Positions 1 through 64,000 of a stretch of DNA of 64,000 nt are shown here, in pieces. The DNA comes from a virus. Taxonomy: Duplodnaviria; Heunggongvirae; Uroviricota; Caudoviricetes. Positions within the stretch are counted from its first letter, which is position 1. Each line of letters opens with the position of its first letter. The stretch lies in the IMG/VR virus record IMGVR_UViG_3300028048_000100, positions 33,214-97,213 of that record, one strand, 5' to 3'. The notes beneath the pieces were generated by a model. It was not told where the DNA came from. It ran no database searches and worked only from the letters and a program-made list of their open reading frames with translations. Position numbers and translations under genes: made by a program.

Positions 1-86
1 TGATGGGCGGTTGGAATTACATTTCCGGGTCTAACAAAGAAGAACTGACATATATTGACGATCCATTGACAATTGTGTTTGAATAA
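1..86 (+). CDS. 3' end of an upstream ORF (partial at window edge)
   Basis: Frame 3 is open from the window edge to TAA at 84-86. Confidence 0.3.
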   Translation, partial: MGGWNYISGSNKEELTYIDDPLTIVFE

Positions 87-87
87 C

Positions 88-219
88 ATGAACAGAATTG
101 AAAAACAGGGCGCTACTTACGTAGTGTATGCTAAACGCGATACCGGAGATGTACCTATCTTATTCACTCCGGACAAATCGCAAGCGGAATTGATGTATAA
201 ATACATAACCGAAGTATGA
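88..219 (+). CDS. small hypothetical protein (43 aa)
   Basis: ATG at 88; its TGA stop (217-219) overlaps the ATG at 216 of the next gene, an ATGA coupling. Confidence 0.35.
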   Translation: MNRIEKQGATYVVYAKRDTGDVPILFTPDKSQAELMYKYITEV

Positions 220-2774
220 TAAGATTTGTAGATTTAGAAACCAGTAACGTATTCAACGGGAACAAACCATATGTGTTCTGGATGGATAAGGAGCAATCAA
301 TCAATTTGCTATATACAAAACGTATATGCGTGTTGAGTGATAAACCGGTCCTTTTGATGAATATGCAAATCAATAATGTATTTCGGTTTGTCAATATGCA
401 AAATCTGGGTGAATTTGCTGATATCAGTGTTAATGATTTTAATTATAAAAATCTGCAACGCCTATACACTAACAACTATAGTAGTATCGGTGTACAATAT
501 GGTACTACCGGTTATTTTGTGCATATGATTTATATCATTGCTCAATCTACTGTTATTGGCGAATTTCATGAAGACTTTAGTATCGACGACGAGACATTTG
601 AAATTGCGGCGGACTTCTATGCAGAGGATGAGAATCTCAAAATCAACTTAGCTAACTTCGGAGTTGAGATACCAGAATCTATACAAAATGCGATCTACGA
701 CGTTAATGTCCATGAAGAAGCTAATGACGATATCACACTGAACCGTAAGTACAAAGAGCTGCTTCTCAACTACTGGAGCATCGTGGCTAATCGCGGTTCA
801 TACAAATCTTTACTTAACTCTTTGGCGTGGTTTGAATATGGGGATATCGTTAAGATTGAAGAGATATGGAAACATCCTGAGATAAGTCGAGAGATGTATT
901 CTCGTGCTGATTTAAACCAAACGCTAACCACTGCAGTTAAGGCAACCTTATCTAAATTCGCTAAGACGACATATATCGGACTCTATGCGGCTATGGAGAA
1001 GTTTGCTAGAAACGAACATGGCGAGGTGGTTAATGACCACTATTTAGCAGAACGTGGTTTCTGGGGCGAGGATACACCTGCACTTGAGGCACTGGCTATG
1101 AGATGGACTCGCGAAGAGATGAGCCTCAAGATGCACTTACTCGGCTGTTTCTACGAGGCTTACTTCATGCCGATTCACTTGGACCTATTGCAGTCTACTA
1201 TAGAAGACGTAGTCTTTACGAATACTATCAAGATACTGCCTACACACAATATTAACCGTTTTGATTTCCTTTCTAACTTCGATTCATTCGAGTGTAATAT
1301 CAAAGACGGCGATGTGTTCCAGTTGGGTGATGTAAGTGTTCAAGCAGGAGATATGCTCAAGAAGCACTATATTGACGAGAGCGATCCAGATTCTTACAAG
1401 ACTCAGATGGCAAATGTGATTGAAATTCATGACGAATCAGCATGTCTTGCCTTTATAGCTAAATCGGATAATAGCAGCATAGGACTGGAAAGATTAAGTT
1501 CAAATCACACTTTAGAATATAGTTTCGACAAAGAAAATTGGGATGTATTTGATATTGACACAGTTATCGATCTCAACAACGAACAAATCGTATATGTAAG
1601 AGGTATTCTGGAGGAATCTATAGACGATGAGTATACGCAGTTTAAAATGTCTGGACGCATTGCATGTAGCGGCAATTGCAACTGCTTGTGGAATTATGAG
1701 GATTCAAATGCACAATTGCTACCATATTGTGGATATAACTTATTTAAAGATTGCAGCTCATTGCTCAACTGTCCTGAATTGCCATCTACTAAATTGGCTG
1801 AATACTGTTATTACGCCATGTTTTATGGTTGCAACAATATCAGCAAGGCTCCGATTTTGCCAGCAACTGAATTAAAAACAAGTTGTTATCGCTTTATGTT
1901 TAGTAAATCCGGCTTGACAAAAACACCAGAATTGCCTGCTACTCAGCTCTCAGAATATTGTTATTATTCTATGTTTGAAAATTGTGCTAATTTACTGGAA
2001 GCTGTGCCAGTGCTTGAGGCAGATCAATTATACGATTATTGTTATGCATGGATGTTCTATGGATGTTCATCACTAACAATCGCACCGGAATTACCCGCAA
2101 CCCGTCTAGGGAATTATTGCTATAGGAGCATGTTCTATGGATGTTCATCACTAACATCTGTGCCAGAATTACCCGCAACAGAGCTAACATATGGATGTTA
2201 TATGTATATGTTTGGAGGTTGCTCTTCGTTGCGCATTGCACAGGATATATTGCCCGCAACCAAACTGCCCAGAGATCCTCAATATTCTGGAATAGGTGGC
2301 CATGGATTGAGATTCGATGATGAAAGGTATTTCGGTGTATATACTGGTATGTTTTATGGCTGTAGAAATTTAGAAACAGCTCCAATACTACCTGCAAAAC
2401 AATTAACTACCAGCTGTTATCATGCTATGTTCTATTATTGCACTAAATTAAACAGAGTGGTCATGTTAGCTACAGACATACAAGACCAACAAGTATCTGA
2501 ATACATAGACGATCTGAACAATTTGCTGCATGAAAAAATAGGACCTTCGGCGAATGCGGACGCACAGTGGTTAAAGAAAAACACTACTATTATTTGGATA
2601 GACCATAGCGGTACAGTACAAAATCGCAGATGGTGTATAACCCAAGATGTTTATAATCAATGGTGTGCAATAGATACTTACTATACCCATGTTTCTAATA
2701 GAGAGCTGGCAGTATTAACACCAGAAGAGATAAACGAAATCATAGAGCAATATCATATAATATACGACGAATAA
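216..2774 (+). CDS. tandem-repeat protein with DUF285/BspA-like 'MFxGCSSLT..PELPATxL..CY' repeats; candidate receptor-binding or tail-fibre protein
   Basis: 852-aa ORF. At least 10 copies of a ~23-aa repeat (…CYxxMF[YG]GCSSLTxxPELPATxL…) lie between residues ~480 and 760. The MFsgCssL signature is typical of DUF285/BspA-type repeats. Confidence 0.7.
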   Translation: MIRFVDLETSNVFNGNKPYVFWMDKEQSINLLYTKRICVLSDKPVLLMNMQINNVFRFVNMQNLGEFADISVNDFNYKNLQRLYTNNYSSIGVQYGTTGYFVHMIYIIAQSTVIGEFHEDFSIDDETFEIAADFYAEDENLKINLANFGVEIPESIQNAIYDVNVHEEANDDITLNRKYKELLLNYWSIVANRGSYKSLLNSLAWFEYGDIVKIEEIWKHPEISREMYSRADLNQTLTTAVKATLSKFAKTTYIGLYAAMEKFARNEHGEVVNDHYLAERGFWGEDTPALEALAMRWTREEMSLKMHLLGCFYEAYFMPIHLDLLQSTIEDVVFTNTIKILPTHNINRFDFLSNFDSFECNIKDGDVFQLGDVSVQAGDMLKKHYIDESDPDSYKTQMANVIEIHDESACLAFIAKSDNSSIGLERLSSNHTLEYSFDKENWDVFDIDTVIDLNNEQIVYVRGILEESIDDEYTQFKMSGRIACSGNCNCLWNYEDSNAQLLPYCGYNLFKDCSSLLNCPELPSTKLAEYCYYAMFYGCNNISKAPILPATELKTSCYRFMFSKSGLTKTPELPATQLSEYCYYSMFENCANLLEAVPVLEADQLYDYCYAWMFYGCSSLTIAPELPATRLGNYCYRSMFYGCSSLTSVPELPATELTYGCYMYMFGGCSSLRIAQDILPATKLPRDPQYSGIGGHGLRFDDERYFGVYTGMFYGCRNLETAPILPAKQLTTSCYHAMFYYCTKLNRVVMLATDIQDQQVSEYIDDLNNLLHEKIGPSANADAQWLKKNTTIIWIDHSGTVQNRRWCITQDVYNQWCAIDTYYTHVSNRELAVLTPEEINEIIEQYHIIYDE

Positions 2775-2775
2775 T

Positions 2776-4275
2776 ATGGAGATGGATTACAATGATTATC
2801 CAATATTTGGAGTAGAAGAAGAGTATAACAAGCAAATGGCTCTTCAAGGAGAGCGCGAGACATCCGGTATTGTAAATAATCGCCTGAGAACATTCATGGT
2901 GAATAATTACAATGGTATTGGTGTGGTTGTGCCTATTCGTTGTACTATGAATGGCGATAATGACGACTTTGTTAATAAGGAGATCATCACAGTAATCACT
3001 TACAAAGCCGACGACCCAAGCAAGACTATTACACATAAGAAGACCCTGACTAAACATGAACTATATCATTGTGTAGATGGTAAGATTCATGTGAATTTCA
3101 ACTTATTACTCACTGAAGAGGGTGAAACTGTGTTGAATATGGGTTTCTATACAGCCGGTGGTCGTTCATATGTTCGTTCTATACACATAACTGTAGCAGG
3201 CGACACCCTATGTCGTATCCATCTATATCGTGTCAAGTCTAACTGGAGATTGAACATCAATGACGATGAGTTAGATACTCGTCAAATCAGCGGCACCAAC
3301 GACTATAAAGCCCACATGGTTCGCCCATTCAATAGGTATATGTTCTCACACGTACGTAACTATGATGAGCGCTTGAGGGACATTAAAGACTACAAGCTGC
3401 CAAATGGTGGAACCGACTGGGTGAAGAAAGAGCATTTCATGGAGGTTGCCGGCTTCCATAGATTATACGTGCCGGGCGTTTACTACACAGGCAACCCAGG
3501 TCAAGGCGATCCCGACTATTATGGAATACGCCTCAATTACGTAGTCATTATCAATCAGGCGGGTTTGGATTGGCTGAGGGAAAACCACCCAGACGAGTAC
3601 AATGATTTAGCCGTGTTCAACGAGGCGACTGATATTACATCAAGCTCACGTAAGTTCGACTTGTATATTCGCCGTGTTTTGATCGATCCAGACGGTGATC
3701 CTGAAGACCCCAGCAATATCAAAGATAAGTACTACACATTCATCAGTTGCGATTTTGACTACGATGAGCAAAACGGTCAATACATATACATCAAGAATGC
3801 AGTCCGCGAAGCAGCACAGGCAAAGACTTATGAAGGCCAGTCCATTAAAGTCATCAGAAATGGCGATGGATTCTTCCCTCAGAAACACTACCTGGAGGAG
3901 CTTGGTGTAGGTTTGAAGTATAAGACTGATGAGTGGGGTAATCAGATCTTAGACGACAATGGCAACCCAATATACGAAGGTTTATCAAGAGGCGCTCGTT
4001 TAGAGGATTACACCATAACTAACAAAGATACCGTGGTGGCTATTCCTGAAGCTAAGTACAACGGACTAACGATTAAAGATGCCGAATGGATATTCATTAA
4101 CAAGTCCGCAGTTGGCGACGAGCGCGAGATTAAAATGATATCTACTAAGGAACCGTTTGTTGGGAAGGATATCAAGAAAGCGTTGGAACCAGGTTTCTAC
4201 GACGTGATATTTAGATACAAAACTGGCGATCAGCCACACGAGGTACGCTTGAATAGCGCATTCCTCAAGAAGTAA
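2776..4275 (+). CDS. hypothetical protein (499 aa), possibly virion-associated
   Basis: Long ORF starting 2 nt after the previous stop. No recognisable motifs. Confidence 0.6.
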   Translation: MEMDYNDYPIFGVEEEYNKQMALQGERETSGIVNNRLRTFMVNNYNGIGVVVPIRCTMNGDNDDFVNKEIITVITYKADDPSKTITHKKTLTKHELYHCVDGKIHVNFNLLLTEEGETVLNMGFYTAGGRSYVRSIHITVAGDTLCRIHLYRVKSNWRLNINDDELDTRQISGTNDYKAHMVRPFNRYMFSHVRNYDERLRDIKDYKLPNGGTDWVKKEHFMEVAGFHRLYVPGVYYTGNPGQGDPDYYGIRLNYVVIINQAGLDWLRENHPDEYNDLAVFNEATDITSSSRKFDLYIRRVLIDPDGDPEDPSNIKDKYYTFISCDFDYDEQNGQYIYIKNAVREAAQAKTYEGQSIKVIRNGDGFFPQKHYLEELGVGLKYKTDEWGNQILDDNGNPIYEGLSRGARLEDYTITNKDTVVAIPEAKYNGLTIKDAEWIFINKSAVGDEREIKMISTKEPFVGKDIKKALEPGFYDVIFRYKTGDQPHEVRLNSAFLKK

Positions 4276-4282
4276 TAAAAGA

Positions 4283-4324
4283 AGAAAGATCTATTCTCAG
4301 GTTCTTCCGGGAATAGATCTTTCT
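4283..4324 (+). terminator. stem-loop terminator candidate
   Basis: 14-bp inverted repeat agaaagatctattc / gaatagatctttct with a 14-nt loop, directly after the 2776-4275 stop and followed by a T-rich run. Confidence 0.5.
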
Positions 4325-4424
4325 ATTTCTAAATGTTTTAGCAAAGTTAATAGGATGACCGTAGAGCTCGATTTCTCGATCCCTACTTTCTTTTCGCACT
4401 CGTTTGAGTGCTTGAATCATTATG

Positions 4425-4982
4425 TCATCCTTTTTGTTCTTCATCTGTTTCAATAGCCATTATGCTATCTACGAATCTTGCTTTGCCATTGTCATCCAAA
4501 CCACACCCAACAAAGAATAGATCAGAGCTGTCCTCTATACCGAAGATCAGTTTGGTAGTTTGGTTTAGTTCACGGCGAGCGCGTGCTAATAGGGTTACAA
4601 AAACAACTTCTTTCGCCCCGAAGCGCTCTAAGTATATCTTCTCGAGGTTGCGAGTAGTGGATCCAGAATCGCAGAAGTCGTCGACGATTATAACCGTCTT
4701 GCCCGTGCAATCGACATTAGGCATATAGTTATATATCAACTCGCCTTGTTTGTCTCCACTGTATGAGCTTACTTTGATATTGGCTGTGGTCAATTCCATC
4801 AGCATATCATGTGCAAGCTTATCCAGGATCTTGTGGGATAGGAACGCTCCGCCTTCCAATACTGTTAAATATACACAGTTTTCAGCGCCTCGATTTTCAA
4901 TGAGGTTGTATACTCGATTGGCGAGCTGCAAAACTGCAGTTTTTACCTCGAATCGGCTATATATCGTCTTATACCTCTTCAT
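4425..4982 (-). CDS. type I phosphoribosyltransferase domain protein (HGPRT/APRT-like)
   Basis: PRPP-binding motif 'KTVIIVDDFCDSGSTT' in a ~185-aa protein. Confidence 0.55.
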   Translation of the reverse strand: MKRYKTIYSRFEVKTAVLQLANRVYNLIENRGAENCVYLTVLEGGAFLSHKILDKLAHDMLMELTTANIKVSSYSGDKQGELIYNYMPNVDCTGKTVIIVDDFCDSGSTTRNLEKIYLERFGAKEVVFVTLLARARRELNQTTKLIFGIEDSSDLFFVGCGLDDNGKARFVDSIMAIETDEEQKG

Positions 4983-5352
4983 TATTCAGTGATTTAATAA
5001 ATGACCATACGAATATCACTATGAACACAAGCACTGCGAATCCAAATGAAATGCAGAATGCCAATGTTCCGAGACTTGCAAATAATGCCATTACGGACAT
5101 TACGCTGAATGGGATTCGCGATTCGTGAATCGCAGGACCTTCAATCCAATCAATCCCAAGCCATCTGTAGTAGTCCATGAGACCCTTGAGGACTTTGCAG
5201 TGATTTGGTTTGTCACTGTAACGATACATTCTCCAAATTGCACTAAGAGCATACACTACTGTGGAGAGTAACAAAAATGCTCCAAGCCATCCAATGAGAT
5301 AAAACATCACTACGACGGCTAAGTCGGAGAGGGTGATTGCTGCTAAAATCAT
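4969..5352 (-). CDS. small integral membrane protein
   Basis: 127 aa with several hydrophobic helices (LAVVVMFYLIGWLGAFLLLSTVVYAL…). Confidence 0.45.
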   Translation of the reverse strand: MILAAITLSDLAVVVMFYLIGWLGAFLLLSTVVYALSAIWRMYRYSDKPNHCKVLKGLMDYYRWLGIDWIEGPAIHESRIPFSVMSVMALFASLGTLAFCISFGFAVLVFIVIFVWSFIKSLNNEEV

Positions 5353-5376
5353 ACTTATATTGTTTTAATGGTTAAG

Positions 5377-5449
5377 TACCCCGGGTGCGACTCGAACGCA
5401 CGACCGGCGGGTTAGAAATCCGCTGCTCTATCCACTGAGCTACCGGGGC
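5377..5449 (-). tRNA. trnR: tRNA-Arg (anticodon TCT)
   Basis: The minus strand reads GCCCCGGTAGCTCAGTGGATAGAGCAGCGGATTTCTAACCCGCCGGTCGTGCGTTCGAGTCGCACCCGGGGTA. It folds into a cloverleaf: D-arm GCTC/GAGC, anticodon loop TTTCTAA (U33, TCT, A37), T-arm GTGCG-TTCGAGT-CGCAC and a 7-bp acceptor stem with G1:U72. CCA is not encoded. Confidence 0.75.
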
Positions 5450-5478
5450 AAATGTGACGGACTAGCCGCCACGGTCGG

Positions 5479-5958
5479 TTACTTAATATACGGATATGGA
5501 TCAGCACTTACTTCTTTAGCATTTTTCTTCAGTCCTGAACCATCTCGGTTTGTGAAATGTCTATCCACCTCAAATACTAGCCCTGTTCCAAGTTCCTTCA
5601 CGAAACCTTTTAACCATAAATCATATGTACCTTCGCCAGAGAATGCATCAAAATTAGTAGCTATAGAGTCATTGACTCGCCTAAGTGCTTCTAATTCCTT
5701 GGTTTTCCCTCGTGCGAGGACTTCACTTTTGCTTGTGACCTTCTGCGTGGTATCATTGAACAAAACGGTATCGCCTACATTCAATGCGAGCGCTGCCTTT
5801 CCGTCCATTGCATACTTACCTTGTGGGAATGTCACTTCGAACTGTCCGTCGCCGTCTCCAGATAACTGGACTCCGTATGCCAATCCGAACTGTGTTCCGC
5901 ATGAGGTGAGCATGATACTACTCATCACTGCAATTACGAAAACTAAAAATTTCTTCAT
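5479..5958 (-). CDS. putative secreted lipoprotein
   Basis: The internal start MKKFLVFVIAVMSSIMLTSCG gives a signal peptide plus a lipobox (LTSC). The ORF track extends the frame to 6003. Confidence 0.5.
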   Translation of the reverse strand: MKKFLVFVIAVMSSIMLTSCGTQFGLAYGVQLSGDGDGQFEVTFPQGKYAMDGKAALALNVGDTVLFNDTTQKVTSKSEVLARGKTKELEALRRVNDSIATNFDAFSGEGTYDLWLKGFVKELGTGLVFEVDRHFTNRDGSGLKKNAKEVSADPYPYIK

Positions 5959-5993
5959 GATGTTTGAATTTATTATGTTAAAATATAATAAAA

Positions 5994-6554
5994 TTATCTC
6001 CAAAATTTATACGTATAGTCGAACCCTTGAATACTCCAAATCTGCCCATCTTTGTACTTGTATTCGGCCAATTTAAGCAATTGATCTGGATCTCCTTCTA
6101 GTTTCATTCGACTCATGCGATATAACCGCTGATTAGTCGTCTCCTTGTCTAATCCACCGAGTTCTTTGATGTATGGGCCTACCTTGAGATAGGTTAGCAT
6201 CTGGACCCAGTACGAAGCCCCATGATCAATCATATCCTGAACATCCTTACGTCCTGAGTAGACTGCAATGTTCATCCACTTACCCCTCTCTGTGGTCCAG
6301 TCACAATAATATCCGACTATCTTAGCCAATCCATCGTAATCGGCATCTCCGCCCATTAGGCACAGACAAGTACAGGCGCTGTTGGCATCAAGCAAACGAT
6401 ACAACTCTTGTTTGGTTAGTTCTGTACCAACGTCCTCCCAGAGGAACTTACTGTGACAATCCGGACAGTGAATCGGACAGTTGCTGAGGTTGATACATAA
6501 TGTCACCTCATCTGGTATCTCCGAGAATGTTACTTGGTAGTTATAGTATTTCAT
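5994..6554 (-). CDS. nrdG: radical-SAM activase, NrdG-like (anaerobic RNR activating protein family)
   Basis: N-terminal CxxxCxxC (NCPIHCPDCH) followed by GGD (LMGGDADYDG) and 'IAVYSGRK', mirroring E. coli/T4 NrdG. ~186 aa. Its start overlaps the first IQD-family gene stop (ATGA). Confidence 0.5.
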   Translation of the reverse strand: MKYYNYQVTFSEIPDEVTLCINLSNCPIHCPDCHSKFLWEDVGTELTKQELYRLLDANSACTCLCLMGGDADYDGLAKIVGYYCDWTTERGKWMNIAVYSGRKDVQDMIDHGASYWVQMLTYLKVGPYIKELGGLDKETTNQRLYRMSRMKLEGDPDQLLKLAEYKYKDGQIWSIQGFDYTYKFWR

Positions 6555-6838
6555 AAGTATAGTGGTGTTATATTGTAATCTTTAAATTCTTCATAGATTT
6601 TCTGACATGCTAATTGAAACTCTTCACTCGGATCATCTGGATTATGAAGGTTGGGCACATATACATAAAACTCAGATGGGGTGCAATTTGGGAATCTCTT
6701 CTGAATAGCTAAAAATTCGAATCTCCAGTCCCTCATGACTAGGTCGCATCGCAATCGTTTCTGTCTAACGAACGTATCGAACAGCTTGGCTGCGTCAGTC
6801 ACTTGTTTCAATATATCCTCATCGCACGTCTGTATCAT
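6551..6838 (-). CDS. IQD-leader paralog family protein (variant leader MIQTCDEDIL)
   Basis: N-term MIQTCDEDILKQV; overlaps its neighbours. Confidence 0.6.
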   Translation of the reverse strand: MIQTCDEDILKQVTDAAKLFDTFVRQKRLRCDLVMRDWRFEFLAIQKRFPNCTPSEFYVYVPNLHNPDDPSEEFQLACQKIYEEFKDYNITPLYL

Positions 6839-7136
6839 ATAAAAAATATACTTCAGTTATCTTACGGATGTTAAATATATGGCGTCGGATTAAGTCAAAC
6901 ATGAAGCTCTTAGGTAATCCTCTGGGAGTTGCATAAGTCTGCCATTCGAACTGGAACTGACTGTCCGGATTGCGATTGGGAACCAAGTACTGGAACACCA
7001 AGCTACCCCCTGCGCCTTCCCATTTAGACTCAACGTGATCCTTATACTGCATTTCAAACGATCGCTTTAAGTTATCCTCAAACTCGATCTCGTGCATGTT
7101 ACCCTTCACAACCTTTGTGTCATCATCTTGTATCAT
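6819..7136 (-). CDS. IQD-leader paralog family protein
   Basis: N-term MIQDDDTKVVKGN; the promoter-like motif abuts its ATG. Confidence 0.7.
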   Translation of the reverse strand: MIQDDDTKVVKGNMHEIEFEDNLKRSFEMQYKDHVESKWEGAGGSLVFQYLVPNRNPDSQFQFEWQTYATPRGLPKSFMFDLIRRHIFNIRKITEVYFLYDTDVR

Positions 7137-7167
7137 ATATACAAAGTATCTGGGATATCTTTAGTGC
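7137..7167 (-). promoter_or_regulatory. conserved phage promoter-like motif (short variant)
   Basis: The minus strand reads GCACTAAAGATATCccagatactttGTATAT directly fused to ATGATACAAGAT of 6819-7136. Confidence 0.45.
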
Positions 7168-7352
7168 TTCTTCATTGCTTTTGCAAACATAGGTGCTAAA
7201 CTGGCAGGTACAACGACGTAACTAGATGATCCATACTTTCGTCTTCGCTCTTCAATAGCGTTAGCGGTATTTAGTATCTTGTCAAAGAGCTGACGAGACT
7301 GAATCATCTTGTCTTCTCGATCTAGTACTTGTTCATCACTTGCTTGTATCAT
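7161..7352 (-). CDS. IQD-leader paralog family protein (63 aa)
   Basis: N-term MIQASDEQVLDRE. Confidence 0.6.
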   Translation of the reverse strand: MIQASDEQVLDREDKMIQSRQLFDKILNTANAIEERRRKYGSSSYVVVPASLAPMFAKAMKKH

Positions 7353-8002
7353 AGTACAAATGTTTGAGGGCTGTTTGCAATCATTCGTATTCGAGAGATC
7401 TCTTCCACAACAGCAGAGGCATCTTCGTTGTGGTCCAACCCACTAAATCGTGCTGTTAATTCGTCTTCATATCGATCCGATTTGATACTCAATCGCTCAC
7501 CAAGGACTTTGAATTTGACATAGAAGTTGTGTGAGCTCGCATATGATCCGTCCCAAAACTCATGGTCAACCTTTTCTGGGTCCATGATCTCAACGTTGTA
7601 TCCCGAACGAATCACAGTAGACTCGCGTAGGCCCCTCATTCGCGTCTCATCATCAGCCTCATACGTGGTGTACTCATATTTCATATATAAGGGCTCCGGT
7701 AGATGTTCACTAATCCACTTGAGGCCTTTTTCCATATACTCGTTAACGATATTTGCATTCACATATACCGGGTATCCACACATATTATCATACACGTATT
7801 TCGTATACGAGCGACGATTGATGCTTTTGATACTAAACCTCATCATCATCTCGGATATGTGGTTGTCGCGATTGAAGCTTCGATCTAACGCATTTATCTT
7901 ACCGGCGCCTGTGAAGAAGTCGTATATTAAACGAGCCACCTCTCGTCTCATATGTGTACGAGACACTTCAAAAATTACTTTTTCATCACTGTCCTGTATC
8001 AT
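7349..8002 (-). CDS. IQD-leader paralog family protein (217 aa)
   Basis: N-term MIQDSDEKVIFEV; 4-nt overlap with its neighbours. Confidence 0.7.
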   Translation of the reverse strand: MIQDSDEKVIFEVSRTHMRREVARLIYDFFTGAGKINALDRSFNRDNHISEMMMRFSIKSINRRSYTKYVYDNMCGYPVYVNANIVNEYMEKGLKWISEHLPEPLYMKYEYTTYEADDETRMRGLRESTVIRSGYNVEIMDPEKVDHEFWDGSYASSHNFYVKFKVLGERLSIKSDRYEDELTARFSGLDHNEDASAVVEEISRIRMIANSPQTFVL

Positions 8003-8423
8003 CGTATATTGCTTCTAATCCATATTCTACACTATCCATCCACTGTATATTTACACCAAACTGCCTCAGTTTCAATGCTAAGTTGTTCTTAGTCTTCCAG
8101 ACTAATCTCTCTTCTTTTATAACACTCCCATCATCTCGAACACCTACACATACAAGTTGCTCCTCAGTATCTTTTATCATTTCCTCATACTCATACTTAT
8201 AGAACTTGACCGATATCACATGATCGTTGATGTAATAATGATCTCCTCCAGGAGGTACTACGAGTATTGGTTCGCTGAATATGACTCGGAATAGACCAGT
8301 CACTTCAAAGTACTTATCGTTACTATTCCGATTCGCATAGGAATGGTTAAATGCATCCAAAATGATCTGATCCACTAATCGATCAGTCTTACCTATTACT
8401 ATGTCATCATCATCTTGGATCAT
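7986..8423 (-). CDS. IQD-leader paralog family protein
   Basis: N-term MIQDDDDIVIGKT. Confidence 0.7.
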   Translation of the reverse strand: MIQDDDDIVIGKTDRLVDQIILDAFNHSYANRNSNDKYFEVTGLFRVIFSEPILVVPPGGDHYYINDHVISVKFYKYEYEEMIKDTEEQLVCVGVRDDGSVIKEERLVWKTKNNLALKLRQFGVNIQWMDSVEYGLEAIYDDTGQ

Positions 8424-8737
8424 TAGATTGCTTGGTATACGCTTGAAGGAATTGTTAGCTTATGCGGAAAGGTAATCTCTCCTTTATCTCGTTCCAATAA
8501 CAATGAGAACCCAACTAATGCGAACACGTCAGTTACCGTCTCTCTCACTCGTATAACATGCTCTTTCCAAATAGCTTCTCCTTTCTTCCTAATGTAATAT
8601 GTGAAGTCCCAGCAGCCGTTGCATCTATTCACGTAGTTGGTCGCTTTCTGTAACTTACAAGCTTCCCTTACATCCTCGGCGAAATGAGAATAGTTAGTTA
8701 CTTGATCTATTACTATACTATCATCGTCCTGTATCAT
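8423..8737 (-). CDS. IQD-leader paralog family protein
   Basis: N-term MIQDDDSIVIDQV; 1-nt overlap with the downstream gene. Confidence 0.7.
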   Translation of the reverse strand: MIQDDDSIVIDQVTNYSHFAEDVREACKLQKATNYVNRCNGCWDFTYYIRKKGEAIWKEHVIRVRETVTDVFALVGFSLLLERDKGEITFPHKLTIPSSVYQAI

Positions 8738-9095
8738 TGTGTAAGTTTATCTGTATCTTTACAAACATTTCGTCTCTCTCATGTGGAGAAGCGTACTTAG
8801 CCATCTCTATGACTGTCTTATTGTACTCTAACATGTCCTGTATTTCAGACATCCTCTTGCGCACGTATACTTTGAAGTCGTCATTGATGTTCGATTTAAC
8901 CCACTGAGGACTAAAATGGATTGTGTGCGGACGTTTACGACCACCATACGTTATAAGATCAACGCTAAAAGTCCAACTAAGCTCTCTTCCATAATTATAG
9001 CGGATAGCATTCTCAAGCTCTTGATTGAGTAAGCTCTCGAACTCAGCACCTTCTCGTACTTTCTTCTCTACTATGTTATCATCATCTTGTATCAT
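8721..9095 (-). CDS. IQD-leader paralog family protein
   Basis: N-term MIQDDDNIVEKKV. Confidence 0.7.
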   Translation of the reverse strand: MIQDDDNIVEKKVREGAEFESLLNQELENAIRYNYGRELSWTFSVDLITYGGRKRPHTIHFSPQWVKSNINDDFKVYVRKRMSEIQDMLEYNKTVIEMAKYASPHERDEMFVKIQINLHNDTGR

Positions 9096-9517
9096 TTCGG
9101 CATTACTATTCCAACGGGCTTGATGAGATATGACGGTACTTTGAAGTATGGCGGCGTTTTACTTGGTTCTTTTTTATCGAGATTATTTACTATAAAATCT
9201 ACAATACAGGCCGCTAATCTCTTCGGTAATGCAGATTTCCCTAGTTCGGACCATGCTATCTCCATGGTTAATTCCTTTTCAGTAGTGTCATAGTTACAGC
9301 CCCGAAAACGCACAGGCTCGTCAAACACTAATTTGATTTTTGCCTTCACATGCGCCTGATATTTCATATCACCATCAGAGTAGCGTTGGTGTATGATACT
9401 CCGTCCCCGAAGGTCTATTGACTTCTGGTATAACTCTTCACACATATGTTCTAAGTGCCACCGGTTCATTTCCTTGGCAGACTTAGCCATTACTTGCTTG
9501 TCGTCGTCTTGTATCAT
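9092..9517 (-). CDS. IQD-leader paralog family protein
   Basis: N-term MIQDDDKQVMAKS; ATGA coupling. Confidence 0.7.
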   Translation of the reverse strand: MIQDDDKQVMAKSAKEMNRWHLEHMCEELYQKSIDLRGRSIIHQRYSDGDMKYQAHVKAKIKLVFDEPVRFRGCNYDTTEKELTMEIAWSELGKSALPKRLAACIVDFIVNNLDKKEPSKTPPYFKVPSYLIKPVGIVMPK

Positions 9518-10125
9518 TTCACTACGTAGTGTATTGTCTGATACGGTAGTTCTCGTATCGGAGACAGTTTTGTTTCGAATGGGATAGCATCGTTAAAGAG
9601 CACCGATAGAGCAACCTCAGAGTCTGCTATGTTCTCAGTAAGCTTGATAACGAATTGTATGCTATGTACTATATATGGATCAGTCAACTTTAATCCATCG
9701 CTGGTGAGTCCAAACTTATCAGACATGAAGCCTACGATAACACTGCCGGTCTCTTGCTTAAGGTTAGTGTCGTATATCCCAGTCTGATTGACGTTCTTTA
9801 TATCACTATCCACGCGGGTGAGAGTCTCGCCATAGATAGCATTCATGTCGCGAATGAACTCTGCAATCTTACCCACGAGGTTGCGATACACATCGTTCAT
9901 GTAAAATATAGGTTTGCGCTTTTGGGGGTTGGCTACAAACTTATCCGTAAACTTGAGTATGTACCGCCCGACATCACTACCCTCCTGTTGAAAAGCCTCA
10001 ACGCGGTCAAAGTCAAACACACCATCGAACGAAGTCTTGAACTGCTCAGTGATGCGGTGACAAACCCAGTATGGGTTATTCTGGAGATTGCGCTGCTCAA
10101 CAATATTATCGCTATCCTGGATCAT
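9514..10125 (-). CDS. IQD-leader paralog family protein (203 aa)
   Basis: N-term MIQDSDNIVEQRN; the promoter motif abuts its ATG. Confidence 0.7.
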   Translation of the reverse strand: MIQDSDNIVEQRNLQNNPYWVCHRITEQFKTSFDGVFDFDRVEAFQQEGSDVGRYILKFTDKFVANPQKRKPIFYMNDVYRNLVGKIAEFIRDMNAIYGETLTRVDSDIKNVNQTGIYDTNLKQETGSVIVGFMSDKFGLTSDGLKLTDPYIVHSIQFVIKLTENIADSEVALSVLFNDAIPFETKLSPIRELPYQTIHYVVK

Positions 10126-10159
10126 ATATCTATATCCAAAGAATGCAAAAATCTTTAGT
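10126..10159 (-). promoter_or_regulatory. conserved phage promoter-like motif
   Basis: The minus strand reads CACTAAAGATTTTTGcattctttGGATATAGATAT directly fused to ATGATCCAGGAT of 9514-10125. Confidence 0.5.
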
Positions 10160-10575
10160 TATAATCGTGCTTCATAACGGTGCCAAGGATCCAGCACACT
10201 GACTCTTTCGATTAACACGTTGTGCATATCATGTTCTTCCACAGGGTATTTCTCCTGTATCCGTTTTAAGAGCTGTATATAAATTGTGTCGATGAGGCGG
10301 ATATAGTTATCAGCTGAAAACTTGCGGACCTGCTTGTTGAACTGGAATTGTTTCGGGATGTTCACAGTTACATACCCTTTGTCTTCAAATTCTAAATCAG
10401 GATCGCGATCAACAGTATAGTCCGTGATGATAACAACGTCTACCTTCTTGCCCACAATAGCCATTGAGAACACACTTTTCACAGATAGGTCCGCATGTTC
10501 CTGGATCTCTTTGCATATGCGCATGTATTGCTCTAAATTACGCCCTAATACTTCATTGTCGTCATTTTGAATCAT
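10159..10575 (-). CDS. IQD-leader paralog family protein
   Basis: N-term MIQNDDNEVLGRN. Confidence 0.7.
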   Translation of the reverse strand: MIQNDDNEVLGRNLEQYMRICKEIQEHADLSVKSVFSMAIVGKKVDVVIITDYTVDRDPDLEFEDKGYVTVNIPKQFQFNKQVRKFSADNYIRLIDTIYIQLLKRIQEKYPVEEHDMHNVLIERVSVLDPWHRYEARL

Positions 10576-11146
10576 GTGAAACTCCTGTATAACTAAAGTG
10601 GAATGAATCGTTAGTTTCTTTTATGGTGCCGTTCTCAAGATCGGCTTGATCAATGCCGAGCTTATCGAGCATATCTAACATACCAGCGGCATTCACACCA
10701 GCAGTGTCGTAGATATCGCTAAGATGATTTGCTAATAAATGGGTTTTGGTCACCGATGGACCTTGACGCCACAATAACATACTCTTGATAGACCTGAAGT
10801 CCTCTAAGTTGTAGTGACGTTTACTCATATAAGCAACAATTTTATCCAATATCACAGAAGCCCAGGAGGTCTCATTTGCAGATACTGTCCAGTCCATATG
10901 AACCCATAGATCATCTGGTATAGTTACATAGATGCTCTCATCATTCCGATCCTTAGTCTTAAATGATATCTTGATGCTATCATACGGCCCATACATCTCA
11001 CTACGAGGATCGCCGGGATTGCTTCTTTTTACCTCTGTAAGCTTACTCCACAATATCGGCATATACCGCATAATCTCGGTGGTAATCTTGAGGTGATTCT
11101 CATCTACGCCAGATTTTAATATTTTCTCATCCGACTCTTGTATCAT
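10562..11146 (-). CDS. IQD-leader paralog family protein (194 aa)
   Basis: N-term MIQESDEKILKSG. Confidence 0.7.
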   Translation of the reverse strand: MIQESDEKILKSGVDENHLKITTEIMRYMPILWSKLTEVKRSNPGDPRSEMYGPYDSIKISFKTKDRNDESIYVTIPDDLWVHMDWTVSANETSWASVILDKIVAYMSKRHYNLEDFRSIKSMLLWRQGPSVTKTHLLANHLSDIYDTAGVNAAGMLDMLDKLGIDQADLENGTIKETNDSFHFSYTGVSHDSK

Positions 11147-11157
11147 AAAATTTGATT

Positions 11158-11196
11158 ATTGCACATTTATTTGCGATTTAACGCGCGATCTCATCA
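11158..11196. promoter_or_regulatory. conserved intergenic element TTGCGATTTAAC-N4-GATCTC (copy 1 of 3)
   Basis: attgcacatttatTTGCGATTTAACgcgcGATCTC. Near-identical copies lie at 30791-30827 and 50431-50472. Confidence 0.5.
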
Positions 11197-11246
11197 AGGC
11201 TGAATAGTTCTTAACCTAAAACGTTTTAGCGCATTTAAAATCAATT

Positions 11247-11513
11247 TTATCTCACCTCGAAGTATATGAAACTACCATCTTTCACCAAGTGTTTGAGGTA
11301 ATCGGATTTTCGATACCATCCATAATGCTGGATTCTGATGCTATCATCTGTCATATCAATAACCTTTTTACCAATTACATTGGAGCCATTTTTAACGAGG
11401 ATAGTGCAGTGACGTCTAAAACTAAGATTGCGCCAATGTTCTTCTCTCCAGTAGTATCCGTACCAGATGACTGCTGCAATGATAAGCAGCGCTATAACGA
11501 TTGGGGTTATCAT
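11247..11513 (-). CDS. small membrane protein (88 aa)
   Basis: N-terminal TM helix MITPIVIALLIIAAVIWYGYYW. Confidence 0.5.
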   Translation of the reverse strand: MITPIVIALLIIAAVIWYGYYWREEHWRNLSFRRHCTILVKNGSNVIGKKVIDMTDDSIRIQHYGWYRKSDYLKHLVKDGSFIYFEVR

Positions 11514-11779
11514 TTTTTCTTGAGTTTAGATTGGATTTGTTTTGAGATTTCTAAGTTACGTTTACGCTTCTCCTCCATTTCCTCTGGATGAGTATGGGCG
11601 TATTCGATCTGCTCAGTCACAAAGGACTTCGGTATTTGCAGCTTCCAGTTGAAGTAGTGAGGACACATTAGGAACCAATGTGGATCCCGGGCGTCGTCAA
11701 TACACTTGCCTTTCATGATACAAGTTTTCTTGCATACCTCTTCTTGAAAGACAGGGACATCTTTAACGTCGTATTTCAT
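11510..11779 (-). CDS. small Cys-rich (zinc-binding?) protein
   Basis: CKKTC…CIDD…CPHY cysteine cluster. 4-nt overlap with the downstream gene. Confidence 0.45.
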   Translation of the reverse strand: MKYDVKDVPVFQEEVCKKTCIMKGKCIDDARDPHWFLMCPHYFNWKLQIPKSFVTEQIEYAHTHPEEMEEKRKRNLEISKQIQSKLKKK

Positions 11780-11780
11780 A

Positions 11781-12236
11781 TTACTTAAGGTTGAATCGTT
11801 TGAGGTATTCTGAACTCAGCGGATAAAACACACCGTCTTCACCCATGTAGTGACTGGCGCCGAGCACAACCATCAAGGACATGTTATCTCCATCCTTGCA
11901 ATACTCAGGAAAGTATAGCGTTATGGGTTTGTTGATGCCATGAGCGTAGCCAATCTCCCAAACCGTACCTGATGTGCAATAGTGACTGCCGTACATAGCA
12001 ATAACCATGTCACACGAGTCAAGCTCCTGCACATCCTTATCTCGGACTGCTTTAGCCCATTGGTAGTTAGAGAAGTTCCAAGTGCCGTCTGGTTTTTGAA
12101 AATCTCCAGGAACCTTGAACTCCATTGGGATGTATAACTTTGCGTTCGGATACTTCGTACGCACTATCTCAATCATGTGTTTAAGGGCTTCGCGCTCACG
12201 AGGCTGCGAAAATGGCCCGGCAATGTATATCTTCAT
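11781..12236 (-). CDS. nucleoside 2-deoxyribosyltransferase (NDT) family protein
   Basis: 'KIYIAGPF' N-terminal motif and 'TSGTVWEIGYAHGINKPI', matching the NDT catalytic Glu region. The most likely start is MIMKIY at 12236; the track's earlier Met (12260) reads through the promoter motif. Confidence 0.55.
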   Translation of the reverse strand: MKIYIAGPFSQPREREALKHMIEIVRTKYPNAKLYIPMEFKVPGDFQKPDGTWNFSNYQWAKAVRDKDVQELDSCDMVIAMYGSHYCTSGTVWEIGYAHGINKPITLYFPEYCKDGDNMSLMVVLGASHYMGEDGVFYPLSSEYLKRFNLK

Positions 12237-12242
12237 AATCAT

Positions 12243-12276
12243 ATATCTATATATGCACAAATTAGTAATCTTTAGA
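12243..12276 (-). promoter_or_regulatory. conserved phage promoter-like motif (variant)
   Basis: The minus strand reads CTAAAGATTACtaatttgtgcATATATAGATAT followed by ATGATTATG. Confidence 0.45.
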
Positions 12277-12819
12277 AGTAAACGGCTGATAAATTAGTTC
12301 ATTCTTATGTTTCTTGATGTAATTGAATATGTTTTCTAAGATTTTCTGCTTACCAAACTCTATTGGAAATTCATACTCATCCTCTTTTTTACCAACTGAT
12401 CTGAACGCATCTCTCTGCTTGTTCAGGGCAAAGTTTCGCGTGCTCTCCCGGTCTCTTAGAGACATATTAGTTAGTATTATCCCAAATTTCACCGAGCTTG
12501 GTTCTGTGTAGCCATACCTTGGATCCCTATTGATCCCGCGCACAATCAGGTTAATCATGCAGTCTGAGAATTTGATAGCATTAGTATATGGTCCAAGCAT
12601 TCCACTAGATTGTATTGTTAGTTCAATTTGCCGGCCTATGATCGCATCCAATACTCTAATGGAGAATCCTTCTAACCACTCAGTATAAGTCATATCGGGC
12701 AAGTCTTTAATACCAGATGTATCCGGCCAGCCACTAGACCAGTTACTTTCCCGTTCTTTTGGGATATATAGTGTGTCTTTGGTCTTCTCCAATATTTCGT
12801 TGTCGCTATCTTGTATCAT
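12262..12819 (-). CDS. IQD-leader paralog family protein (185 aa)
   Basis: N-term MIQDSDNEILEKT. Confidence 0.7.
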   Translation of the reverse strand: MIQDSDNEILEKTKDTLYIPKERESNWSSGWPDTSGIKDLPDMTYTEWLEGFSIRVLDAIIGRQIELTIQSSGMLGPYTNAIKFSDCMINLIVRGINRDPRYGYTEPSSVKFGIILTNMSLRDRESTRNFALNKQRDAFRSVGKKEDEYEFPIEFGKQKILENIFNYIKKHKNELIYQPFTSKDY

Positions 12820-13175
12820 CTTACTTTCAGCAAATTTATTTCATACAAGCCATATTTTTCGTATGGATATTCTCGCCCGATTTTTCTGTCTTGTTCGAAT
12901 ATTCGGTCCACTATAAATGCAATAGTGTTAATCACATTCTCTTCTAACGAGAGCTTCATATCATAGTGCCAATCTTCTGGAATGTTAAGTCTGAGAAAAT
13001 CAGGATGTCCATTATAGTAGACTACTCGAAGCTGCTTATATTCAGTCTTACCATACACCTCTAGATCTTTGCCCACAACTCTAACATATGCCGGAAGTTC
13101 TTTGGTGATCTCCCGGTATAATGTTATGCCCGTAACAGATTTGGACAATACTTCACTGTCGTCGTCTTGAATCAT
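12816..13175 (-). CDS. IQD-leader paralog family protein
   Basis: N-term MIQDDDSEVLSKS; ATGA overlap with the upstream gene, checked by hand. Confidence 0.7.
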   Translation of the reverse strand: MIQDDDSEVLSKSVTGITLYREITKELPAYVRVVGKDLEVYGKTEYKQLRVVYYNGHPDFLRLNIPEDWHYDMKLSLEENVINTIAFIVDRIFEQDRKIGREYPYEKYGLYEINLLKVR

Positions 13176-14077
13176 GCTTTTTGGAAGCTTGTGGGTTCCA
13201 TGAGGAGCATATAGCTGTGAGACACCTTGGTTACTTGACGAGCCTCATCCCAAACGTATTTGTGGAAGACGTGAGTCTTGATCACATTCGCGGTGAAGTC
13301 GTGATTCTTAACAGTCGCACCAAGCTCGCGGCCGGTTTTCGTAGTGAGGATCGGTTTGTAGATCCAATAGTTCGCCCAGTGCGTCGGGGCAATAGACTTC
13401 ATTGGAAGGTTGAACATAGCCACCTTAACGTTGTGGCCATCTACGATAGCGTTAGCTGCGAGGTTGCCATCAATGCCATCGGTGTTATTCATCGCACTGT
13501 TGTTGTAGATGTTCGAGGTGAAGTGGATGAGCTTAGTACCGTCGAAGTTGAGCTCCTTGTCTGCGTCTTTAACAGTCACCTCAACTCTGCGATCAGTAAC
13601 GATGAGTTGGTACTTAACAGGGTCGATATCATCGATCTTACGAAGTGAACGAGCGCTCGACATGAGACGATACTTACTAACGATGTCGAAGTTGCCGGTC
13701 TTGATATCGAAATGACGGCTGCGATCTACAATAGTAGTGGCTACCTCAATCTCAAACCAGTTGTCTTTAAGGCGCACGCCCTCATCCAGACGCTCACCCT
13801 TCTTATTGAACTTATACGGGAGAGAGTACTGCGGGCCGTAAGCCGTGGCACCATAGTGAGAGATGTCTGCGTTGTCGAAGATTACATGGCAGCGATATAT
13901 CAGCTTATCGTCGTTGTCGATGACGTTAGCAGATGCGGCTTGAACGATCTGCTTGGTACGGCCCTCACCGATCTCCAAAGCGAATACGTTGGTAGTGAAG
14001 TATGCTCGACGGGTGCCCGAGAACTTTAACATGTCCTCCGCTCTCTCCAAAACGCTGAAATCACTGTCCTGTATCAT
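13172..14077 (-). CDS. IQD-leader paralog family protein (301 aa, largest member)
   Basis: N-term MIQDSDFSVLERA; first gene after the promoter motif. A 3-codon mini-ORF (ATGCAGATATGA) overlaps its start. Confidence 0.7.
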   Translation of the reverse strand: MIQDSDFSVLERAEDMLKFSGTRRAYFTTNVFALEIGEGRTKQIVQAASANVIDNDDKLIYRCHVIFDNADISHYGATAYGPQYSLPYKFNKKGERLDEGVRLKDNWFEIEVATTIVDRSRHFDIKTGNFDIVSKYRLMSSARSLRKIDDIDPVKYQLIVTDRRVEVTVKDADKELNFDGTKLIHFTSNIYNNSAMNNTDGIDGNLAANAIVDGHNVKVAMFNLPMKSIAPTHWANYWIYKPILTTKTGRELGATVKNHDFTANVIKTHVFHKYVWDEARQVTKVSHSYMLLMEPTSFQKA

Positions 14078-14098
14078 ATCTGCATAGTTTTATGTTAT

Positions 14099-14132
14099 AT
14101 ATCTATATACAAAGAAAGAGGAAATCTTTAGT
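14099..14132 (-). promoter_or_regulatory. conserved phage promoter-like motif (canonical copy)
   Basis: The minus strand reads GGGAATCACTAAAGATTTCctctttctttGTATATAGATAT ~20 nt upstream of the ATG at 14077. Confidence 0.55.
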
Positions 14133-14163
14133 GATTCCCTCCTGAATTATAGACGTTTTGGTG

Positions 14164-14739
14164 TTATTTCCTTATGACCTTTTCTGCGTGGTCTATTAGG
14201 TATTGATATATATCTTCAGTTGCTATTCTAGCGCTGTGATTTATCACATGTGGAAATACTGAAGTTATTACGTATAACTCAGTTTTTATTTTTCGTCGTT
14301 GCGCGATTGATAGATAAGCAGTATTTTTCGATGCGTTGAATGTGAATCTGCAGATATACGTATCTCCATAACTCACATCGAAAGAGAAATTGTCAGATTC
14401 TTTACCTTTATTTGTAGTGAAGTTTACAGTTAGACCTTGTTTCTTGAGATCTCGTTTTACTTCCCTAGCACCGCCTTGAATGATCGACATTATAACCGAC
14501 ATTTCAAGTCCTTGATTCCCTGTTCCTTCATCACGCGTAACAACTTCGTCTTTAAATTTCACATACATTGGTGATAAGAAATTCCGACTATCGGTTGCAG
14601 GGTTGTACGCTCTCACATCAGGAATCAAGCCCAAATGCTTTAATAATGAATCGCAAAGGGCATACGTTGCGGTCATGGTTTTTGACTTATCAAGAACCTC
14701 AGAGTCATTATCTTGTATTGCTTCCCATAGCGGTCTCAT
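14164..14739 (-). CDS. IQD-leader paralog family protein, long-leader form
   Basis: N-term MRPLWEAIQDNDSEVLDKS. Confidence 0.7.
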   Translation of the reverse strand: MRPLWEAIQDNDSEVLDKSKTMTATYALCDSLLKHLGLIPDVRAYNPATDSRNFLSPMYVKFKDEVVTRDEGTGNQGLEMSVIMSIIQGGAREVKRDLKKQGLTVNFTTNKGKESDNFSFDVSYGDTYICRFTFNASKNTAYLSIAQRRKIKTELYVITSVFPHVINHSARIATEDIYQYLIDHAEKVIRK

Positions 14740-15245
14740 TATGCGCCGATCATTTTTAACATGCTGTCGTATACATCACGTTTATCACCACATTTGATGA
14801 ACACGCGACCACCATTAAACTCTGGAGTGAAAGTTACTTCATGTACTGGCATTGTGTTTTGACCAGGTATATTAGGGTTCTTTGTACGGACTGTGACTGC
14901 TCCATTTTGAGGATTGTATGAGTATACGCACTGATTAGCATTCAGTGAAAAAATATAACTCAATCTTTGAGCAAATTGCACATATGCAATCTTCGGATCC
15001 GAACTCGATGTTTGGAACTCAAGATATGGTTCACTGTCGTTTACAACAGATATCTTATTGATCACTCCAACAGCCTTTAGTGCAGAGTTGATGCAGTTAT
15101 ATACGAGGCTGGCGAAGCTGCTCACCATAGCGGCTGCTTGGTTCCTAGCCATCTGCTGTAGTTGTTCATCGCTCGGTTTGTCTACTCCCGGATTAACTGG
15201 AAGACCTCGCATTTGTTGTATTCGTTTATAGAAATCTGGATTCAT
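14739..15245 (-). CDS. hypothetical protein (168 aa)
   Basis: ORF coupled to the flanking family genes. No motif found. Confidence 0.55.
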   Translation of the reverse strand: MNPDFYKRIQQMRGLPVNPGVDKPSDEQLQQMARNQAAAMVSSFASLVYNCINSALKAVGVINKISVVNDSEPYLEFQTSSSDPKIAYVQFAQRLSYIFSLNANQCVYSYNPQNGAVTVRTKNPNIPGQNTMPVHEVTFTPEFNGGRVFIKCGDKRDVYDSMLKMIGA

Positions 15246-15272
15246 AATAGCAATTTATTTAATATACAAGAA

Positions 15273-15779
15273 TTACACATTATCTTCAATGATCTTGAGT
15301 AATTCCTTGTGTTTGAGAGCATGTCTGGATAGCTCAAATGGCATAAATCTCACGATGACATTATGACCGAATTTGTCTTTAGTCCTCACAACGTCGATGT
15401 GCCAATCTACACCGTGCTCCTCATCCTCATCTCCGAATCTCCAAGACAGTAGGTACTTGACTAACCACACATCCGGATTAACAGCCATCTTTTGTTGATC
15501 GTGCGATTCAATTGCAAATTCCAAATCATGATATTGCTTCTTGATCATTTGGTTCATCTTGCTAATTTCGAGGATAAACTGATTTGTCCTCCAATTGTCA
15601 AAGTACCAGGTTTCATCACCCACTTCTTTAACCCCTATCCGATTGTCTCGAGTTCTACGATCTAGTTTACCAAATACTTTTACAAAGCATTCAGCGAAAA
15701 ATGGATAGAATAGTGCTTCTTTAGATTTGCTATCTACCTCTTTGTCATTATCTTGTATAGCTTCCCAAAGTGGTCTCAT
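15273..15779 (-). CDS. IQD-leader paralog family protein, long-leader form
   Basis: N-term MRPLWEAIQDNDKEVDSKS; ATGA overlap with the upstream gene. Confidence 0.7.
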   Translation of the reverse strand: MRPLWEAIQDNDKEVDSKSKEALFYPFFAECFVKVFGKLDRRTRDNRIGVKEVGDETWYFDNWRTNQFILEISKMNQMIKKQYHDLEFAIESHDQQKMAVNPDVWLVKYLLSWRFGDEDEEHGVDWHIDVVRTKDKFGHNVIVRFMPFELSRHALKHKELLKIIEDNV

Positions 15780-16411
15780 CGTTTTGACTGTAATTTATCT
15801 TTCCAATATTTCAAAATTTGCTCACGAGTACGTTTCTTGAATCTCCCCTCAGTAAATACCGCTTTAGACCAGGCCTCTGTTGGGAGAGGTGTAACCGCAG
15901 AACATAGCCCCGGAATATATTGACGCACACCAAAATCCATGCCGGCTTTTTCTAATTGCTCAACCAACCATTTATAATCGAAATGAGATAGTTCGTTTTT
16001 GAGAGGTTTATTGAAGCTTTTCAGATAGAATGGTTTATATATCTCAAATATACGTTCCATTATCTGGAAACGAATGCGTGGAGGGTAATAGTGAAGATTG
16101 AATCCGATGATACGTCTGCCCTCTTTTGATACATAATCACCAAAGAATATAACAACTGGCATTGCATCATAGTACTCCAGCTCCTCCTTGGTCTTCGGCT
16201 CGAAATAGTTGAACATAACTAACTGGCCGGGTATCATGGATCCGGTTTGGCGATGTTCATAATTATCAGTCAAGTACAAGCGAGATACTTTGTCACGAAC
16301 TTTGTTGTTCTCCTTGTAGAGCTTTTGACTTCTAACATCCTTGCGTAGGTTATAGTTTCTCTTAGGTTTTTGGCCTACGTTTTTGGTTATGTATTTCGAC
16401 GTGTCTCTCAT
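15776..16411 (-). CDS. hypothetical basic protein (211 aa)
   Basis: Lys/Arg-rich N-terminus. ATGA coupling on both sides. Confidence 0.55.
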   Translation of the reverse strand: MRDTSKYITKNVGQKPKRNYNLRKDVRSQKLYKENNKVRDKVSRLYLTDNYEHRQTGSMIPGQLVMFNYFEPKTKEELEYYDAMPVVIFFGDYVSKEGRRIIGFNLHYYPPRIRFQIMERIFEIYKPFYLKSFNKPLKNELSHFDYKWLVEQLEKAGMDFGVRQYIPGLCSAVTPLPTEAWSKAVFTEGRFKKRTREQILKYWKDKLQSKR

Positions 16412-17181
16412 CTGTCTAATAGTCTTTTGATATTTGTGCGGTTATTGAGACGTTGATTCCAGTAATCGAAGTAACCAATTGTACGATCGATATCCGATTT
16501 GCTGTCGTATGCAGTCAGATCGGTACCCAGAATCAATCTGTCAGTATCTACTTGGAATAGCTTGCGGGCGTCCACGTCAATAAACTTAAACGCATGCCAG
16601 GATAGCTCGAACCATAGATTTTGATATTTGTGTTGCAAGTCGACTGCACGTTTAAATGCTTCGGTGTGACTATCCAAAGCATTGATCCCCATGTGACAAA
16701 GGACTACTTTTCGCTTGTCGTTGCATTTGAGCAATGCCTCTAAGCCTTCTACTGCACTATTATTAGCTAAATCAATATGCACAAATATTGGTAGATCCTT
16801 GGTTAGAGGGTTTGCAGATATGTCGAATGCTAATTTGAAATCATCATAAGTCTGCTCTCCGCTGGTGTGGCCAATATAGTGTTTATAGCATTTGATCTCT
16901 CCTATGCACTTTACACGATCCGGATAGGCTTTAACCACCTTGCATATCTCTTCAATATCCCTGCCATTAGCAGCGATTGGACCTTTTTTGTTCAGCTTGC
17001 AATATGATTCAAAATACTCAAACAGCGACTTATCTTTATGTTTGATATCGCTGTTGATCATAGCAATCGACGAGTCGATATCGATAGCGGGATAGTCTTT
17101 GAGAACGTTATTCCCAAAGAGGTTAGCGTGGCTGTCACTGCGTGTCGCACATCCAAATAAAAAATCCTTTAAGTCTCTCAT
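16408..17181 (-). CDS. hypothetical protein (257 aa), begins MRDLKDF
   Basis: ORF just downstream of the terminase gene. Function unknown. Confidence 0.55.
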   Translation of the reverse strand: MRDLKDFLFGCATRSDSHANLFGNNVLKDYPAIDIDSSIAMINSDIKHKDKSLFEYFESYCKLNKKGPIAANGRDIEEICKVVKAYPDRVKCIGEIKCYKHYIGHTSGEQTYDDFKLAFDISANPLTKDLPIFVHIDLANNSAVEGLEALLKCNDKRKVVLCHMGINALDSHTEAFKRAVDLQHKYQNLWFELSWHAFKFIDVDARKLFQVDTDRLILGTDLTAYDSKSDIDRTIGYFDYWNQRLNNRTNIKRLLDR

Positions 17182-17202
17182 ATTGCTGTTAATATAATAA
17201 GT

Positions 17203-19191
17203 TTACCACATGCCAGATTGCTGATAATTCTGCTGATAATTTGGCTGTTGTTGGTATCTTTGGTTCATAGCAGCATATATATCATTCATATTAGTAAATA
17301 CCTTTGTTGGATCGAAGTACTGCCCATCGCTATATTGTTGCAGCTTCTGCATGTCAATCTGCCCTGGGTATGCCATAGGTCGAACAGGTTGTGCTTGCTG
17401 CGGTTGGGGAGATGGAGTACCAACCAGCCCAAGTTCAAGGCGAGATTCAAACTCAGATCTCAGATATTTGTATGCACGAGACTGTTTGGCGTGAACCATT
17501 TGAATCTCAGCCATCATAATATCGTCGTGGCCGAATGATGCCTTGTACGTACCATTGCCATTACTATCACTAAAGTTCTCTGCCTCAAACAAAAAGTCCA
17601 CACACCTATTAACTAATACATCGCGTTCAAATTCATCTTTGAACATTTTACAGCCGATGGACTTAGTAGCTGTGTTTAGCTTGACACCCATCGTAAACTT
17701 AGTCATATTGTCGTTATAGTACTTGACTATGTTAGACTCATCGAAATTAGCGCAGCTCGGATACTTATTGCGATTCTCCATCAGATACATGATGAACAAT
17801 TCTCCGTACGTGTTGTATTCCAAGCTTATACAGTGCTGGTCTGGATGTAAGTATTTGATATCCAATTCCATCAAAGCAATGGACGCTTTGTCGAGGTTCA
17901 TTGTGTTACATCTGAACATACCTACACACTCATCTTTCTTACCAGGAATCATTCGGTTAAATAGGAACACAGTATAGTCCAATCCTACGCCCTCAGCCAA
18001 GTCTGCAGTTACTGTGATGAAGCTATTGCGGAGGTCGTCCATCGGTTCGAAATCAGGCTTCCAGAAGAAGTGCTCTGAACCAGTAACGCCAAATAAGTCC
18101 TTATTGACAAATGTGATAGCTTCGCGTTGTCTCTTGCGGAGTATCTTAGTGTTAATGAGTGTATTGGCGTTGATGTCGAAGTTAGTACCAAACTGTGTAT
18201 TGAATGCCTCTTCAGAGCCATAGTTAGCCACCTGCATCTGGTGCCATGCCTCGTCTCGCTTCTCCCAGCAACGCTTCTCCGGATTCCATTCTGGTATCTC
18301 GTCCCAGTCGGTTTTGTAAGCACCAAACTCATTCATATGCTGCTCTGCTGCCTTGTATATACGGTAGAACAAGTCCAAGCCACCCTGTGTACTGGTTAGC
18401 ATAAGACGTGCCTTACCTGCCTGGATGGTAGGCAGCAAGAAGTTGTACAATTTGTCTTTGATATTTGGTGCAGTGTGAGCCACCTCGTCCCAAAGCACGC
18501 AGTGTAAAGTGTAACCAATGCCTGCAGTTGGAGTAGTGGCCTGGGCGATAAGCTTGCAGCCGTTATCCAAAACAATCTGCGACTCATTCCATTTGTACAC
18601 GCCAGGGCGTAAGAAGTACGGTAACTCAACGAAGATCGCCTTTGTCTTTTCCATAATATCCTTAGCGTGTGAGAAAACATCCGCAATAACAAGCGCATTC
18701 TTATCCACATTGAACAGAATGTACCATAGTAAGAATATAGATGAGGTAGTTGTTTTACCGCATTGTCGAGCGGCGAGATATATAGAAAGACGGTATTTCA
18801 TTAAGTGGTCCAAATAACCTTCTTGGTAACCACGCATCTTAACCTTCTTGATGCCTTCCGGCGTCATCAATTTACAATATGTGTTGCTGAAGTAATGGAT
18901 ATCCGCGGCGCATTTCTTCCATTCTTCTATCTCTTCTTTTGTACGCTGGAATACGAGGTCGCCCTTCAAGATTTTTGAGTTGTTCTCGTAGAATGGATTC
19001 GCGACCAGCTTTCGTCCATCCTCCAGTCCTTTGATAGCAGCTTCGATGGTTTTAGTAGACCAGACTACACGTCTCGCCTTAACACCATCGCGCTCTTCTT
19101 TAACTGGATTAAAATCATTCTTCATATGATATATAATATGTTTTAATGCAATTTTTTCATAGTTTTTCTTTAATAAACACTGAAAACACAC
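17203..19191 (-). CDS. terL: terminase large subunit (TerL)
   Basis: Terminase-type Walker A 'LAARQCGKTTT', Walker B 'HCVLWDEVAH' and a downstream nuclease-like region. It carries an unusual Q/N/Y-rich C-terminal tail. Confidence 0.85.
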   Translation of the reverse strand: MCFQCLLKKNYEKIALKHIIYHMKNDFNPVKEERDGVKARRVVWSTKTIEAAIKGLEDGRKLVANPFYENNSKILKGDLVFQRTKEEIEEWKKCAADIHYFSNTYCKLMTPEGIKKVKMRGYQEGYLDHLMKYRLSIYLAARQCGKTTTSSIFLLWYILFNVDKNALVIADVFSHAKDIMEKTKAIFVELPYFLRPGVYKWNESQIVLDNGCKLIAQATTPTAGIGYTLHCVLWDEVAHTAPNIKDKLYNFLLPTIQAGKARLMLTSTQGGLDLFYRIYKAAEQHMNEFGAYKTDWDEIPEWNPEKRCWEKRDEAWHQMQVANYGSEEAFNTQFGTNFDINANTLINTKILRKRQREAITFVNKDLFGVTGSEHFFWKPDFEPMDDLRNSFITVTADLAEGVGLDYTVFLFNRMIPGKKDECVGMFRCNTMNLDKASIALMELDIKYLHPDQHCISLEYNTYGELFIMYLMENRNKYPSCANFDESNIVKYYNDNMTKFTMGVKLNTATKSIGCKMFKDEFERDVLVNRCVDFLFEAENFSDSNGNGTYKASFGHDDIMMAEIQMVHAKQSRAYKYLRSEFESRLELGLVGTPSPQPQQAQPVRPMAYPGQIDMQKLQQYSDGQYFDPTKVFTNMNDIYAAMNQRYQQQPNYQQNYQQSGMW

Positions 19192-19220
19192 TTATTCTAG
19201 ATCAAAATAAATGCATTTAT

Positions 19221-20318
19221 ATGGGTAAACAAAACGATTATGAGGGTCTAGAATCTGAGATCGGCAACCTCGGCGGTGAGGAGCAAGTCACCGAGCAGAA
19301 GGCTGAAAAGAGTCTGGGCAAGCTCAAGTACGATCACGGAACACGAAAAAGAGAATTGTCAGACGAGGAGAAGCGCGAACTTGAGGCGTTCCGAGCACGT
19401 TCGGATAGCCGTAGTACAATCGGTCGTGGAATGGGCGGTCCAAAACTCCCAATGGGTGACCCTGATGATGGAGTGGTTCCAGTTGGTGATGGATGGATCC
19501 CAGTAGACCGCATGGAAATGGGATTGCGCTCTTACTTCTATCCGGAGGATTGGCAATTTGCAGTTCGTCCTGCAACAGTCAATGCTATCAAGAACTGGAC
19601 TAGTGTGGATGAGGAGCGTATGGATCAGGTTAACAATGCGTTCAACGACATGATCAAAACCTGCGTCAAGATCACGAGTTCAGAAGGTGGTGTATCTTGG
19701 GAGAATCTCAATAGCTGGGATCGTTTCTGGTTTGTTATGAAGATCCGTGAGTACACATTCACCCACGGTGAGAGCAAAGTTCAATTCACTGACACCTGCT
19801 CGGAGTGTGATGAAGACATTACATATGAACTCACGTCGGCTGGCCTGCACTACGAATATCCAGATGACGATATCATCGAGAAACACTGGGATGGCAAGGT
19901 GTGGAAGATCAATCCACGCGAATATGATGTCGATGCAGATGAGATCACACTATATCTACCTACTCTCGGCAAGGACAACGCTGTTATCACATGGGCTACT
20001 AATCGCTATCGTCAAACTGGTAAGGTGGATGAACATTTTGCGGAGGTTATTCCTTGGTTGATTCCTAAAGCATCTCGCGACCCACAGATGTTCGACCGTC
20101 AAATAGACAAGATTTATAAGGACTACAAGAGCTGGAGTGTTGAGTTCAACTCATTCATCCGAGATGTAATCCGCAACTTGACTATCATGCCGTCTAACAA
20201 GCTGAGAACAATTTGTCCATGCTGCGGCAGGGAGGCTGTCTCAAATCTTCGATTTCCAGACGGTATCAAGGTCATCTTCAATGTCGCTACCAGAGCAAAG
20301 AAGTTTGGTTCTCGATAA
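19221..20318 (+). CDS. hypothetical protein with a zinc-ribbon (CSECDED…CPCCG)
   Basis: Divergent from terL. A start at MGKQNDYEG is preferred to avoid overlap with terL. Confidence 0.5.
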   Translation: MGKQNDYEGLESEIGNLGGEEQVTEQKAEKSLGKLKYDHGTRKRELSDEEKRELEAFRARSDSRSTIGRGMGGPKLPMGDPDDGVVPVGDGWIPVDRMEMGLRSYFYPEDWQFAVRPATVNAIKNWTSVDEERMDQVNNAFNDMIKTCVKITSSEGGVSWENLNSWDRFWFVMKIREYTFTHGESKVQFTDTCSECDEDITYELTSAGLHYEYPDDDIIEKHWDGKVWKINPREYDVDADEITLYLPTLGKDNAVITWATNRYRQTGKVDEHFAEVIPWLIPKASRDPQMFDRQIDKIYKDYKSWSVEFNSFIRDVIRNLTIMPSNKLRTICPCCGREAVSNLRFPDGIKVIFNVATRAKKFGSR

Positions 20319-20661
20319 TAACAGTTTGGAAAGGGCTTTGCTTAGCCTTTTCCATATCAATGTTATGAACCTAATAGTCAATAAGGTTCAACTAGCCAAA
20401 AACTTCCATATACAGCCGTCTGAGATAGATAACATGTATATGTGGGAATATGAGATATTCCTTAAAGAGCTCAACAGCATCGTCAAGAAGGAGAACAAAG
20501 AGCAGCAAGAAGAGCGTGATAAGTATAAGGTTGGTGATTATCGCAAGTTAGCTAATCCTAATAATGCGATGAAGATGGCTAACCAAAGTGGTATGAAAAT
20601 GCCGAGTATGCCAAGCGCTCCAAGCATAAGAATGCCGAGCTCAGGATCGTTCAAGATCTGA
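20281..20661 (+). CDS. hypothetical protein (126 aa)
   Basis: ORF followed by a hairpin terminator. Confidence 0.45.
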   Translation: MSLPEQRSLVLDNNSLERALLSLFHINVMNLIVNKVQLAKNFHIQPSEIDNMYMWEYEIFLKELNSIVKKENKEQQEERDKYKVGDYRKLANPNNAMKMANQSGMKMPSMPSAPSIRMPSSGSFKI

Positions 20662-20669
20662 CAAAAAAG

Positions 20670-20698
20670 AAAGAGAACCGCAAGGTTCTCTTTTATTA
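20670..20698 (+). terminator. rho-independent terminator
   Basis: agagaacc-gcaa-ggttctct stem followed by TTTTATT. Confidence 0.65.
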
Positions 20699-20707
20699 TA
20701 TAGTTAT

Positions 20708-21283
20708 ATGAGAACACTTTGGGAAGCCATACAGGATACAGACGATAGAATCAATGCAAAGGCGGATAGTTATTTAGCTATTAGACGGATGGCTGAAGAG
20801 CTGATTGATACATTTGGAAAAGCTACGCATACAATTGATATGTGGAGTGGGGATGGTATTACGTTTGATAAGTACACACGTAATACAAAGGGTAGTGCTA
20901 TGCTAGATCCTGAGTCATACACGACACCTCTTCAAGACGTAAAAGATGAGGTACAAACTTTGATTGATAAATTCAAAGCCGGATTGAAAAAGATCCACGG
21001 CGTCAAGAATATAAAGGATGCATTCACTAATGATAATGACAACCGCAGCACTATTTTCAAGAAATCATCTATATGGGTGATGGTGGAATTTGATAAGAAG
21101 TTAGATATGCCCGGGTTCTCATTTGAATTTGTATTTGAATACACGTCTACAGGTCATAGAAAAGCAATCGACATACGAAATATACCGGAAGGTATTAACT
21201 TCGTTGAGATGTACAGCCGCGTATTCTCAGACAATCAGGATAACGTTAAGCAGTTCAAAAAAATAATCGAAGAATTGGTATGA
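20708..21283 (+). CDS. IQD-leader paralog family protein, long-leader form
   Basis: N-term MRTLWEAIQDTDDRINAKA. Confidence 0.75.
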   Translation: MRTLWEAIQDTDDRINAKADSYLAIRRMAEELIDTFGKATHTIDMWSGDGITFDKYTRNTKGSAMLDPESYTTPLQDVKDEVQTLIDKFKAGLKKIHGVKNIKDAFTNDNDNRSTIFKKSSIWVMVEFDKKLDMPGFSFEFVFEYTSTGHRKAIDIRNIPEGINFVEMYSRVFSDNQDNVKQFKKIIEELV

Positions 21284-21690
21284 GGACTCTTTGGGAAGCG
21301 ATTAACGATAATGACGAAACTGTGATTCATAACAGTAAACTCATCACAGACGTAGACACCCAACGCTATAAGCTGATGAAGCTATTAACGGAGTTCTTTG
21401 GAGTTAAGGAGTTTATACCTCACAAGAACTATCACGGCACGCTGATTATCAAGAGAACTAATCATCTCAAGATAAACGAATTTGCCAAGCAATTAGAGAA
21501 GCAACCTTTTGTTACTATGACCAAAGTAGATCGAGGGGATAAGTTAGCGAGTTATGGTTCAACTCTATATGTGAATAGTAATCTTGGTATATTGTGGTAT
21601 TTCACTTTCAATAAGGTGCTGAATGCCATCACCTCGGTACATGATAGTGAAGGTGTTCACATAAATCTATTTAACTACATGAAACAATGA
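21280..21690 (+). CDS. IQD-leader paralog family protein, long-leader form
   Basis: N-term MRTLWEAINDNDETVIHNS; ATGA coupling. Confidence 0.75.
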   Translation: MRTLWEAINDNDETVIHNSKLITDVDTQRYKLMKLLTEFFGVKEFIPHKNYHGTLIIKRTNHLKINEFAKQLEKQPFVTMTKVDRGDKLASYGSTLYVNSNLGILWYFTFNKVLNAITSVHDSEGVHINLFNYMKQ

Positions 21691-22172
21691 GACCGCTTTG
21701 GGAAGCCATACAAGATAGTGATGATAAGATCCTAAACAGATCAAAAGATATGCTTGGGAAGAATCAGCTGGAGGCGATGATGCTACTAATCATCAACCCA
21801 GTTGTAGAACTGATGCATAAATATCAGTGTAAGTACAATGGCCAAGATGATGCTACTAATGTATTCTCATTTGAAGAAAAGGATCACTACACCAATAACA
21901 TAGACTCAAAAGAGGTTAGAGATGCAGTGATAAAGAGCATCAAATCATCCAACTACAAGGATATCATGAAGATAGATACTAAGTATGTATTGTTCATAGA
22001 TTTCACTGATGAGGATATGCGAAAGAAATACCATAGGTCCGATAAGAAGTACAACGACCAATACGCACTGAACGTGGAAGTTACATTCCATTCAGGCAAG
22101 TGTTTTCTCAACGTATTCGGCAATAACACCTTCATAAGAACCTTCGAAAAATTACTAGATAAGCGAGCATGA
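21687..22172 (+). CDS. IQD-leader paralog family protein, long-leader form
   Basis: N-term MRPLWEAIQDSDDKILNRS. Confidence 0.75.
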   Translation: MRPLWEAIQDSDDKILNRSKDMLGKNQLEAMMLLIINPVVELMHKYQCKYNGQDDATNVFSFEEKDHYTNNIDSKEVRDAVIKSIKSSNYKDIMKIDTKYVLFIDFTDEDMRKKYHRSDKKYNDQYALNVEVTFHSGKCFLNVFGNNTFIRTFEKLLDKRA

Positions 22173-22666
22173 GAACACTCTGGGAAGCCATACAAAGTAG
22201 CGACGATGACATAGCTGCAGCATCAAGCAAAAGCATGGTGCCGTATCGCATAGTAGATATATTCTGCGATGTATTTGCACACATGTATCGTGATAAGGAT
22301 TCAAAATACGATCAAGGAAGTGATTATGTAGCTGGGCGTATACCAGTGTCTAACTATGACAAAATGGATAAGTATAAGACTGAGACTGAGCTGAAGAAGG
22401 ATCTACGTAAGTTCTGTAATAGTGTTCGATCTGAGTTTGCTCCGAAGGTGCTCATCCAGATGAAGACTAAACGAGATCAGATACTCAGAGTGGTAGATCG
22501 AAAAGACTATCGCATAATCATTTCTATTGGTAGCGCCACATATGGGCTAACAGTTCAGTTTGACACAAATCCGACGGCGAAGGGCGAGATTCCGGAGGTT
22601 AATTATATCCGTGTGATCTCGGGCAATCCTGATCTCATAACCGCATTCCATAATAAAGTTAAATGA
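22169..22666 (+). CDS. IQD-leader paralog family protein, long-leader form
   Basis: N-term MRTLWEAIQSSDDDIAAAS. Confidence 0.75.
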   Translation: MRTLWEAIQSSDDDIAAASSKSMVPYRIVDIFCDVFAHMYRDKDSKYDQGSDYVAGRIPVSNYDKMDKYKTETELKKDLRKFCNSVRSEFAPKVLIQMKTKRDQILRVVDRKDYRIIISIGSATYGLTVQFDTNPTAKGEIPEVNYIRVISGNPDLITAFHNKVK

Positions 22667-22667
22667 T

Positions 22668-23144
22668 ATGAGAACTCTTTGGGAAGCCATACAAGACAAC
22701 GATACTAAAATAGATGCGATATATGAAGAGTCTCGTTTGTTGCAAGAGATAGCAGATGGACTCAAGAAGCATTTCAGCAACTACTTGGAAAACGACTCCA
22801 AGATTAAGAAGGTCGGATCTTGGTGCCCACTTGGTAGGGTAGACGATGACTTGTACAACAAGGAAAGTATAAAGGATACCGAGGACTTCATGATTAAAAC
22901 TATCAAACAGATGCACAGGGATATCAAAAAGATACTAAAGAAGACGCTGGTTGATATTGAAACTTCAGTAGACAACTTCGGAGAGAATCACATCAAGCAC
23001 TACAATCTTACATTGTACATATCTGGATGTGAAACAAAGCACCTGATTCAATTTGTATTACACTCTAAGAGAAATAAATTCGGCGAAGAGGTGGAATACA
23101 TTGCTATTTGGACAAAAGATACTGAATTAGCCGATTTGATATGA
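22668..23144 (+). CDS. IQD-leader paralog family protein, long-leader form
   Basis: N-term MRTLWEAIQDNDTKIDAIY. Confidence 0.75.
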   Translation: MRTLWEAIQDNDTKIDAIYEESRLLQEIADGLKKHFSNYLENDSKIKKVGSWCPLGRVDDDLYNKESIKDTEDFMIKTIKQMHRDIKKILKKTLVDIETSVDNFGENHIKHYNLTLYISGCETKHLIQFVLHSKRNKFGEEVEYIAIWTKDTELADLI

Positions 23145-23602
23145 GAACACTCTGGGAAGCAATAAATGATAACGACGATAAGGTACTAGACGGAGCTGAT
23201 CTAGCCATGCTTGGTGCAGATGTTAAACGCGCTATTGAAAGCGTATATGGGCAGCTGTCACCAGATGAGGGTCGCCATGCTCGTCCTAAGTTAGTAGGTG
23301 AAGTAGGAGAGAAATACTTCCAGGATTACGAGTACAGCAAGAAATCCGGTAAGATGACTTATATTCATACTGATGGCACTGTTGTTCGAATCATGAAGAA
23401 TGCCCGAAGCAAAGGCATAGACGTGAAGATGGAGAAGTCAGATCACCACTACAGTGAAGTGGATGAACGCAAATACTATATGACATTCACTAGAAATGAT
23501 GTGAAGATAGAATTAACAATCATCGCCGACTCAACACGTAAATATGGAGTAGATACCATTGGCGTGTGGGCTGATGATGATGTCAAAAAATACCTACAAT
23601 AA
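23141..23602 (+). CDS. IQD-leader paralog family protein, long-leader form
   Basis: N-term MRTLWEAINDNDDKVLDGA. Confidence 0.75.
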   Translation: MRTLWEAINDNDDKVLDGADLAMLGADVKRAIESVYGQLSPDEGRHARPKLVGEVGEKYFQDYEYSKKSGKMTYIHTDGTVVRIMKNARSKGIDVKMEKSDHHYSEVDERKYYMTFTRNDVKIELTIIADSTRKYGVDTIGVWADDDVKKYLQ

Positions 23603-25218
23603 TGGGATGCGCACTTAAACGAATATTACAGTTTCAGCAGGCGGTGAAGTTCGGGCCAATCCAAGCGATCGATGACAAGAACGTCGACGTGGCGGCTACA
23701 TGCATGTACTCATGGAGCTCTGATGGTGTATGCTGGACGTCTTGGACTACTTATGAGAACTACTTGAAGATTGCTAAGAACATCGAAAGTGATTTCTTCT
23801 TACGTGTACTACTGTTCGGCGGATTTGACCGTATCTCACTCAACGGATTGTTCACTAAGTGCTACACAATTGTTTTGGATAGTACTAATCCGTTCCTTAC
23901 TGATTTCTGTGGCAATGAGAATCTGTTCAATCCATACTGCAACTTAGACTGCGCGCTCCTACTACAAGAGCAGTTAGCTAACTCAATCATATGTATGTTC
24001 GGCATCCCTATCTACTACTTCCGCGTTGCCCCAGATGTGACTACTGCAGACTATACTTTTAAGGAGTTTGTGCTGCATAATGTGGTGGACGTTAAGCAAA
24101 TCAAGCTGATGCTACAAGACGGTCAGATGCCAAGTTCTAACCCAAGGTTCACAGAGCTTGATTTTGATTGGCAAACGGATTGGGAAGTAGAAGTGGGCAA
24201 GAGACAGTTCGCTCAAGCCTTTGGTGACACCGCGTTTCCAAAACAGCGTGACTTCATATACATCCCAATGATGAAACGTATGTGGAGCGTGAACTCAGCT
24301 TACGATGAGAAAAACGAAGGACTGTTGTGGAGACCAACCACATGGAAATTAGCATTGGTTAAGTATAACGAACTAACCAACGTAAACACAGACAACGTGA
24401 GTGATGCAATAGACTCATGGTTGACAAACAAATACGAAGATACTTTCGGCAAATTAGAAGACACAGAGCAAAAACGCGAAAGTGGTACAGCTCAACTTTC
24501 CGCTCCAACGCATGCGTCAACTAACTTGTTTAATATATTTATGGAAGACGCAGTGAGACAAGCTTATACTAAAAATGACATAGCAATACTGGCCAAGCAA
24601 TACAATCAAAAGAGTAATGTCATCGCCAGAAATATATATAGATTCCTTAACGAGAATGGCCAGGTGACTTATCAAGAGGGTTACTGTGGCGAGAGCGGTA
24701 TGCTAAGTTTTATCTTGGAGACACCAGGCAGCACTGAAACAGCCCGCGAGATAGTACATATGGGTAATGTAGGAGTTCAGTTGGAGTTCCTACTTGGCAG
24801 TAGCATGTTCAACCTGAAATTCGGTGGATGCACTGCTGAATTAGAGCCATTCAATACATACCTTGTTGTATGCCAATGGAATCGTGCTACGTTCTCCACT
24901 GAGCTCAAGGTGTTTAAGTACACACATGAAGGTGATATTCCAATCTATAAGTTACGTCCGGAGATGTATTGGTTTGACCTAGACAATCCTATTTGTGACG
25001 CTGTCGGTGAATATAACAATGATTTCCGCGTAGAGTCTAAACAGCCATGTTATATATCTGGCTATCCTTGCATGATGACTAATATCAAGCTGTATAACCG
25101 TTATATGGGTGAAGATGCTACTAAGGAAGCGATGAAATATCTGACACGAAATGAGAGCTGTGTATTCTCCGATCAAGCCCGCCCAATAGATTCCGGGCAA
25201 GGATTTGCAGTAAGGTAA
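23602..25218 (+). CDS. hypothetical protein (538 aa), possibly structural
   Basis: Long ORF with a 1-nt overlap to the preceding gene. Confidence 0.6.
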   Translation: MGCALKRILQFQQAVKFGPIQAIDDKNVDVAATCMYSWSSDGVCWTSWTTYENYLKIAKNIESDFFLRVLLFGGFDRISLNGLFTKCYTIVLDSTNPFLTDFCGNENLFNPYCNLDCALLLQEQLANSIICMFGIPIYYFRVAPDVTTADYTFKEFVLHNVVDVKQIKLMLQDGQMPSSNPRFTELDFDWQTDWEVEVGKRQFAQAFGDTAFPKQRDFIYIPMMKRMWSVNSAYDEKNEGLLWRPTTWKLALVKYNELTNVNTDNVSDAIDSWLTNKYEDTFGKLEDTEQKRESGTAQLSAPTHASTNLFNIFMEDAVRQAYTKNDIAILAKQYNQKSNVIARNIYRFLNENGQVTYQEGYCGESGMLSFILETPGSTETAREIVHMGNVGVQLEFLLGSSMFNLKFGGCTAELEPFNTYLVVCQWNRATFSTELKVFKYTHEGDIPIYKLRPEMYWFDLDNPICDAVGEYNNDFRVESKQPCYISGYPCMMTNIKLYNRYMGEDATKEAMKYLTRNESCVFSDQARPIDSGQGFAVR

Positions 25219-25578
25219 TTAGAATATGAGTATATTTTCTACACCGGTTAATTTGATGTAGTTATCACGAATCTCATCTACAAATTGGCTTGCCAAACTC
25301 TCTGTACTTTGAGTGATTGGGAAGCTAATTTTTTTGCTCATGTGATATGGAGCACGAACAAGGCATACACCTGCATTTGGATCACAGAGTACTGCATTGA
25401 CATGGAAGTACTCAGCCATAAACGCCAGGAAACTCGAATGTCTCAATTGAACTGTAGTTTCTGAATGCTCCCTGAGGTTTTTATCTATAGCATCTGTAGC
25501 GAGGTTGATTAGTTTATCTCGCCAATGCAGATCAAAGTACTGTCGACGCTCTATTGCTATGTCACTGTCCTGGATCAT
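25219..25578 (-). CDS. IQD-leader paralog family protein
   Basis: N-term MIQDSDIAIERRQ. Confidence 0.7.
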   Translation of the reverse strand: MIQDSDIAIERRQYFDLHWRDKLINLATDAIDKNLREHSETTVQLRHSSFLAFMAEYFHVNAVLCDPNAGVCLVRAPYHMSKKISFPITQSTESLASQFVDEIRDNYIKLTGVENILIF

Positions 25579-25892
25579 TTAGGCACTACTATCTTTGTTG
25601 TTTTTAGCTTTTCAAATTCTTTGTATGCAAATTCTTTAAACATCTCCAGATCACCATGTCCTCTGTAGTTTTCGTAATCGATCTTTAGTGTGACTTTGTA
25701 CGGGATATTCTTATGTACATCATCATTATATGCATATATAACAATATACAAGTATTTAGGCACATCTATAGAGCATGCCTCAAGATCTTGAAATACACCG
25801 ATCTTACGTTGGACCTCTTCCGCAGCCTTCTCTGCACACAACGTCCAGAATTTATGACCAACCAATATGTCTTGATCAGTGTCTTGTATCAT
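25575..25892 (-). CDS. IQD-leader paralog family protein
   Basis: MIQDTDQDILVGH at an internal Met. The ORF track extends to 25928, which would give ATGA coupling; which start is used is uncertain. Confidence 0.6.
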   Translation of the reverse strand: MIQDTDQDILVGHKFWTLCAEKAAEEVQRKIGVFQDLEACSIDVPKYLYIVIYAYNDDVHKNIPYKVTLKIDYENYRGHGDLEMFKEFAYKEFEKLKTTKIVVPK

Positions 25893-25924
25893 TTCTTTGC
25901 AATTACTTGTTTTCTTGTTTCGTA

Positions 25925-26323
25925 TCAATCTGGTGAGAGTATGAAGGTTTTTGTCGGGTCCTTTATCATTGTTGGATATAAGGACGCAAAGTCATTTACA
26001 CCCTTAAAAACAACCTCGGTGTATGCAAAATCTACGATGTTCTTATTCCAAGGGACATCGGTGATTTTATCGTATAGCTGTTGAACTATTTGGTCAATCA
26101 GAACATCTAGACCAAATGTTACCCAGTTTAGTGGGAATGTGATGGATGCTTGTTTATGCGATGCAGTCGATCGATCACCAAATACCACCTGCTCTTCAAT
26201 CACTAGACCCATGCTGGTTGGGTTCTCGATGATCCAACCATATAGAAACTCACGCAGTTTGTGATCCCGCATCATCAGCAAGTCGCTTTTGCTCAATATG
26301 CCTTCGTCGGTATCTTGTATCAT
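25925..26323 (-). CDS. IQD-leader paralog family protein
   Basis: N-term MIQDTDEGILSKS. Confidence 0.7.
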   Translation of the reverse strand: MIQDTDEGILSKSDLLMMRDHKLREFLYGWIIENPTSMGLVIEEQVVFGDRSTASHKQASITFPLNWVTFGLDVLIDQIVQQLYDKITDVPWNKNIVDFAYTEVVFKGVNDFASLYPTMIKDPTKTFILSPD

Positions 26324-26676
26324 GAGATATTGTATTTAATCACAGAGTTAACACCCATCTCTTTCTTAGCCCGGTAATGTTCCTCCCTGTCTTTAAGGAG
26401 CTTGCGTATTTTGTTTGGATCCGTTGCGTCAAATAAACCACCTTTATAGAAATGGGAGGAGGCCCGGACCACATCTATGTCAAAGTAGTTCAACAGCTTT
26501 ATGGTCCAATCGTCCATTTTGCCGTTCTCAAAATTATGCTCAAGCTCCATCACACGCGATGAGTAGCTAATATTAGCATATTCTACGATTTTTGCCACAG
26601 CCTCCTCACGCATCCGTTCTTGGAAGAGAATACGGCTGTTGTCATCTAATATTTTTGAATCATCATCTTGAATCAT
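26320..26676 (-). CDS. IQD-leader paralog family protein
   Basis: N-term MIQDDDSKILDDN. Confidence 0.7.
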   Translation of the reverse strand: MIQDDDSKILDDNSRILFQERMREEAVAKIVEYANISYSSRVMELEHNFENGKMDDWTIKLLNYFDIDVVRASSHFYKGGLFDATDPNKIRKLLKDREEHYRAKKEMGVNSVIKYNIS

Positions 26677-27011
26677 TAGTCATATTTAAAATCAAACAAC
26701 ACATCAATAGCTCCGCAACCAGCTGCAGCATTCATCACCTGGGTTGCAAATTTTTTAGCGCATTCTTCTTCACTTAGATCAAAATCATAGTAAATATTTT
26801 CTCTCCTGAGGAGTTTGAACCCATTAGAGTAGCAACCTAGAGGAGCCGGAGGATTGGGTACAAAGTATCTCACGTCTGCCGCACTAAATAAGAGATTAGA
26901 CTTCTCATGATGTAGCCGATGGAAGTGAACAGCATGTTCGTATGCCCGCTGGTATATCTTATATTGATCACCTCGAGCATTAGCAATACTTTTGTCCGAA
27001 TCTTGTATCAT
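26676..27011 (-). CDS. IQD-leader paralog family protein
   Basis: N-term MIQDSDKSIANAR; the promoter motif abuts its ATG. Confidence 0.7.
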   Translation of the reverse strand: MIQDSDKSIANARGDQYKIYQRAYEHAVHFHRLHHEKSNLLFSAADVRYFVPNPPAPLGCYSNGFKLLRRENIYYDFDLSEEECAKKFATQVMNAAAGCGAIDVLFDFKYD

Positions 27012-27045
27012 GTATCTATATACAAAGAAAACGAAAAACTTTAGG
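27012..27045 (-). promoter_or_regulatory. conserved phage promoter-like motif
   Basis: The minus strand reads CCTAAAGTTTTTCgttttctttGTATATAGATAC directly fused to ATGATACAAGAT. Confidence 0.5.
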
Positions 27046-27334
27046 AAAGAATTAAACAGAGATTGTTTGTTCGAACTAATTCGTCTATCTCATCGACAGT
27101 CAAGTCAAATTGTTCATTTAGAGATTTAATGATGAAGTCACACATCTTATTAACTAAGTCATCTCCAGCAACTACACTGTACAACTTGTTTTTAATCATA
27201 GACATCTCGAAGGTTATCTTACTCCCAGACCTACGTTCGTCGAGCCGATTGAACTCCACGAAATCCTTAACGATGTTACGCAATGCTAGACCATTACATC
27301 GATCTAAAACCTGTTTTTCACCATCCTGGATCAT
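27041..27334 (-). CDS. IQD-leader paralog family protein (variant MIQDGEKQVL)
   Basis: N-term MIQDGEKQVLDRC. Confidence 0.65.
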   Translation of the reverse strand: MIQDGEKQVLDRCNGLALRNIVKDFVEFNRLDERRSGSKITFEMSMIKNKLYSVVAGDDLVNKMCDFIIKSLNEQFDLTVDEIDELVRTNNLCLILS

Positions 27335-27723
27335 TTGTTTTTATAATAATTCCACAAGTCATCAGTTAGTGGCTGAAATTGGTGATAATCGTACGAATGT
27401 TCTTCTATCTGTCGCATCACCTCCCTAAATACATAATCAGCACACATATCGGCTGATTCTGTTGTGCCATTTAAAAACACTTGGTGACTTTGGTTGAATG
27501 TAATAGTCAAAGGACTCTTACTACGAAATACGACCCATATGTCCACTTGAAATGGAAATCTATCTGTTCGTTGCAGTACGCCTTTTTCAGTCTCACATGG
27601 ATCGAAACGAGAGTCCATGTAACGCTGTGCTATCCAATAATTCGCTTGCATACGAAACGAATCTTTAAGAGTCTCAGCCCAAGCCATGAACTCATTAGGT
27701 ATGTTATCTACGTCTTGGATCAT
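27331..27723 (-). CDS. IQD-leader paralog family protein
   Basis: Internal Met gives MIQDVDNIPNEF. The track ORF begins 7 codons earlier, at 27744. Confidence 0.6.
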   Translation of the reverse strand: MIQDVDNIPNEFMAWAETLKDSFRMQANYWIAQRYMDSRFDPCETEKGVLQRTDRFPFQVDIWVVFRSKSPLTITFNQSHQVFLNGTTESADMCADYVFREVMRQIEEHSYDYHQFQPLTDDLWNYYKNK

Positions 27724-28162
27724 AGTTCCTGAGATACTTTTCAATTATGTTCGTTATAGCTGCACTTTTATCCATCGCATCTCTGTTGATGGATTCAAGT
27801 GTGAACTCATTACTTCTTATTTCAGCAGCCAAATTAGCAGCTTTGACAAAATATTCCAGTTGGCCTTGATTGTACATAGATACTGTTTCACTGAGGGATC
27901 CTGAGTCTATGTATGAGTCGCCGTATTTAGTTGTCACATATTTGGGGTAGTATATATGCCCTCCGAACATGCGCGGATACTCTTTAATTGAACTGAACGT
28001 CTCAAAAACCACACAATCGTATCCAGCCTTGTCCTTGAATATCCATCTATTTCCAGATTCGGTCATCTCATATTCAAAGCCATGGCTGAAAAGGCTCTCA
28101 TTAGTTATCGGTAAGTTATCGATAATGTCCTGTTCAACTTGCTCATCAGTATCTTGTATCAT
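27704..28162 (-). CDS. IQD-leader paralog family protein (152 aa); intact copy of a tandem duplicate
   Basis: N-term MIQDTDEQVEQDIIDNLPITNESLF. The body is homologous to the split ORFs at 28167-28581. Confidence 0.7.
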   Translation of the reverse strand: MIQDTDEQVEQDIIDNLPITNESLFSHGFEYEMTESGNRWIFKDKAGYDCVVFETFSSIKEYPRMFGGHIYYPKYVTTKYGDSYIDSGSLSETVSMYNQGQLEYFVKAANLAAEIRSNEFTLESINRDAMDKSAAITNIIEKYLRNYDPRRR

Positions 28163-28166
28163 AACG

Positions 28167-28581
28167 TCACCCTTTCCAAAGGTAATCGGTTATTTCCTCG
28201 TTTAACTCCTTACTCTCTTGGGCAATGTACATTCTCAGTTTAGCAGCACGATGAGCTAATCTGATAAAACGCTCAAGTTGACCCTTCGTATATAAGTATG
28301 TTTTTCTAGTGTCTGATTTGACTGACCCTGGGCCTATCGAATGCTGCAACTGAGGGTAGGGGGATATTACATACGAGTTTACGTGGATAACCGTTTATCA
28401 AGCTGTCTCGTATGAGAAGTACATTCTCGTACCCAGATACATCTTTATAGACCCAACAGTTTTCAGGATTGGTGTTTGATATTCCTTTAAAATACAACCC
28501 ATTCCTGAAAAGATCGGCGTTTGTTATAGGCAGGTTATCTATAACATCTTTTTCCACTTGTTCATCACTTGCTTGTATCAT
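28167..28581 (-). pseudogene. frameshifted tandem duplicate of the 27704-28162 gene (IQD-leader family)
   Basis: ORF 28306-28581 (MIQASDEQVEKDVIDNLPITNADLF…GYPRKL) aligns to the N-terminal half of 27704-28162. ORF 28167-28349, in another frame (…GQLERFIRLAHRAAKLR), aligns to the C-terminal half (GQLEYFVKAANLAAEIR). The two frames overlap at 28306-28349. Confidence 0.5.
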
Positions 28582-28934
28582 AACACCACCTCCGTTACTA
28601 ATACCCTCATCTTACCACGCATATGACTATATCCTCGATTGATTCCACGGACATCGTATTGTCTGTTATATCGAGACCGAACATGCACTGTTTTGCCTAT
28701 GAGTACTATATCTTTTCTCGACATCCCTATAGGAGTCTCGTCAAAAATCACATCATCAGGATCCGCGTACACAGCCCAGGCTATAGGTGTCGATTGGAGA
28801 TCTACATATTGCTTATCTGATGCAAGCATATCCACAACCTCCATACCCAAGCTGTCGCGCAAGAACTCTTCAGTGAGGCGAAACATCTTACTATCTCGTT
28901 CTTCTAATATGTCCTTGTCATTTTGCTGAATCAT
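28578..28934 (-). CDS. IQD-leader paralog family protein (variant MIQQNDKDIL)
   Basis: N-term MIQQNDKDILEER. Confidence 0.65.
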   Translation of the reverse strand: MIQQNDKDILEERDSKMFRLTEEFLRDSLGMEVVDMLASDKQYVDLQSTPIAWAVYADPDDVIFDETPIGMSRKDIVLIGKTVHVRSRYNRQYDVRGINRGYSHMRGKMRVLVTEVVL

Positions 28935-29365
28935 ATCATATATCGTTCGCCGCTTTTAAGACGTGCCTTGACTGAGTAGTTTCCCAAATCAGTGTCATAA
29001 CCCCATTCCATAATGAAGTCCATGATTTTCTGAAAGTAGAACTCTGTGAGTGCATTAAGTTCTAATTTGTACATCTTGCGCTCCCGGTTAGTGTCTTGGA
29101 ATGAGATCTTGAACTGGAGAGGGCCGGTAATGTGGTGAAGCTCTTCATCAGTGATGCGAATCCCAGCATACTTATAGTTGACGTGATAGGTGATCTTGAC
29201 TTTTAGAGGCCATTTGCACCCACGTTTAGTTATGCCCCACTTGACATCGTCTTTAGTATTGTAAAACGACCCGAGTTCGCTTTTCAGTTGGCGTTTAAAG
29301 TTCTTGTAACCTTTCAATGCGCTAGCTGAATCTTTCAATAAGATATTGTCGTCTCCGGTAATCAT
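28931..29365 (-). CDS. IQD-leader paralog family protein (variant MITGDDNILL)
   Basis: N-term MITGDDNILLKDS; ATGA overlap with the upstream gene. Confidence 0.6.
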   Translation of the reverse strand: MITGDDNILLKDSASALKGYKNFKRQLKSELGSFYNTKDDVKWGITKRGCKWPLKVKITYHVNYKYAGIRITDEELHHITGPLQFKISFQDTNRERKMYKLELNALTEFYFQKIMDFIMEWGYDTDLGNYSVKARLKSGERYMI

Positions 29366-30117
29366 AGGTAGTGCGTATAAACGGCGCGTCCGTTGCTGTT
29401 AAGTGAAACACATGTGATCTTGTGACCCATATAGGACGCAAGGATGATATCGTCTTTATGCTTGTTGGCAATAGCAACTAAGTCGTTCTTGAACAATTGG
29501 TGTTTAGCTGTTACCTCTTCCAAGATGTCGATGAATAACTGCTTGAATGAGTTACTAGTCTTGACAATCTCATAAGCACGAGCAATGCAATCCCGGCACT
29601 GATCCTTCTCAATATGCTTGAGAGTAGCTTCTAAGTCACCCTCAGATCCGAACGTCTTGTATTCGTGCTTGATCCCTTCGAACTTCTTGAAGTCACCCTT
29701 CAATAACCACCCGATCATGTCCGCTCTTAGCTCATGTTCCAGATAGCATGCATGAGATTCGGATTCTTCATGTCCGGTCTTTTCTCTGATTCTTTTGTCA
29801 GCATTATTCTTACGATCCGCTCCTAAGAACATATAGCCACCGATAAACCCAGATACACAGCTGTATACGTGTGCGTCTTTGGTATAGTCACCATAATTGC
29901 GATGATAAAAACACCCAGCACTATCCTCAGCTTCGTTCTCGATAATAGTCAACTCAGTTAGCGTCCAATCGAGTACGTCATCTAGCAGGTCAAGGCGACC
30001 TCTGCTCTCAAGACACTCAATGGTCTTGTATATGAACATAGCAGCGTGCATTGCTTCGTGAGCTGCTGTGTCGATAGCTGATACTTTCTGTGGCACTAAT
30101 GCGTTAGATTGATCCAT
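29362..30117 (-). CDS. HExxH-motif protein, putative zinc metallopeptidase
   Basis: 'AAHEAMHAAM' HExxH motif near the N-terminus. The start is set at MDQSNAL (30117) because the track's earlier Met (30153) reads through the promoter motif. It is the first gene of the 25219-29365 paralog array. Confidence 0.45.
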   Translation of the reverse strand: MDQSNALVPQKVSAIDTAAHEAMHAAMFIYKTIECLESRGRLDLLDDVLDWTLTELTIIENEAEDSAGCFYHRNYGDYTKDAHVYSCVSGFIGGYMFLGADRKNNADKRIREKTGHEESESHACYLEHELRADMIGWLLKGDFKKFEGIKHEYKTFGSEGDLEATLKHIEKDQCRDCIARAYEIVKTSNSFKQLFIDILEEVTAKHQLFKNDLVAIANKHKDDIILASYMGHKITCVSLNSNGRAVYTHYL

Positions 30118-30139
30118 AGTGTTTGCATATTTAATTGTT

Positions 30140-30173
30140 ATATCTATATACAAACAAAAAGGAAATCTTTAGT
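30140..30173 (-). promoter_or_regulatory. conserved phage promoter-like motif (canonical copy)
   Basis: The minus strand reads GGGAATCACTAAAGATTTCctttttgtttGTATATAGATAT. Confidence 0.55.
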
Positions 30174-30181
30174 GATTCCCT

Positions 30182-30766
30182 TTAAATTTCATGCACATCA
30201 ATTATACTTTCGAGTGACATTTTGCGATGGTTGAGATCGCCCTTGATCTCATATCCGAAATTGATATAGCCTTCTTTGCAAAGCTCATCAAACAATTCCT
30301 TCATAATCCGGTCAATCTCCTTTTGATATTCCGCATCTGTACTTCTGCAACCATCTTTGACCAAACCAAACTCAACAGGGACATAACAAATGACTACTTC
30401 CGGGTTCTTCTCAAGCCATCTCTTTACTCGTCTCTTCTGCAACCAAGCCTCAAACACGAGCTTCATCTTCTCACCGCGAGAGAACGGACTGTAGTAGTCC
30501 ACCTTCTTGTGACGTGCCAAATAGGTTGTATATGCACATACATCGATTATTGAACGCGTAGACAAGAAGAAATTGCTTTCATCCAAAGCTTTCATATAAT
30601 CTTTAAATATTCGACGCTGTGTACTTGCGTTACCCTCTTTATTACTTGCCCCGCCATGAGCGATGACATTTCGAGCTATACCATCTATGATATCACACCG
30701 GTCTCTGAACAAGTTAGCGAGGGTTGTTTTGCCGGTGCCCTGTGCTCCTAATAAACATATCTTCAT
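30182..30766 (-). CDS. P-loop NTPase / kinase-like protein
   Basis: Walker A 'LLGAQGTGKTTL' at the N-terminus of a 194-aa protein. Confidence 0.55.
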   Translation of the reverse strand: MKICLLGAQGTGKTTLANLFRDRCDIIDGIARNVIAHGGASNKEGNASTQRRIFKDYMKALDESNFFLSTRSIIDVCAYTTYLARHKKVDYYSPFSRGEKMKLVFEAWLQKRRVKRWLEKNPEVVICYVPVEFGLVKDGCRSTDAEYQKEIDRIMKELFDELCKEGYINFGYEIKGDLNHRKMSLESIIDVHEI

Positions 30767-30790
30767 GACTGTATAATAAAAATTACGTTA

Positions 30791-30865
30791 TTGCGCGTTT
30801 ATTTGCGATTTAACAAAAGATCTCCGCAAAGTAATATAAGTCATTACTTAAAGCGGAGATCTTTT
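30791..30865. promoter_or_regulatory. conserved element TTGCGATTTAAC-N4-GATCTC (copy 2) embedded in a 13-bp perfect hairpin
   Basis: ttgcgcgtttatTTGCGATTTAACaaaaGATCTCcgc … gcgGAGATCtttt. The stem is 30815-30827 / 30853-30865, with an inner 7-bp hairpin aagtaat/attactt. Confidence 0.5.
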
Positions 30866-31074
30866 TATATACGCGAGATTTTTAAGTTCGGATGATTCTC
30901 GCCAATCTGGATTATCTTGGATCCAGTATCTACTGAGAACACAATCTCGTTTCCTTCTATGCTATAGTCGCAAACAGTGCCGTCCAGGTTCAGCGGGATG
31001 ATACACTCACAATGAAAATGGAAGCGCTTGCCTAGCATACTCTTGGCTAGATAGTCTTTTATCGGTTCTTCCAT
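30865..31074 (-). CDS. small hypothetical protein (69 aa)
   Basis: ORF coupled to the neighbouring gene. Confidence 0.35.
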   Translation of the reverse strand: MEEPIKDYLAKSMLGKRFHFHCECIIPLNLDGTVCDYSIEGNEIVFSVDTGSKIIQIGENHPNLKISRI

Positions 31075-31301
31075 AAGTAGTTCTTGAAGTATTTCAGCTC
31101 ATCAGTATATCCGAACAAATGGATAAAAGACTCATCTACAAACCTCAGCATGGCCTGCAGCACACGGTTGGGACTTTCGATTATCTTATGAGAGATGATG
31201 TGCTGTATGATACCGTTCTTCTTGTAATCATATGGCTGATGCAACTTACTCTCGAACTTATCGTAGTCGCGGAATCTATGTCCATTCTGATATGCTTTCA
31301 T
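31059..31301 (-). CDS. small hypothetical protein (80 aa)
   Basis: ORF ending 2 nt before 31303-31980. Confidence 0.4.
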   Translation of the reverse strand: MKAYQNGHRFRDYDKFESKLHQPYDYKKNGIIQHIISHKIIESPNRVLQAMLRFVDESFIHLFGYTDELKYFKNYLWKNR

Positions 31302-31302
31302 C

Positions 31303-31980
31303 TTATTCTAATGTTACGTTTTTTGATTCGATCTTAGAGATTTTATCCTCCCACATAGCTACATTGATGCATTCCGATGCCGGTATAGTGTATGGACTAG
31401 TCTTTAGTGATGTCTTGAGTAGCTTGAACTGTTGAGTTATGCTATTCAAGATAGGTATCAACTCATCTGCAAAGGTACCTGTATGACTACTCTTGCCATC
31501 TGCATTGCCGAGAGATATGTTATCCGAGTTGATAGTTATGGTTCGGTTTGGATTTGGATGCTGTATGATGATATCCCCATCAGCGTTGATGTTAATCTTC
31601 GACTTGTCTCGAGACATCACCCATCCAGACCCGTCAGAGAAGTACAACGTGCCCCAAGATCCATTCACGTCACGATTGACTAGTATATCGATGTCTCCTT
31701 CATCATCCACTAAGAGTTTCTTGTCGTCATCTAAGTTGTCCTTGCGAACCCAATATAGTTGCTGATCGTTGTCAGTGAAGTTAATCACCCACACTTCTTC
31801 AGATTCAACAGGAGAAGAAAACTCATTCTTGTGCCCTAGAAACAATGGGTAAACTGGCGGAAGCTTATCTGGGTCGTCAGTTATTGAGAACAAGCCCGGT
31901 GCCTCTACCTTGATAGTCCCTTTAGTATCTACTACTTTGAGTACCGTCGCCGGTCTCATTGTTGCATTTCCCCACTTCAT
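31303..31980 (-). CDS. candidate baseplate spike/hub protein (gpV/gp5-like OB-fold N-terminus)
   Basis: The N-terminus 'ATVLKVVDTKGTIKVEAPGLF…' resembles phage spike OB domains. Weak. Confidence 0.3.
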   Translation of the reverse strand: MKWGNATMRPATVLKVVDTKGTIKVEAPGLFSITDDPDKLPPVYPLFLGHKNEFSSPVESEEVWVINFTDNDQQLYWVRKDNLDDDKKLLVDDEGDIDILVNRDVNGSWGTLYFSDGSGWVMSRDKSKININADGDIIIQHPNPNRTITINSDNISLGNADGKSSHTGTFADELIPILNSITQQFKLLKTSLKTSPYTIPASECINVAMWEDKISKIESKNVTLE

Positions 31981-31983
31981 GAT

Positions 31984-32727
31984 TTACGATATCATTCTCA
32001 TATTTGTGTCAGAATCTCCACTCATATTAACAGTACTCGAAAGTTTCCTTATATAGTGATCTACTTGTACTACAGTTCTCATATCATATACAGGCATGTA
32101 AGTCTCTACGGCAAGCTGCAGACTGATCTTGCGATCTTTATTGTCTGAAGTAGTACCGTCAATCTGCATGTTATACTCTGCATCCATAGACTCTGGGATA
32201 ACATAGGAAAACTTAATGTGTTGACCCATATATACAACACTTGCAGTCCTAATGAAACTGAGTTTGGTTATAATCTGCTGAATAAGTTCCAATGCGTCTG
32301 TATAAGTGTCCAAGTAATAATTCAAATCGAACGACATAGTCAGTGGATATCTACGGAACTCTGCAGTGAAAGTAGTGACACCTTCTTCGTGTTCTAATTG
32401 GAATTGACCTTGAGAGTACGGAGACGTGAGCTGGTCCGGGATAAGGTTGATGCCCTTCGGCTCTACAATACAACGAGGTTTAACGCTGTACACGTAGTCC
32501 TCATTGGATACTTGTCCTGGTTCAACAGCTGCGTTTTGACCCTTTACACCAAGCCACATAGTATCATCACCAGTATTTAAGATGAAATGTGGTACGCCTG
32601 CTCCTCGAACTGTTATGTCCTTCTTGAGTTGCTGCATAACACCTTTGATGAGGATCATGAAGAAGAGAGATTGATTGTTGATATCAATCTCACCCCTTCT
32701 AATCTTATTAGTTAACGCAGTATCCAT
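31984..32727 (-). CDS. hypothetical tail/baseplate-module protein (247 aa)
   Basis: Coupled between the 1055-aa protein and the gpV-like gene. Confidence 0.4.
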   Translation of the reverse strand: MDTALTNKIRRGEIDINNQSLFFMILIKGVMQQLKKDITVRGAGVPHFILNTGDDTMWLGVKGQNAAVEPGQVSNEDYVYSVKPRCIVEPKGINLIPDQLTSPYSQGQFQLEHEEGVTTFTAEFRRYPLTMSFDLNYYLDTYTDALELIQQIITKLSFIRTASVVYMGQHIKFSYVIPESMDAEYNMQIDGTTSDNKDRKISLQLAVETYMPVYDMRTVVQVDHYIRKLSSTVNMSGDSDTNMRMIS

Positions 32728-35700
32728 TATCTTCTACGTATGCTATTTACTGTTGTTCGTACTACTGGTGCAAACTTTGTTTGTTTAGCAATAGTATCTT
32801 TTGGAATCTTTGCTATGACAGAGCTGTACTTAGTAATATTGTTAGTTTGTGATTCAACAATCTTCTTGTGAAGTGACTTGTTCTCTTCTGTTGAGTTGTT
32901 AACGATCTTGAAGTAATAGTTAGTCGGGTCATTAAACAGTGATAGACGAATATCGAACTGCACCTCAAGCTCATCATTTGAGTATGTATATCCATCATCG
33001 CTAATCTTATAGAATGAGAACCAGAATGGTAAGATCAAACTCTCGCCAGGTTCCAGTGTCTTAAAGCTACGTGCACTATCAGAATTAACGAATAGCTGAC
33101 TCATACTCTTAGTAATCATTGGAGCATATTGTGGCTCTTTCATGTCCTCTGTAATGACACCCTTGAGCTCGCGATCAGCATATACATCTTTTGAACGGAA
33201 GTACATGAACTGATTGTTATGCTGTTTGTTGAAGCGATATACTCCAATAGCTCCTGAAGATCCCTCATTAGTATCTGTAGCCTTTAAGCCGATAGAAGCA
33301 CTGGTATAATTGTTCAACAAGATACGTGTGTTGTCATAAGAATCCTTGTTGCTATAGCTTCTCGGATTCTCAGGATCTGTGATGATACGAGTTCTGCTAC
33401 CGGGGAACAATGAGTAGATGTTCACTGTTCTTGTGGATGTGTTTGTGATCTGGATGTTAGCAATGTTAGAATACTTATATGCCTCTTCGCGATCGATTGG
33501 TTCAGTTTTACTGCTCTTATCAACACTAACATTGACTACATTATCTACATCCTTGGCAATAAGGGTAGATGTACTTGCAAAGATAAACTCAATCTTCAGA
33601 TTGTCTGAGTTAGATCCATACACAGCATCTTCCAGAGAAACAATCGCATTATCCATAGATGATAGCTTATCCTTCAAAGGAATAACACGACGTTCAGCCG
33701 TGTAGAAACCTGAAGATATGTGCTCAGGGTGGTGGAAGTATACCAAATCCTGATCACTCAACTTATCGTTTACATGGTCATTTACACCTTCATCTATCAG
33801 TATGTTCTTAAAGCGATTGGTTTCAATATCGCTATTATTTTCTTCGATGATGGTTAGGACCTGTACGTCCTTAAGTAATTCATCTGGGAACTCTACATTA
33901 ACAATATTACTCCAATCACTGGTGGTCTCAATAAACGGCGCACCAAAGTCCCAAACAATCTTGAGGCGAATATCCACAGTCTCTCCCTGAGTGATAGGTA
34001 TATCAATCTGGTTGAATGATGGTACGTTCTTATCGTCTGTTGTAACAACCTCTGCCCCATTCACATAATCTGGATAATCAAACGTATATTGGCTATCCGC
34101 ATCGCAAGAAGGATTCTTTACACGATTGAATCCAGGCATGATGTTCCAGTCAGAGAAGATAAACTTACCATTCTGGAGGCTATCCGCATTGCCTACTGCG
34201 CGATCTTTGTTCTTATAACGATATTGAACTTGAATTGCTCGGATATGCTTCATGAACTGCGCAATCTCTGTGTCGCCCTGTGCCAAAGTAACCCAATCGA
34301 AATATCCGCGAATGTGGTACTTCGCATTCTCAATAGGCACCTCACTTTGGTTAGCTGCTAATGAAATCTCAGAGATAACATTGTTGATGGCAGTCACAAT
34401 CTCATTCTTCTTTGCAGTATTTTCACTTAACTGTGATTCGTATAGCGTGCGAATGTTTGAAGTATCATCGAATGTGTTAGAAGCAAGAGTGGATTGTATC
34501 TCAGAAATCTTCTTCTGTACCTCATCCAATTTTAATTCATACTGCTTTTTCTGCGAATATAGGCTACGAATGCGCTGTACTGTCGGAGAATCGTTGAGGT
34601 GTTTATTGATTTGAATCACACTCAAGTCGTTAGCACTGAGTGTCGGCTTGTATTGTGTAAATGTATCGAAATCCTCCTTCGGATATTTTGTGATGTTAGT
34701 GTCGATTATTGCCACAATCTCGGCCAGAATATCGCCAATATTCTTGACGTTATCCTTGTAGAATGTTTGATAGCTTTCAGTTTCCTTAACAGCATTCTTG
34801 ATGCGATATGAGTCAACTACTACACCATCTCCCCAAGGAGATTGAACATTCATGCGGTCGTTGAGAGCTGCGATGAATACTCCGATGTATTGATTCTCCT
34901 CAAGAGTAACATCCATATATTTATCTTTGCTGTAGTCACGATCTGAGAAGAAGCGTAACTTGTGCAAATCCTGAATATTCTGAAGCTCAGTTTCTGCGCC
35001 TGTATATGGTGCGATGTCGAGGTAATCACCATTAACGATATTGAGAACTAATTGATTTGTACTCATATTAACGTCAACGATCTGAAGTTTAACCCGGCCG
35101 TCATAAGTAGTCAAGTACTGACCTGGCTCTAGTTCAACGTCGATTGTCTCATCGAACTTCTTGTAGTATAGTTGAGTATTCTCTGCAAACTTGAGAGTAA
35201 GCTGCTGAGTTAAATCACTAAGAGTCTCGTCTTTAATGATCTCAGTAATGACATAGGTACCAGTGCCGATTGCTTGACGAACGGGTAGCTGTTTTACCGT
35301 ATCATACTCCTCGTAATCTACACCTTTATTTAGTACAGCCAGCTGCTTGTACAACTCTCTATATGGAACTGATACTGAATACTCATCAATACCCACTTCC
35401 GTATCGATGTGGATGTAGGATCCTAACACAGCCTTAGCGCGAGCAGTGATTGGCACAACTTTCTTAACGATTACTTTTGAGATATCGTCAGGAAGTGTTG
35501 TCAAATCAAAGCGTACGTAAGCATTTGGGGTGATCATGTCTTTGAAGAAGTTAGTATCCTCATATAAGAACTTCTTCGCATTGTCTGGTTTGAGGTATAG
35601 AGCATTTGGCGTGTTGTTGAAACCACGCACCTGAATTGTCTTTGAATTACCGTCGAATTGGAAATATGCCTCACCAGCAGCCGGAGCATTGACAAGGTTA

Positions 35701-35894
35701 TACAAACTCTCCTGAAGAGCATTGATTTTGTTCTCCAATGATAGGAAAGAAGGGATAACGAATTTGTTATCAGACATACTAACAACTAAGTGCTCTTTCT
35801 TAGTAAAGAATGAATCATTGAGTGTCTTGAGAATGTCTAGGTTTTGCTCGGTAAGCTCCTCTAGTCTTTTTATGGCTTCGGTTAAACTTGTCAT
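32727..35894 (-). CDS. large virion protein (1055 aa), tail/baseplate candidate
   Basis: Very long ORF with a coiled-coil-like N-terminus. No enzymatic motifs seen. Confidence 0.55.
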   Translation of the reverse strand: MTSLTEAIKRLEELTEQNLDILKTLNDSFFTKKEHLVVSMSDNKFVIPSFLSLENKINALQESLYNLVNAPAAGEAYFQFDGNSKTIQVRGFNNTPNALYLKPDNAKKFLYEDTNFFKDMITPNAYVRFDLTTLPDDISKVIVKKVVPITARAKAVLGSYIHIDTEVGIDEYSVSVPYRELYKQLAVLNKGVDYEEYDTVKQLPVRQAIGTGTYVITEIIKDETLSDLTQQLTLKFAENTQLYYKKFDETIDVELEPGQYLTTYDGRVKLQIVDVNMSTNQLVLNIVNGDYLDIAPYTGAETELQNIQDLHKLRFFSDRDYSKDKYMDVTLEENQYIGVFIAALNDRMNVQSPWGDGVVVDSYRIKNAVKETESYQTFYKDNVKNIGDILAEIVAIIDTNITKYPKEDFDTFTQYKPTLSANDLSVIQINKHLNDSPTVQRIRSLYSQKKQYELKLDEVQKKISEIQSTLASNTFDDTSNIRTLYESQLSENTAKKNEIVTAINNVISEISLAANQSEVPIENAKYHIRGYFDWVTLAQGDTEIAQFMKHIRAIQVQYRYKNKDRAVGNADSLQNGKFIFSDWNIMPGFNRVKNPSCDADSQYTFDYPDYVNGAEVVTTDDKNVPSFNQIDIPITQGETVDIRLKIVWDFGAPFIETTSDWSNIVNVEFPDELLKDVQVLTIIEENNSDIETNRFKNILIDEGVNDHVNDKLSDQDLVYFHHPEHISSGFYTAERRVIPLKDKLSSMDNAIVSLEDAVYGSNSDNLKIEFIFASTSTLIAKDVDNVVNVSVDKSSKTEPIDREEAYKYSNIANIQITNTSTRTVNIYSLFPGSRTRIITDPENPRSYSNKDSYDNTRILLNNYTSASIGLKATDTNEGSSGAIGVYRFNKQHNNQFMYFRSKDVYADRELKGVITEDMKEPQYAPMITKSMSQLFVNSDSARSFKTLEPGESLILPFWFSFYKISDDGYTYSNDELEVQFDIRLSLFNDPTNYYFKIVNNSTEENKSLHKKIVESQTNNITKYSSVIAKIPKDTIAKQTKFAPVVRTTVNSIRRR

Positions 35895-35978
35895 TTTACT
35901 ATACTTTAATACATAAATAATAAAGTGCAGACCTAACTTTTCTAAAAGAATTTAGATTAGTAACCTTATTATAATTAC

Positions 35979-37787
35979 ATGGCTGAATTATTCAAAGACG
36001 CGGGAAATATCTCTAAAAACCTGCCTAGATATGCAAGTAGTAGAGAGGATATAGTAACCAATGATGTCATTCGTGAGATAAACACTTATGATACGTGGGG
36101 TGACATACCCATCCCTGGTGATATGCAGGATTTGAAACTTGTCAAGAAAGATGGCAAGATCATTCAAGACCCTAAGGCGAAACAGACTTATGGTGTGAGA
36201 TCTATATTCAATCGTCTGCTACTAGTGCCTCATTTGGGTAACCGCGTGAGGGAGGATTTGAATGCGCCGTTGATTGATTCGCCAAAGACGCGTCAGAATA
36301 TCAAGATGCGTTCTAACCCTTCCATCAAAATGCTGGTAGCAGCATCTGTTGCCGGTGCACTTGGCAGAGAGACATATTCTTACAGCGACTTCATGTATTG
36401 CAAATATCTAGGCCGTGTTCCAAACAATTACCTCATCACCCTTCGTCGCTTCCCCATAGCATGTAACGACTATATCGGTCAGCTTGTTCGTAGAAGTAAA
36501 GAAGAACGTGAGACACAGGTTTCATTAGGTTGTATGGTTACTTGGTTAGGAACACCGGGTAATGAGATGAGCAATATCCTCAAATACAACTACTCTATGC
36601 CATTCGAAGAGAAGAAGGCTGAGGTGCAGGATGTAGAGACTAGGAATCCAGACACACCAATGGCTAAGATGTTTGCTGCATTTGATAGTAAATACGCCGA
36701 GCAGGTTATGTTAGGACAGGCAGACCCAAATCCAGCTTCAGACATTGTTGGTAAATTGGGTATGCCGACTGTTGCTGGGCTTGGAGCCGGCGGCGGATCT
36801 CCCTACGGCGATCAACTTACTAAGAAAGACCAGAATAAGATATATGGTCCAGTGGATGTCGTAAAAACTACACACATGCGTAGTGATAAGGATGGTCTTC
36901 AATTCAGTCACGAGTTCGAACTTCAATTTGAATATGAGTTGAGATCTTACTCAAACATCAATGCGCGTCAGGCTATGCTAGACCTGATTGCGAACATCCT
37001 AACTGTGACATACGTGTCTGGTAGCTTCTGGAGGGGTGGATTCCGGGGCTTAGGTCCTCACCAATCCGACTTATTCTCTAACTTGAAAGTGATGAAAGCA
37101 AAAGGTGGTTTCACCGGTATGATGGACGCTTTTGCTGATGATTTGAGTACGATTGGCTCTAAGGTATCGGCCAATGTAAAGGAACAGGGTGGTGTATTAG
37201 AGACTATCAAGAACTTAGCTAACAACTTTGGCGGTATGCTTCTTGGTGGCCTTTTGAATAAGATGGGGCGTCCGCAAAAAGCGATGCTTAACTCGCTGCT
37301 GTCTCCAGCGCCAGTTGGCCTATGGCATGTAACTGTTGGTAATCCATTCCACCCAATCATGTCTATCGGCAACCTAATACTAACAGATACATCCATAACA
37401 CATGATGGACCTCTTGGTCTAGACGACTTTCCGACTAAGCTCATTGTTAAGTGTAAACTAAAAAGAGCAAAAGGTCGTGCAGCCCAAGATATTGAAATGC
37501 TATATAATCAGGGTATGGTTCGAAGCTATACCTCTATGAACAAAGATATCGATACCTTAATCAAATCAGCACCAACCTATCGCGGATCTGGTTCATCTAG
37601 CTCAGGTAATGCTAATACTACAGACAATGCCGCAGGTCGTCCGGGTGTAATCAAACGCATCGACGATATTGCAGGTGGAGACTTGCTCAAGAGATATATG
37701 TATAGCTCTGATGTTAGTAATTTAGCCACTGCGAGTGCAGAGTGGTTCAAGGGTGGTGATAGTAAACCTTCTACTTCAAAGACATAA
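35979..37787 (+). CDS. hypothetical protein (602 aa), structural candidate
   Basis: Long ORF with Gly-rich loops. Confidence 0.55.
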   Translation: MAELFKDAGNISKNLPRYASSREDIVTNDVIREINTYDTWGDIPIPGDMQDLKLVKKDGKIIQDPKAKQTYGVRSIFNRLLLVPHLGNRVREDLNAPLIDSPKTRQNIKMRSNPSIKMLVAASVAGALGRETYSYSDFMYCKYLGRVPNNYLITLRRFPIACNDYIGQLVRRSKEERETQVSLGCMVTWLGTPGNEMSNILKYNYSMPFEEKKAEVQDVETRNPDTPMAKMFAAFDSKYAEQVMLGQADPNPASDIVGKLGMPTVAGLGAGGGSPYGDQLTKKDQNKIYGPVDVVKTTHMRSDKDGLQFSHEFELQFEYELRSYSNINARQAMLDLIANILTVTYVSGSFWRGGFRGLGPHQSDLFSNLKVMKAKGGFTGMMDAFADDLSTIGSKVSANVKEQGGVLETIKNLANNFGGMLLGGLLNKMGRPQKAMLNSLLSPAPVGLWHVTVGNPFHPIMSIGNLILTDTSITHDGPLGLDDFPTKLIVKCKLKRAKGRAAQDIEMLYNQGMVRSYTSMNKDIDTLIKSAPTYRGSGSSSSGNANTTDNAAGRPGVIKRIDDIAGGDLLKRYMYSSDVSNLATASAEWFKGGDSKPSTSKT

Positions 37788-37790
37788 TGT

Positions 37791-38243
37791 ATGGGACATG
37801 ATATTAAACAGCTTAAACCAAAACTAAATGGTCGCTATCAGCAGGGGTACATCAGGACCTCTGCTTGTAATAAACTGTTCAATTCTCAAAAGACCCAACC
37901 AGTTATCTATCGGTCTTCTTACGAAAAACGTTTCATCAGTTGGCTTGAGACGAACCCCAAAGTAAAGAAATGGGGTTCAGAATGTGCACCTATACCATAT
38001 ATGTATATCGACGGCTACATGCACAATTACTACCCAGATTTTATCGTTGAAATGACTAATGGGGATGTTTTGGTGATAGAAATCAAGCCATTTAATCAGA
38101 CTGTCAAACCAGATGAGGCTGATGACTACGCATACAACACATATGTTAAGAACATGTGCAAGTGGCAGGCAGCAAAAAAATTCTGTGATGATCGAAACAT
38201 GAAGTTCCAAATCGTCACAGAACGTACTATTTCTCGACTGTAA
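37791..38243 (+). CDS. hypothetical protein (150 aa)
   Basis: ORF 4 nt after the previous stop. Confidence 0.5.
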   Translation: MGHDIKQLKPKLNGRYQQGYIRTSACNKLFNSQKTQPVIYRSSYEKRFISWLETNPKVKKWGSECAPIPYMYIDGYMHNYYPDFIVEMTNGDVLVIEIKPFNQTVKPDEADDYAYNTYVKNMCKWQAAKKFCDDRNMKFQIVTERTISRL

Positions 38244-38834
38244 TCAATCTAACATCCAAATCTCTTCTGGTACTGATATTTCATATGTCCAACTCAGAGC
38301 TTTGAAGTCCATGCGATACTCTTTATTAGATTTTGTACCAGGACGTTTATCGTATGGTTTTTGGGCGTGTTTATCACGGAACCATACTCTAAATTGAATT
38401 TCCAGTCCACACACCTTGTATATCTGGTTTGAATCAAACTCTTTACTAGTCTTTTCAAACTCGACGTGTTTAGATTTTAGGTACTTTTCAAAACCTTCTC
38501 TCAATGCAGCACGGATGAAATTTTGGTTATCTATATCAACAGCTTCAAAGTCCTTGTTGTAATAGATGCTTGCATCATCGTGGTGAATAGATATGATGTA
38601 GTTCCACATATCATCCATATAGTACTTAACCGTGACACATTTCTTATTGATCCACTCATGACCGCGATTAGCAATAACCGGTTTACTCGCACCATTGACC
38701 TTACGAGAATCGATATGAAGTTGCTCGAAGAACTGATCCAGTGCTTCGCGTGCACGACGTTTGTCAATTTCGTTCTTGACTTTCTTGTCAATTACGTCGT
38801 CATTATCTTGTATGGCTTCCCAGAGTGTTCTCAT
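38244..38834 (-). CDS. IQD-leader paralog family protein, long-leader form (isolated copy)
   Basis: N-term MRTLWEAIQDNDDVIDKKV. Confidence 0.7.
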   Translation of the reverse strand: MRTLWEAIQDNDDVIDKKVKNEIDKRRAREALDQFFEQLHIDSRKVNGASKPVIANRGHEWINKKCVTVKYYMDDMWNYIISIHHDDASIYYNKDFEAVDIDNQNFIRAALREGFEKYLKSKHVEFEKTSKEFDSNQIYKVCGLEIQFRVWFRDKHAQKPYDKRPGTKSNKEYRMDFKALSWTYEISVPEEIWMLD

Positions 38835-39229
38835 TTCTTAAATTTTAACAGGAAATTTGTGTAAGTACCGCCGATCTCGAAGAATACATAATCAGCCTTC
38901 TCCCAAAGACCCTTGGAATTGTTGTATCCATAACTACCTACCTCATATAGCTCAGAGTCGTCAGCAAAGTAACTCTTGACGATCTCATAAACCTCTTCGT
39001 AGGTCATGCCCGGTTCAATACGAGCAGTAAGTATCTTAAACAAGCTATCCCAGAGTTTAGCAGGAGCCTTAACAAGCCAATCCAATGAATAATCTACAGA
39101 GTGTTCCTTAACATCCTTCTCGATGGCTTTCTTGTCGAGCAAACCGGACTTCTTGTTTAGATTTTTCCAAATGAGCTTTGCCTTTTGTGTATCAATAGCT
39201 TCGGTCAAGTATTCAGATAGACTTTTCAT
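38831..39229 (-). CDS. MKxL..LxE-leader family protein
   Basis: N-term MKSLSEYLTEAIDTQ; ATGA coupling. Confidence 0.55.
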   Translation of the reverse strand: MKSLSEYLTEAIDTQKAKLIWKNLNKKSGLLDKKAIEKDVKEHSVDYSLDWLVKAPAKLWDSLFKILTARIEPGMTYEEVYEIVKSYFADDSELYEVGSYGYNNSKGLWEKADYVFFEIGGTYTNFLLKFKK

Positions 39230-40896
39230 TATACTATATTGACTTTATTCATTTCTTTAGTTAATATATGTGCCTTGTATGGGCTAACTGTATAACCGAG
39301 CTTTGCCAATGTGTCACGGTTCAATAAGCAGTTTGTTGTCTTAGTATCGCGGTTATCAACAATACTGATATGTACGTCTTTAACCTTACGTAGACCGAGC
39401 TGTAACTCGGGGAGAACGATCACTGGTCTCTTGAAATGCTCTTCACCGGCAATAACCTTAGACTCTTTCACTTTCTCATAGCTAAACTTCTTGCCATCGA
39501 TAGTAAACTCAACAGTATTACCCTTATCTTCAAACTCACCAACCTCCAAACAAGTGGCATTAGTTGAGTTACCAGTGTCTAACTTAGCTAGGAACTCTTT
39601 TCTAACACCCTCACCAAAGTCGATAGTTACGCTCTCTACGTATCCGGCGGTTTTGTCTTGAAGCATGAACTCTGAAGGATCATCCAGCTCATTTAAGAGG
39701 ATGTTCACAAAGTTCTCCTTGATAACATCTGAGATACCATCTGTACCCGGCGATGCATTGATCTCCAATACGACGTTGTCGCCGATCTTTGGATTACTAC
39801 CCTTTACGAGTGGCATGATATCCACAGCACACCATGGCAAGTGTGACAGCTGTGCGGTGCGGAGTGCGATTTGTTCTTGCTCCTTAGTCAGCTTAACTGG
39901 TTCTGCTGTTGCACCGAGAGAAACATTTGAACGGAAGTCACCAGAGATCTTAACACGTTTCATACAAGCCAAGATCATCTGTTTATTACGAAGTGTGAGT
40001 ACATGAACACGAATATCACCCCCATCAGCCTCTTCTTTCTTTTGGATGATAAGCTTGCGCTCAGGATCGATGGCGAAGATCATTTGGAATATAGCCAATA
40101 TCTTCTTACCATCTACCATAGCTACACCAGTTCCACCATGGCCGTCTAGAATCTTAACAACGAACATCAACTCTTCGTTCTTATCCTGGTCCTTGTCACT
40201 CCATTCCGGATAAACCTCACGCATAGCATCATTATAGAGTTTCTCGTCATATAGAATCTCCTTAGTCATCAGTGTAAAGTTAGGCTGAGGAATCTCACCC
40301 TTCTGGAACAATACTGCTGAATCATACTTATTACATGCGAGTGCACTATACTGTACTGGATTGAGAACTAAGAAACCTCTATCCTGGAGCACCTTGACAA
40401 TATGTTCGCACTCATCTTCATCTTGCACGCCAAGACGTGAGAAGATCAAGGTGTCTAAGTTAGACTCTTTCTCAATAGTAAACTTCTCATCACCGTCAGT
40501 AATGACTATCTTGTTCTCATTCTCATCTGCGTCAATATCTGCTGCAACAAATACGTGAACCTCGGGGATAATCGGGCATTTTTGTTTCTTGAGAGTGTCA
40601 ACCGCATCGTAGATATTCTTTAATGTCTTGTTCTCCTTCGGGTCACGGTCATTAGTGAATACAACGATGTGTTTGAATATATTTTTACACTCTTTTGGAT
40701 GCTGTTCAGCATACGCTACCTCAAGTTCTTCTTTATTCTGAGCTTGTTTGGAAATTCGCTTTTGCTCTTTTTCCTTTTCCTTTTCTATTTCTGCGCGCTC
40801 TTTAGCAGATTTTTCCTCGAGCTTCTCTGTGATCATTTGGCGCACTTGGTCATCGTGCATCAGCGCATTCACATTGTGAAAATTTGAATAATCCAT
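39229..40896 (-). CDS. RimK-like ATP-grasp ligase fused to a C-terminal retropepsin-like domain (PF05618-type 'ATP-dependent Zn protease')
   Basis: 'FVVKILDGHGGTGVAMVDG', 'DIRVHVL' and 'GDFRSNVSLGATAEPVKLT' match RimK ATP-grasp motifs. The C-terminus carries 'LDTGNS…' and 'LLNRDTLAKLGYTV', which are aspartic-protease-like. Confidence 0.6.
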   Translation of the reverse strand: MDYSNFHNVNALMHDDQVRQMITEKLEEKSAKERAEIEKEKEKEQKRISKQAQNKEELEVAYAEQHPKECKNIFKHIVVFTNDRDPKENKTLKNIYDAVDTLKKQKCPIIPEVHVFVAADIDADENENKIVITDGDEKFTIEKESNLDTLIFSRLGVQDEDECEHIVKVLQDRGFLVLNPVQYSALACNKYDSAVLFQKGEIPQPNFTLMTKEILYDEKLYNDAMREVYPEWSDKDQDKNEELMFVVKILDGHGGTGVAMVDGKKILAIFQMIFAIDPERKLIIQKKEEADGGDIRVHVLTLRNKQMILACMKRVKISGDFRSNVSLGATAEPVKLTKEQEQIALRTAQLSHLPWCAVDIMPLVKGSNPKIGDNVVLEINASPGTDGISDVIKENFVNILLNELDDPSEFMLQDKTAGYVESVTIDFGEGVRKEFLAKLDTGNSTNATCLEVGEFEDKGNTVEFTIDGKKFSYEKVKESKVIAGEEHFKRPVIVLPELQLGLRKVKDVHISIVDNRDTKTTNCLLNRDTLAKLGYTVSPYKAHILTKEMNKVNIV

Positions 40897-40933
40897 AATT
40901 TTTTACTCTATAACTATATAATAATGATATTTC

Positions 40934-42037
40934 ATGTATATTAAATCCATGAGAAACAAATGTACACTAATCATCGACGGCAACTGGTTGCTCAACTCTC
41001 GCATGTTTGTTATGAGTGACCGTTTCCGTAAGAATCAGGATGAACACACACGGGCCGCAGCACAAGCCGAACTATCAGAACGTCTAGCTAAATCTATCGT
41101 ATTTATGCTAGGTAAGATGTCTAGTATCGATAACGTTATCTTAGTAGCTGATGGCGGCTCCTGGCGTAAGCAACTACCAAAACCAATTCTAGCACAAGAC
41201 ATTGTTTATAAGGGCAACCGTTCATTGGACGAAGGGCTGGATTGGGATTGTATATTCGGTGCCTTGAATAAACTATGTGATCGTTGTAATGAGCTCGGTA
41301 TAACTACGACTCGTTACCTCAATATTGAAGGTGACGATTGGGTATGGTATTGGACTCGCCGTTTAAATGAGGATGGTATCAACTGTATCATCTGGAGTGT
41401 AGACAATGACCTTAAGCAGCTCGTTCAGGTTAACAATGGAGCATTTACTGCATGGTATTGCAATGATAAGACAGGTTTATTCTTGTCTAAAGAGCTGGAA
41501 ACTAAGGAGATGAGCGACATTGATTTTCTTATGAATCCTGGTACTGAATCTCCGCTACTCAATTCTCTCAAGATAGCCGCTGGACATGTTACATATATCA
41601 CGCCAGACTCTATCGTAATTGGAAAAGTTATGTGTGGAGATAGTGGTGATAACATTAAATCCGTTATTCGATATCAGAAAGATGGTCGCAACCGCAGATT
41701 GGGTGAAAAAGAGTGGAAGAGCATCTCTGAAGCGTACAATATCAAAACCATTGAGGATTTAGAAGGAGATAAGGAGACACAGATAATTAAAGATCTTGTA
41801 TCTAAGTACTCTGACCGCTCTAGCAAGATTACTGCGGAGAATATCAAGGCGATGATTGAATACAATAAGAAGCTCGTTTGGCTTCATGAATCAATCATCC
41901 CAGAAAGCCTGATTCAGAAAATGAATGAGGCGGAATATAAGTATTGCGATATGAGTTATATCCGCAACAATTACAAAGTGTTAACTGGCGAAAATACAGA
42001 TGATATCGAAAGTCTTTTCGGTGGAATTTCACTTTAA
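40934..42037 (+). CDS. 5'-3' exonuclease / flap endonuclease (T4 RNase H-like)
   Basis: 'LIIDGNWLL', 'ILVADGGSWRK…YKGNR', 'GDDWVWYW', 'VDNDLKQL' and 'CGDSGDNIKSV' parallel the T4 RNase H/FEN catalytic motifs. Confidence 0.75.
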   Translation: MYIKSMRNKCTLIIDGNWLLNSRMFVMSDRFRKNQDEHTRAAAQAELSERLAKSIVFMLGKMSSIDNVILVADGGSWRKQLPKPILAQDIVYKGNRSLDEGLDWDCIFGALNKLCDRCNELGITTTRYLNIEGDDWVWYWTRRLNEDGINCIIWSVDNDLKQLVQVNNGAFTAWYCNDKTGLFLSKELETKEMSDIDFLMNPGTESPLLNSLKIAAGHVTYITPDSIVIGKVMCGDSGDNIKSVIRYQKDGRNRRLGEKEWKSISEAYNIKTIEDLEGDKETQIIKDLVSKYSDRSSKITAENIKAMIEYNKKLVWLHESIIPESLIQKMNEAEYKYCDMSYIRNNYKVLTGENTDDIESLFGGISL

Positions 42038-42121
42038 GACTAAAGAGGTTTGTCTTATTATATATATTAAGACTGACCAATACATTGAAACATTTAACTA
42101 ACAAAAAAATAACTGAACATT

Positions 42122-43228
42122 ATGAATTCATTCATTGACGAAGTCATGGGCTTTGATTCAACGAGCCTTGACGTATTCCAAGAGAAACCCCAATCTAAGG
42201 GAAATGTAAACATCTACAAAACCAATCCTGCAGATTCTAAGGCAGAAGATGGTCACTACCACAGCAAAGTTCGTATTCTTTACAATCCATTGAACCTCAA
42301 ACGTTCAATTGTTCACCAGGCTGTCTATGTCCTCCACGACAAGCAAGGTACACTCATCGTGAAGTCATCTCTCGGCGATGGTGATAAGAGCTGTCCGTTG
42401 TTCACCGGCTGGAAAGCATTGCACTATGCAAAGATGCCAGACCCTGAAAATCCGACCAAGACCATCGACGACATGGAGAAGCGTGCATGGGGCGACGAAA
42501 AGTACGAGAAGAACGAGTCTGATTGGGCTCTTGTACAGATCCTCGAAGACGACAACAAGCCTGAGCTCGTCGGCCAGATCAAAGCTATGAAACTTCCAAA
42601 GGTTGTTCTCACCAAGCTGACCGCTAAGATGAACCCGAGTGCTGATTCCAAGAAGGCCCCAGTACCTGTCATGGACTATCTCATCGGTATTCCTTTGGAT
42701 ATCGACGTAACTCCAGGTCCGGATGATCCTAAGAATCCTCAGCGCAAGCAGCGCGAGATCAGCTACGATCTTTGCGATTTCGATACCGATTACGCTCCGA
42801 TCATGAAGGTTGACGGCACTCCACTGTTCACCGACGAGGAGATCGAGACTATCGATGCATTCAATGAGGCAAAGGCTCTGATCAACGGTAAGGCAAAGAC
42901 CGCAAAGGCAAAAGAGGACGCCGAGAAGAAGCTTGCCGGCATGACAGAGGCTGTTAAGGCTCTCTACCAGAAGGCACTCGACTACCTCAAGGATGAGGCT
43001 CACGTAATCGACCTCGTTGCAGAGTGTGGTTATACTCCGTGGAATCCTGAAGTATCCGAACGCGTATCCAAGTGGATTGCATCTATTGCAGCTATGAAAG
43101 ATCCGTTGGTAGAGGATATCAATGAGACCGCAGCTCCGGCAGCAGCAGAAGAAGCAACTACTGAAGCCGCTCCGGTGGAAGCAGCTGATCCGGCAGCGCA
43201 AATGGCCGCTGGTGACTTGCCTTTCTAA
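42122..43228 (+). CDS. single-stranded DNA-binding protein candidate
   Basis: Ala/Glu-rich C-terminal tail ending …AAGDLPF, as in the SSB DIPF tails. Sits in the replication gene neighbourhood. Confidence 0.45.
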   Translation: MNSFIDEVMGFDSTSLDVFQEKPQSKGNVNIYKTNPADSKAEDGHYHSKVRILYNPLNLKRSIVHQAVYVLHDKQGTLIVKSSLGDGDKSCPLFTGWKALHYAKMPDPENPTKTIDDMEKRAWGDEKYEKNESDWALVQILEDDNKPELVGQIKAMKLPKVVLTKLTAKMNPSADSKKAPVPVMDYLIGIPLDIDVTPGPDDPKNPQRKQREISYDLCDFDTDYAPIMKVDGTPLFTDEEIETIDAFNEAKALINGKAKTAKAKEDAEKKLAGMTEAVKALYQKALDYLKDEAHVIDLVAECGYTPWNPEVSERVSKWIASIAAMKDPLVEDINETAAPAAAEEATTEAAPVEAADPAAQMAAGDLPF

Positions 43229-43246
43229 AAGATTGGTAGTACGATC

Positions 43247-43288
43247 AAAAAAAGAGGGCCTCGTAAGAGATCCTCTTTATTTTTTTGT
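43247..43288. terminator. bidirectional hairpin terminator between convergent genes
   Basis: aaaagagggcctcg…gatcctctttattttttt. Confidence 0.45.
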
Positions 43289-43299
43289 TTGGAACTAGC

Positions 43300-43971
43300 T
43301 CAACCTTCATATGTACAAGTCTCCCAATCCCAGTTGCCTGCACCAGTGATTATAGAAGATAATTCTTCCGCAAGCTTCTTGGATGTGTTATCGTCTGCTA
43401 TCAGATAGAAGAACATGCCGTCATCTCCATCAGCAGTCAATAGGTAAACCTCGTCACCTTTATTGAGATCAAATTCATCGGATAACAACTCTTGTTGAGC
43501 GTAGGAGTCGTCCCACGGATAGTTTCCTAGGAACTTAGTACCATAGTCAACTCGCTTGTCTTCGATGTCTTTGCATACCTTACAAAGGTTCTTGATGAAT
43601 GGTTTATTAGATTTAGCCCAATCAGCATCAACGGATACATCATCCCATCGATCCCAATCCTCACCATTCTTAGTGTTGACATCGAATTTGGCTGCGAAAG
43701 ATATGATGGATTCAACGTTGGCTGCAGAAGACTCAATATGCTTATTAGATTCAACGAGTAAGCTTTCCTTTAGAAAATCCTTCAGGTCTTTCATCTTCTT
43801 CTTGGTTTTTTGCTTCTTAGCCTTTGCTTTGTCAGTATCCATACCTTGTGCGAGTGGTTCCGATAAAGTGTCTTCACCAGTTGGTCCCGGATTACCAGCA
43901 CCCATTGTGTTACCCGGTGTAGTATAGATACCGGCACCATCACACTCGAGATATGTTAGCAAACTTCGCAT
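43300..43971 (-). CDS. hypothetical protein (223 aa), begins MRSLL
   Basis: ORF with a Lys-rich patch (KAKAKKQKTKKK). Confidence 0.55.
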   Translation of the reverse strand: MRSLLTYLECDGAGIYTTPGNTMGAGNPGPTGEDTLSEPLAQGMDTDKAKAKKQKTKKKMKDLKDFLKESLLVESNKHIESSAANVESIISFAAKFDVNTKNGEDWDRWDDVSVDADWAKSNKPFIKNLCKVCKDIEDKRVDYGTKFLGNYPWDDSYAQQELLSDEFDLNKGDEVYLLTADGDDGMFFYLIADDNTSKKLAEELSSIITGAGNWDWETCTYEG

Positions 43972-44597
43972 TATTCCTCACCTGGTTCTGGATCAGCAGC
44001 TGGATCTGCTGGTTGTTCATCAGATACTTCAGTAACAGCAGTCTCATGAACAGATACCTTTACATAGATACCTGCGGGATCACCGGCTAGATCATAGAGT
44101 GGGTAAACAGCTTCCGGATCAAGCTCAGTTGCTTCTACGCGATATTTTTCACCAATCAGTGAAGGTTCTGGGTCTGGTTCGTTTGTTAACACTTCGACTT
44201 CGGTATAATCCTCGCCGCGGTCTACTACTTTAACAGTACCACGAGCCCATTCAGTAGTTGCCTCTTCGTCAGCGTATGAGACAAAGTCATAGAGCTCCTC
44301 TACTGGCTCCTCTGAAGAATCATCAGAGCTAGATCCTGCATCTGAGCTGTCTGAAGAATCAGAGCTATCTGAGCTTGAGCCTCCGTCTGAAGAATCGTCT
44401 GAAGAATCAGAGCTATCTGAGTTGTCGCCGAAGAAGTAATCGTAAGCAGCTACTTGAGTTACAGCGGCACGAGCAATCTTGCCACCTTCTGATTCAGCGT
44501 CATCTGGATCGATTACACCCTCTGCGATAGCAACGTTGACAGCAGGCTGTGTAATATAGTCTTCCAATTTGAGTTTTTCCTCATTATTTGCGTCCAT
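43971..44597 (-). CDS. highly acidic Ser/Asp-repeat protein
   Basis: …DSSDSSDDSSDGGSSSDSSDSSDSSDAGSSSDDSSEE… low-complexity core. The DNA carries direct repeats (tctgaagaatcagagctatctga, twice). Confidence 0.55.
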   Translation of the reverse strand: MDANNEEKLKLEDYITQPAVNVAIAEGVIDPDDAESEGGKIARAAVTQVAAYDYFFGDNSDSSDSSDDSSDGGSSSDSSDSSDSSDAGSSSDDSSEEPVEELYDFVSYADEEATTEWARGTVKVVDRGEDYTEVEVLTNEPDPEPSLIGEKYRVEATELDPEAVYPLYDLAGDPAGIYVKVSVHETAVTEVSDEQPADPAADPEPGEE

Positions 44598-44666
44598 AAT
44601 TGCAGTATATTTTTCTAATATAATAACTACTCAAGAAAGGGTTGGAAATTCATATATTAGATAGGA

Positions 44667-47600
44667 ATGAAAGAGAACATATCACTTGAGCAATCATTAC
44701 AGGCGTATCGTGTAATGAATACTCCGACTGAGCTCTCGTGGAAGCAACACTGGGCCAAGGAAACATTCACGTGCGACAGCTACATAGACTGCTCCGACGA
44801 AGAGAAGGCGCAATTCAATAAGCGTCTGCAAGAGGGTGAGATCACTCTCGCTCCTATTAACTTGCCCGGCGGTCAGATGGGTGAACTTAGCACGCTACAA
44901 ACATTAGTTGAGCGGCTATACGATATTCGTTATAAGGACACCCCGAAGATTCGTCGTATGGTAATCTTCTCCTCTCGTACTGGTGAGCGACCTGCTGGTA
45001 AGAACCGCGCATTTGAACTATGGAACGGATTTCAGGTAATCGACTTGGATATCAAAGATGCAACAATGGCTAATAAGTTAAAGCAGCATCTGTTTGATAG
45101 CCTCAAGTCTTGCAACTGGTTCCTTGGTGTAGCCCTATCCTCATCTGGTAAGGGTTTGCATGTCTATACTAAGATTACGGTTCCAGAAGCTGATGCAGAT
45201 GACACTCGTAAGCGTAAGATGCTATATCTGACTAACTTCCGTCACAAATACTCTTATGTATATATCGTACTCAATAACGGGTGCAAGCAATTCGGATACA
45301 CCAAAGAGGATATCCTTAAGTGGATGGACTTGGCTATGTTCAAGCCACAGCAGGGCGCTTTCATTGGTTACGACCCTCATCCATTGATTAGTACTCATTA
45401 CTTTGAGGATTTCATTTACGTAAACTTCGACAACGAGCAGAGCATTGGTTCCGCTATGGACTGGCTGACATATCCAGATCTGAAAGAGATCTTTAAGAGA
45501 TGGGAGTGGTTTGAGGATGATGACCAGGCCGATATCAAGATTGAGGTCCAATCAGCAGGAGATTTGGAGTACGATACTAAGAACAAAGTACACTATAAGC
45601 ACAAAGAGCGTTGGCGTTTGGCTAATACCCTTGTAAAACTATATGGCATAGACAAGGGTTATCGTTATCTCCGCATGATATGCTCTAACTCAGTAAGTGA
45701 CAAAGAGCTGCAGGCGGACTGTATCACTGCGTCTCGCCACGACAAGCCTGTAGATGTGTGGGCTGTTAACCGATTGAACAGCCAGCATGGATTCAAGATC
45801 AAGCTCAATGTGCAGGCAGAACAGTTTGATGAGTCAGAGATATACAAATCAGTAGACAGCATTGACAATCCAACAATCATTCGCGAGTCTGAGAAACTAA
45901 TGACGTTTAATATTAAGAAGGATGAATATCTTGGTAATATTAAATGGCAACTATTGGCTAATATCGGGCGAGTTACTCTTATCGAGGCTGGTGCTGGTGT
46001 GGGCAAGACCGAAATGGTCAAGTCTCTAGTACGTGACGGCAAGAAGGTCGTTCTCGTTATGCCGTTTACATCTACTATTAAGTCTAAGGTAGAGGGCGAT
46101 AAGGACTGGTTATATGCGTATGGTAATCACAAGGTACGCCTCGATCAAACACCAGGTGTGGCCATGACTATTGATAAGTTCTCTCATCTCAATCTGATGG
46201 ATATCAAGGCATGTGGCTTCGACTATATCATCATAGACGAGTCTCACCTTATGTTTCAATCAGAATACCGACCTGTTATGACTCGCGTTATTGAGATGGT
46301 TCGTAACACAGAAGTGCCTATTATCCTCATGTCTGGTACTCCAAGTGGTGAGTTAGTATTCTTCCCAGATATCGTGCACCTCAAAGTTAATAAAGAGGAA
46401 ACACGTCAAAAGGAGTTTCATGTGTTCTTTACCCAGAGCAATGATGACTTAAAGATGTATATGTGCAAGGCGATGGCCAAGGACATTGCTGAAGGACGGC
46501 GCATTCTATTCCCGACAAATAAGGGTACACTATTTTCAAAGGAAATCAAGGCAGCAGTACAGTACTTCTTGGAGACTGACCATTTCTTATTTGATGAAGT
46601 CAAGCTGAACTATTACAAGAAGTCTAATGTGGGTGAGAAATTCATGGATGATGTCAACTTCCAGAAGACTATCAAGAAAACGCAGATACTAATGTGTTCG
46701 TCTTATCTATCTGTGGGTGTAGACATCCTCGATAAGTATAAGTTTGCTATCTACTTTGATGACTTGATGATGCCACAGGAGGTGGAGCAGTTTGCTAACC
46801 GCTTACGCTCAAACGACCTATTCATCAACTTATATGTGTCTCGGTTTGATTCGGACGGCAACTCCAAGAACCTCAACAAGTTCCGCGATATCAACTTCAA
46901 GTTGAATGATGAAGAGATAAAGAATATACACTCTATCCTCCGCATCTGCAACTCTATGATTGAACGTAACCCAGTAGAGTATCGGTACAATACGCTGATC
47001 AGCTCTATTGTAAATAGCAATAAATTCATTGAATACAATGAGATAGACAACAAGTACTACCTCAATGAGATTGCGTATAAGACTATTTACTTCGAGCGTA
47101 AATATCGAGAATATGTGCAACAATTGCCTGTACTTATGAAAGGCATGAAATCATATGGATACTTACTTTCTTCTAAGGATCTACCTGCATTTGAAAACAA
47201 GGAGATCATGGGAGATGTTAAGACCAAAAGCAAACAGGCATATGATGAGCAGGTAACACAGAACTCCGATGATATTATCGAACTCCTAGATCTTATCACA
47301 GAGGACCGTCTAGAACTATACAAAGATGTTATGGCCGGTCACTATGAGATCAAGAAGGGTCCAGAGTGGAAGGAGGATCCCGAGAACAAACTCATGATGG
47401 TGAAGAATATTGAGATGTTTGAAAAAGTGGTACCAATCTGCGTGTCCATGTCTAAGATGTTTACAGTGGAAGATATCAAGGACATATTTATGCACTGTAG
47501 AAGTAGAAATACATTCAACTTCGCTGCCATAGGACGTATTCGTATGCTAATCAACTTGGTTTATAACAATAAGATCAAGCGCTTGGACTTACCTATTCAA

Positions 47601-47999
47601 GAGTTTATGGAGAGTGTATACAAATTCTCTGAGCTGGGTACTGTACACAAGGCTGAGGTGTCTAAATTCATCCGCAACTTCGCAACCAAATACGCTATTA
47701 ACGCTTCTTCTATGGATATTATCATCACGCGATCTGAGATAACCATGAAGGAATTGATCGAGACATTCACCAATATGTTTAAGTGTTTGGTTGATGTATC
47801 TCGTCCAGATAAAGAAGGTAATGTCAAGCTTAAAAAAGTAGAGTTGTTGTGGAAGGAACGCGAGGAGTATAACCGTAGCGACGAGTATCAAGCAGAGAAA
47901 CTATTCGTACTGGCTGAGTTCTTACAGGGAGCGCAAATTCAAACGCAAGTTGTGGACGATTCCTCGGATGATTCCTCGGATGATTTTAACGTTGGTTGA
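44667..47999 (+). CDS. DNA primase (AEP/prim-pol) fused to an SF2 helicase
   Basis: AEP motifs 'VIDLDIKD' and 'SSSGKGLHVY'. Helicase Walker A 'EAGAGVGKTEM' and DExH 'IIIDESH'. C-terminal DDSSDDSSDD tail. Confidence 0.7.
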   Translation: MKENISLEQSLQAYRVMNTPTELSWKQHWAKETFTCDSYIDCSDEEKAQFNKRLQEGEITLAPINLPGGQMGELSTLQTLVERLYDIRYKDTPKIRRMVIFSSRTGERPAGKNRAFELWNGFQVIDLDIKDATMANKLKQHLFDSLKSCNWFLGVALSSSGKGLHVYTKITVPEADADDTRKRKMLYLTNFRHKYSYVYIVLNNGCKQFGYTKEDILKWMDLAMFKPQQGAFIGYDPHPLISTHYFEDFIYVNFDNEQSIGSAMDWLTYPDLKEIFKRWEWFEDDDQADIKIEVQSAGDLEYDTKNKVHYKHKERWRLANTLVKLYGIDKGYRYLRMICSNSVSDKELQADCITASRHDKPVDVWAVNRLNSQHGFKIKLNVQAEQFDESEIYKSVDSIDNPTIIRESEKLMTFNIKKDEYLGNIKWQLLANIGRVTLIEAGAGVGKTEMVKSLVRDGKKVVLVMPFTSTIKSKVEGDKDWLYAYGNHKVRLDQTPGVAMTIDKFSHLNLMDIKACGFDYIIIDESHLMFQSEYRPVMTRVIEMVRNTEVPIILMSGTPSGELVFFPDIVHLKVNKEETRQKEFHVFFTQSNDDLKMYMCKAMAKDIAEGRRILFPTNKGTLFSKEIKAAVQYFLETDHFLFDEVKLNYYKKSNVGEKFMDDVNFQKTIKKTQILMCSSYLSVGVDILDKYKFAIYFDDLMMPQEVEQFANRLRSNDLFINLYVSRFDSDGNSKNLNKFRDINFKLNDEEIKNIHSILRICNSMIERNPVEYRYNTLISSIVNSNKFIEYNEIDNKYYLNEIAYKTIYFERKYREYVQQLPVLMKGMKSYGYLLSSKDLPAFENKEIMGDVKTKSKQAYDEQVTQNSDDIIELLDLITEDRLELYKDVMAGHYEIKKGPEWKEDPENKLMMVKNIEMFEKVVPICVSMSKMFTVEDIKDIFMHCRSRNTFNFAAIGRIRMLINLVYNNKIKRLDLPIQEFMESVYKFSELGTVHKAEVSKFIRNFATKYAINASSMDIIITRSEITMKELIETFTNMFKCLVDVSRPDKEGNVKLKKVELLWKEREEYNRSDEYQAEKLFVLAEFLQGAQIQTQVVDDSSDDSSDDFNVG

Positions 48000-48056
48000 T
48001 TATTATTGTAAATTTTCTAATGATTTTCAATATATTCGTTATAGTAAACTGTATAC

Positions 48057-49268
48057 ATGAAGCCAACGCAGATTAGGAGAGGAATCAGCTCTTTCATAAA
48101 GAGTAACAAAGAAGCAGTAACAAAATATGAATTAGAATGTGACGATACTTTTGAGAATAATACTGATGATATCGTTTTTTTGTTGAGCAAATTGGATAAC
48201 TTAGACGACACTAAAACAATATTATATCGGGCATTATACAACTCTATAGTAAATCACGTACATATATTAGATAGCCTGGACACGGTCGTTACACTTCGTA
48301 ACATGGGTGCAGACGATTCGGATAAATCACTTAACTTCTATTTCGACGAGATCAATCAGATATATGAGAACAATCATAATGAATATGATCTCGTATACTG
48401 TGAAGAGAACCTTGACAAGCTTATCCAGATGAACCTTAAAACGGTAATTTCTATTGCGAAGAAATACCAGAACAAAGGTCTTAGTCTGGAAGACTTAATA
48501 CAAGCAGGCAATGAAGGATTGGTGGTGTGCGCGAAGGGAGACTCTAAAACAGGCAAGCCAAAGTACGATCCAAAGCGAGCTACGTTGAAAGAAGATGCAC
48601 TTGCGGATCTAGGTACTCTGCCAGACGACGCCACCGTAGAAGAGATCGACATGCTACTCGATAAATGGTTCACGTATGGTAAGCTAAAAAAGAAATTCGA
48701 CGAGGATTTCCCATCACATAGATATACAAAAGCAGAAGTGGAAGAATGGGTTAAGAAAAATGTAGTCAATGCAAAGTTCAACTCAGTAGCATCTATGTGG
48801 ATCCGTGCATATATACTCATGTCTCTCAATGATGAGTCACGCACAGTAAAGATTCCCAAAGCGGAAATCGACAAAGAAGCAAAAGAAACCGGCACTTACA
48901 AACGTGAGGAAAAAGTAGATATAGATGCTCCAATATCCAGCGAAGACTCTCGCACATATAGTGATATGTTAAGCGAAGAGGAGCAGGCTAGCAATATGGA
49001 GATCAGCGAAGCGCAAGACGAGTTCAAACGTGGTCTGAATAAGTTGTTAGATGGGGTTAAACCGAGAGATAGAGCGGTATTCCTAAAGAAGTTCGGAATT
49101 GGGTTGCCGAGGCCGATGTTACCACGCGAAATAGCTGAACAAGAAGGTCTGTCTATTGCCCGTGTATCACAGATATTTCAAACAGTCGAGCAGCAGATAG
49201 TCAAGAATCAAGCTAAATACGACGTGGATATTGAGAGACTGTTAGAATCGGCTAAAGCACTCCGATAG
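48057..49268 (+). CDS. sigma-70 family RNA polymerase sigma factor
   Basis: Region 2 'ISIAKKYQNKGLSLEDLIQAGNEGLVVCAKGD'. Region 4 HTH 'REIAEQEGLSIARVSQIFQTVEQ'. Confidence 0.75.
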   Translation: MKPTQIRRGISSFIKSNKEAVTKYELECDDTFENNTDDIVFLLSKLDNLDDTKTILYRALYNSIVNHVHILDSLDTVVTLRNMGADDSDKSLNFYFDEINQIYENNHNEYDLVYCEENLDKLIQMNLKTVISIAKKYQNKGLSLEDLIQAGNEGLVVCAKGDSKTGKPKYDPKRATLKEDALADLGTLPDDATVEEIDMLLDKWFTYGKLKKKFDEDFPSHRYTKAEVEEWVKKNVVNAKFNSVASMWIRAYILMSLNDESRTVKIPKAEIDKEAKETGTYKREEKVDIDAPISSEDSRTYSDMLSEEEQASNMEISEAQDEFKRGLNKLLDGVKPRDRAVFLKKFGIGLPRPMLPREIAEQEGLSIARVSQIFQTVEQQIVKNQAKYDVDIERLLESAKALR

Positions 49269-49285
49269 ATTTGTTATTTTAACTT

Positions 49286-49576
49286 ATGAGCAGAAGTCTG
49301 AAAAACAGAAGATTAAAACACGGTGCACATTTTCACTGGGTAAACTACAGTTCCAATAAACAGGACAAGCAATACGCAAACCGATCCATGCGGCGTAACA
49401 ACCGCATTAGAATTAAACTCGGGAAAGAACCGTATCACAGCCTTAGAGAAGTGTGTGACAATTGGAATTTTAACAGCGATGGTGGATGCTCATATGTTAA
49501 CTTCTTAGGTAGCAGATATGGATACAAAGGAGAACCATACTCAAAAGAAGATATTAGACTAATTAACAGGAAATGA
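49286..49576 (+). CDS. small basic protein (96 aa)
   Basis: ORF with ATGA coupling to the next gene. Confidence 0.45.
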   Translation: MSRSLKNRRLKHGAHFHWVNYSSNKQDKQYANRSMRRNNRIRIKLGKEPYHSLREVCDNWNFNSDGGCSYVNFLGSRYGYKGEPYSKEDIRLINRK

Positions 49577-50421
49577 ATAAAACTAAGTACATAGGTATCA
49601 GGGGTCACCGTGGCTCAGGTAAGAGCACAGTGGCTTATCTACTAGGCAATATCATTCAGTGGTTACTGGACAACTACATGACCAAACAGGGTTTGAATAT
49701 GAAGTATGCAACAGAGCTTACTAATGACCCGGTATTTACGGTTTCTTATCGTGTTTGGTGTGAATGTATCAAAACAGATGAGCAATTTGCATTGTCAGAC
49801 ATGAACAGCAACAATGTATACCTCGAAACATTTGGTAACACACCGAAGATGCTGATAGAGTTATTAACTGATATGCCACATGAATACTTCAATTCAGACT
49901 ACTATAAGGATCATGTGGTAGTTAACATTTCAGACTTCACTTGGAAGGTATCTGAAGATCCATCTCATGAGGTTACATATGACTATGAAGCTCTATTGGA
50001 TGAGATTGAACGCGGAAACATCACCGAAGTAGATGATGAGAACATTTATCTGACACTTCGTGACCTTATCGTATACTTTGCAACGGTCAGCATGAAGTAC
50101 CTCGGACGTAGTGTTTGGGTTAAGACTGTTAAGTGTAACGAGAAGAAATATGACCAATATGAGGACTATTACAATATTGGGACTCGTTATAAGATATTTG
50201 CCGACATCAAGGCGCCATCCGAGCTCGACTACGTTCGTAACCAAGGTGGAACTATCATCTTAGTAGAACGCCCTGAGTTTAAGAAGAAGGCGAAAGGTGT
50301 ATCCACATTGGATCACGACGATCGCTGCGATTATCGCGTGACGATTAACAAAGATATCTTGGATGATGACGAGCTAAAATCACAATTGGTTGGGATTGCA
50401 ATAGATTTAGTACGAGAGTGA
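49573..50421 (+). CDS. P-loop kinase (dNMP-kinase-like)
   Basis: Walker A 'GIRGHRGSGKSTVAYLL' at the N-terminus. Confidence 0.5.
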   Translation: MNKTKYIGIRGHRGSGKSTVAYLLGNIIQWLLDNYMTKQGLNMKYATELTNDPVFTVSYRVWCECIKTDEQFALSDMNSNNVYLETFGNTPKMLIELLTDMPHEYFNSDYYKDHVVVNISDFTWKVSEDPSHEVTYDYEALLDEIERGNITEVDDENIYLTLRDLIVYFATVSMKYLGRSVWVKTVKCNEKKYDQYEDYYNIGTRYKIFADIKAPSELDYVRNQGGTIILVERPEFKKKAKGVSTLDHDDRCDYRVTINKDILDDDELKSQLVGIAIDLVRE

Positions 50422-50430
50422 CATGTAAAA

Positions 50431-50472
50431 ATGCGCATAATTCGCATTTTCTTGCGATTTAACGAGAGATCT
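50431..50472. promoter_or_regulatory. conserved element TTGCGATTTAAC-N4-GATCTC (copy 3)
   Basis: aatgcgcataattcgcattttcTTGCGATTTAACgagaGATCTC. It contains the 8-bp palindrome GAGATCTC. Confidence 0.5.
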
Positions 50473-50503
50473 CATTGAAAGTGATGATCTATATCAAAAA
50501 CAA

Positions 50504-50534
50504 AAAAGAGGAGCTTAAAACTCCTCTTTTATTA
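50504..50534. terminator. bidirectional rho-independent terminator
   Basis: aaaagaggag-cttaaaa-ctcctctttt, flanked by A/T runs, between convergent genes. Confidence 0.65.
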
Positions 50535-50822
50535 TGCCTTCGCGCCAATCACTGAACCAACAACTGCACAAATTGTACGCGATGTTAGTATGTTATAGAT
50601 TGGCCCATCCGTTACGCCTAGTGCTTTACAAATGGCTTTCATGACAGATGCGCCGATTGTTGCGCCTGCTAGACCGCCTACTAATGAGCCCAAGAATCCT
50701 TCGTCTACGTTGTTCTCTTTGATCGCTTGTGCAATCTTATCAGATACCTCCTCGACTACTTTCTCGTCAATTGGTTCGTTTTTTGCCAGGCTTTCATTTA
50801 GTTTTTCAGATAATCCTTTCAT
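50532..50822 (-). CDS. MKxL..LxE-leader family; glycine-zipper small membrane protein
   Basis: N-term MKGLSEKLNESL. The C-terminus has GSLVGGLAGATIGASV and GSVIGAKA. Confidence 0.55.
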   Translation of the reverse strand: MKGLSEKLNESLAKNEPIDEKVVEEVSDKIAQAIKENNVDEGFLGSLVGGLAGATIGASVMKAICKALGVTDGPIYNILTSRTICAVVGSVIGAKA

Positions 50823-50832
50823 AGCTATTCGT

Positions 50833-51441
50833 TTATTGGCCCATCAGTTTGTAAACCAAGTCATGGTCTTCCAATGACATGTCTGTGTCTGCGATTGTGT
50901 AGATTGCAAAATAGTCATCCTTCTCCAAGAACTTGTCGAAGTTGCTCTTATTATGCTTGCGCAATTCACCTTCTTTGTCATATATGGTTGCGATTTGATT
51001 GGCAAGATTTTGAAGTACGCTGTCATCTATCTTTTTAGGATAGTCCGGGCAGTTAACCTTAGCACGCTTCTGGAGCACGTCGAGAATCATGGACTCTGCA
51101 GTAGCAGCATCGACTGATTCATTAACACTCTCTCGGATGCTCCATAGTTTGTGAATCTTGTCCTGATACTCCTGGTCGGCAGCATCTGCCATGCTAAGGA
51201 TATCGTCCTCTACATAACTAATGAATGAATCAACAGTCTTGTGGTTAAGGAGCTCCTCTTCGTTTTCATACCAGTCAAGCACTTCGTTAGCAAGATCACG
51301 AAGATCGTCATCACTCATATGGGCACGAGATTCCTTGTTCTTTGTTGCAAGAAGATCGAATATGGCTTTTTCAGCATCGGTATTGCTGATTCCACGCGCT
51401 TCGTTTAAGCTCTCAATGAGCATGTCTTTTAAATCCTTCAT
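50833..51441 (-). CDS. MKxL..LxE-leader family acidic protein
   Basis: N-term MKDLKDMLIESL. Confidence 0.55.
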   Translation of the reverse strand: MKDLKDMLIESLNEARGISNTDAEKAIFDLLATKNKESRAHMSDDDLRDLANEVLDWYENEEELLNHKTVDSFISYVEDDILSMADAADQEYQDKIHKLWSIRESVNESVDAATAESMILDVLQKRAKVNCPDYPKKIDDSVLQNLANQIATIYDKEGELRKHNKSNFDKFLEKDDYFAIYTIADTDMSLEDHDLVYKLMGQ

Positions 51442-51445
51442 GTCT

Positions 51446-52051
51446 TTATGACTTTATTCCGAAGAGCTTGCCGCAATCAGTTGCGACTGGCCCATAGCTT
51501 GGCTGCTGGCCTATTTCATTCTCGAGATTCTCGTCGTTGAATGGGATGATAACGATGTATTTCACGTCACTGTGTTTCCACATATCCTTAACAGCCTTGT
51601 CCACTTTTATCTGTAAACCCTCGTTGGTGTGTTCGCTCATGCTCTCGTTTAAAAACTCGACTAAGCTTCTCATCGGTTTATCTGCACTCTCTCTCAATAC
51701 TTTGAGTTTATACAGGGTAGAATCGATAAGAGATAGAATGGCATCCACATCACTCTTGAGCTCGTCTTCTTTGAGGAACTTTTTGCCATCCTCAGCCAGT
51801 TCTCTGAGTGATTCGAGGTATTCGATAGCATTCATCTTATCAGTTGACATCACATTCTTGAGGTTCTTAACCACACCATGAATGCCCTGATACTCTTCGA
51901 TGAGTGAATCTACGAGATCAACAACCTTTTCATAGAACTCATTTAGAGCAATGTGCGAACTATATTTGTCGGTCTTGAGATGGGCTTTCCAGGCTTCTAC
52001 CATAGAACCCTGAAGTGTTCCTAAATATTCTTCAATCGTTTCAACTTTCAT
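51446..52051 (-). CDS. hypothetical acidic protein (201 aa)
   Basis: N-term MKVETIEEYL. Lies in the same coupled block. Confidence 0.55.
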   Translation of the reverse strand: MKVETIEEYLGTLQGSMVEAWKAHLKTDKYSSHIALNEFYEKVVDLVDSLIEEYQGIHGVVKNLKNVMSTDKMNAIEYLESLRELAEDGKKFLKEDELKSDVDAILSLIDSTLYKLKVLRESADKPMRSLVEFLNESMSEHTNEGLQIKVDKAVKDMWKHSDVKYIVIIPFNDENLENEIGQQPSYGPVATDCGKLFGIKS

Positions 52052-52063
52052 ACCTTTTGTTTC

Positions 52064-52408
52064 TTATTTCAGACAGATGTATGACACGTTATTAACTACC
52101 TTAACATCCTGAGGCTTCATACTCAATAGAGCTGAGTACTCATCATCGTCAGTGCCAAGTAGATCTTGATAATCCTCGATCGAATTGAACGCAACAACAA
52201 ACACTGCACCTTCGTATTGATCAAAGGAGAGGAATGCACGCTTGTACTTCTTGAAACCTTCTGCTGCATCGAGAGTAGTATATGCTGCCCCCTTGGAAGC
52301 TTCCCATTGAATTGCATTTGCAAGGGGTTGTTTTTCCTCGTTTATGTCATTTGTATTTTGCTCATTGACTTCGAGCTGCTCTTTCAGCATTTCACCTAGA
52401 TCCTTCAT
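52064..52408 (-). CDS. MKxL..LxE-leader family protein
   Basis: N-term MKDLGEMLKEQL. Confidence 0.55.
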   Translation of the reverse strand: MKDLGEMLKEQLEVNEQNTNDINEEKQPLANAIQWEASKGAAYTTLDAAEGFKKYKRAFLSFDQYEGAVFVVAFNSIEDYQDLLGTDDDEYSALLSMKPQDVKVVNNVSYICLK

Positions 52409-52410
52409 GA

Positions 52411-52680
52411 TTATTTGATGATATTTTTAGCCCAATCAATGTGTTTGTCGATATCGTATTCTTTTGCAATTTTCTCGAGGGTATCCTTTACTTCTTTGTG
52501 AGTAAACTCGATACCTTCATCATCCCATGCGTCTTTGAGACCCTGAGTGATGCGTTCTTCCAGAATATATTGCAAAGATTTCCAACCTCTACGTTCGTTG
52601 ACGTCGGTATGAGGAGTCTCCTGGTTGTCATCTTGTTTAACACCCAAGGATTCTTTCAATGTTTCTTCTAGACTTTTCAT
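52411..52680 (-). CDS. MKxL..LxE-leader family protein
   Basis: N-term MKSLEETLKESL. Confidence 0.55.
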   Translation of the reverse strand: MKSLEETLKESLGVKQDDNQETPHTDVNERRGWKSLQYILEERITQGLKDAWDDEGIEFTHKEVKDTLEKIAKEYDIDKHIDWAKNIIK

Positions 52681-52705
52681 TATCTCGTGATTTAATTTGA
52701 CTTAG

Positions 52706-52852
52706 TTATAAAGGCTTTACATCGAATGTAAGACCATTTGCAAGAGTCACCATCTTATAGCCAGGATTCTCTTCAATATCAACCGCTGTGCATACTGCGG
52801 AAGGGTTGATGTATAGGCGTTTGCCATCTAATGTTTCGTAATTAGGTTCCAT
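52706..52852 (-). CDS. small hypothetical protein (48 aa)
   Basis: Found by hand translation: MEPNYETLDGKRLY…VKPL. Not in the track, which only lists ORFs of 60 aa or longer. Confidence 0.3.
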   Translation of the reverse strand: MEPNYETLDGKRLYINPSAVCTAVDIEENPGYKMVTLANGLTFDVKPL

Positions 52853-52898
52853 ACAAATATAATAAAATTTATCATACGTTATTAAATAACTTTCGCTT

Positions 52899-53315
52899 GT
52901 GAATATATTTATTCAAATAATTATAACTATGGACCAAACAATTAAAGACAATTGGCTAGAATGCGTCCAGAATTTTGACGCTCAGGTTGAGGATGTGTAT
53001 ATTTTGCTTAACCCATTAAGTGATATCAAGCGGTTCTACGAACTTGTCAACAATATGTTCACAATAGAGGGTACCAGTGAGAATGGTGTATCACTCAAGC
53101 GCAGATCCGTTAGGATACTTGCAGCTAAGTATATATTAGAGTGTGAAAAAGATGCGAAATCTGACACGCCACAAACAACAGTTATTACATATCCGCTAAA
53201 CCAACCCATACCTACATCCCCGGCTACTCCACTGCCTTGGTGGCAACAGCCAATTTACTGCACCAGTGATGGAAGGAATATTCCATATAATCAGGCAAAC
53301 AATACAGTACAATGA
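52899..53315 (+). CDS. hypothetical protein (138 aa)
   Basis: ORF with ATGA coupling to the phosphoesterase gene. Confidence 0.5.
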   Translation: MNIFIQIIITMDQTIKDNWLECVQNFDAQVEDVYILLNPLSDIKRFYELVNNMFTIEGTSENGVSLKRRSVRILAAKYILECEKDAKSDTPQTTVITYPLNQPIPTSPATPLPWWQQPIYCTSDGRNIPYNQANNTVQ

Positions 53316-54118
53316 AAACATATGACAAATGCAATATCATCGGAGATACTCATGGTCTGACTTTGTGGAAGGACTTAGTTATTGATGATGCGGTTAATGT
53401 GTTTGTTGGAGACTACTTCTCACCACACCGGTTTATTCCTTATGAAGATGTGGAGAAGAACTTCTTGGAAATTATTGAATATAAGAAGAAACATCCTCAA
53501 ACTGTATTGCTCATCGGTAATCATGACGAAGATCATTGGCACATCTGTGAGATCTATCAGCGCCATCATTTCGAACATCGGACAGAGATTCAGCAGTTGT
53601 TCGAGACAAACAAAGATCTGTTTCAGATGGCATATTCTTTTAAAAACCAGATCTTAGTTACGCATGCCGGTGTCAGTAAGGGCTGGTATGAGTCGCGTAT
53701 CGTCGGAGATAACCTCGAAGAAGAAGATCGTCTCAAACTCACACCAGACAAAGTGGCAGAGGAGATCAATCGGGTGTGGCATGAAGACCCTCGAGTAAAC
53801 TTCTCATACGCTACTAACCGCAAAATGAGTGACTACGGAGCATACTCAAGTCTCCAGTCACCGATATGGATTCGCTTCAGTGCCTTGAAGGACTTCAATC
53901 TATTTGCCGGTATGCCGCACATTCAAGTGTTTGGACATACTATGGTAGAGAGTATCGAATCATACTGCGATGGATATAATGTTTTCAAAGGCAATCTATA
54001 TGATGTGGATTGTCTGGAAACCACCAGAGAAAGCTTGCTTATTGAAATTGGAAAAGATCGTGTAAGACACGTATATCATTATCAAGTTGCAGATCCACCG
54101 CCTGCAGACCAATTGTAA
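53312..54118 (+). CDS. calcineurin-like metallophosphoesterase / Ser-Thr phosphatase
   Basis: Motifs 'IIGDTHG', 'VFVGDYF' and 'LIGNHDE' match GDxHG…GDxxDR…GNHE. Confidence 0.65.
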   Translation: MKTYDKCNIIGDTHGLTLWKDLVIDDAVNVFVGDYFSPHRFIPYEDVEKNFLEIIEYKKKHPQTVLLIGNHDEDHWHICEIYQRHHFEHRTEIQQLFETNKDLFQMAYSFKNQILVTHAGVSKGWYESRIVGDNLEEEDRLKLTPDKVAEEINRVWHEDPRVNFSYATNRKMSDYGAYSSLQSPIWIRFSALKDFNLFAGMPHIQVFGHTMVESIESYCDGYNVFKGNLYDVDCLETTRESLLIEIGKDRVRHVYHYQVADPPPADQL

Positions 54119-54132
54119 ACAAACACAATAAA

Positions 54133-55206
54133 ATGGAAAATATATTACTTTTTTCGTTTACAACAAGCATCAGCGAGAACAAGAACTTGCAGATGGTATA
54201 TGATGATAACGGTATGCTGCATATCATCGGCCGCTTTGGTGGGATGGATGAACATTCCGAAGATGGTAAGGCGTGGATTGACTATCCGAGCTTCTATCAA
54301 TGCGCTGAGGACTTTAGAAAGCGTGCTCGTAAAGATGGGCTTATTGGGATACCCGGAGAGTTAGAACATCCAGTGGGTGTTGATCGAGATAAAATCACCC
54401 TTGAAAATATATCACACAAGATCGTAGACTTAGTCGTATCTGACTGTGGTGATGTCACTGGTGAGATTGTCATATTGGATACTCCTAAGGGTCGAATTGC
54501 AAAAGCTATCATAGACGAGGGATTACCTCTGTACATCTCATTAAGGGCAGAGTGCAACGTCCAATGGGATAGTATGCAGATCCCAAGGATCAACCTAATT
54601 AAGTTCATCACATTTGACTTAGCGAGTCAAACAAGTCTGGCATTATATGAAAAACCAGAAGCGACTATTGCAGAAACAAATAAACAAAATACTAGTATGA
54701 ATAAGGAAAAACCAACAAAACGCAACAAGAAGTACGAAAGCCTGAACGGCAAGTACAAAGTTGACCAGAAGAAGCGTGCTGTCGTTTACTTCATCGTATC
54801 TAAGGGTGAGGTTATTGCCGGTGTAGCAAAGTGTAACGAAGGTGAAGTGTTTGATCTTGAACTCGGCCGTCAGATCGCATATCGTCGTGCTCACTACAAT
54901 CAACGTGAACGTGATCTATTCTTGCTCCGCATGTTTATCGATGACATGAAGAGTTCAATCGACGCATTCAAAGACGCTCATTTGCTTTACTGTAAGCACT
55001 ATGAGATTGCTCTACAACGTGCTGCTGAAGAAGAGAAGCTGCAGCTCGCTATGATGCGCGATCTTCGTCGCGAGATTGATGAGTTGATCAAGTATGGGCA
55101 TGTACTCACAGAGGCGGAGCGTGAAGCGTTAAATCCTGGCGAGGGTGCCATCTCATGCGGCATCAAGAGAGAAGTCCGTGAGGATGTTAAAGAAGAGGAA
55201 AAGTAA
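54133..55206 (+). CDS. hypothetical protein (357 aa)
   Basis: Long ORF. Coiled-coil-like C-terminus. Confidence 0.55.
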   Translation: MENILLFSFTTSISENKNLQMVYDDNGMLHIIGRFGGMDEHSEDGKAWIDYPSFYQCAEDFRKRARKDGLIGIPGELEHPVGVDRDKITLENISHKIVDLVVSDCGDVTGEIVILDTPKGRIAKAIIDEGLPLYISLRAECNVQWDSMQIPRINLIKFITFDLASQTSLALYEKPEATIAETNKQNTSMNKEKPTKRNKKYESLNGKYKVDQKKRAVVYFIVSKGEVIAGVAKCNEGEVFDLELGRQIAYRRAHYNQRERDLFLLRMFIDDMKSSIDAFKDAHLLYCKHYEIALQRAAEEEKLQLAMMRDLRREIDELIKYGHVLTEAEREALNPGEGAISCGIKREVREDVKEEEK

Positions 55207-55238
55207 TTTGCCTATTCGATAAAAAGAGAGGGAAGATC

Positions 55239-55272
55239 ACTAAAGATTTTCCCTTTCTTTGTATATAGATAT
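55239..55272 (+). promoter_or_regulatory. conserved phage promoter-like motif (plus-strand copy)
   Basis: GGGAAGATCACTAAAGATTTTccctttctttGTATATAGATAT. Confidence 0.55.
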
Positions 55273-55291
55273 AGAACCAAATAATTTGCAT

Positions 55292-55669
55292 ATGAATAAC
55301 AAACCGTTTAAAAAAGGTGAACTCGTTATCACTTATTCAGGTGATCGGAGAGAGATTCAAGTTGAGCACAAGGTCGTCACCAGTGTCGGTGAGAAGTATG
55401 TCACCGTCATGAGTGTTGATTCTGCAGGCAAGCCTTGGGGCCGTAAGGAACAGTATAGCGTAATCACGCGATATTTAAAAGACTACCAGTCTCGTCAATT
55501 GTTTCATGATGAGCAAGAACTTCAAGAAGATCTCAAAGAGAAAGAATTAGTAACTAAGTTCCACCGTTTGGCTGACGTGTATGGTTTCAATCGGGAAGAG
55601 ATCAAGCTTTTCATGGAAATCCATGAGGCTGGTATTGAGAACTGGAAAAACGAGCACTATAAAGCATAA
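55292..55669 (+). CDS. hypothetical protein
   Basis: The start is set at MNNKPFKKG. The track's earlier Met (55259) reads through the promoter motif. Confidence 0.5.
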   Translation: MNNKPFKKGELVITYSGDRREIQVEHKVVTSVGEKYVTVMSVDSAGKPWGRKEQYSVITRYLKDYQSRQLFHDEQELQEDLKEKELVTKFHRLADVYGFNREEIKLFMEIHEAGIENWKNEHYKA

Positions 55670-55693
55670 TGTATATGAAAAAGCTCAAATAAT

Positions 55694-55727
55694 CCTAAAG
55701 ATTTCTAAAATCATCGTATATAGACAT
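55694..55727 (+). promoter_or_regulatory. conserved phage promoter-like motif (variant)
   Basis: CCTAAAGATTTCtaaaatcatcGTATATAGACAT. Confidence 0.45.
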
Positions 55728-55748
55728 GTAACATTAAATATATTACTT

Positions 55749-55967
55749 ATGTACAGCGTTAAAAATTGCCCAAATTGGGTTCACAATCACAAGTACGCAG
55801 TCATTAGGGACTGTAGGAATGAGCAAGCACCAAACAACGGATTCTGGTTTTATGGGTCGTATGACAGTTTGATCACCGCTCAAGAGGCACTTAACGAGAT
55901 CGGCAATGGTGTCATCGTCGAGTCGAAAGAGGTTGAGATGATCCCTCCGTACAACAATTTTGGATAA
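55749..55967 (+). CDS. small hypothetical protein (72 aa)
   Basis: ATG ~20 nt downstream of the promoter motif: MYSVKNCPNWVH…. Confidence 0.45.
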   Translation: MYSVKNCPNWVHNHKYAVIRDCRNEQAPNNGFWFYGSYDSLITAQEALNEIGNGVIVESKEVEMIPPYNNFG

Positions 55968-55995
55968 CATTTCAAACAAATAAACAATATCAAAA

Positions 55996-56265
55996 ATGGA
56001 AAAAGCATTCATTTACACAGTAGTAATTATCCTACTGTTGGCAGTAGTAGCCGCTTTTAGTTTTGGCCTTGGCGCCCTTGTAATGGTTCTTTGGAACTGG
56101 CTAGTACCGGCAATCTTTGGCCTCGGAACGATTACCTTCTGGCAGGGTTGGGGTCTGTTAGTCCTTACTAGCCTGTTGTTCCGCTCTCGCATGGGCGATA
56201 GTGTTAACAATTCTTGGAAAGAAACCAAGGAGAATCTCAAACGCGAGCTTAACATGAAGAAGTAA
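55996..56265 (+). CDS. small membrane protein (2 TM)
   Basis: The sequence is hydrophobic throughout (VVIILLLAVVAAFSFGLGALVMVLW…), consistent with two transmembrane segments. Confidence 0.5.
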   Translation: MEKAFIYTVVIILLLAVVAAFSFGLGALVMVLWNWLVPAIFGLGTITFWQGWGLLVLTSLLFRSRMGDSVNNSWKETKENLKRELNMKK

Positions 56266-56266
56266 C

Positions 56267-56482
56267 ATGAGAGACAGTTTAACAATAGGGTTGCTTGTCA
56301 TGTTCTGCCTATTGGGTGTAGCAAATCTCTATATGGGTTTCTACAATCAGCACAACTTCAATGAGCACGTTGCAGAACATGACAGTATCATGATCCAACA
56401 AAAGATCCACCCACAGGAATTGCGTGTGACTATTAACTACGTCTATCCACATGACACAGCAACTATTCAGAAAAGCAAGTAA
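56267..56482 (+). CDS. small membrane protein (N-terminal TM)
   Basis: N-terminal hydrophobic segment LTIGLLVMFCLLGVANLYMGF. Confidence 0.4.
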   Translation: MRDSLTIGLLVMFCLLGVANLYMGFYNQHNFNEHVAEHDSIMIQQKIHPQELRVTINYVYPHDTATIQKSK

Positions 56483-56686
56483 GACCGCCACTACTGGCAT
56501 ATGGTTTGCAAGAGTCAATCAAGACCTTAGAGACTTTTGTCCTCGGGCATATGGAAATGGATTCCGTGCGCGTCGTGAGCAGTTCCGAGGTTTTGCAATT
56601 CAAACTCTAGCCGTAAATGCTTTCGGATATTCACTGCAGGTGTGGTTTGAAGTAAAGTAGGCACAAAAAAACCACTATATTAAATC

Positions 56687-57037
56687 ATGTTTAACTTATC
56701 ATTACATTTAATCGGTTTGTATGGGGGTATCGTGCTGTATCTGATCAGCATCCTCATGTTCGAATCGTTCAAACCGAGGATCGTGAATCTAATCTTCTTC
56801 GGATTGGCATGTGTTCCAGGTTTCGGTTTGATCTTTATGACGGGCATTTTGCTATGGCAAATATTCGGTCATGATAGGCAACCATATCTGATAGACATGG
56901 ATGAACGATGTTTCTGCGACATCATAGTCCGGAGAAACAAATTAAATCGATGGCTGTTCAACGACATCGATTGGAAACACTGGGATAATGTAATCGCCCA
57001 GCAAAAAGAAACCGTTGAAAAATCCAAACAGTTATAA
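56687..57037 (+). CDS. membrane protein (116 aa)
   Basis: Three hydrophobic segments. Confidence 0.5.
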   Translation: MFNLSLHLIGLYGGIVLYLISILMFESFKPRIVNLIFFGLACVPGFGLIFMTGILLWQIFGHDRQPYLIDMDERCFCDIIVRRNKLNRWLFNDIDWKHWDNVIAQQKETVEKSKQL

Positions 57038-57055
57038 ACCCAAACAAAAATCAAA

Positions 57056-57889
57056 ATGGAAACAAGACATTATTTGACATTGGCGATTATCGCCTTCGTA
57101 ATCATCCTCGTTCCGACGACTATGTGTCGCTGCACGCGAGTTGATTCGTCGGAAGTTGGAATCAAGTTCAACAAACTGTCACTGACTGATCAGGGCAAGC
57201 TCGACGCAACCACGGTATCCGGCTATGTATTCTACAACCCGATCACAACCGACGTGTACACCTATGAGACGTATATGCGCTCCGTGGATTACAAACCTTT
57301 CCGTGTGAAAACGAAAGACGGAACAGAGTTTACGATGGATCCTATGCTCAACTACAACCTCGAACGTGAACGTGCTATTGATGTATTCGCGAAATTCCGC
57401 CGCCCGTTAGAGCATATTGAAGCCACATATATCCGAAATGCTATCTATGACGCATACCGCATCCACGCCAATAAGTATACCGCCGATGAGTTGATGGCTA
57501 ACCAAGCTAAATTCGAAGCAGAAGTTAAAGAAGCACTCGATTCAGTTCTCGGTACAGAGGGATTCTATGTCGCACAGTTTACCTCGCTGATTGATCCGCC
57601 TGAGAGTTTGAAAAAGACTATCAATGAGAAGAACCAAGCAGTACAGTCCGCGTTGAAAGCCGATAATGAAGTCAAAAAGGCAGAAGCCGAGGCCAAGATT
57701 GCAGTTGCCAAGGCAGAAGGAGATGCTCGAGCCATGCGTGTGAGAGCCGATGCAGAGGCTTACTACAATCGCACGATCTCCGCATCACTATCCGAGCGTA
57801 TCGTCCAGGAGGATTGGATCGAAAAGTGGGATGGACATCTACCACAGGTTTCAGGAGGCAATACGCCACTGATCTCAATCCCGAAGTAA
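57056..57889 (+). CDS. SPFH/band-7 (prohibitin/HflC-like) membrane protein
   Basis: N-terminal TM helix followed by an SPFH-type region with an Ala/Glu-rich coiled-coil: 'KKAEAEAKIAVAKAEGDARAMRVRADAEAYY'. Confidence 0.6.
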   Translation: METRHYLTLAIIAFVIILVPTTMCRCTRVDSSEVGIKFNKLSLTDQGKLDATTVSGYVFYNPITTDVYTYETYMRSVDYKPFRVKTKDGTEFTMDPMLNYNLERERAIDVFAKFRRPLEHIEATYIRNAIYDAYRIHANKYTADELMANQAKFEAEVKEALDSVLGTEGFYVAQFTSLIDPPESLKKTINEKNQAVQSALKADNEVKKAEAEAKIAVAKAEGDARAMRVRADAEAYYNRTISASLSERIVQEDWIEKWDGHLPQVSGGNTPLISIPK

Positions 57890-57913
57890 CAACTATATAC
57901 ATATGCAAAAGGT

Positions 57914-58102
57914 TTGGTCAGACATCGTCGTGAGATGAGGTCTGACTTTCTTTATTATATAAACATGATAGGTGAAACACAAATAGAATCCAAGCACTTA
58001 GGTACACTGTATGAGAAACAGGATAAGTCAAATCCCCACACATTTGATCTAGGTAAACTATCTCATAGTGGACGTCACATACATGATATAACAGAAGAGT
58101 GA
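57914..58102 (+). CDS. small hypothetical protein (62 aa)
   Basis: ORF overlapping the helicase start by 4 nt. Confidence 0.3.
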   Translation: MVRHRREMRSDFLYYINMIGETQIESKHLGTLYEKQDKSNPHTFDLGKLSHSGRHIHDITEE

Positions 58103-59844
58103 GGGCTAAATCAGCTCTACTATTTTTGTATATTATCTATATGATACATATCAAATACAATCCAAACGATAAGCGATATATCTTCTTATATGGGGACGAC
58201 ACCGAGCTCAAAGCTCTCGAGTCGTACCTAAATAAGATCCCCCAATATATGTTCCTACCGAGCTTTGCCGGTATACCAAAGCCGGAAGTGTTCCTGTTCA
58301 AGTTCAAGAAAGATGGACGGGTTATATACTATACTTATGCGGGTTTATGGAAACAGGTGGTGGATTGGTGTAATGATAATAACGTAGCACATGACGATCT
58401 AGACGGAGTATTTAAGTATACTGAGTTTAGCATGTCACTTGATGAGTTTGCACAACACGTGGCTACCTGGAATCTTAACATTGACCCTCGCGGATATCAA
58501 GTTCGTGCTGCGTGGCTGATTCTTAAGTACCGAGTTTCTCTATCCCAACTAGCCACGCGTGCCGGTAAGACTCTCATCGCGTATATGGTCTTTCGTTATA
58601 TGCTTGAGAACGGAGGGGCCCATAGCGTATTGATGATAGTACCAAACACAACTCTCGTCAAGCAGGCTGTTAAGGACATGGCTGAATATAAGGAGTTCTT
58701 CAAGACGGAAACTGTGTGGGCTGGAGGAGAATTGTGTATAGGTTCAAACCTGACTGTTGGAACCTTTCAATCATTAGTTAAACGTTGCGATCGCAAATCA
58801 TCTAAGTACGACCCGAAGTTCTTCAATAAGTTCGATGTGATATGCTGCGATGAGGCGCACACAAGTAAGTGCGCATCCATCAAGACTATCTTATCACAAG
58901 ACTTCATCAAAACTGTTAAGCTCCGTTTTGGTTTCTCTGGGTCCTTACCTCCCAAGAATACCATTGAATCATTCACCACACAATCGCTACTCGGACCAAT
59001 GATTCAAGACATCCGTTCTAAAGAGTTGATGGATGAAGGATTCATTACACCTGTTGAGATACATCAGGTCCGTATCAATTATGATTGGACGCCGGAACTC
59101 AAACGACTCTATCTGAGATGCGGTGAATACCTATGCAGCACCCCGAAGATTGAGTACTATACCAACAAGAAGGGCAATTTAAAAAAGCGCAACAAACAAC
59201 TACCAAAGGATCGGCAGGAGTTCACTATGAAAGAGGAGCGTGAGCTGCCATTCACCCTGCGTAAGATCAAGCCGTTATATAATGACGATGAATACATATC
59301 ATATTTGATTGACTTGTGTAAGGCTCGCGGTTCGAATCTGTTGTTATTAGAGCAGATGATAGTCCACCGCAGCCAGAAGCGTGTCGATATTATGGATGAC
59401 CTCATTGCAAGTTTTGAAAAGAACTGTGTTGTATTTGGTCATCATACTGAATACTTAGTGTATCTATATAACCACTTCAAGCAGAAGTTCCCAGATCGAA
59501 ACGTGTATATAATTGTAGGTAATACTACAGTTAAAGCACGTGAGAAAGTGATCGATGCACTTGTTAAGGATAAGGACGCCATCTTGGTGGCTAGCTACGG
59601 TTGCGTTGGAACTGGATTGACCCTAAAGAACTTGGATTATGGCATCTTAACTCAATCGTTTAAGTCTGGCGTTATCAACAAACAATCTATAGGTCGTGGA
59701 CTGTGTCTTGCCAATGACAAAGACAAATACCGATTGTATGACCTTATCGACGTGCTTCCAACGAAACGATTGTATACACAGGGCCTAGCAAAGATACGAC
59801 TCTATAAAGAAGAAGAGTTTGAATACTACATACATGAAAAATAA
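58099..59844 (+). CDS. SF2 DEAD/DEAH-box helicase
   Basis: Walker A 'LATRAGKTLIA', DEAH 'VICCDEAHT' and a C-terminal 'VASYGCVGTGLT' motif. Confidence 0.7.
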   Translation: MRAKSALLFLYIIYMIHIKYNPNDKRYIFLYGDDTELKALESYLNKIPQYMFLPSFAGIPKPEVFLFKFKKDGRVIYYTYAGLWKQVVDWCNDNNVAHDDLDGVFKYTEFSMSLDEFAQHVATWNLNIDPRGYQVRAAWLILKYRVSLSQLATRAGKTLIAYMVFRYMLENGGAHSVLMIVPNTTLVKQAVKDMAEYKEFFKTETVWAGGELCIGSNLTVGTFQSLVKRCDRKSSKYDPKFFNKFDVICCDEAHTSKCASIKTILSQDFIKTVKLRFGFSGSLPPKNTIESFTTQSLLGPMIQDIRSKELMDEGFITPVEIHQVRINYDWTPELKRLYLRCGEYLCSTPKIEYYTNKKGNLKKRNKQLPKDRQEFTMKEERELPFTLRKIKPLYNDDEYISYLIDLCKARGSNLLLLEQMIVHRSQKRVDIMDDLIASFEKNCVVFGHHTEYLVYLYNHFKQKFPDRNVYIIVGNTTVKAREKVIDALVKDKDAILVASYGCVGTGLTLKNLDYGILTQSFKSGVINKQSIGRGLCLANDKDKYRLYDLIDVLPTKRLYTQGLAKIRLYKEEEFEYYIHEK

Positions 59845-59870
59845 AAGAGGACCGATAAGTCCTCTTTTGT
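59844..59870. terminator. bidirectional rho-independent terminator
   Basis: aaagaggac-cgataa-gtcctcttt followed by tgttgtt. Confidence 0.65.
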
Positions 59871-59872
59871 TG

Positions 59873-60973
59873 TTATACGCCGTACTCTTTGAATTTCGCA
59901 TCGAGCTTTGCAAATAGCGCTCTCAATTGGCGCTCCGTACTGTTACGACGTTCTAGGTAGTCCTTAACGCCTAGACCGAAGTTATATCCGCTACGCTTTT
60001 GCGCTTTGATCATGTCAACAGTTTCTTCGATGTAGCTATTGTATAGTCTTAACAAGCCGCCGTTTACCCAAGCTGCATCTGAGTGCTTTGATGACTTAGC
60101 CTCACCATTGATGAGTTTGTTGAGATCGTAGAAACTAACATACTTGCTACTATCGTTTCCAGCCTGTGTCATGACACTTTGCATGAACTTCATATAGCGA
60201 TCCATGTACTCTCTCATGAGTTTGTCGATCTCCTCTGTGCTAGAATCATTAAACTTGCGATTGGCGATGATCTCCCTGTATCGCTTGATGTTTTCCTTAG
60301 CGTTATTTCGGCAGTATGTATAGAACTCACCAAGTGTCTTCCAATCATCAGTCAAATCAACGCCTCCGGCACGTTTACCAAGCTCGCCTTGAATACGTTT
60401 GAGAGCGCGGTCCTGTGCATCTGGAGTAGGAATCATACCTTCTCTGTCTCTTCTGCGTTGGTTCTGTACAGTGCGGTTATCATTTTCAGCCAGGTTGATG
60501 ACATATAATGTATCGCATCCTCTAATAAGATCATCAATCGCCTTTTTACCATCCTCTTGCTCCAACTTCTTCTTGTTAGTACAGCGGTACACGCGGTCCC
60601 AAGATGAGGTGTAGATAAGATGGAGCTCGTCGTTGAGATAACCAAAGATATATACATAGCCGAGAGGCACTTCGTGTTTCTTATGGTTTAAGCCGGCATA
60701 CACCTCTTTGCCTGCACGTTTAGCACGAATCATACTCAACACTACGTCGATGTCTTTGTTCTGGCTATTTTCGTCACCGGTGACACGTTTCTTTACCATG
60801 GTGATATCATCGTCTTCGATCTTATCCCACATGGCGTTATCCATATGTGTATCCTTGCAAAAATTAGAAAAATTACTTGCAAACGGAAGACAGTCATTGG
60901 CAAACATTCTAACGAGTTTACTTTCAAATGACTCGTTAATCATCGCTTCATATATTTCAAATAAACTTCTCAT
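59873..60973 (-). CDS. leader-family protein, divergent MRSL subgroup
   Basis: The internal Met gives MRSLFEIYEAMINE, which parallels 61362-61943. With this start the ATG forms an ATGA overlap with the stop of 60970-61365. The track ORF extends to 61009. Confidence 0.55.
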   Translation of the reverse strand: MRSLFEIYEAMINESFESKLVRMFANDCLPFASNFSNFCKDTHMDNAMWDKIEDDDITMVKKRVTGDENSQNKDIDVVLSMIRAKRAGKEVYAGLNHKKHEVPLGYVYIFGYLNDELHLIYTSSWDRVYRCTNKKKLEQEDGKKAIDDLIRGCDTLYVINLAENDNRTVQNQRRRDREGMIPTPDAQDRALKRIQGELGKRAGGVDLTDDWKTLGEFYTYCRNNAKENIKRYREIIANRKFNDSSTEEIDKLMREYMDRYMKFMQSVMTQAGNDSSKYVSFYDLNKLINGEAKSSKHSDAAWVNGGLLRLYNSYIEETVDMIKAQKRSGYNFGLGVKDYLERRNSTERQLRALFAKLDAKFKEYGV

Positions 60974-61365
60974 AAGTCTTTTTTGTGTATTCCTAAATAA
61001 AGGGTCCATACGTCATCTGGCACATCCACGTCCAGGCGGATTACATAACTATCCTTGATAGAATCTACGATATGCTGCATATCCTTGAGGTACTCATGCC
61101 ATTCACCACTACCATTCAATCCACCATATATCTTAGCTATATAGTGGTCATCCCGACCTTCTACCATGTACACTGTTACAAGTGCTAGATTAGACTTGTT
61201 TTTGAACTCTAATTTTGCTTTAAGCTTGTCATCGAGATCGTGGGTTTCTTTCCACTTCTCACCGAATTGCTCATAGTGCTTCTTGAGTTCGTCTTCGTCC
61301 TCATGTACCTGCACCTTAAGGTTGGACATGATATAGCTATGCATTAGAAAGTTCTGAAGTGTCAT
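60970..61365 (-). CDS. hypothetical protein (131 aa)
   Basis: ORF with ATGA coupling on both sides. Confidence 0.55.
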   Translation of the reverse strand: MTLQNFLMHSYIMSNLKVQVHEDEDELKKHYEQFGEKWKETHDLDDKLKAKLEFKNKSNLALVTVYMVEGRDDHYIAKIYGGLNGSGEWHEYLKDMQHIVDSIKDSYVIRLDVDVPDDVWTLYLGIHKKDL

Positions 61366-61943
61366 AGTATAACGATTTTACTTTTTGGAGTGCCAGAGAA
61401 GCGTGATACAATCTTTTCGTCAATTTTCATGCCGTCACACTCTTTGATCTTGATATACTTAGCTTTTGGCATACCCTTAAGGGACTTGATAGTACAATTC
61501 CTAATTATTAGGCCGCAGCACTCTTTAACATCACAGTCGCTAAAGTCAAGACCCTTACTATATTCAATAGTTATGTTATTCTTAGGCATATTAGTTGGCA
61601 GACCGCGTACAGATGTTATCTCTTGACCGCATAAGACGAAGGCTAAACGCTCATCATCGGGATCTGCAAATTTTATGAAGCTTGGCAAGTTCTCCTTAAA
61701 GATATCAACTGTATGGTCTCCGGAGAATGCATTAGCTGATCTGATTCGTATCTTGCCGTTTACAATTTCAAAATTACGCGCGTCATTAGAACCATCTCGA
61801 ACTGAATAATCATACAGATCATGGCAATGGTCTTTAAACCATGCGTTTACGTTGACAGCAGTAGCTAAATCTTGTGCAGTCTTATCCAGAACGTCATTAT
61901 CGTCCATATGTATAGCCTCATATATGTCTAATAAAGATCTCAT
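61362..61943 (-). CDS. leader-family protein, divergent MRSL subgroup
   Basis: N-term MRSLLDIYEAIHMDDNDVLDKT aligns with MRTLWEAIQDNDDKVLD. Confidence 0.6.
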   Translation of the reverse strand: MRSLLDIYEAIHMDDNDVLDKTAQDLATAVNVNAWFKDHCHDLYDYSVRDGSNDARNFEIVNGKIRIRSANAFSGDHTVDIFKENLPSFIKFADPDDERLAFVLCGQEITSVRGLPTNMPKNNITIEYSKGLDFSDCDVKECCGLIIRNCTIKSLKGMPKAKYIKIKECDGMKIDEKIVSRFSGTPKSKIVIL

Positions 61944-61994
61944 ATCTAAATAATAAGCCAGTTTTGATTATATTGTTATATAAACACAGCTAAT

Positions 61995-62786
61995 ATGGTT
62001 AAAGATATTGTAGCATTTGACGTAGAAACCACAGGTTTAAATCCTCAGAAGGATTTCATCATTCAGCTTGTTCTCAAAAAGTTGACGGGTGATACTCTGG
62101 AGGTTAAGGAAACCAGGCAGTGGTATATCGAGCCAATTCACGCTTATGAAATCACTCCTCAAGCTCAGGAAAAACATGGTATAACCAAAGAGTTCTTGAA
62201 GAAGAATGGCGTGCCTCTCAAAAGTATCGCTCAAGAAATCCTGGACTTCTTTGATGGTTGTGACATTCTGACATTCAATGGTAACACATTTGACGTTAAC
62301 TTCTTGTATTCAAATCTCAAGCAGATTGAATATGAGTTCGATATCAACAACCGCATTTTCTATGATGCATTCCTAATGTACAAGAAACTGCACCCCTCTA
62401 CTCTGGAGGCATTGTATCTGCACTATACTGGTAATATCTTGGACGGTGCACATAATGCGTTCAACGATGTAGACGCCACTATCGAAGTATTCAAGCACTT
62501 ACATCAAGGTCCAGGCGATAGATGGGAAGGTCTCACCCGTGCTGATATGGATAAGATGGAGGAGAACTACATCGATTCACCAGAGCGCTCCGTATGTTAT
62601 AAGCCAGGCATCAACCCAGATGAGAAGATCATCGTGTTCGCTACCGGCAAGCACAAAGACGAAGAGTTCATGAAAGTATGCAAACAGGATCCATCTTACA
62701 TCAAGTGGTTCATGGACAATGTGGCATCGGAGTTCACAAAGAACATGCTTCGCGTCTACTATAACAAACATAGGTCTAAATCCTAG
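61995..62786 (+). CDS. DnaQ-like 3'-5' exonuclease (DEDDh)
   Basis: Exo I 'VAFDVETTGL' and Exo III 'HNAFNDVDAT' motifs. Confidence 0.7.
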   Translation: MVKDIVAFDVETTGLNPQKDFIIQLVLKKLTGDTLEVKETRQWYIEPIHAYEITPQAQEKHGITKEFLKKNGVPLKSIAQEILDFFDGCDILTFNGNTFDVNFLYSNLKQIEYEFDINNRIFYDAFLMYKKLHPSTLEALYLHYTGNILDGAHNAFNDVDATIEVFKHLHQGPGDRWEGLTRADMDKMEENYIDSPERSVCYKPGINPDEKIIVFATGKHKDEEFMKVCKQDPSYIKWFMDNVASEFTKNMLRVYYNKHRSKS

Positions 62787-62844
62787 GCCTATTTTTGCTA
62801 TGTTAATACATCAAGAGATTGTTTAACTTCTAATTATAATCTAG

Positions 62845-63999
62845 ATGAAAGAAAAAAATCGGAGAAATCCAAAGAAACAAAAACAGGAACAAGAAGAAAA
62901 GCGCGTCAATATAGAACGCCGTCAAGTTGCTGTTATTGCAAAATCCAAAAACCTTAAGAGTACGTTTGATTTCGAATGGCCTGAGTGGACTAAGGAAACC
63001 GACCGTATCAAAGCCAATACCAAGCGCTATGCAGACATGCCGATTGCAGAAGTATTCGGTGTCAAGGCTGATCAAGTGCCAGGTTATCAAGAAACCCCGC
63101 GCGAACTGCATGTCGGTGAGATTATCAAAGTCGACATCGACAACGTGGCAACAAGCAAGCTGAGTGGCTGTGCAACCAAGCAGATCCTCTTATCGGCAGT
63201 CAATCTCGGTAAGTATAAGATCATGCAGGAGGTTAGCAATACTCATCCGCTGTTGCTCAAGAATCTCGATGCAGAAGTTGTACGTGCTAACCGCGAGACA
63301 GTATATGTCGATGTTATCAAGCCGATGTTTGACGGATGGCTGCAGCCGATCCTTAAAGATCCGGATGTGCAACGCAACGTTAAGCTCGCTCAGACGATCA
63401 AAGTTAAGAATCTCCAGCTGACTCGTGGTGGATTTATCGGCCAGGCAGTTATTCCGGTAGTTTCTGCATTCGTAGGACAGGAGTATACTGTAGAAGCATT
63501 CATTCCGGGTTCACAAATCGTATTGAATATCGAATCCGACTTCGAACAATGGGTTGGACAGGATGTGGAAGCATTTGTTACCAACTACATTCCGAAACCG
63601 GGTGAGCGCGAAAAGATGTCTCTTGTATGTTCTCGTAAGGACTATCTGAAGCTCCAGGGAGACAAGAACATCATCAAGCTGTTCGGTATGTACTGCGACA
63701 ATGATGATAAGTGGACTAAGGAAACGGAGAAGAAGCACCTCGGCTTGGTAACTGGTATCATCAACAGCTCGAAGAAGTGTGGTGTATTCGTTGAGATTCC
63801 AAGTCTGTCTATCACAGGTATGATCGAGATGCCGCCTGCCAACCTTTGCGATTTCAAACCGGGCGATGAGGTGCGCGTTAACATCGTAGATTTCGAAGAG
63901 AATACGTACTTCGACCCAGTAGTAAAACAATACGTCCACGACGCTCCATATGAGATCGAAGACGGAGTATTGCGAAGCTGCAATATCAAACCAATTTTA
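62845..63999 (+). CDS. S1-like RNA-binding domain protein (partial, continues past the window end)
   Basis: The track missed this ORF because no stop falls inside the window; the frame from ATG 62845 is open to the end. It has two S1-like segments: 'GGFIGQAVIPVVSAFVGQEYTVEAFIPGSQIVLNIE' and 'TGIINSSKKCGVFVEIPSLSITGMIEMP'. Confidence 0.55.
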   Translation, partial: MKEKNRRNPKKQKQEQEEKRVNIERRQVAVIAKSKNLKSTFDFEWPEWTKETDRIKANTKRYADMPIAEVFGVKADQVPGYQETPRELHVGEIIKVDIDNVATSKLSGCATKQILLSAVNLGKYKIMQEVSNTHPLLLKNLDAEVVRANRETVYVDVIKPMFDGWLQPILKDPDVQRNVKLAQTIKVKNLQLTRGGFIGQAVIPVVSAFVGQEYTVEAFIPGSQIVLNIESDFEQWVGQDVEAFVTNYIPKPGEREKMSLVCSRKDYLKLQGDKNIIKLFGMYCDNDDKWTKETEKKHLGLVTGIINSSKKCGVFVEIPSLSITGMIEMPPANLCDFKPGDEVRVNIVDFEENTYFDPVVKQYVHDAPYEIEDGVLRSCNIKPIL

Positions 64000-64000
64000 A

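Follow-up and report, generated by a model that had tools for sequence, protein, structure and literature searches.

In bacteriophage T4 the capsid-targeting signal (CTS) is an N-terminal peptide of 10-19 residues common to otherwise unrelated small proteins of one phage. The T4 protease gp21 cuts after L/I-X-E, and in the CTS of IPIII residues 4 and 7 serve targeting and residues 8 and 10 serve processing (PMC9026906; PMC8442874). The corresponding N-termini are MKTYQEFIAE|A in IPII and IPIII, MAKINELLRE|S in gp24 and MLKEQLIAE|A in gp22, and gp23 is cut at FLTE|A. The giant phages phiKZ, 201phi2-1 and SPN3US likewise have a gp21-like protease that cuts after Glu. Some of their cargo proteins contain membrane segments, and gp53 and gp54 of SPN3US are paralogous head proteins with identical short N-termini (PMC5694885).

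Here we describe a short N-terminal tag in an uncultured giant phage of the Caudoviricetes, which is only distantly related to T4. The window, meaning the whole stretch of DNA analysed, comprises 64,000 nt (positions 33,214 to 97,213 of IMGVR_UViG_3300028048_000100). The consensus M-K-x-L-x-[E/D]-x-L-x-E-[S/A/Q]-[L/I] opens five minus-strand ORFs, four of them in a compact block with intergenic gaps of 2-25 nt. The features of the block are given below in the direction of transcription, followed by those outside it; in tag sequences the bar follows Glu10.

52857..52865, minus strand: promoter-like motif TTATTATAT, 5 nt upstream of the block's first ORF
52706..52852, minus strand: 48-aa ORF (MEPNYETL...) without the leader, first ORF of the transcription unit
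52411..52680, minus strand: leader protein of 89 aa, MKSLEETLKE|SL, pI 4.9
52064..52408, minus strand: leader protein of 114 aa, MKDLGEMLKE|QL, pI 4.3
51446..52051, minus strand: 201-aa protein, DUF5856 plus a C-terminal 75-aa part (PF19174, phrog_858)
50833..51441, minus strand: leader protein of 202 aa, MKDLKDMLIE|SL, pI 4.45
50532..50822, minus strand: leader protein of 96 aa, MKGLSEKLNE|SL, C-terminal half hydrophobic and rich in Gly/Ala
50504..50530, minus strand: hairpin resembling a terminator (12 bp, 3-nt loop) and then a T-run, at the end of the block
43300..43794, minus strand: further member, MKDLKDFLKESL at 43794, MKDLKDFLKE|SL, 24.6 bits
38831..39229, minus strand: leader protein of 132 aa, MKSLSEYLTE|AI, preceded in its operon by a RimK-type ATP-grasp gene and followed by an MRTLWEAIQD gene
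54133..55206, plus strand: prohead protease of the T4 gp21 / Peptidase_S77 family (phrog_207, E 1.6e-13)

The block and the 25 kb surrounding it have no DNA match among 50,697 phage records. Its 48-aa first ORF matches no family in Pfam or PHROG and is also present in an orthologous contig (L010). The motif TTATTATAW occurs 10 times in the window against 2.8 expected, mostly 5-20 nt ahead of an operon's first gene and in two cases at about 55-65 nt. It precedes the operons that contain the 38831 and 43794 genes, the MRTLWEAIQD array and a 1055-aa structural-region gene. A motif TTATTATA is found before structural-region genes and enzyme genes alike.

The five ORFs are present on the minus strand with the N-termini given in the original prediction, and their starts are unambiguous because each is the first ATG, GTG or TTG past a stop. 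Residues 2-13 of the five members give a sum-of-pairs BLOSUM62 score of 255. Shuffling each member's own residues yields -53 to -67 ± 26 (z ~12, 0/20000), random internal 12-mers from the same five proteins yield -106 ± 27, and five-member sets drawn randomly from the other non-IQD N-termini reach at most 35. As a post-hoc correction, the best 5 of 58 N-termini were sought in 2000 proteomes after shuffling of residues 2-31. These reached at most 118, or 129 with residue 2 fixed, compared with the real 255 (0/2000), and the same blind search on the real N-termini recovers precisely the five members. Chance is excluded as the source of the similarity. The family proposed from the conserved N-terminus is thus real, its likeness lying far above that of shuffled K/E/L-rich, AT-biased starts.

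As a membership list the original prediction was correct in its five coordinates but incomplete, since two further copies lie at 43794 and 51673. All seven copies in the window share L4, L8 and E10, and six of them have Ser or Ala at position 11. Position 7 is K, M, T, Y or F in the window, and Y or F in most relatives. The 43794 copy ranks sixth among the 1664 ATG-started 12-mers of the window. It marks either a true start (164 aa) or residue 60 of a 223-aa ORF (43300-43971); the 59 residues ahead of it are G/P/T-rich, then K-rich, and the DNA before its ATG is A-rich. The copy at nt 51673, MRSLVEFLNESM (MRSLVEFLNE|SM, 13.8 bits), is internal: it stands at residue 127 of the 201-aa protein, opens the C-terminal 75-aa part and is kept in a related contig (L009). 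Residues 24-116 of the same protein form a DUF5856 domain (PF19174, E 3.7e-19), the family of T4 rI.-1 (128 aa), which is annotated under the name of phrog_858, the group that the 201-aa protein also matches.

The orthologous block in L009 is about 81% identical. Tag residues 1-12 are 96% identical, residues 13-30, the most variable part, 68%, and the remainder 85%. Selection on the mRNA or early translation, by way of start-site context in a host without Shine-Dalgarno pairing, or a DNA recombination site for cassette shuffling, could in principle produce such a pattern, and the genes do lack upstream Shine-Dalgarno-like sequences, have A/T-rich upstream regions and commonly carry Lys (AAA/AAG) as second codon. 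We regard this explanation as very improbable. Conserved residues are written with different codons (TTA, CTA, CTC, CTG and TTG for Leu, with four or five codons per conserved Leu, and AGC and TCC for Ser), so that the conservation acts at the protein level. Moreover, 11 of the 13 tag codon changes relative to L009 are synonymous and two non-synonymous, and the upstream DNA is not conserved among members. The tag is under purifying selection at the protein level.

Behind the tag the proteins differ. BLASTP finds no similarity among their bodies, Pfam and PHROG searches with all members return sub-threshold matches only, and nothing in the same databases relates them to T4 gp22, gp67, gp68 or IPI-III. 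The original prediction suggested scaffold or internal-core proteins; such a role gains no homology from these searches, and the 202-aa member, acidic and all-helical with a second I-x-E|S site, has traits that could suit a prohead core protein. The bodies are acidic, as predicted (pI 4.3-5.9). Their predicted helical character holds for the 202-aa member, modelled by AF2 as all-helical (pLDDT 76.6) with dips in confidence at residues 12-14 and 103-108, but not for the 132-aa member (pLDDT 77.5), in which a low-confidence leader helix at residues 4-13 precedes an alpha/beta body from residue 17. Foldseek searches of viral and PDB libraries with both models gave nothing below E = 1. The 202-aa member contains a tandem duplication of a helical domain (residues 10-89 and 104-186, 30% identity, E 5e-6), and the only relatives found by homologue search are at least 81% identical. 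For the 132-aa member a full HMMER search gave four true homologues at 30-35% identity, which keep M1, L4, Y7 and E10; its matches to two repeat proteins (P0125, P0130) were rejected as low-complexity. The 96-aa member had been described as a glycine-zipper membrane peptide, a description that our searches do not sustain: all three families compared (PF05433, PF13488, PF04226) fall below their gathering scores, the best reaching 17.9 bits where 24.2 is required, and the hydrophobicity of residues 43-61 is borderline (19-residue Kyte-Doolittle 1.58). Given the unrelated bodies, the variable linker after the tag and the low-confidence helix at residues 4-13/15 ahead of confident AF2 domains, the tag is modular.

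Across a clade of uncultured giant phages with genes for this protease family, the tag is widespread. The lineage occurs in JGI 3300026525, ENA ERZ27257204 and SRR16606037. In a sample of 80 viral contigs centred on homologues of the window's S77 protease, scores of at least 6 bits are reached by 49 of 1504 N-termini and by 5 of 7146 internal Met 12-mers, a roughly 45-fold enrichment. In one contig (L147) nine consecutive genes starting MK[S/N/T]L lie directly upstream of the protease gene, six of them at 6 bits or above. Among relatives the tag precedes a full NDK domain, which starts at residue 16-18, and also HAD-like and GNAT-like domains (sub-threshold Pfam matches). In unrelated viral contigs the pattern occurs on a P-loop kinase that matches NT5C weakly. 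Across viral contigs it is common at real gene starts, including those of a terminase small subunit, nucleotide kinases and NDK, and its presence on this subunit and NDK weakens the case for specificity to head proteins. A very distant megaphage (LR756500.1) carries a different leader, MKYILEYEEFLLE, on nine unrelated adjacent genes, which suggests that leader arrays are a general habit of these phages and not bound to one sequence. A tblastn search of cultured phages with a leader-containing 32-mer gave nothing, and we found no paper on such leaders in giant phages.

The tag might also have no targeting role, being either the first helix, retained best, of paralogues that diverge fast, or a recurrently favoured amphipathic start; phage genes in general often begin with an MK-L-E-L-E type sequence, and the internal repeat of the 202-aa member begins at Glu10, so the leader could partly belong to the folded unit. 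We consider this improbable. The bodies (89-202 aa) are dissimilar and predicted to be all-helical, alpha/beta or Gly-rich hydrophobic, the most variable segment follows directly after the tag, and the tag is the most conserved segment of the 132-aa family at 30-35% identity. The enrichment at N-termini over internal Met positions and the addition of the tag before a complete known domain, NDK, also argue against it. A conserved leader followed by a variable remainder is also the layout of RiPP precursors, and the RimK-type ATP-grasp gene (39229-40896) directly upstream of the 132-aa member could supply a modifying enzyme for which the tag serves as leader. This explanation is scarcely credible: Pfam and PHROG searches show no modifying enzyme in the 50.5-52.9 kb block, the proteins have confidently folded predicted domains, unlike RiPP precursors, and ordinary enzymes in relatives carry the tag as well.

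The invariant tag positions 4, 8 and 10 are functionally critical in the T4 CTS. Both peptides have a hydrophobic residue at 4, Leu or Ile at 8 and Glu at 6 and 10, and in both Ala or Ser comes next. The tag ends in [L/I]-x-E before S or A, as in the gp21 rule. In contrast to the CTS, position 7 is variable in the window and conservation reaches residue 12. The propeptides of T4 gp24, Alt (MELITELFDE), gp67 (MEGLIEAIKSNDLV) and gp22 show the same spacing of hydrophobic residues and Glu, that of gp22 aligning to the tag in a different register, and the gp67 N-terminus has 8 of 14 residues in common with MRTLWEAIQDNDDV. The family PF17634 (GP67) matches T4 gp67 only and no protein of the window.

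A matrix built from only seven leaders, five from the window and two from a related contig, places IPIII 3rd, IPII 5th, gp24 7th, IPI 10th and gp67 13th among 280 T4 N-termini (Mann-Whitney p ~1e-3). In the reverse direction, a matrix of five T4 head propeptides gives as its top 15 of 93 window N-termini the five members, nine MR[T/P]LWEAI[Q/N]D genes and the 1055-aa protein (MTSLTEAIKR). At the level of sequence the tag is statistically CTS-like. On the leader matrix T4 sequences reach only 2-10 bits, compared with 13-21 bits for members left out in turn, so that the likeness to the CTS may reflect either homology or convergence.

As in T4, the same genome encodes a gp21-family protease and the tagged genes lie in variable accessory regions. 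The S77 protease gene is 1.3 kb from the block and its product, with the protease domain at about residues 20-190, is a candidate processing enzyme. T4 gp21 itself belongs to phrog_207, and homologues of the protease carry PF03420. In the alignment with T4 gp21, His79 of the GELxHP motif, Ser136/Arg138 and Asp162 are conserved. Direct BLAST against T4 gp21 is not significant alone, so that family membership rests on profiles and the alignment. A PDB sequence search with the protease gave nothing, and a single-sequence search of viral contigs likewise failed to find its relatives, for which an alignment query was needed. Depletion of protease-type sites from the tagged bodies is not clear, the signal being weak and inconsistent. 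Further T4-type modules in the window include a baseplate protein (PF12322) and gp15-like and gp14-like proteins.

Unrelated bodies, the variable linker, the separate low-confidence helix and the resemblance to the CTS make a common targeting or processing leader, as originally predicted, the best reading of the tag. More specifically, the 12-residue N-terminus may be a modular address tag that acts like the T4 CTS, a gp21-type propeptide; we hold this tentatively, as close to an even call. The short amphipathic helix, with Leu4, Leu8 and Leu or Ile12 on one face, would dock the new protein on the prohead core. The gp21-family protease would then cut after Glu10, inside [L/I]-x-E before Ser or Ala, and the acidic body freed in the head would be delivered with the DNA or used in core assembly. 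[quoted passage not shown] Consistent with a CTS, the second domain copy of the 202-aa member is preceded by a second such site, IRE|S, in a flexible linker. The arrangement differs from that in phiKZ, 201phi2-1 and SPN3US, where most propeptides exceed 100 residues, cleavage follows A/S/G-x-E and not L/I-x-E, and there are no long arrays of unrelated small proteins under one tag (PMC5694885).

The original prediction had held the tag to be distinct from an IQD leader found on other genes, a separation that our comparison removes. Bridging N-termini join the two in the window (MRSLLDIYEAIHMDDNDV at 61362-61943), in related contigs (MRSLYDSILEAIQDSDE, MRTLLEVIYEAIQDNDS, MRSLYDAIKESINDDDD) and in more distant ones (MKNIKEYINESLFDSEDD). 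They show a bipartite N-terminal module in which the tag (A) comes first and an acidic IQDxD stretch (B) second; a gene may have both halves, only A or only B. Position 10 is Glu in A-only proteins and Asp in the MRTLWEAIQD form. In T4, Asp at position 10 blocks processing but not targeting. Pooled over A, A+B and B, the module is borne by about 40 of the 93 window ORFs (5 + 9 + 26). Unlike the CTS, the tag is thus half of a longer two-part module, and tagged genes are far more numerous than in T4.

Several observations sit poorly with a CTS. The bodies are acidic, whereas those of the T4 internal proteins are basic; one would not expect a terminase small subunit, nucleotide kinases or NDK as capsid cargo; and some 40 ORFs represent much cargo for one head. 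Less probably, the tag may direct its proteins to, or bind them to, some partner that is not the core: a phage-made compartment or enzyme complex, a chaperone, or a protease by which a whole class of proteins is cleared at a defined time. The CTS likeness would then be convergent, as both are short acidic amphipathic helices. The presence of the tag on metabolic-type enzymes in relatives (NDK, HAD-like, GNAT-like), a number of marked ORFs, counting relatives with the B half, beyond the apparent need for capsid cargo, and the distinct leader array of LR756500.1, which shows no tie to one sequence, all fit such a role. No candidate partner was found, and this alternative does not account for the invariant [L/I]-x-E-[S/A] at the end of the tag, for the S77 protease close by or for the recognition by matrices in both directions.

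The capsid-targeting reading, which we continue to favour, can be extended to the whole module. The two-part address, a CTS-like helix followed by an acidic IQDxD or LFDxxDD stretch, might form a bulk-loading system that brings dozens to hundreds of different proteins, including NDK and acetyltransferases, into the capsid for co-injection, or else an address to a so far unknown intracellular destination. In the bulk-loading case, proteins with A only and Glu10 would be targeted and cleaved, and those with A+B and Asp10 would be targeted and left uncleaved. We consider this speculative and rather doubtful.

If the tag is a capsid-targeting signal, it would provide a sequence rule with which the injected proteins of uncultured giant phages could be listed from metagenomes, with likely anti-defence and host-takeover factors among them. 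A tag that is short, portable and functional outside T4 would also be useful for engineering cargo-carrying phage particles. Should the tag lead elsewhere, it would point to an unknown sorting system in phage-infected cells. If it does lead to the capsid, the head-loading mechanism known from T4 would be ancient, and greatly expanded in this lineage.

The 12-residue N-terminal tag, M-K-x-L-x-[E/D]-x-L-x-E-[S/A/Q]-[L/I], is real and selected. It opens five minus-strand ORFs, which exist with the N-termini that the original prediction had described:
50532-50822 (-), tagged ORF
50833-51441 (-), tagged ORF, 202 aa
52064-52408 (-), tagged ORF
52411-52680 (-), tagged ORF
38831-39229 (-), tagged ORF, 132 aa

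Residues 2-13 of the five give a sum-of-pairs BLOSUM62 score of 255, against -53 to -67 ± 26 with each protein's own residues shuffled (z ~12), -106 ± 27 for random internal 12-mers and at most 35 for random sets of other N-termini lacking the acidic IQDxD leader (IQD leader). Because the members had been chosen by eye, the choosing step was repeated with shuffled proteomes: in 2000 of these, the highest-scoring five of 58 N-termini never exceeded 129, and a blind search of the real N-termini yields exactly the five named. Chance similarity of K/E/L-rich, AT-biased N-termini, against which a permutation test had been proposed, is therefore excluded (at most 129 versus 255). Codons at the conserved Leu and Ser positions differ between members (AGC and TCC included), and 11 of 13 codon changes in the tag relative to the orthologous block of a related contig (L009, ~81% identity) are synonymous; the conservation is thus at the protein level. 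Identity to L009 is 96% over residues 1-12, only 68% over residues 13-30 and 85% over the remainder.

When a matrix from the five members was used to score all ATG-started 12-mers in the window, two more copies came next after the five themselves:
43794 (-), MKDLKDFLKESL, 24.6 bits, in frame at residue 60 of ORF 43300-43971
51673 (-), MRSLVEFLNESM, 13.8 bits, in frame at residue 127 of gene 51446-52051, a middle gene not previously counted as a member

ORF 43300-43971 (-) starts with MRSLLTYLECDG, also tag-like, followed by a 59-residue G/P/T-rich and then K-rich stretch and the near-perfect tag MKDLKDFLKESL. Given this composition and the A-rich DNA encoding it, the 43794 ATG may be the true start. 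Gene 51446-52051 (-) comprises a DUF5856 domain (T4 rI.-1-like), the tag copy and a 65-aa tail, whereas T4 rI.-1 has only 128 aa. This layout suggests gene fusion or an internal start. The 81%-identical contig L009 keeps the internal tag copy.

The block at ~50.5-52.9 kb, which holds four of the five members, is one unit, with intergenic gaps of 2-25 nt, a TTATTATAT motif 5 nt upstream of its first ORF and, beyond its last gene, a hairpin of 12 bp followed by a T-run. The window has 10 copies of TTATTATAW, where 2.8 would be expected, and most of them lie 5-20 nt upstream of operon starts; the operons that this motif precedes include those holding 38831 and 43794, an MRTLWEAIQD array and a 1055-aa structural-region gene, and it is found upstream of enzyme genes as well. 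MIQD arrays have another motif, TATATAGATA. A conserved element of ~45 nt upstream of MIQD arrays, GGGAATCACTAAAGATTTCCTyTTTsTTTGTATATAGATAT, contains both a hairpin and a second promoter-like motif and is different from the TTATTATA class.
32727-35894 (-), 1055-aa protein, adjoining a gp15-like gene, starting MTSLTEAIKRLEEL (MTSLTEAIKR)
14100-14140 (-), conserved ~45-nt element
30141-30180 (-), conserved ~45-nt element
12244, 27013 and 10127, further copies of this element

The first gene of the operon with 38831 and an MRTLWEAIQD gene encodes a 555-aa protein (39229-40896, minus strand) with a RimK-type ATP-grasp domain (PF08443, E 2e-20); LDTGNS in its C-terminal part is reminiscent of retropepsin-like proteases.

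The tag is modular, and models support a unit separate from the protein body. With the first 20 residues cut off, BLASTP between tagged window proteins finds no similar pair. AF2 models of the 202-aa member (pLDDT 76.6) and the 132-aa member (pLDDT 77.5) show low-confidence helices at residues 4-15 and 4-13, followed in the former by a confidence dip at 12-14 and two confident helical domains, and in the latter by a body of alpha/beta fold that begins at residue 17. In the 202-aa member a helical domain of ~85 residues is duplicated in tandem (residues 10-89 versus 104-186, 30% identity, E 5e-6), with IRE/S in the flexible linker just ahead of the second copy echoing the LIE/S of the tag; Foldseek against the BFVD library of viral structures found no match to the fold of this member. 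M1, L4, Y7 and E10 of the 132-aa member are retained in its homologues (30-35% identity), whose neighbours on small contigs have the same kind of start (MKNLKDFISESI, MKHLTDTINEGL, MKTLAESILAGR). In related giant phages the tag precedes complete enzyme domains, namely NDK, a HAD-like hydrolase and a GNAT-like acetyltransferase, the last two as sub-threshold Pfam matches:
L147 14907-15332 and 3774-4349, L145 15292-15696, L008 10501-10884, tag-plus-enzyme genes (NDK, HAD-like, GNAT-like)

In the tagged NDK the Pfam domain (PF00334) begins at residue 16-18, which marks the tag as an add-on.

The tag had been thought distinct from the IQD leader, a view overturned by bridging N-termini that join the two. 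These occur in the window (MRSLLDIYEAIHMDDNDV, 61362-61943), in the related contigs L007 (MRSLYDSILEAIQDSDE, MRTLLEVIYEAIQDNDS) and L008 (MRSLYDAIKESINDDDD) and in more distant phages (MKNIKEYINESLFDSEDD, MRGLNQFISESIFDADFD, MKSLINVLNEGLFDAVGDD), and show a single two-part module: part A, M-[K/R]-x-L-x-[E/D]-x-[L/I]-x-E-[S/A]-[L/I], and part B, [I/L]-[Q/F]-D-x-D-x-x-[V/I/L]. It is found as A alone (the tag studied here), shortened A plus B, or B alone, in some form on roughly 40 of 93 window ORFs. About 26 genes start with MIQDxD or a close variant and nine with MR[T/P]LWEAI[Q/N]DxD; small and mutually unrelated, they form long arrays that each run in one direction:
6551-14077 (-), array
14164-15779 (-), array
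20708-23602 (+), array
25219-29365 (-), array
38244-38834 (-), array

In T-even phages the capsid-targeting sequence (CTS) is the only part that internal proteins share (PMC3012670). The T4 CTS is MKTYQEFIAE (PMC8442874); its residues 4 and 7 act in targeting and 8 and 10 in processing by the prohead protease gp21, which cleaves after L/I-X-E (PMC9026906). T4 head proteins start MKTYQEFIAE/A (IPII, IPIII), MKTFKEF...ITE/A (IPI), MAKINELLRE/S (gp24), MELITELFDE (Alt) and MLKEQLIAE/A (gp22), and gp23 is cut at FLTE/A. Compared with the functional CTS positions 4, 7, 8 and 10, the invariant tag positions are 4, 8 and 10, then Ser or Ala. Position 10 of the MRTLWEAIQD form is Asp; in the T4 CTS, Asp at this site prevents processing but does not prevent targeting (PMC9026906). 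A matrix from seven leaders (five from the window, two from a related contig) ranked gp61.1 (MKTFKEFIKEDM) 1st, IPIII 3rd, IPII 5th, gp24 7th, IPI 10th and gp67 13th of 280 T4 N-termini (p ~1e-3), with low absolute scores for the T4 sequences. Conversely, with a matrix from five T4 propeptides the top 15 of 93 window N-termini are those of the five members, of nine MR[T/P]LWEAI[Q/N]D genes and of the 1055-aa protein (11th), with a gap beneath. T4 gp61.1 (NC_000866 18966-19130, minus strand) is a 54-aa protein of unknown function with a CTS-like start; gp67 (NC_000866 102781-103023), MEGLIEAIKSNDLV, has 8 of 14 residues in common with MRTLWEAIQDNDDV.

A candidate processing enzyme (54133-55206, plus strand) matches the PHROG of gp21, its database homologues carry PF03420, and its His79, Ser136 and Asp162 align with gp21. 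Its C-terminal extension (residues 190-357) is unrelated to that of homologues, most of which have PF20034 repeats instead, and weakly matches phrog_22171 and the N4 gp49-like PF13876.

Our best reading, held tentatively, is that the tag would act as a T4-CTS-like capsid-targeting and processing signal. It has in common with the CTS family a short N-terminal peptide on unrelated proteins, the critical positions 4, 8 and 10 and a gp21-family protease encoded in the same genome; packaging and cleavage, the defining biochemical features, are predicted. Unlike T4 internal proteins, the tagged proteins have acidic bodies, and cleavage-type sites in them show no clear depletion. Many viral contigs show the tag pattern frequently at genuine gene starts; its carriers include a terminase small subunit, P-loop kinases and NDK, none of them obvious capsid cargo. 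The main rival, that the tag is an address for a different partner, seems to us rather unlikely.

The candidate CTS-like tag is widespread in uncultured giant phages that encode this protease family. Across 80 viral contigs, each centred on a homologue of the window protease, scores of at least 6 bits are reached by 49 of 1504 N-termini versus 5 of 7146 internal Met 12-mers, and the simple part-A pattern is found at 75 of 1504 N-termini versus 8 of 6742 internal positions. In the 197-kb contig L147, nine consecutive MK[S/N/T]L-starting genes lie directly upstream of the protease gene, and three contigs that a DNA pattern for the tag had picked out independently encode this protease family as well.

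The window comes from an uncultured giant tailed phage; nucleotide comparison with 50,697 deposited phage genomes gave no match. It encodes T4-type virion modules (large terminase, gp14-like head-closure protein, gp21-like protease, baseplate domain, gp15-like protein), T4-like accessory genes (the DUF5856 protein of the T4 rI.-1 family, a dNMP kinase) and a lone tRNA-Arg (anticodon TCT; 5376-5449, minus strand). Relatives of the 1055-aa protein, at only 22-24% identity, occur in Prevotella Lak megaphages, Tenacibaculum phage pT24, Flavobacterium and Chryseobacterium phages, a Sphingomonas phage and a 462-kb uncultured phage. Together with the absence of Shine-Dalgarno-like sequences upstream of window genes, they suggest a Bacteroidota-type host.

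Our literature search found no description of such leader arrays. The very distant uncultured megaphage L136 (LR756500.1; 462 kb, 24% GC) has a leader of its own, MKYILEYEEFLLE (MKYI[L/K/Q]EYEEFL[L/F]E), on adjacent genes with unrelated bodies:
L136 2889-7984, nine-gene array

This different leader on nine genes suggests that leader arrays may be a general device with lineage-specific sequences.
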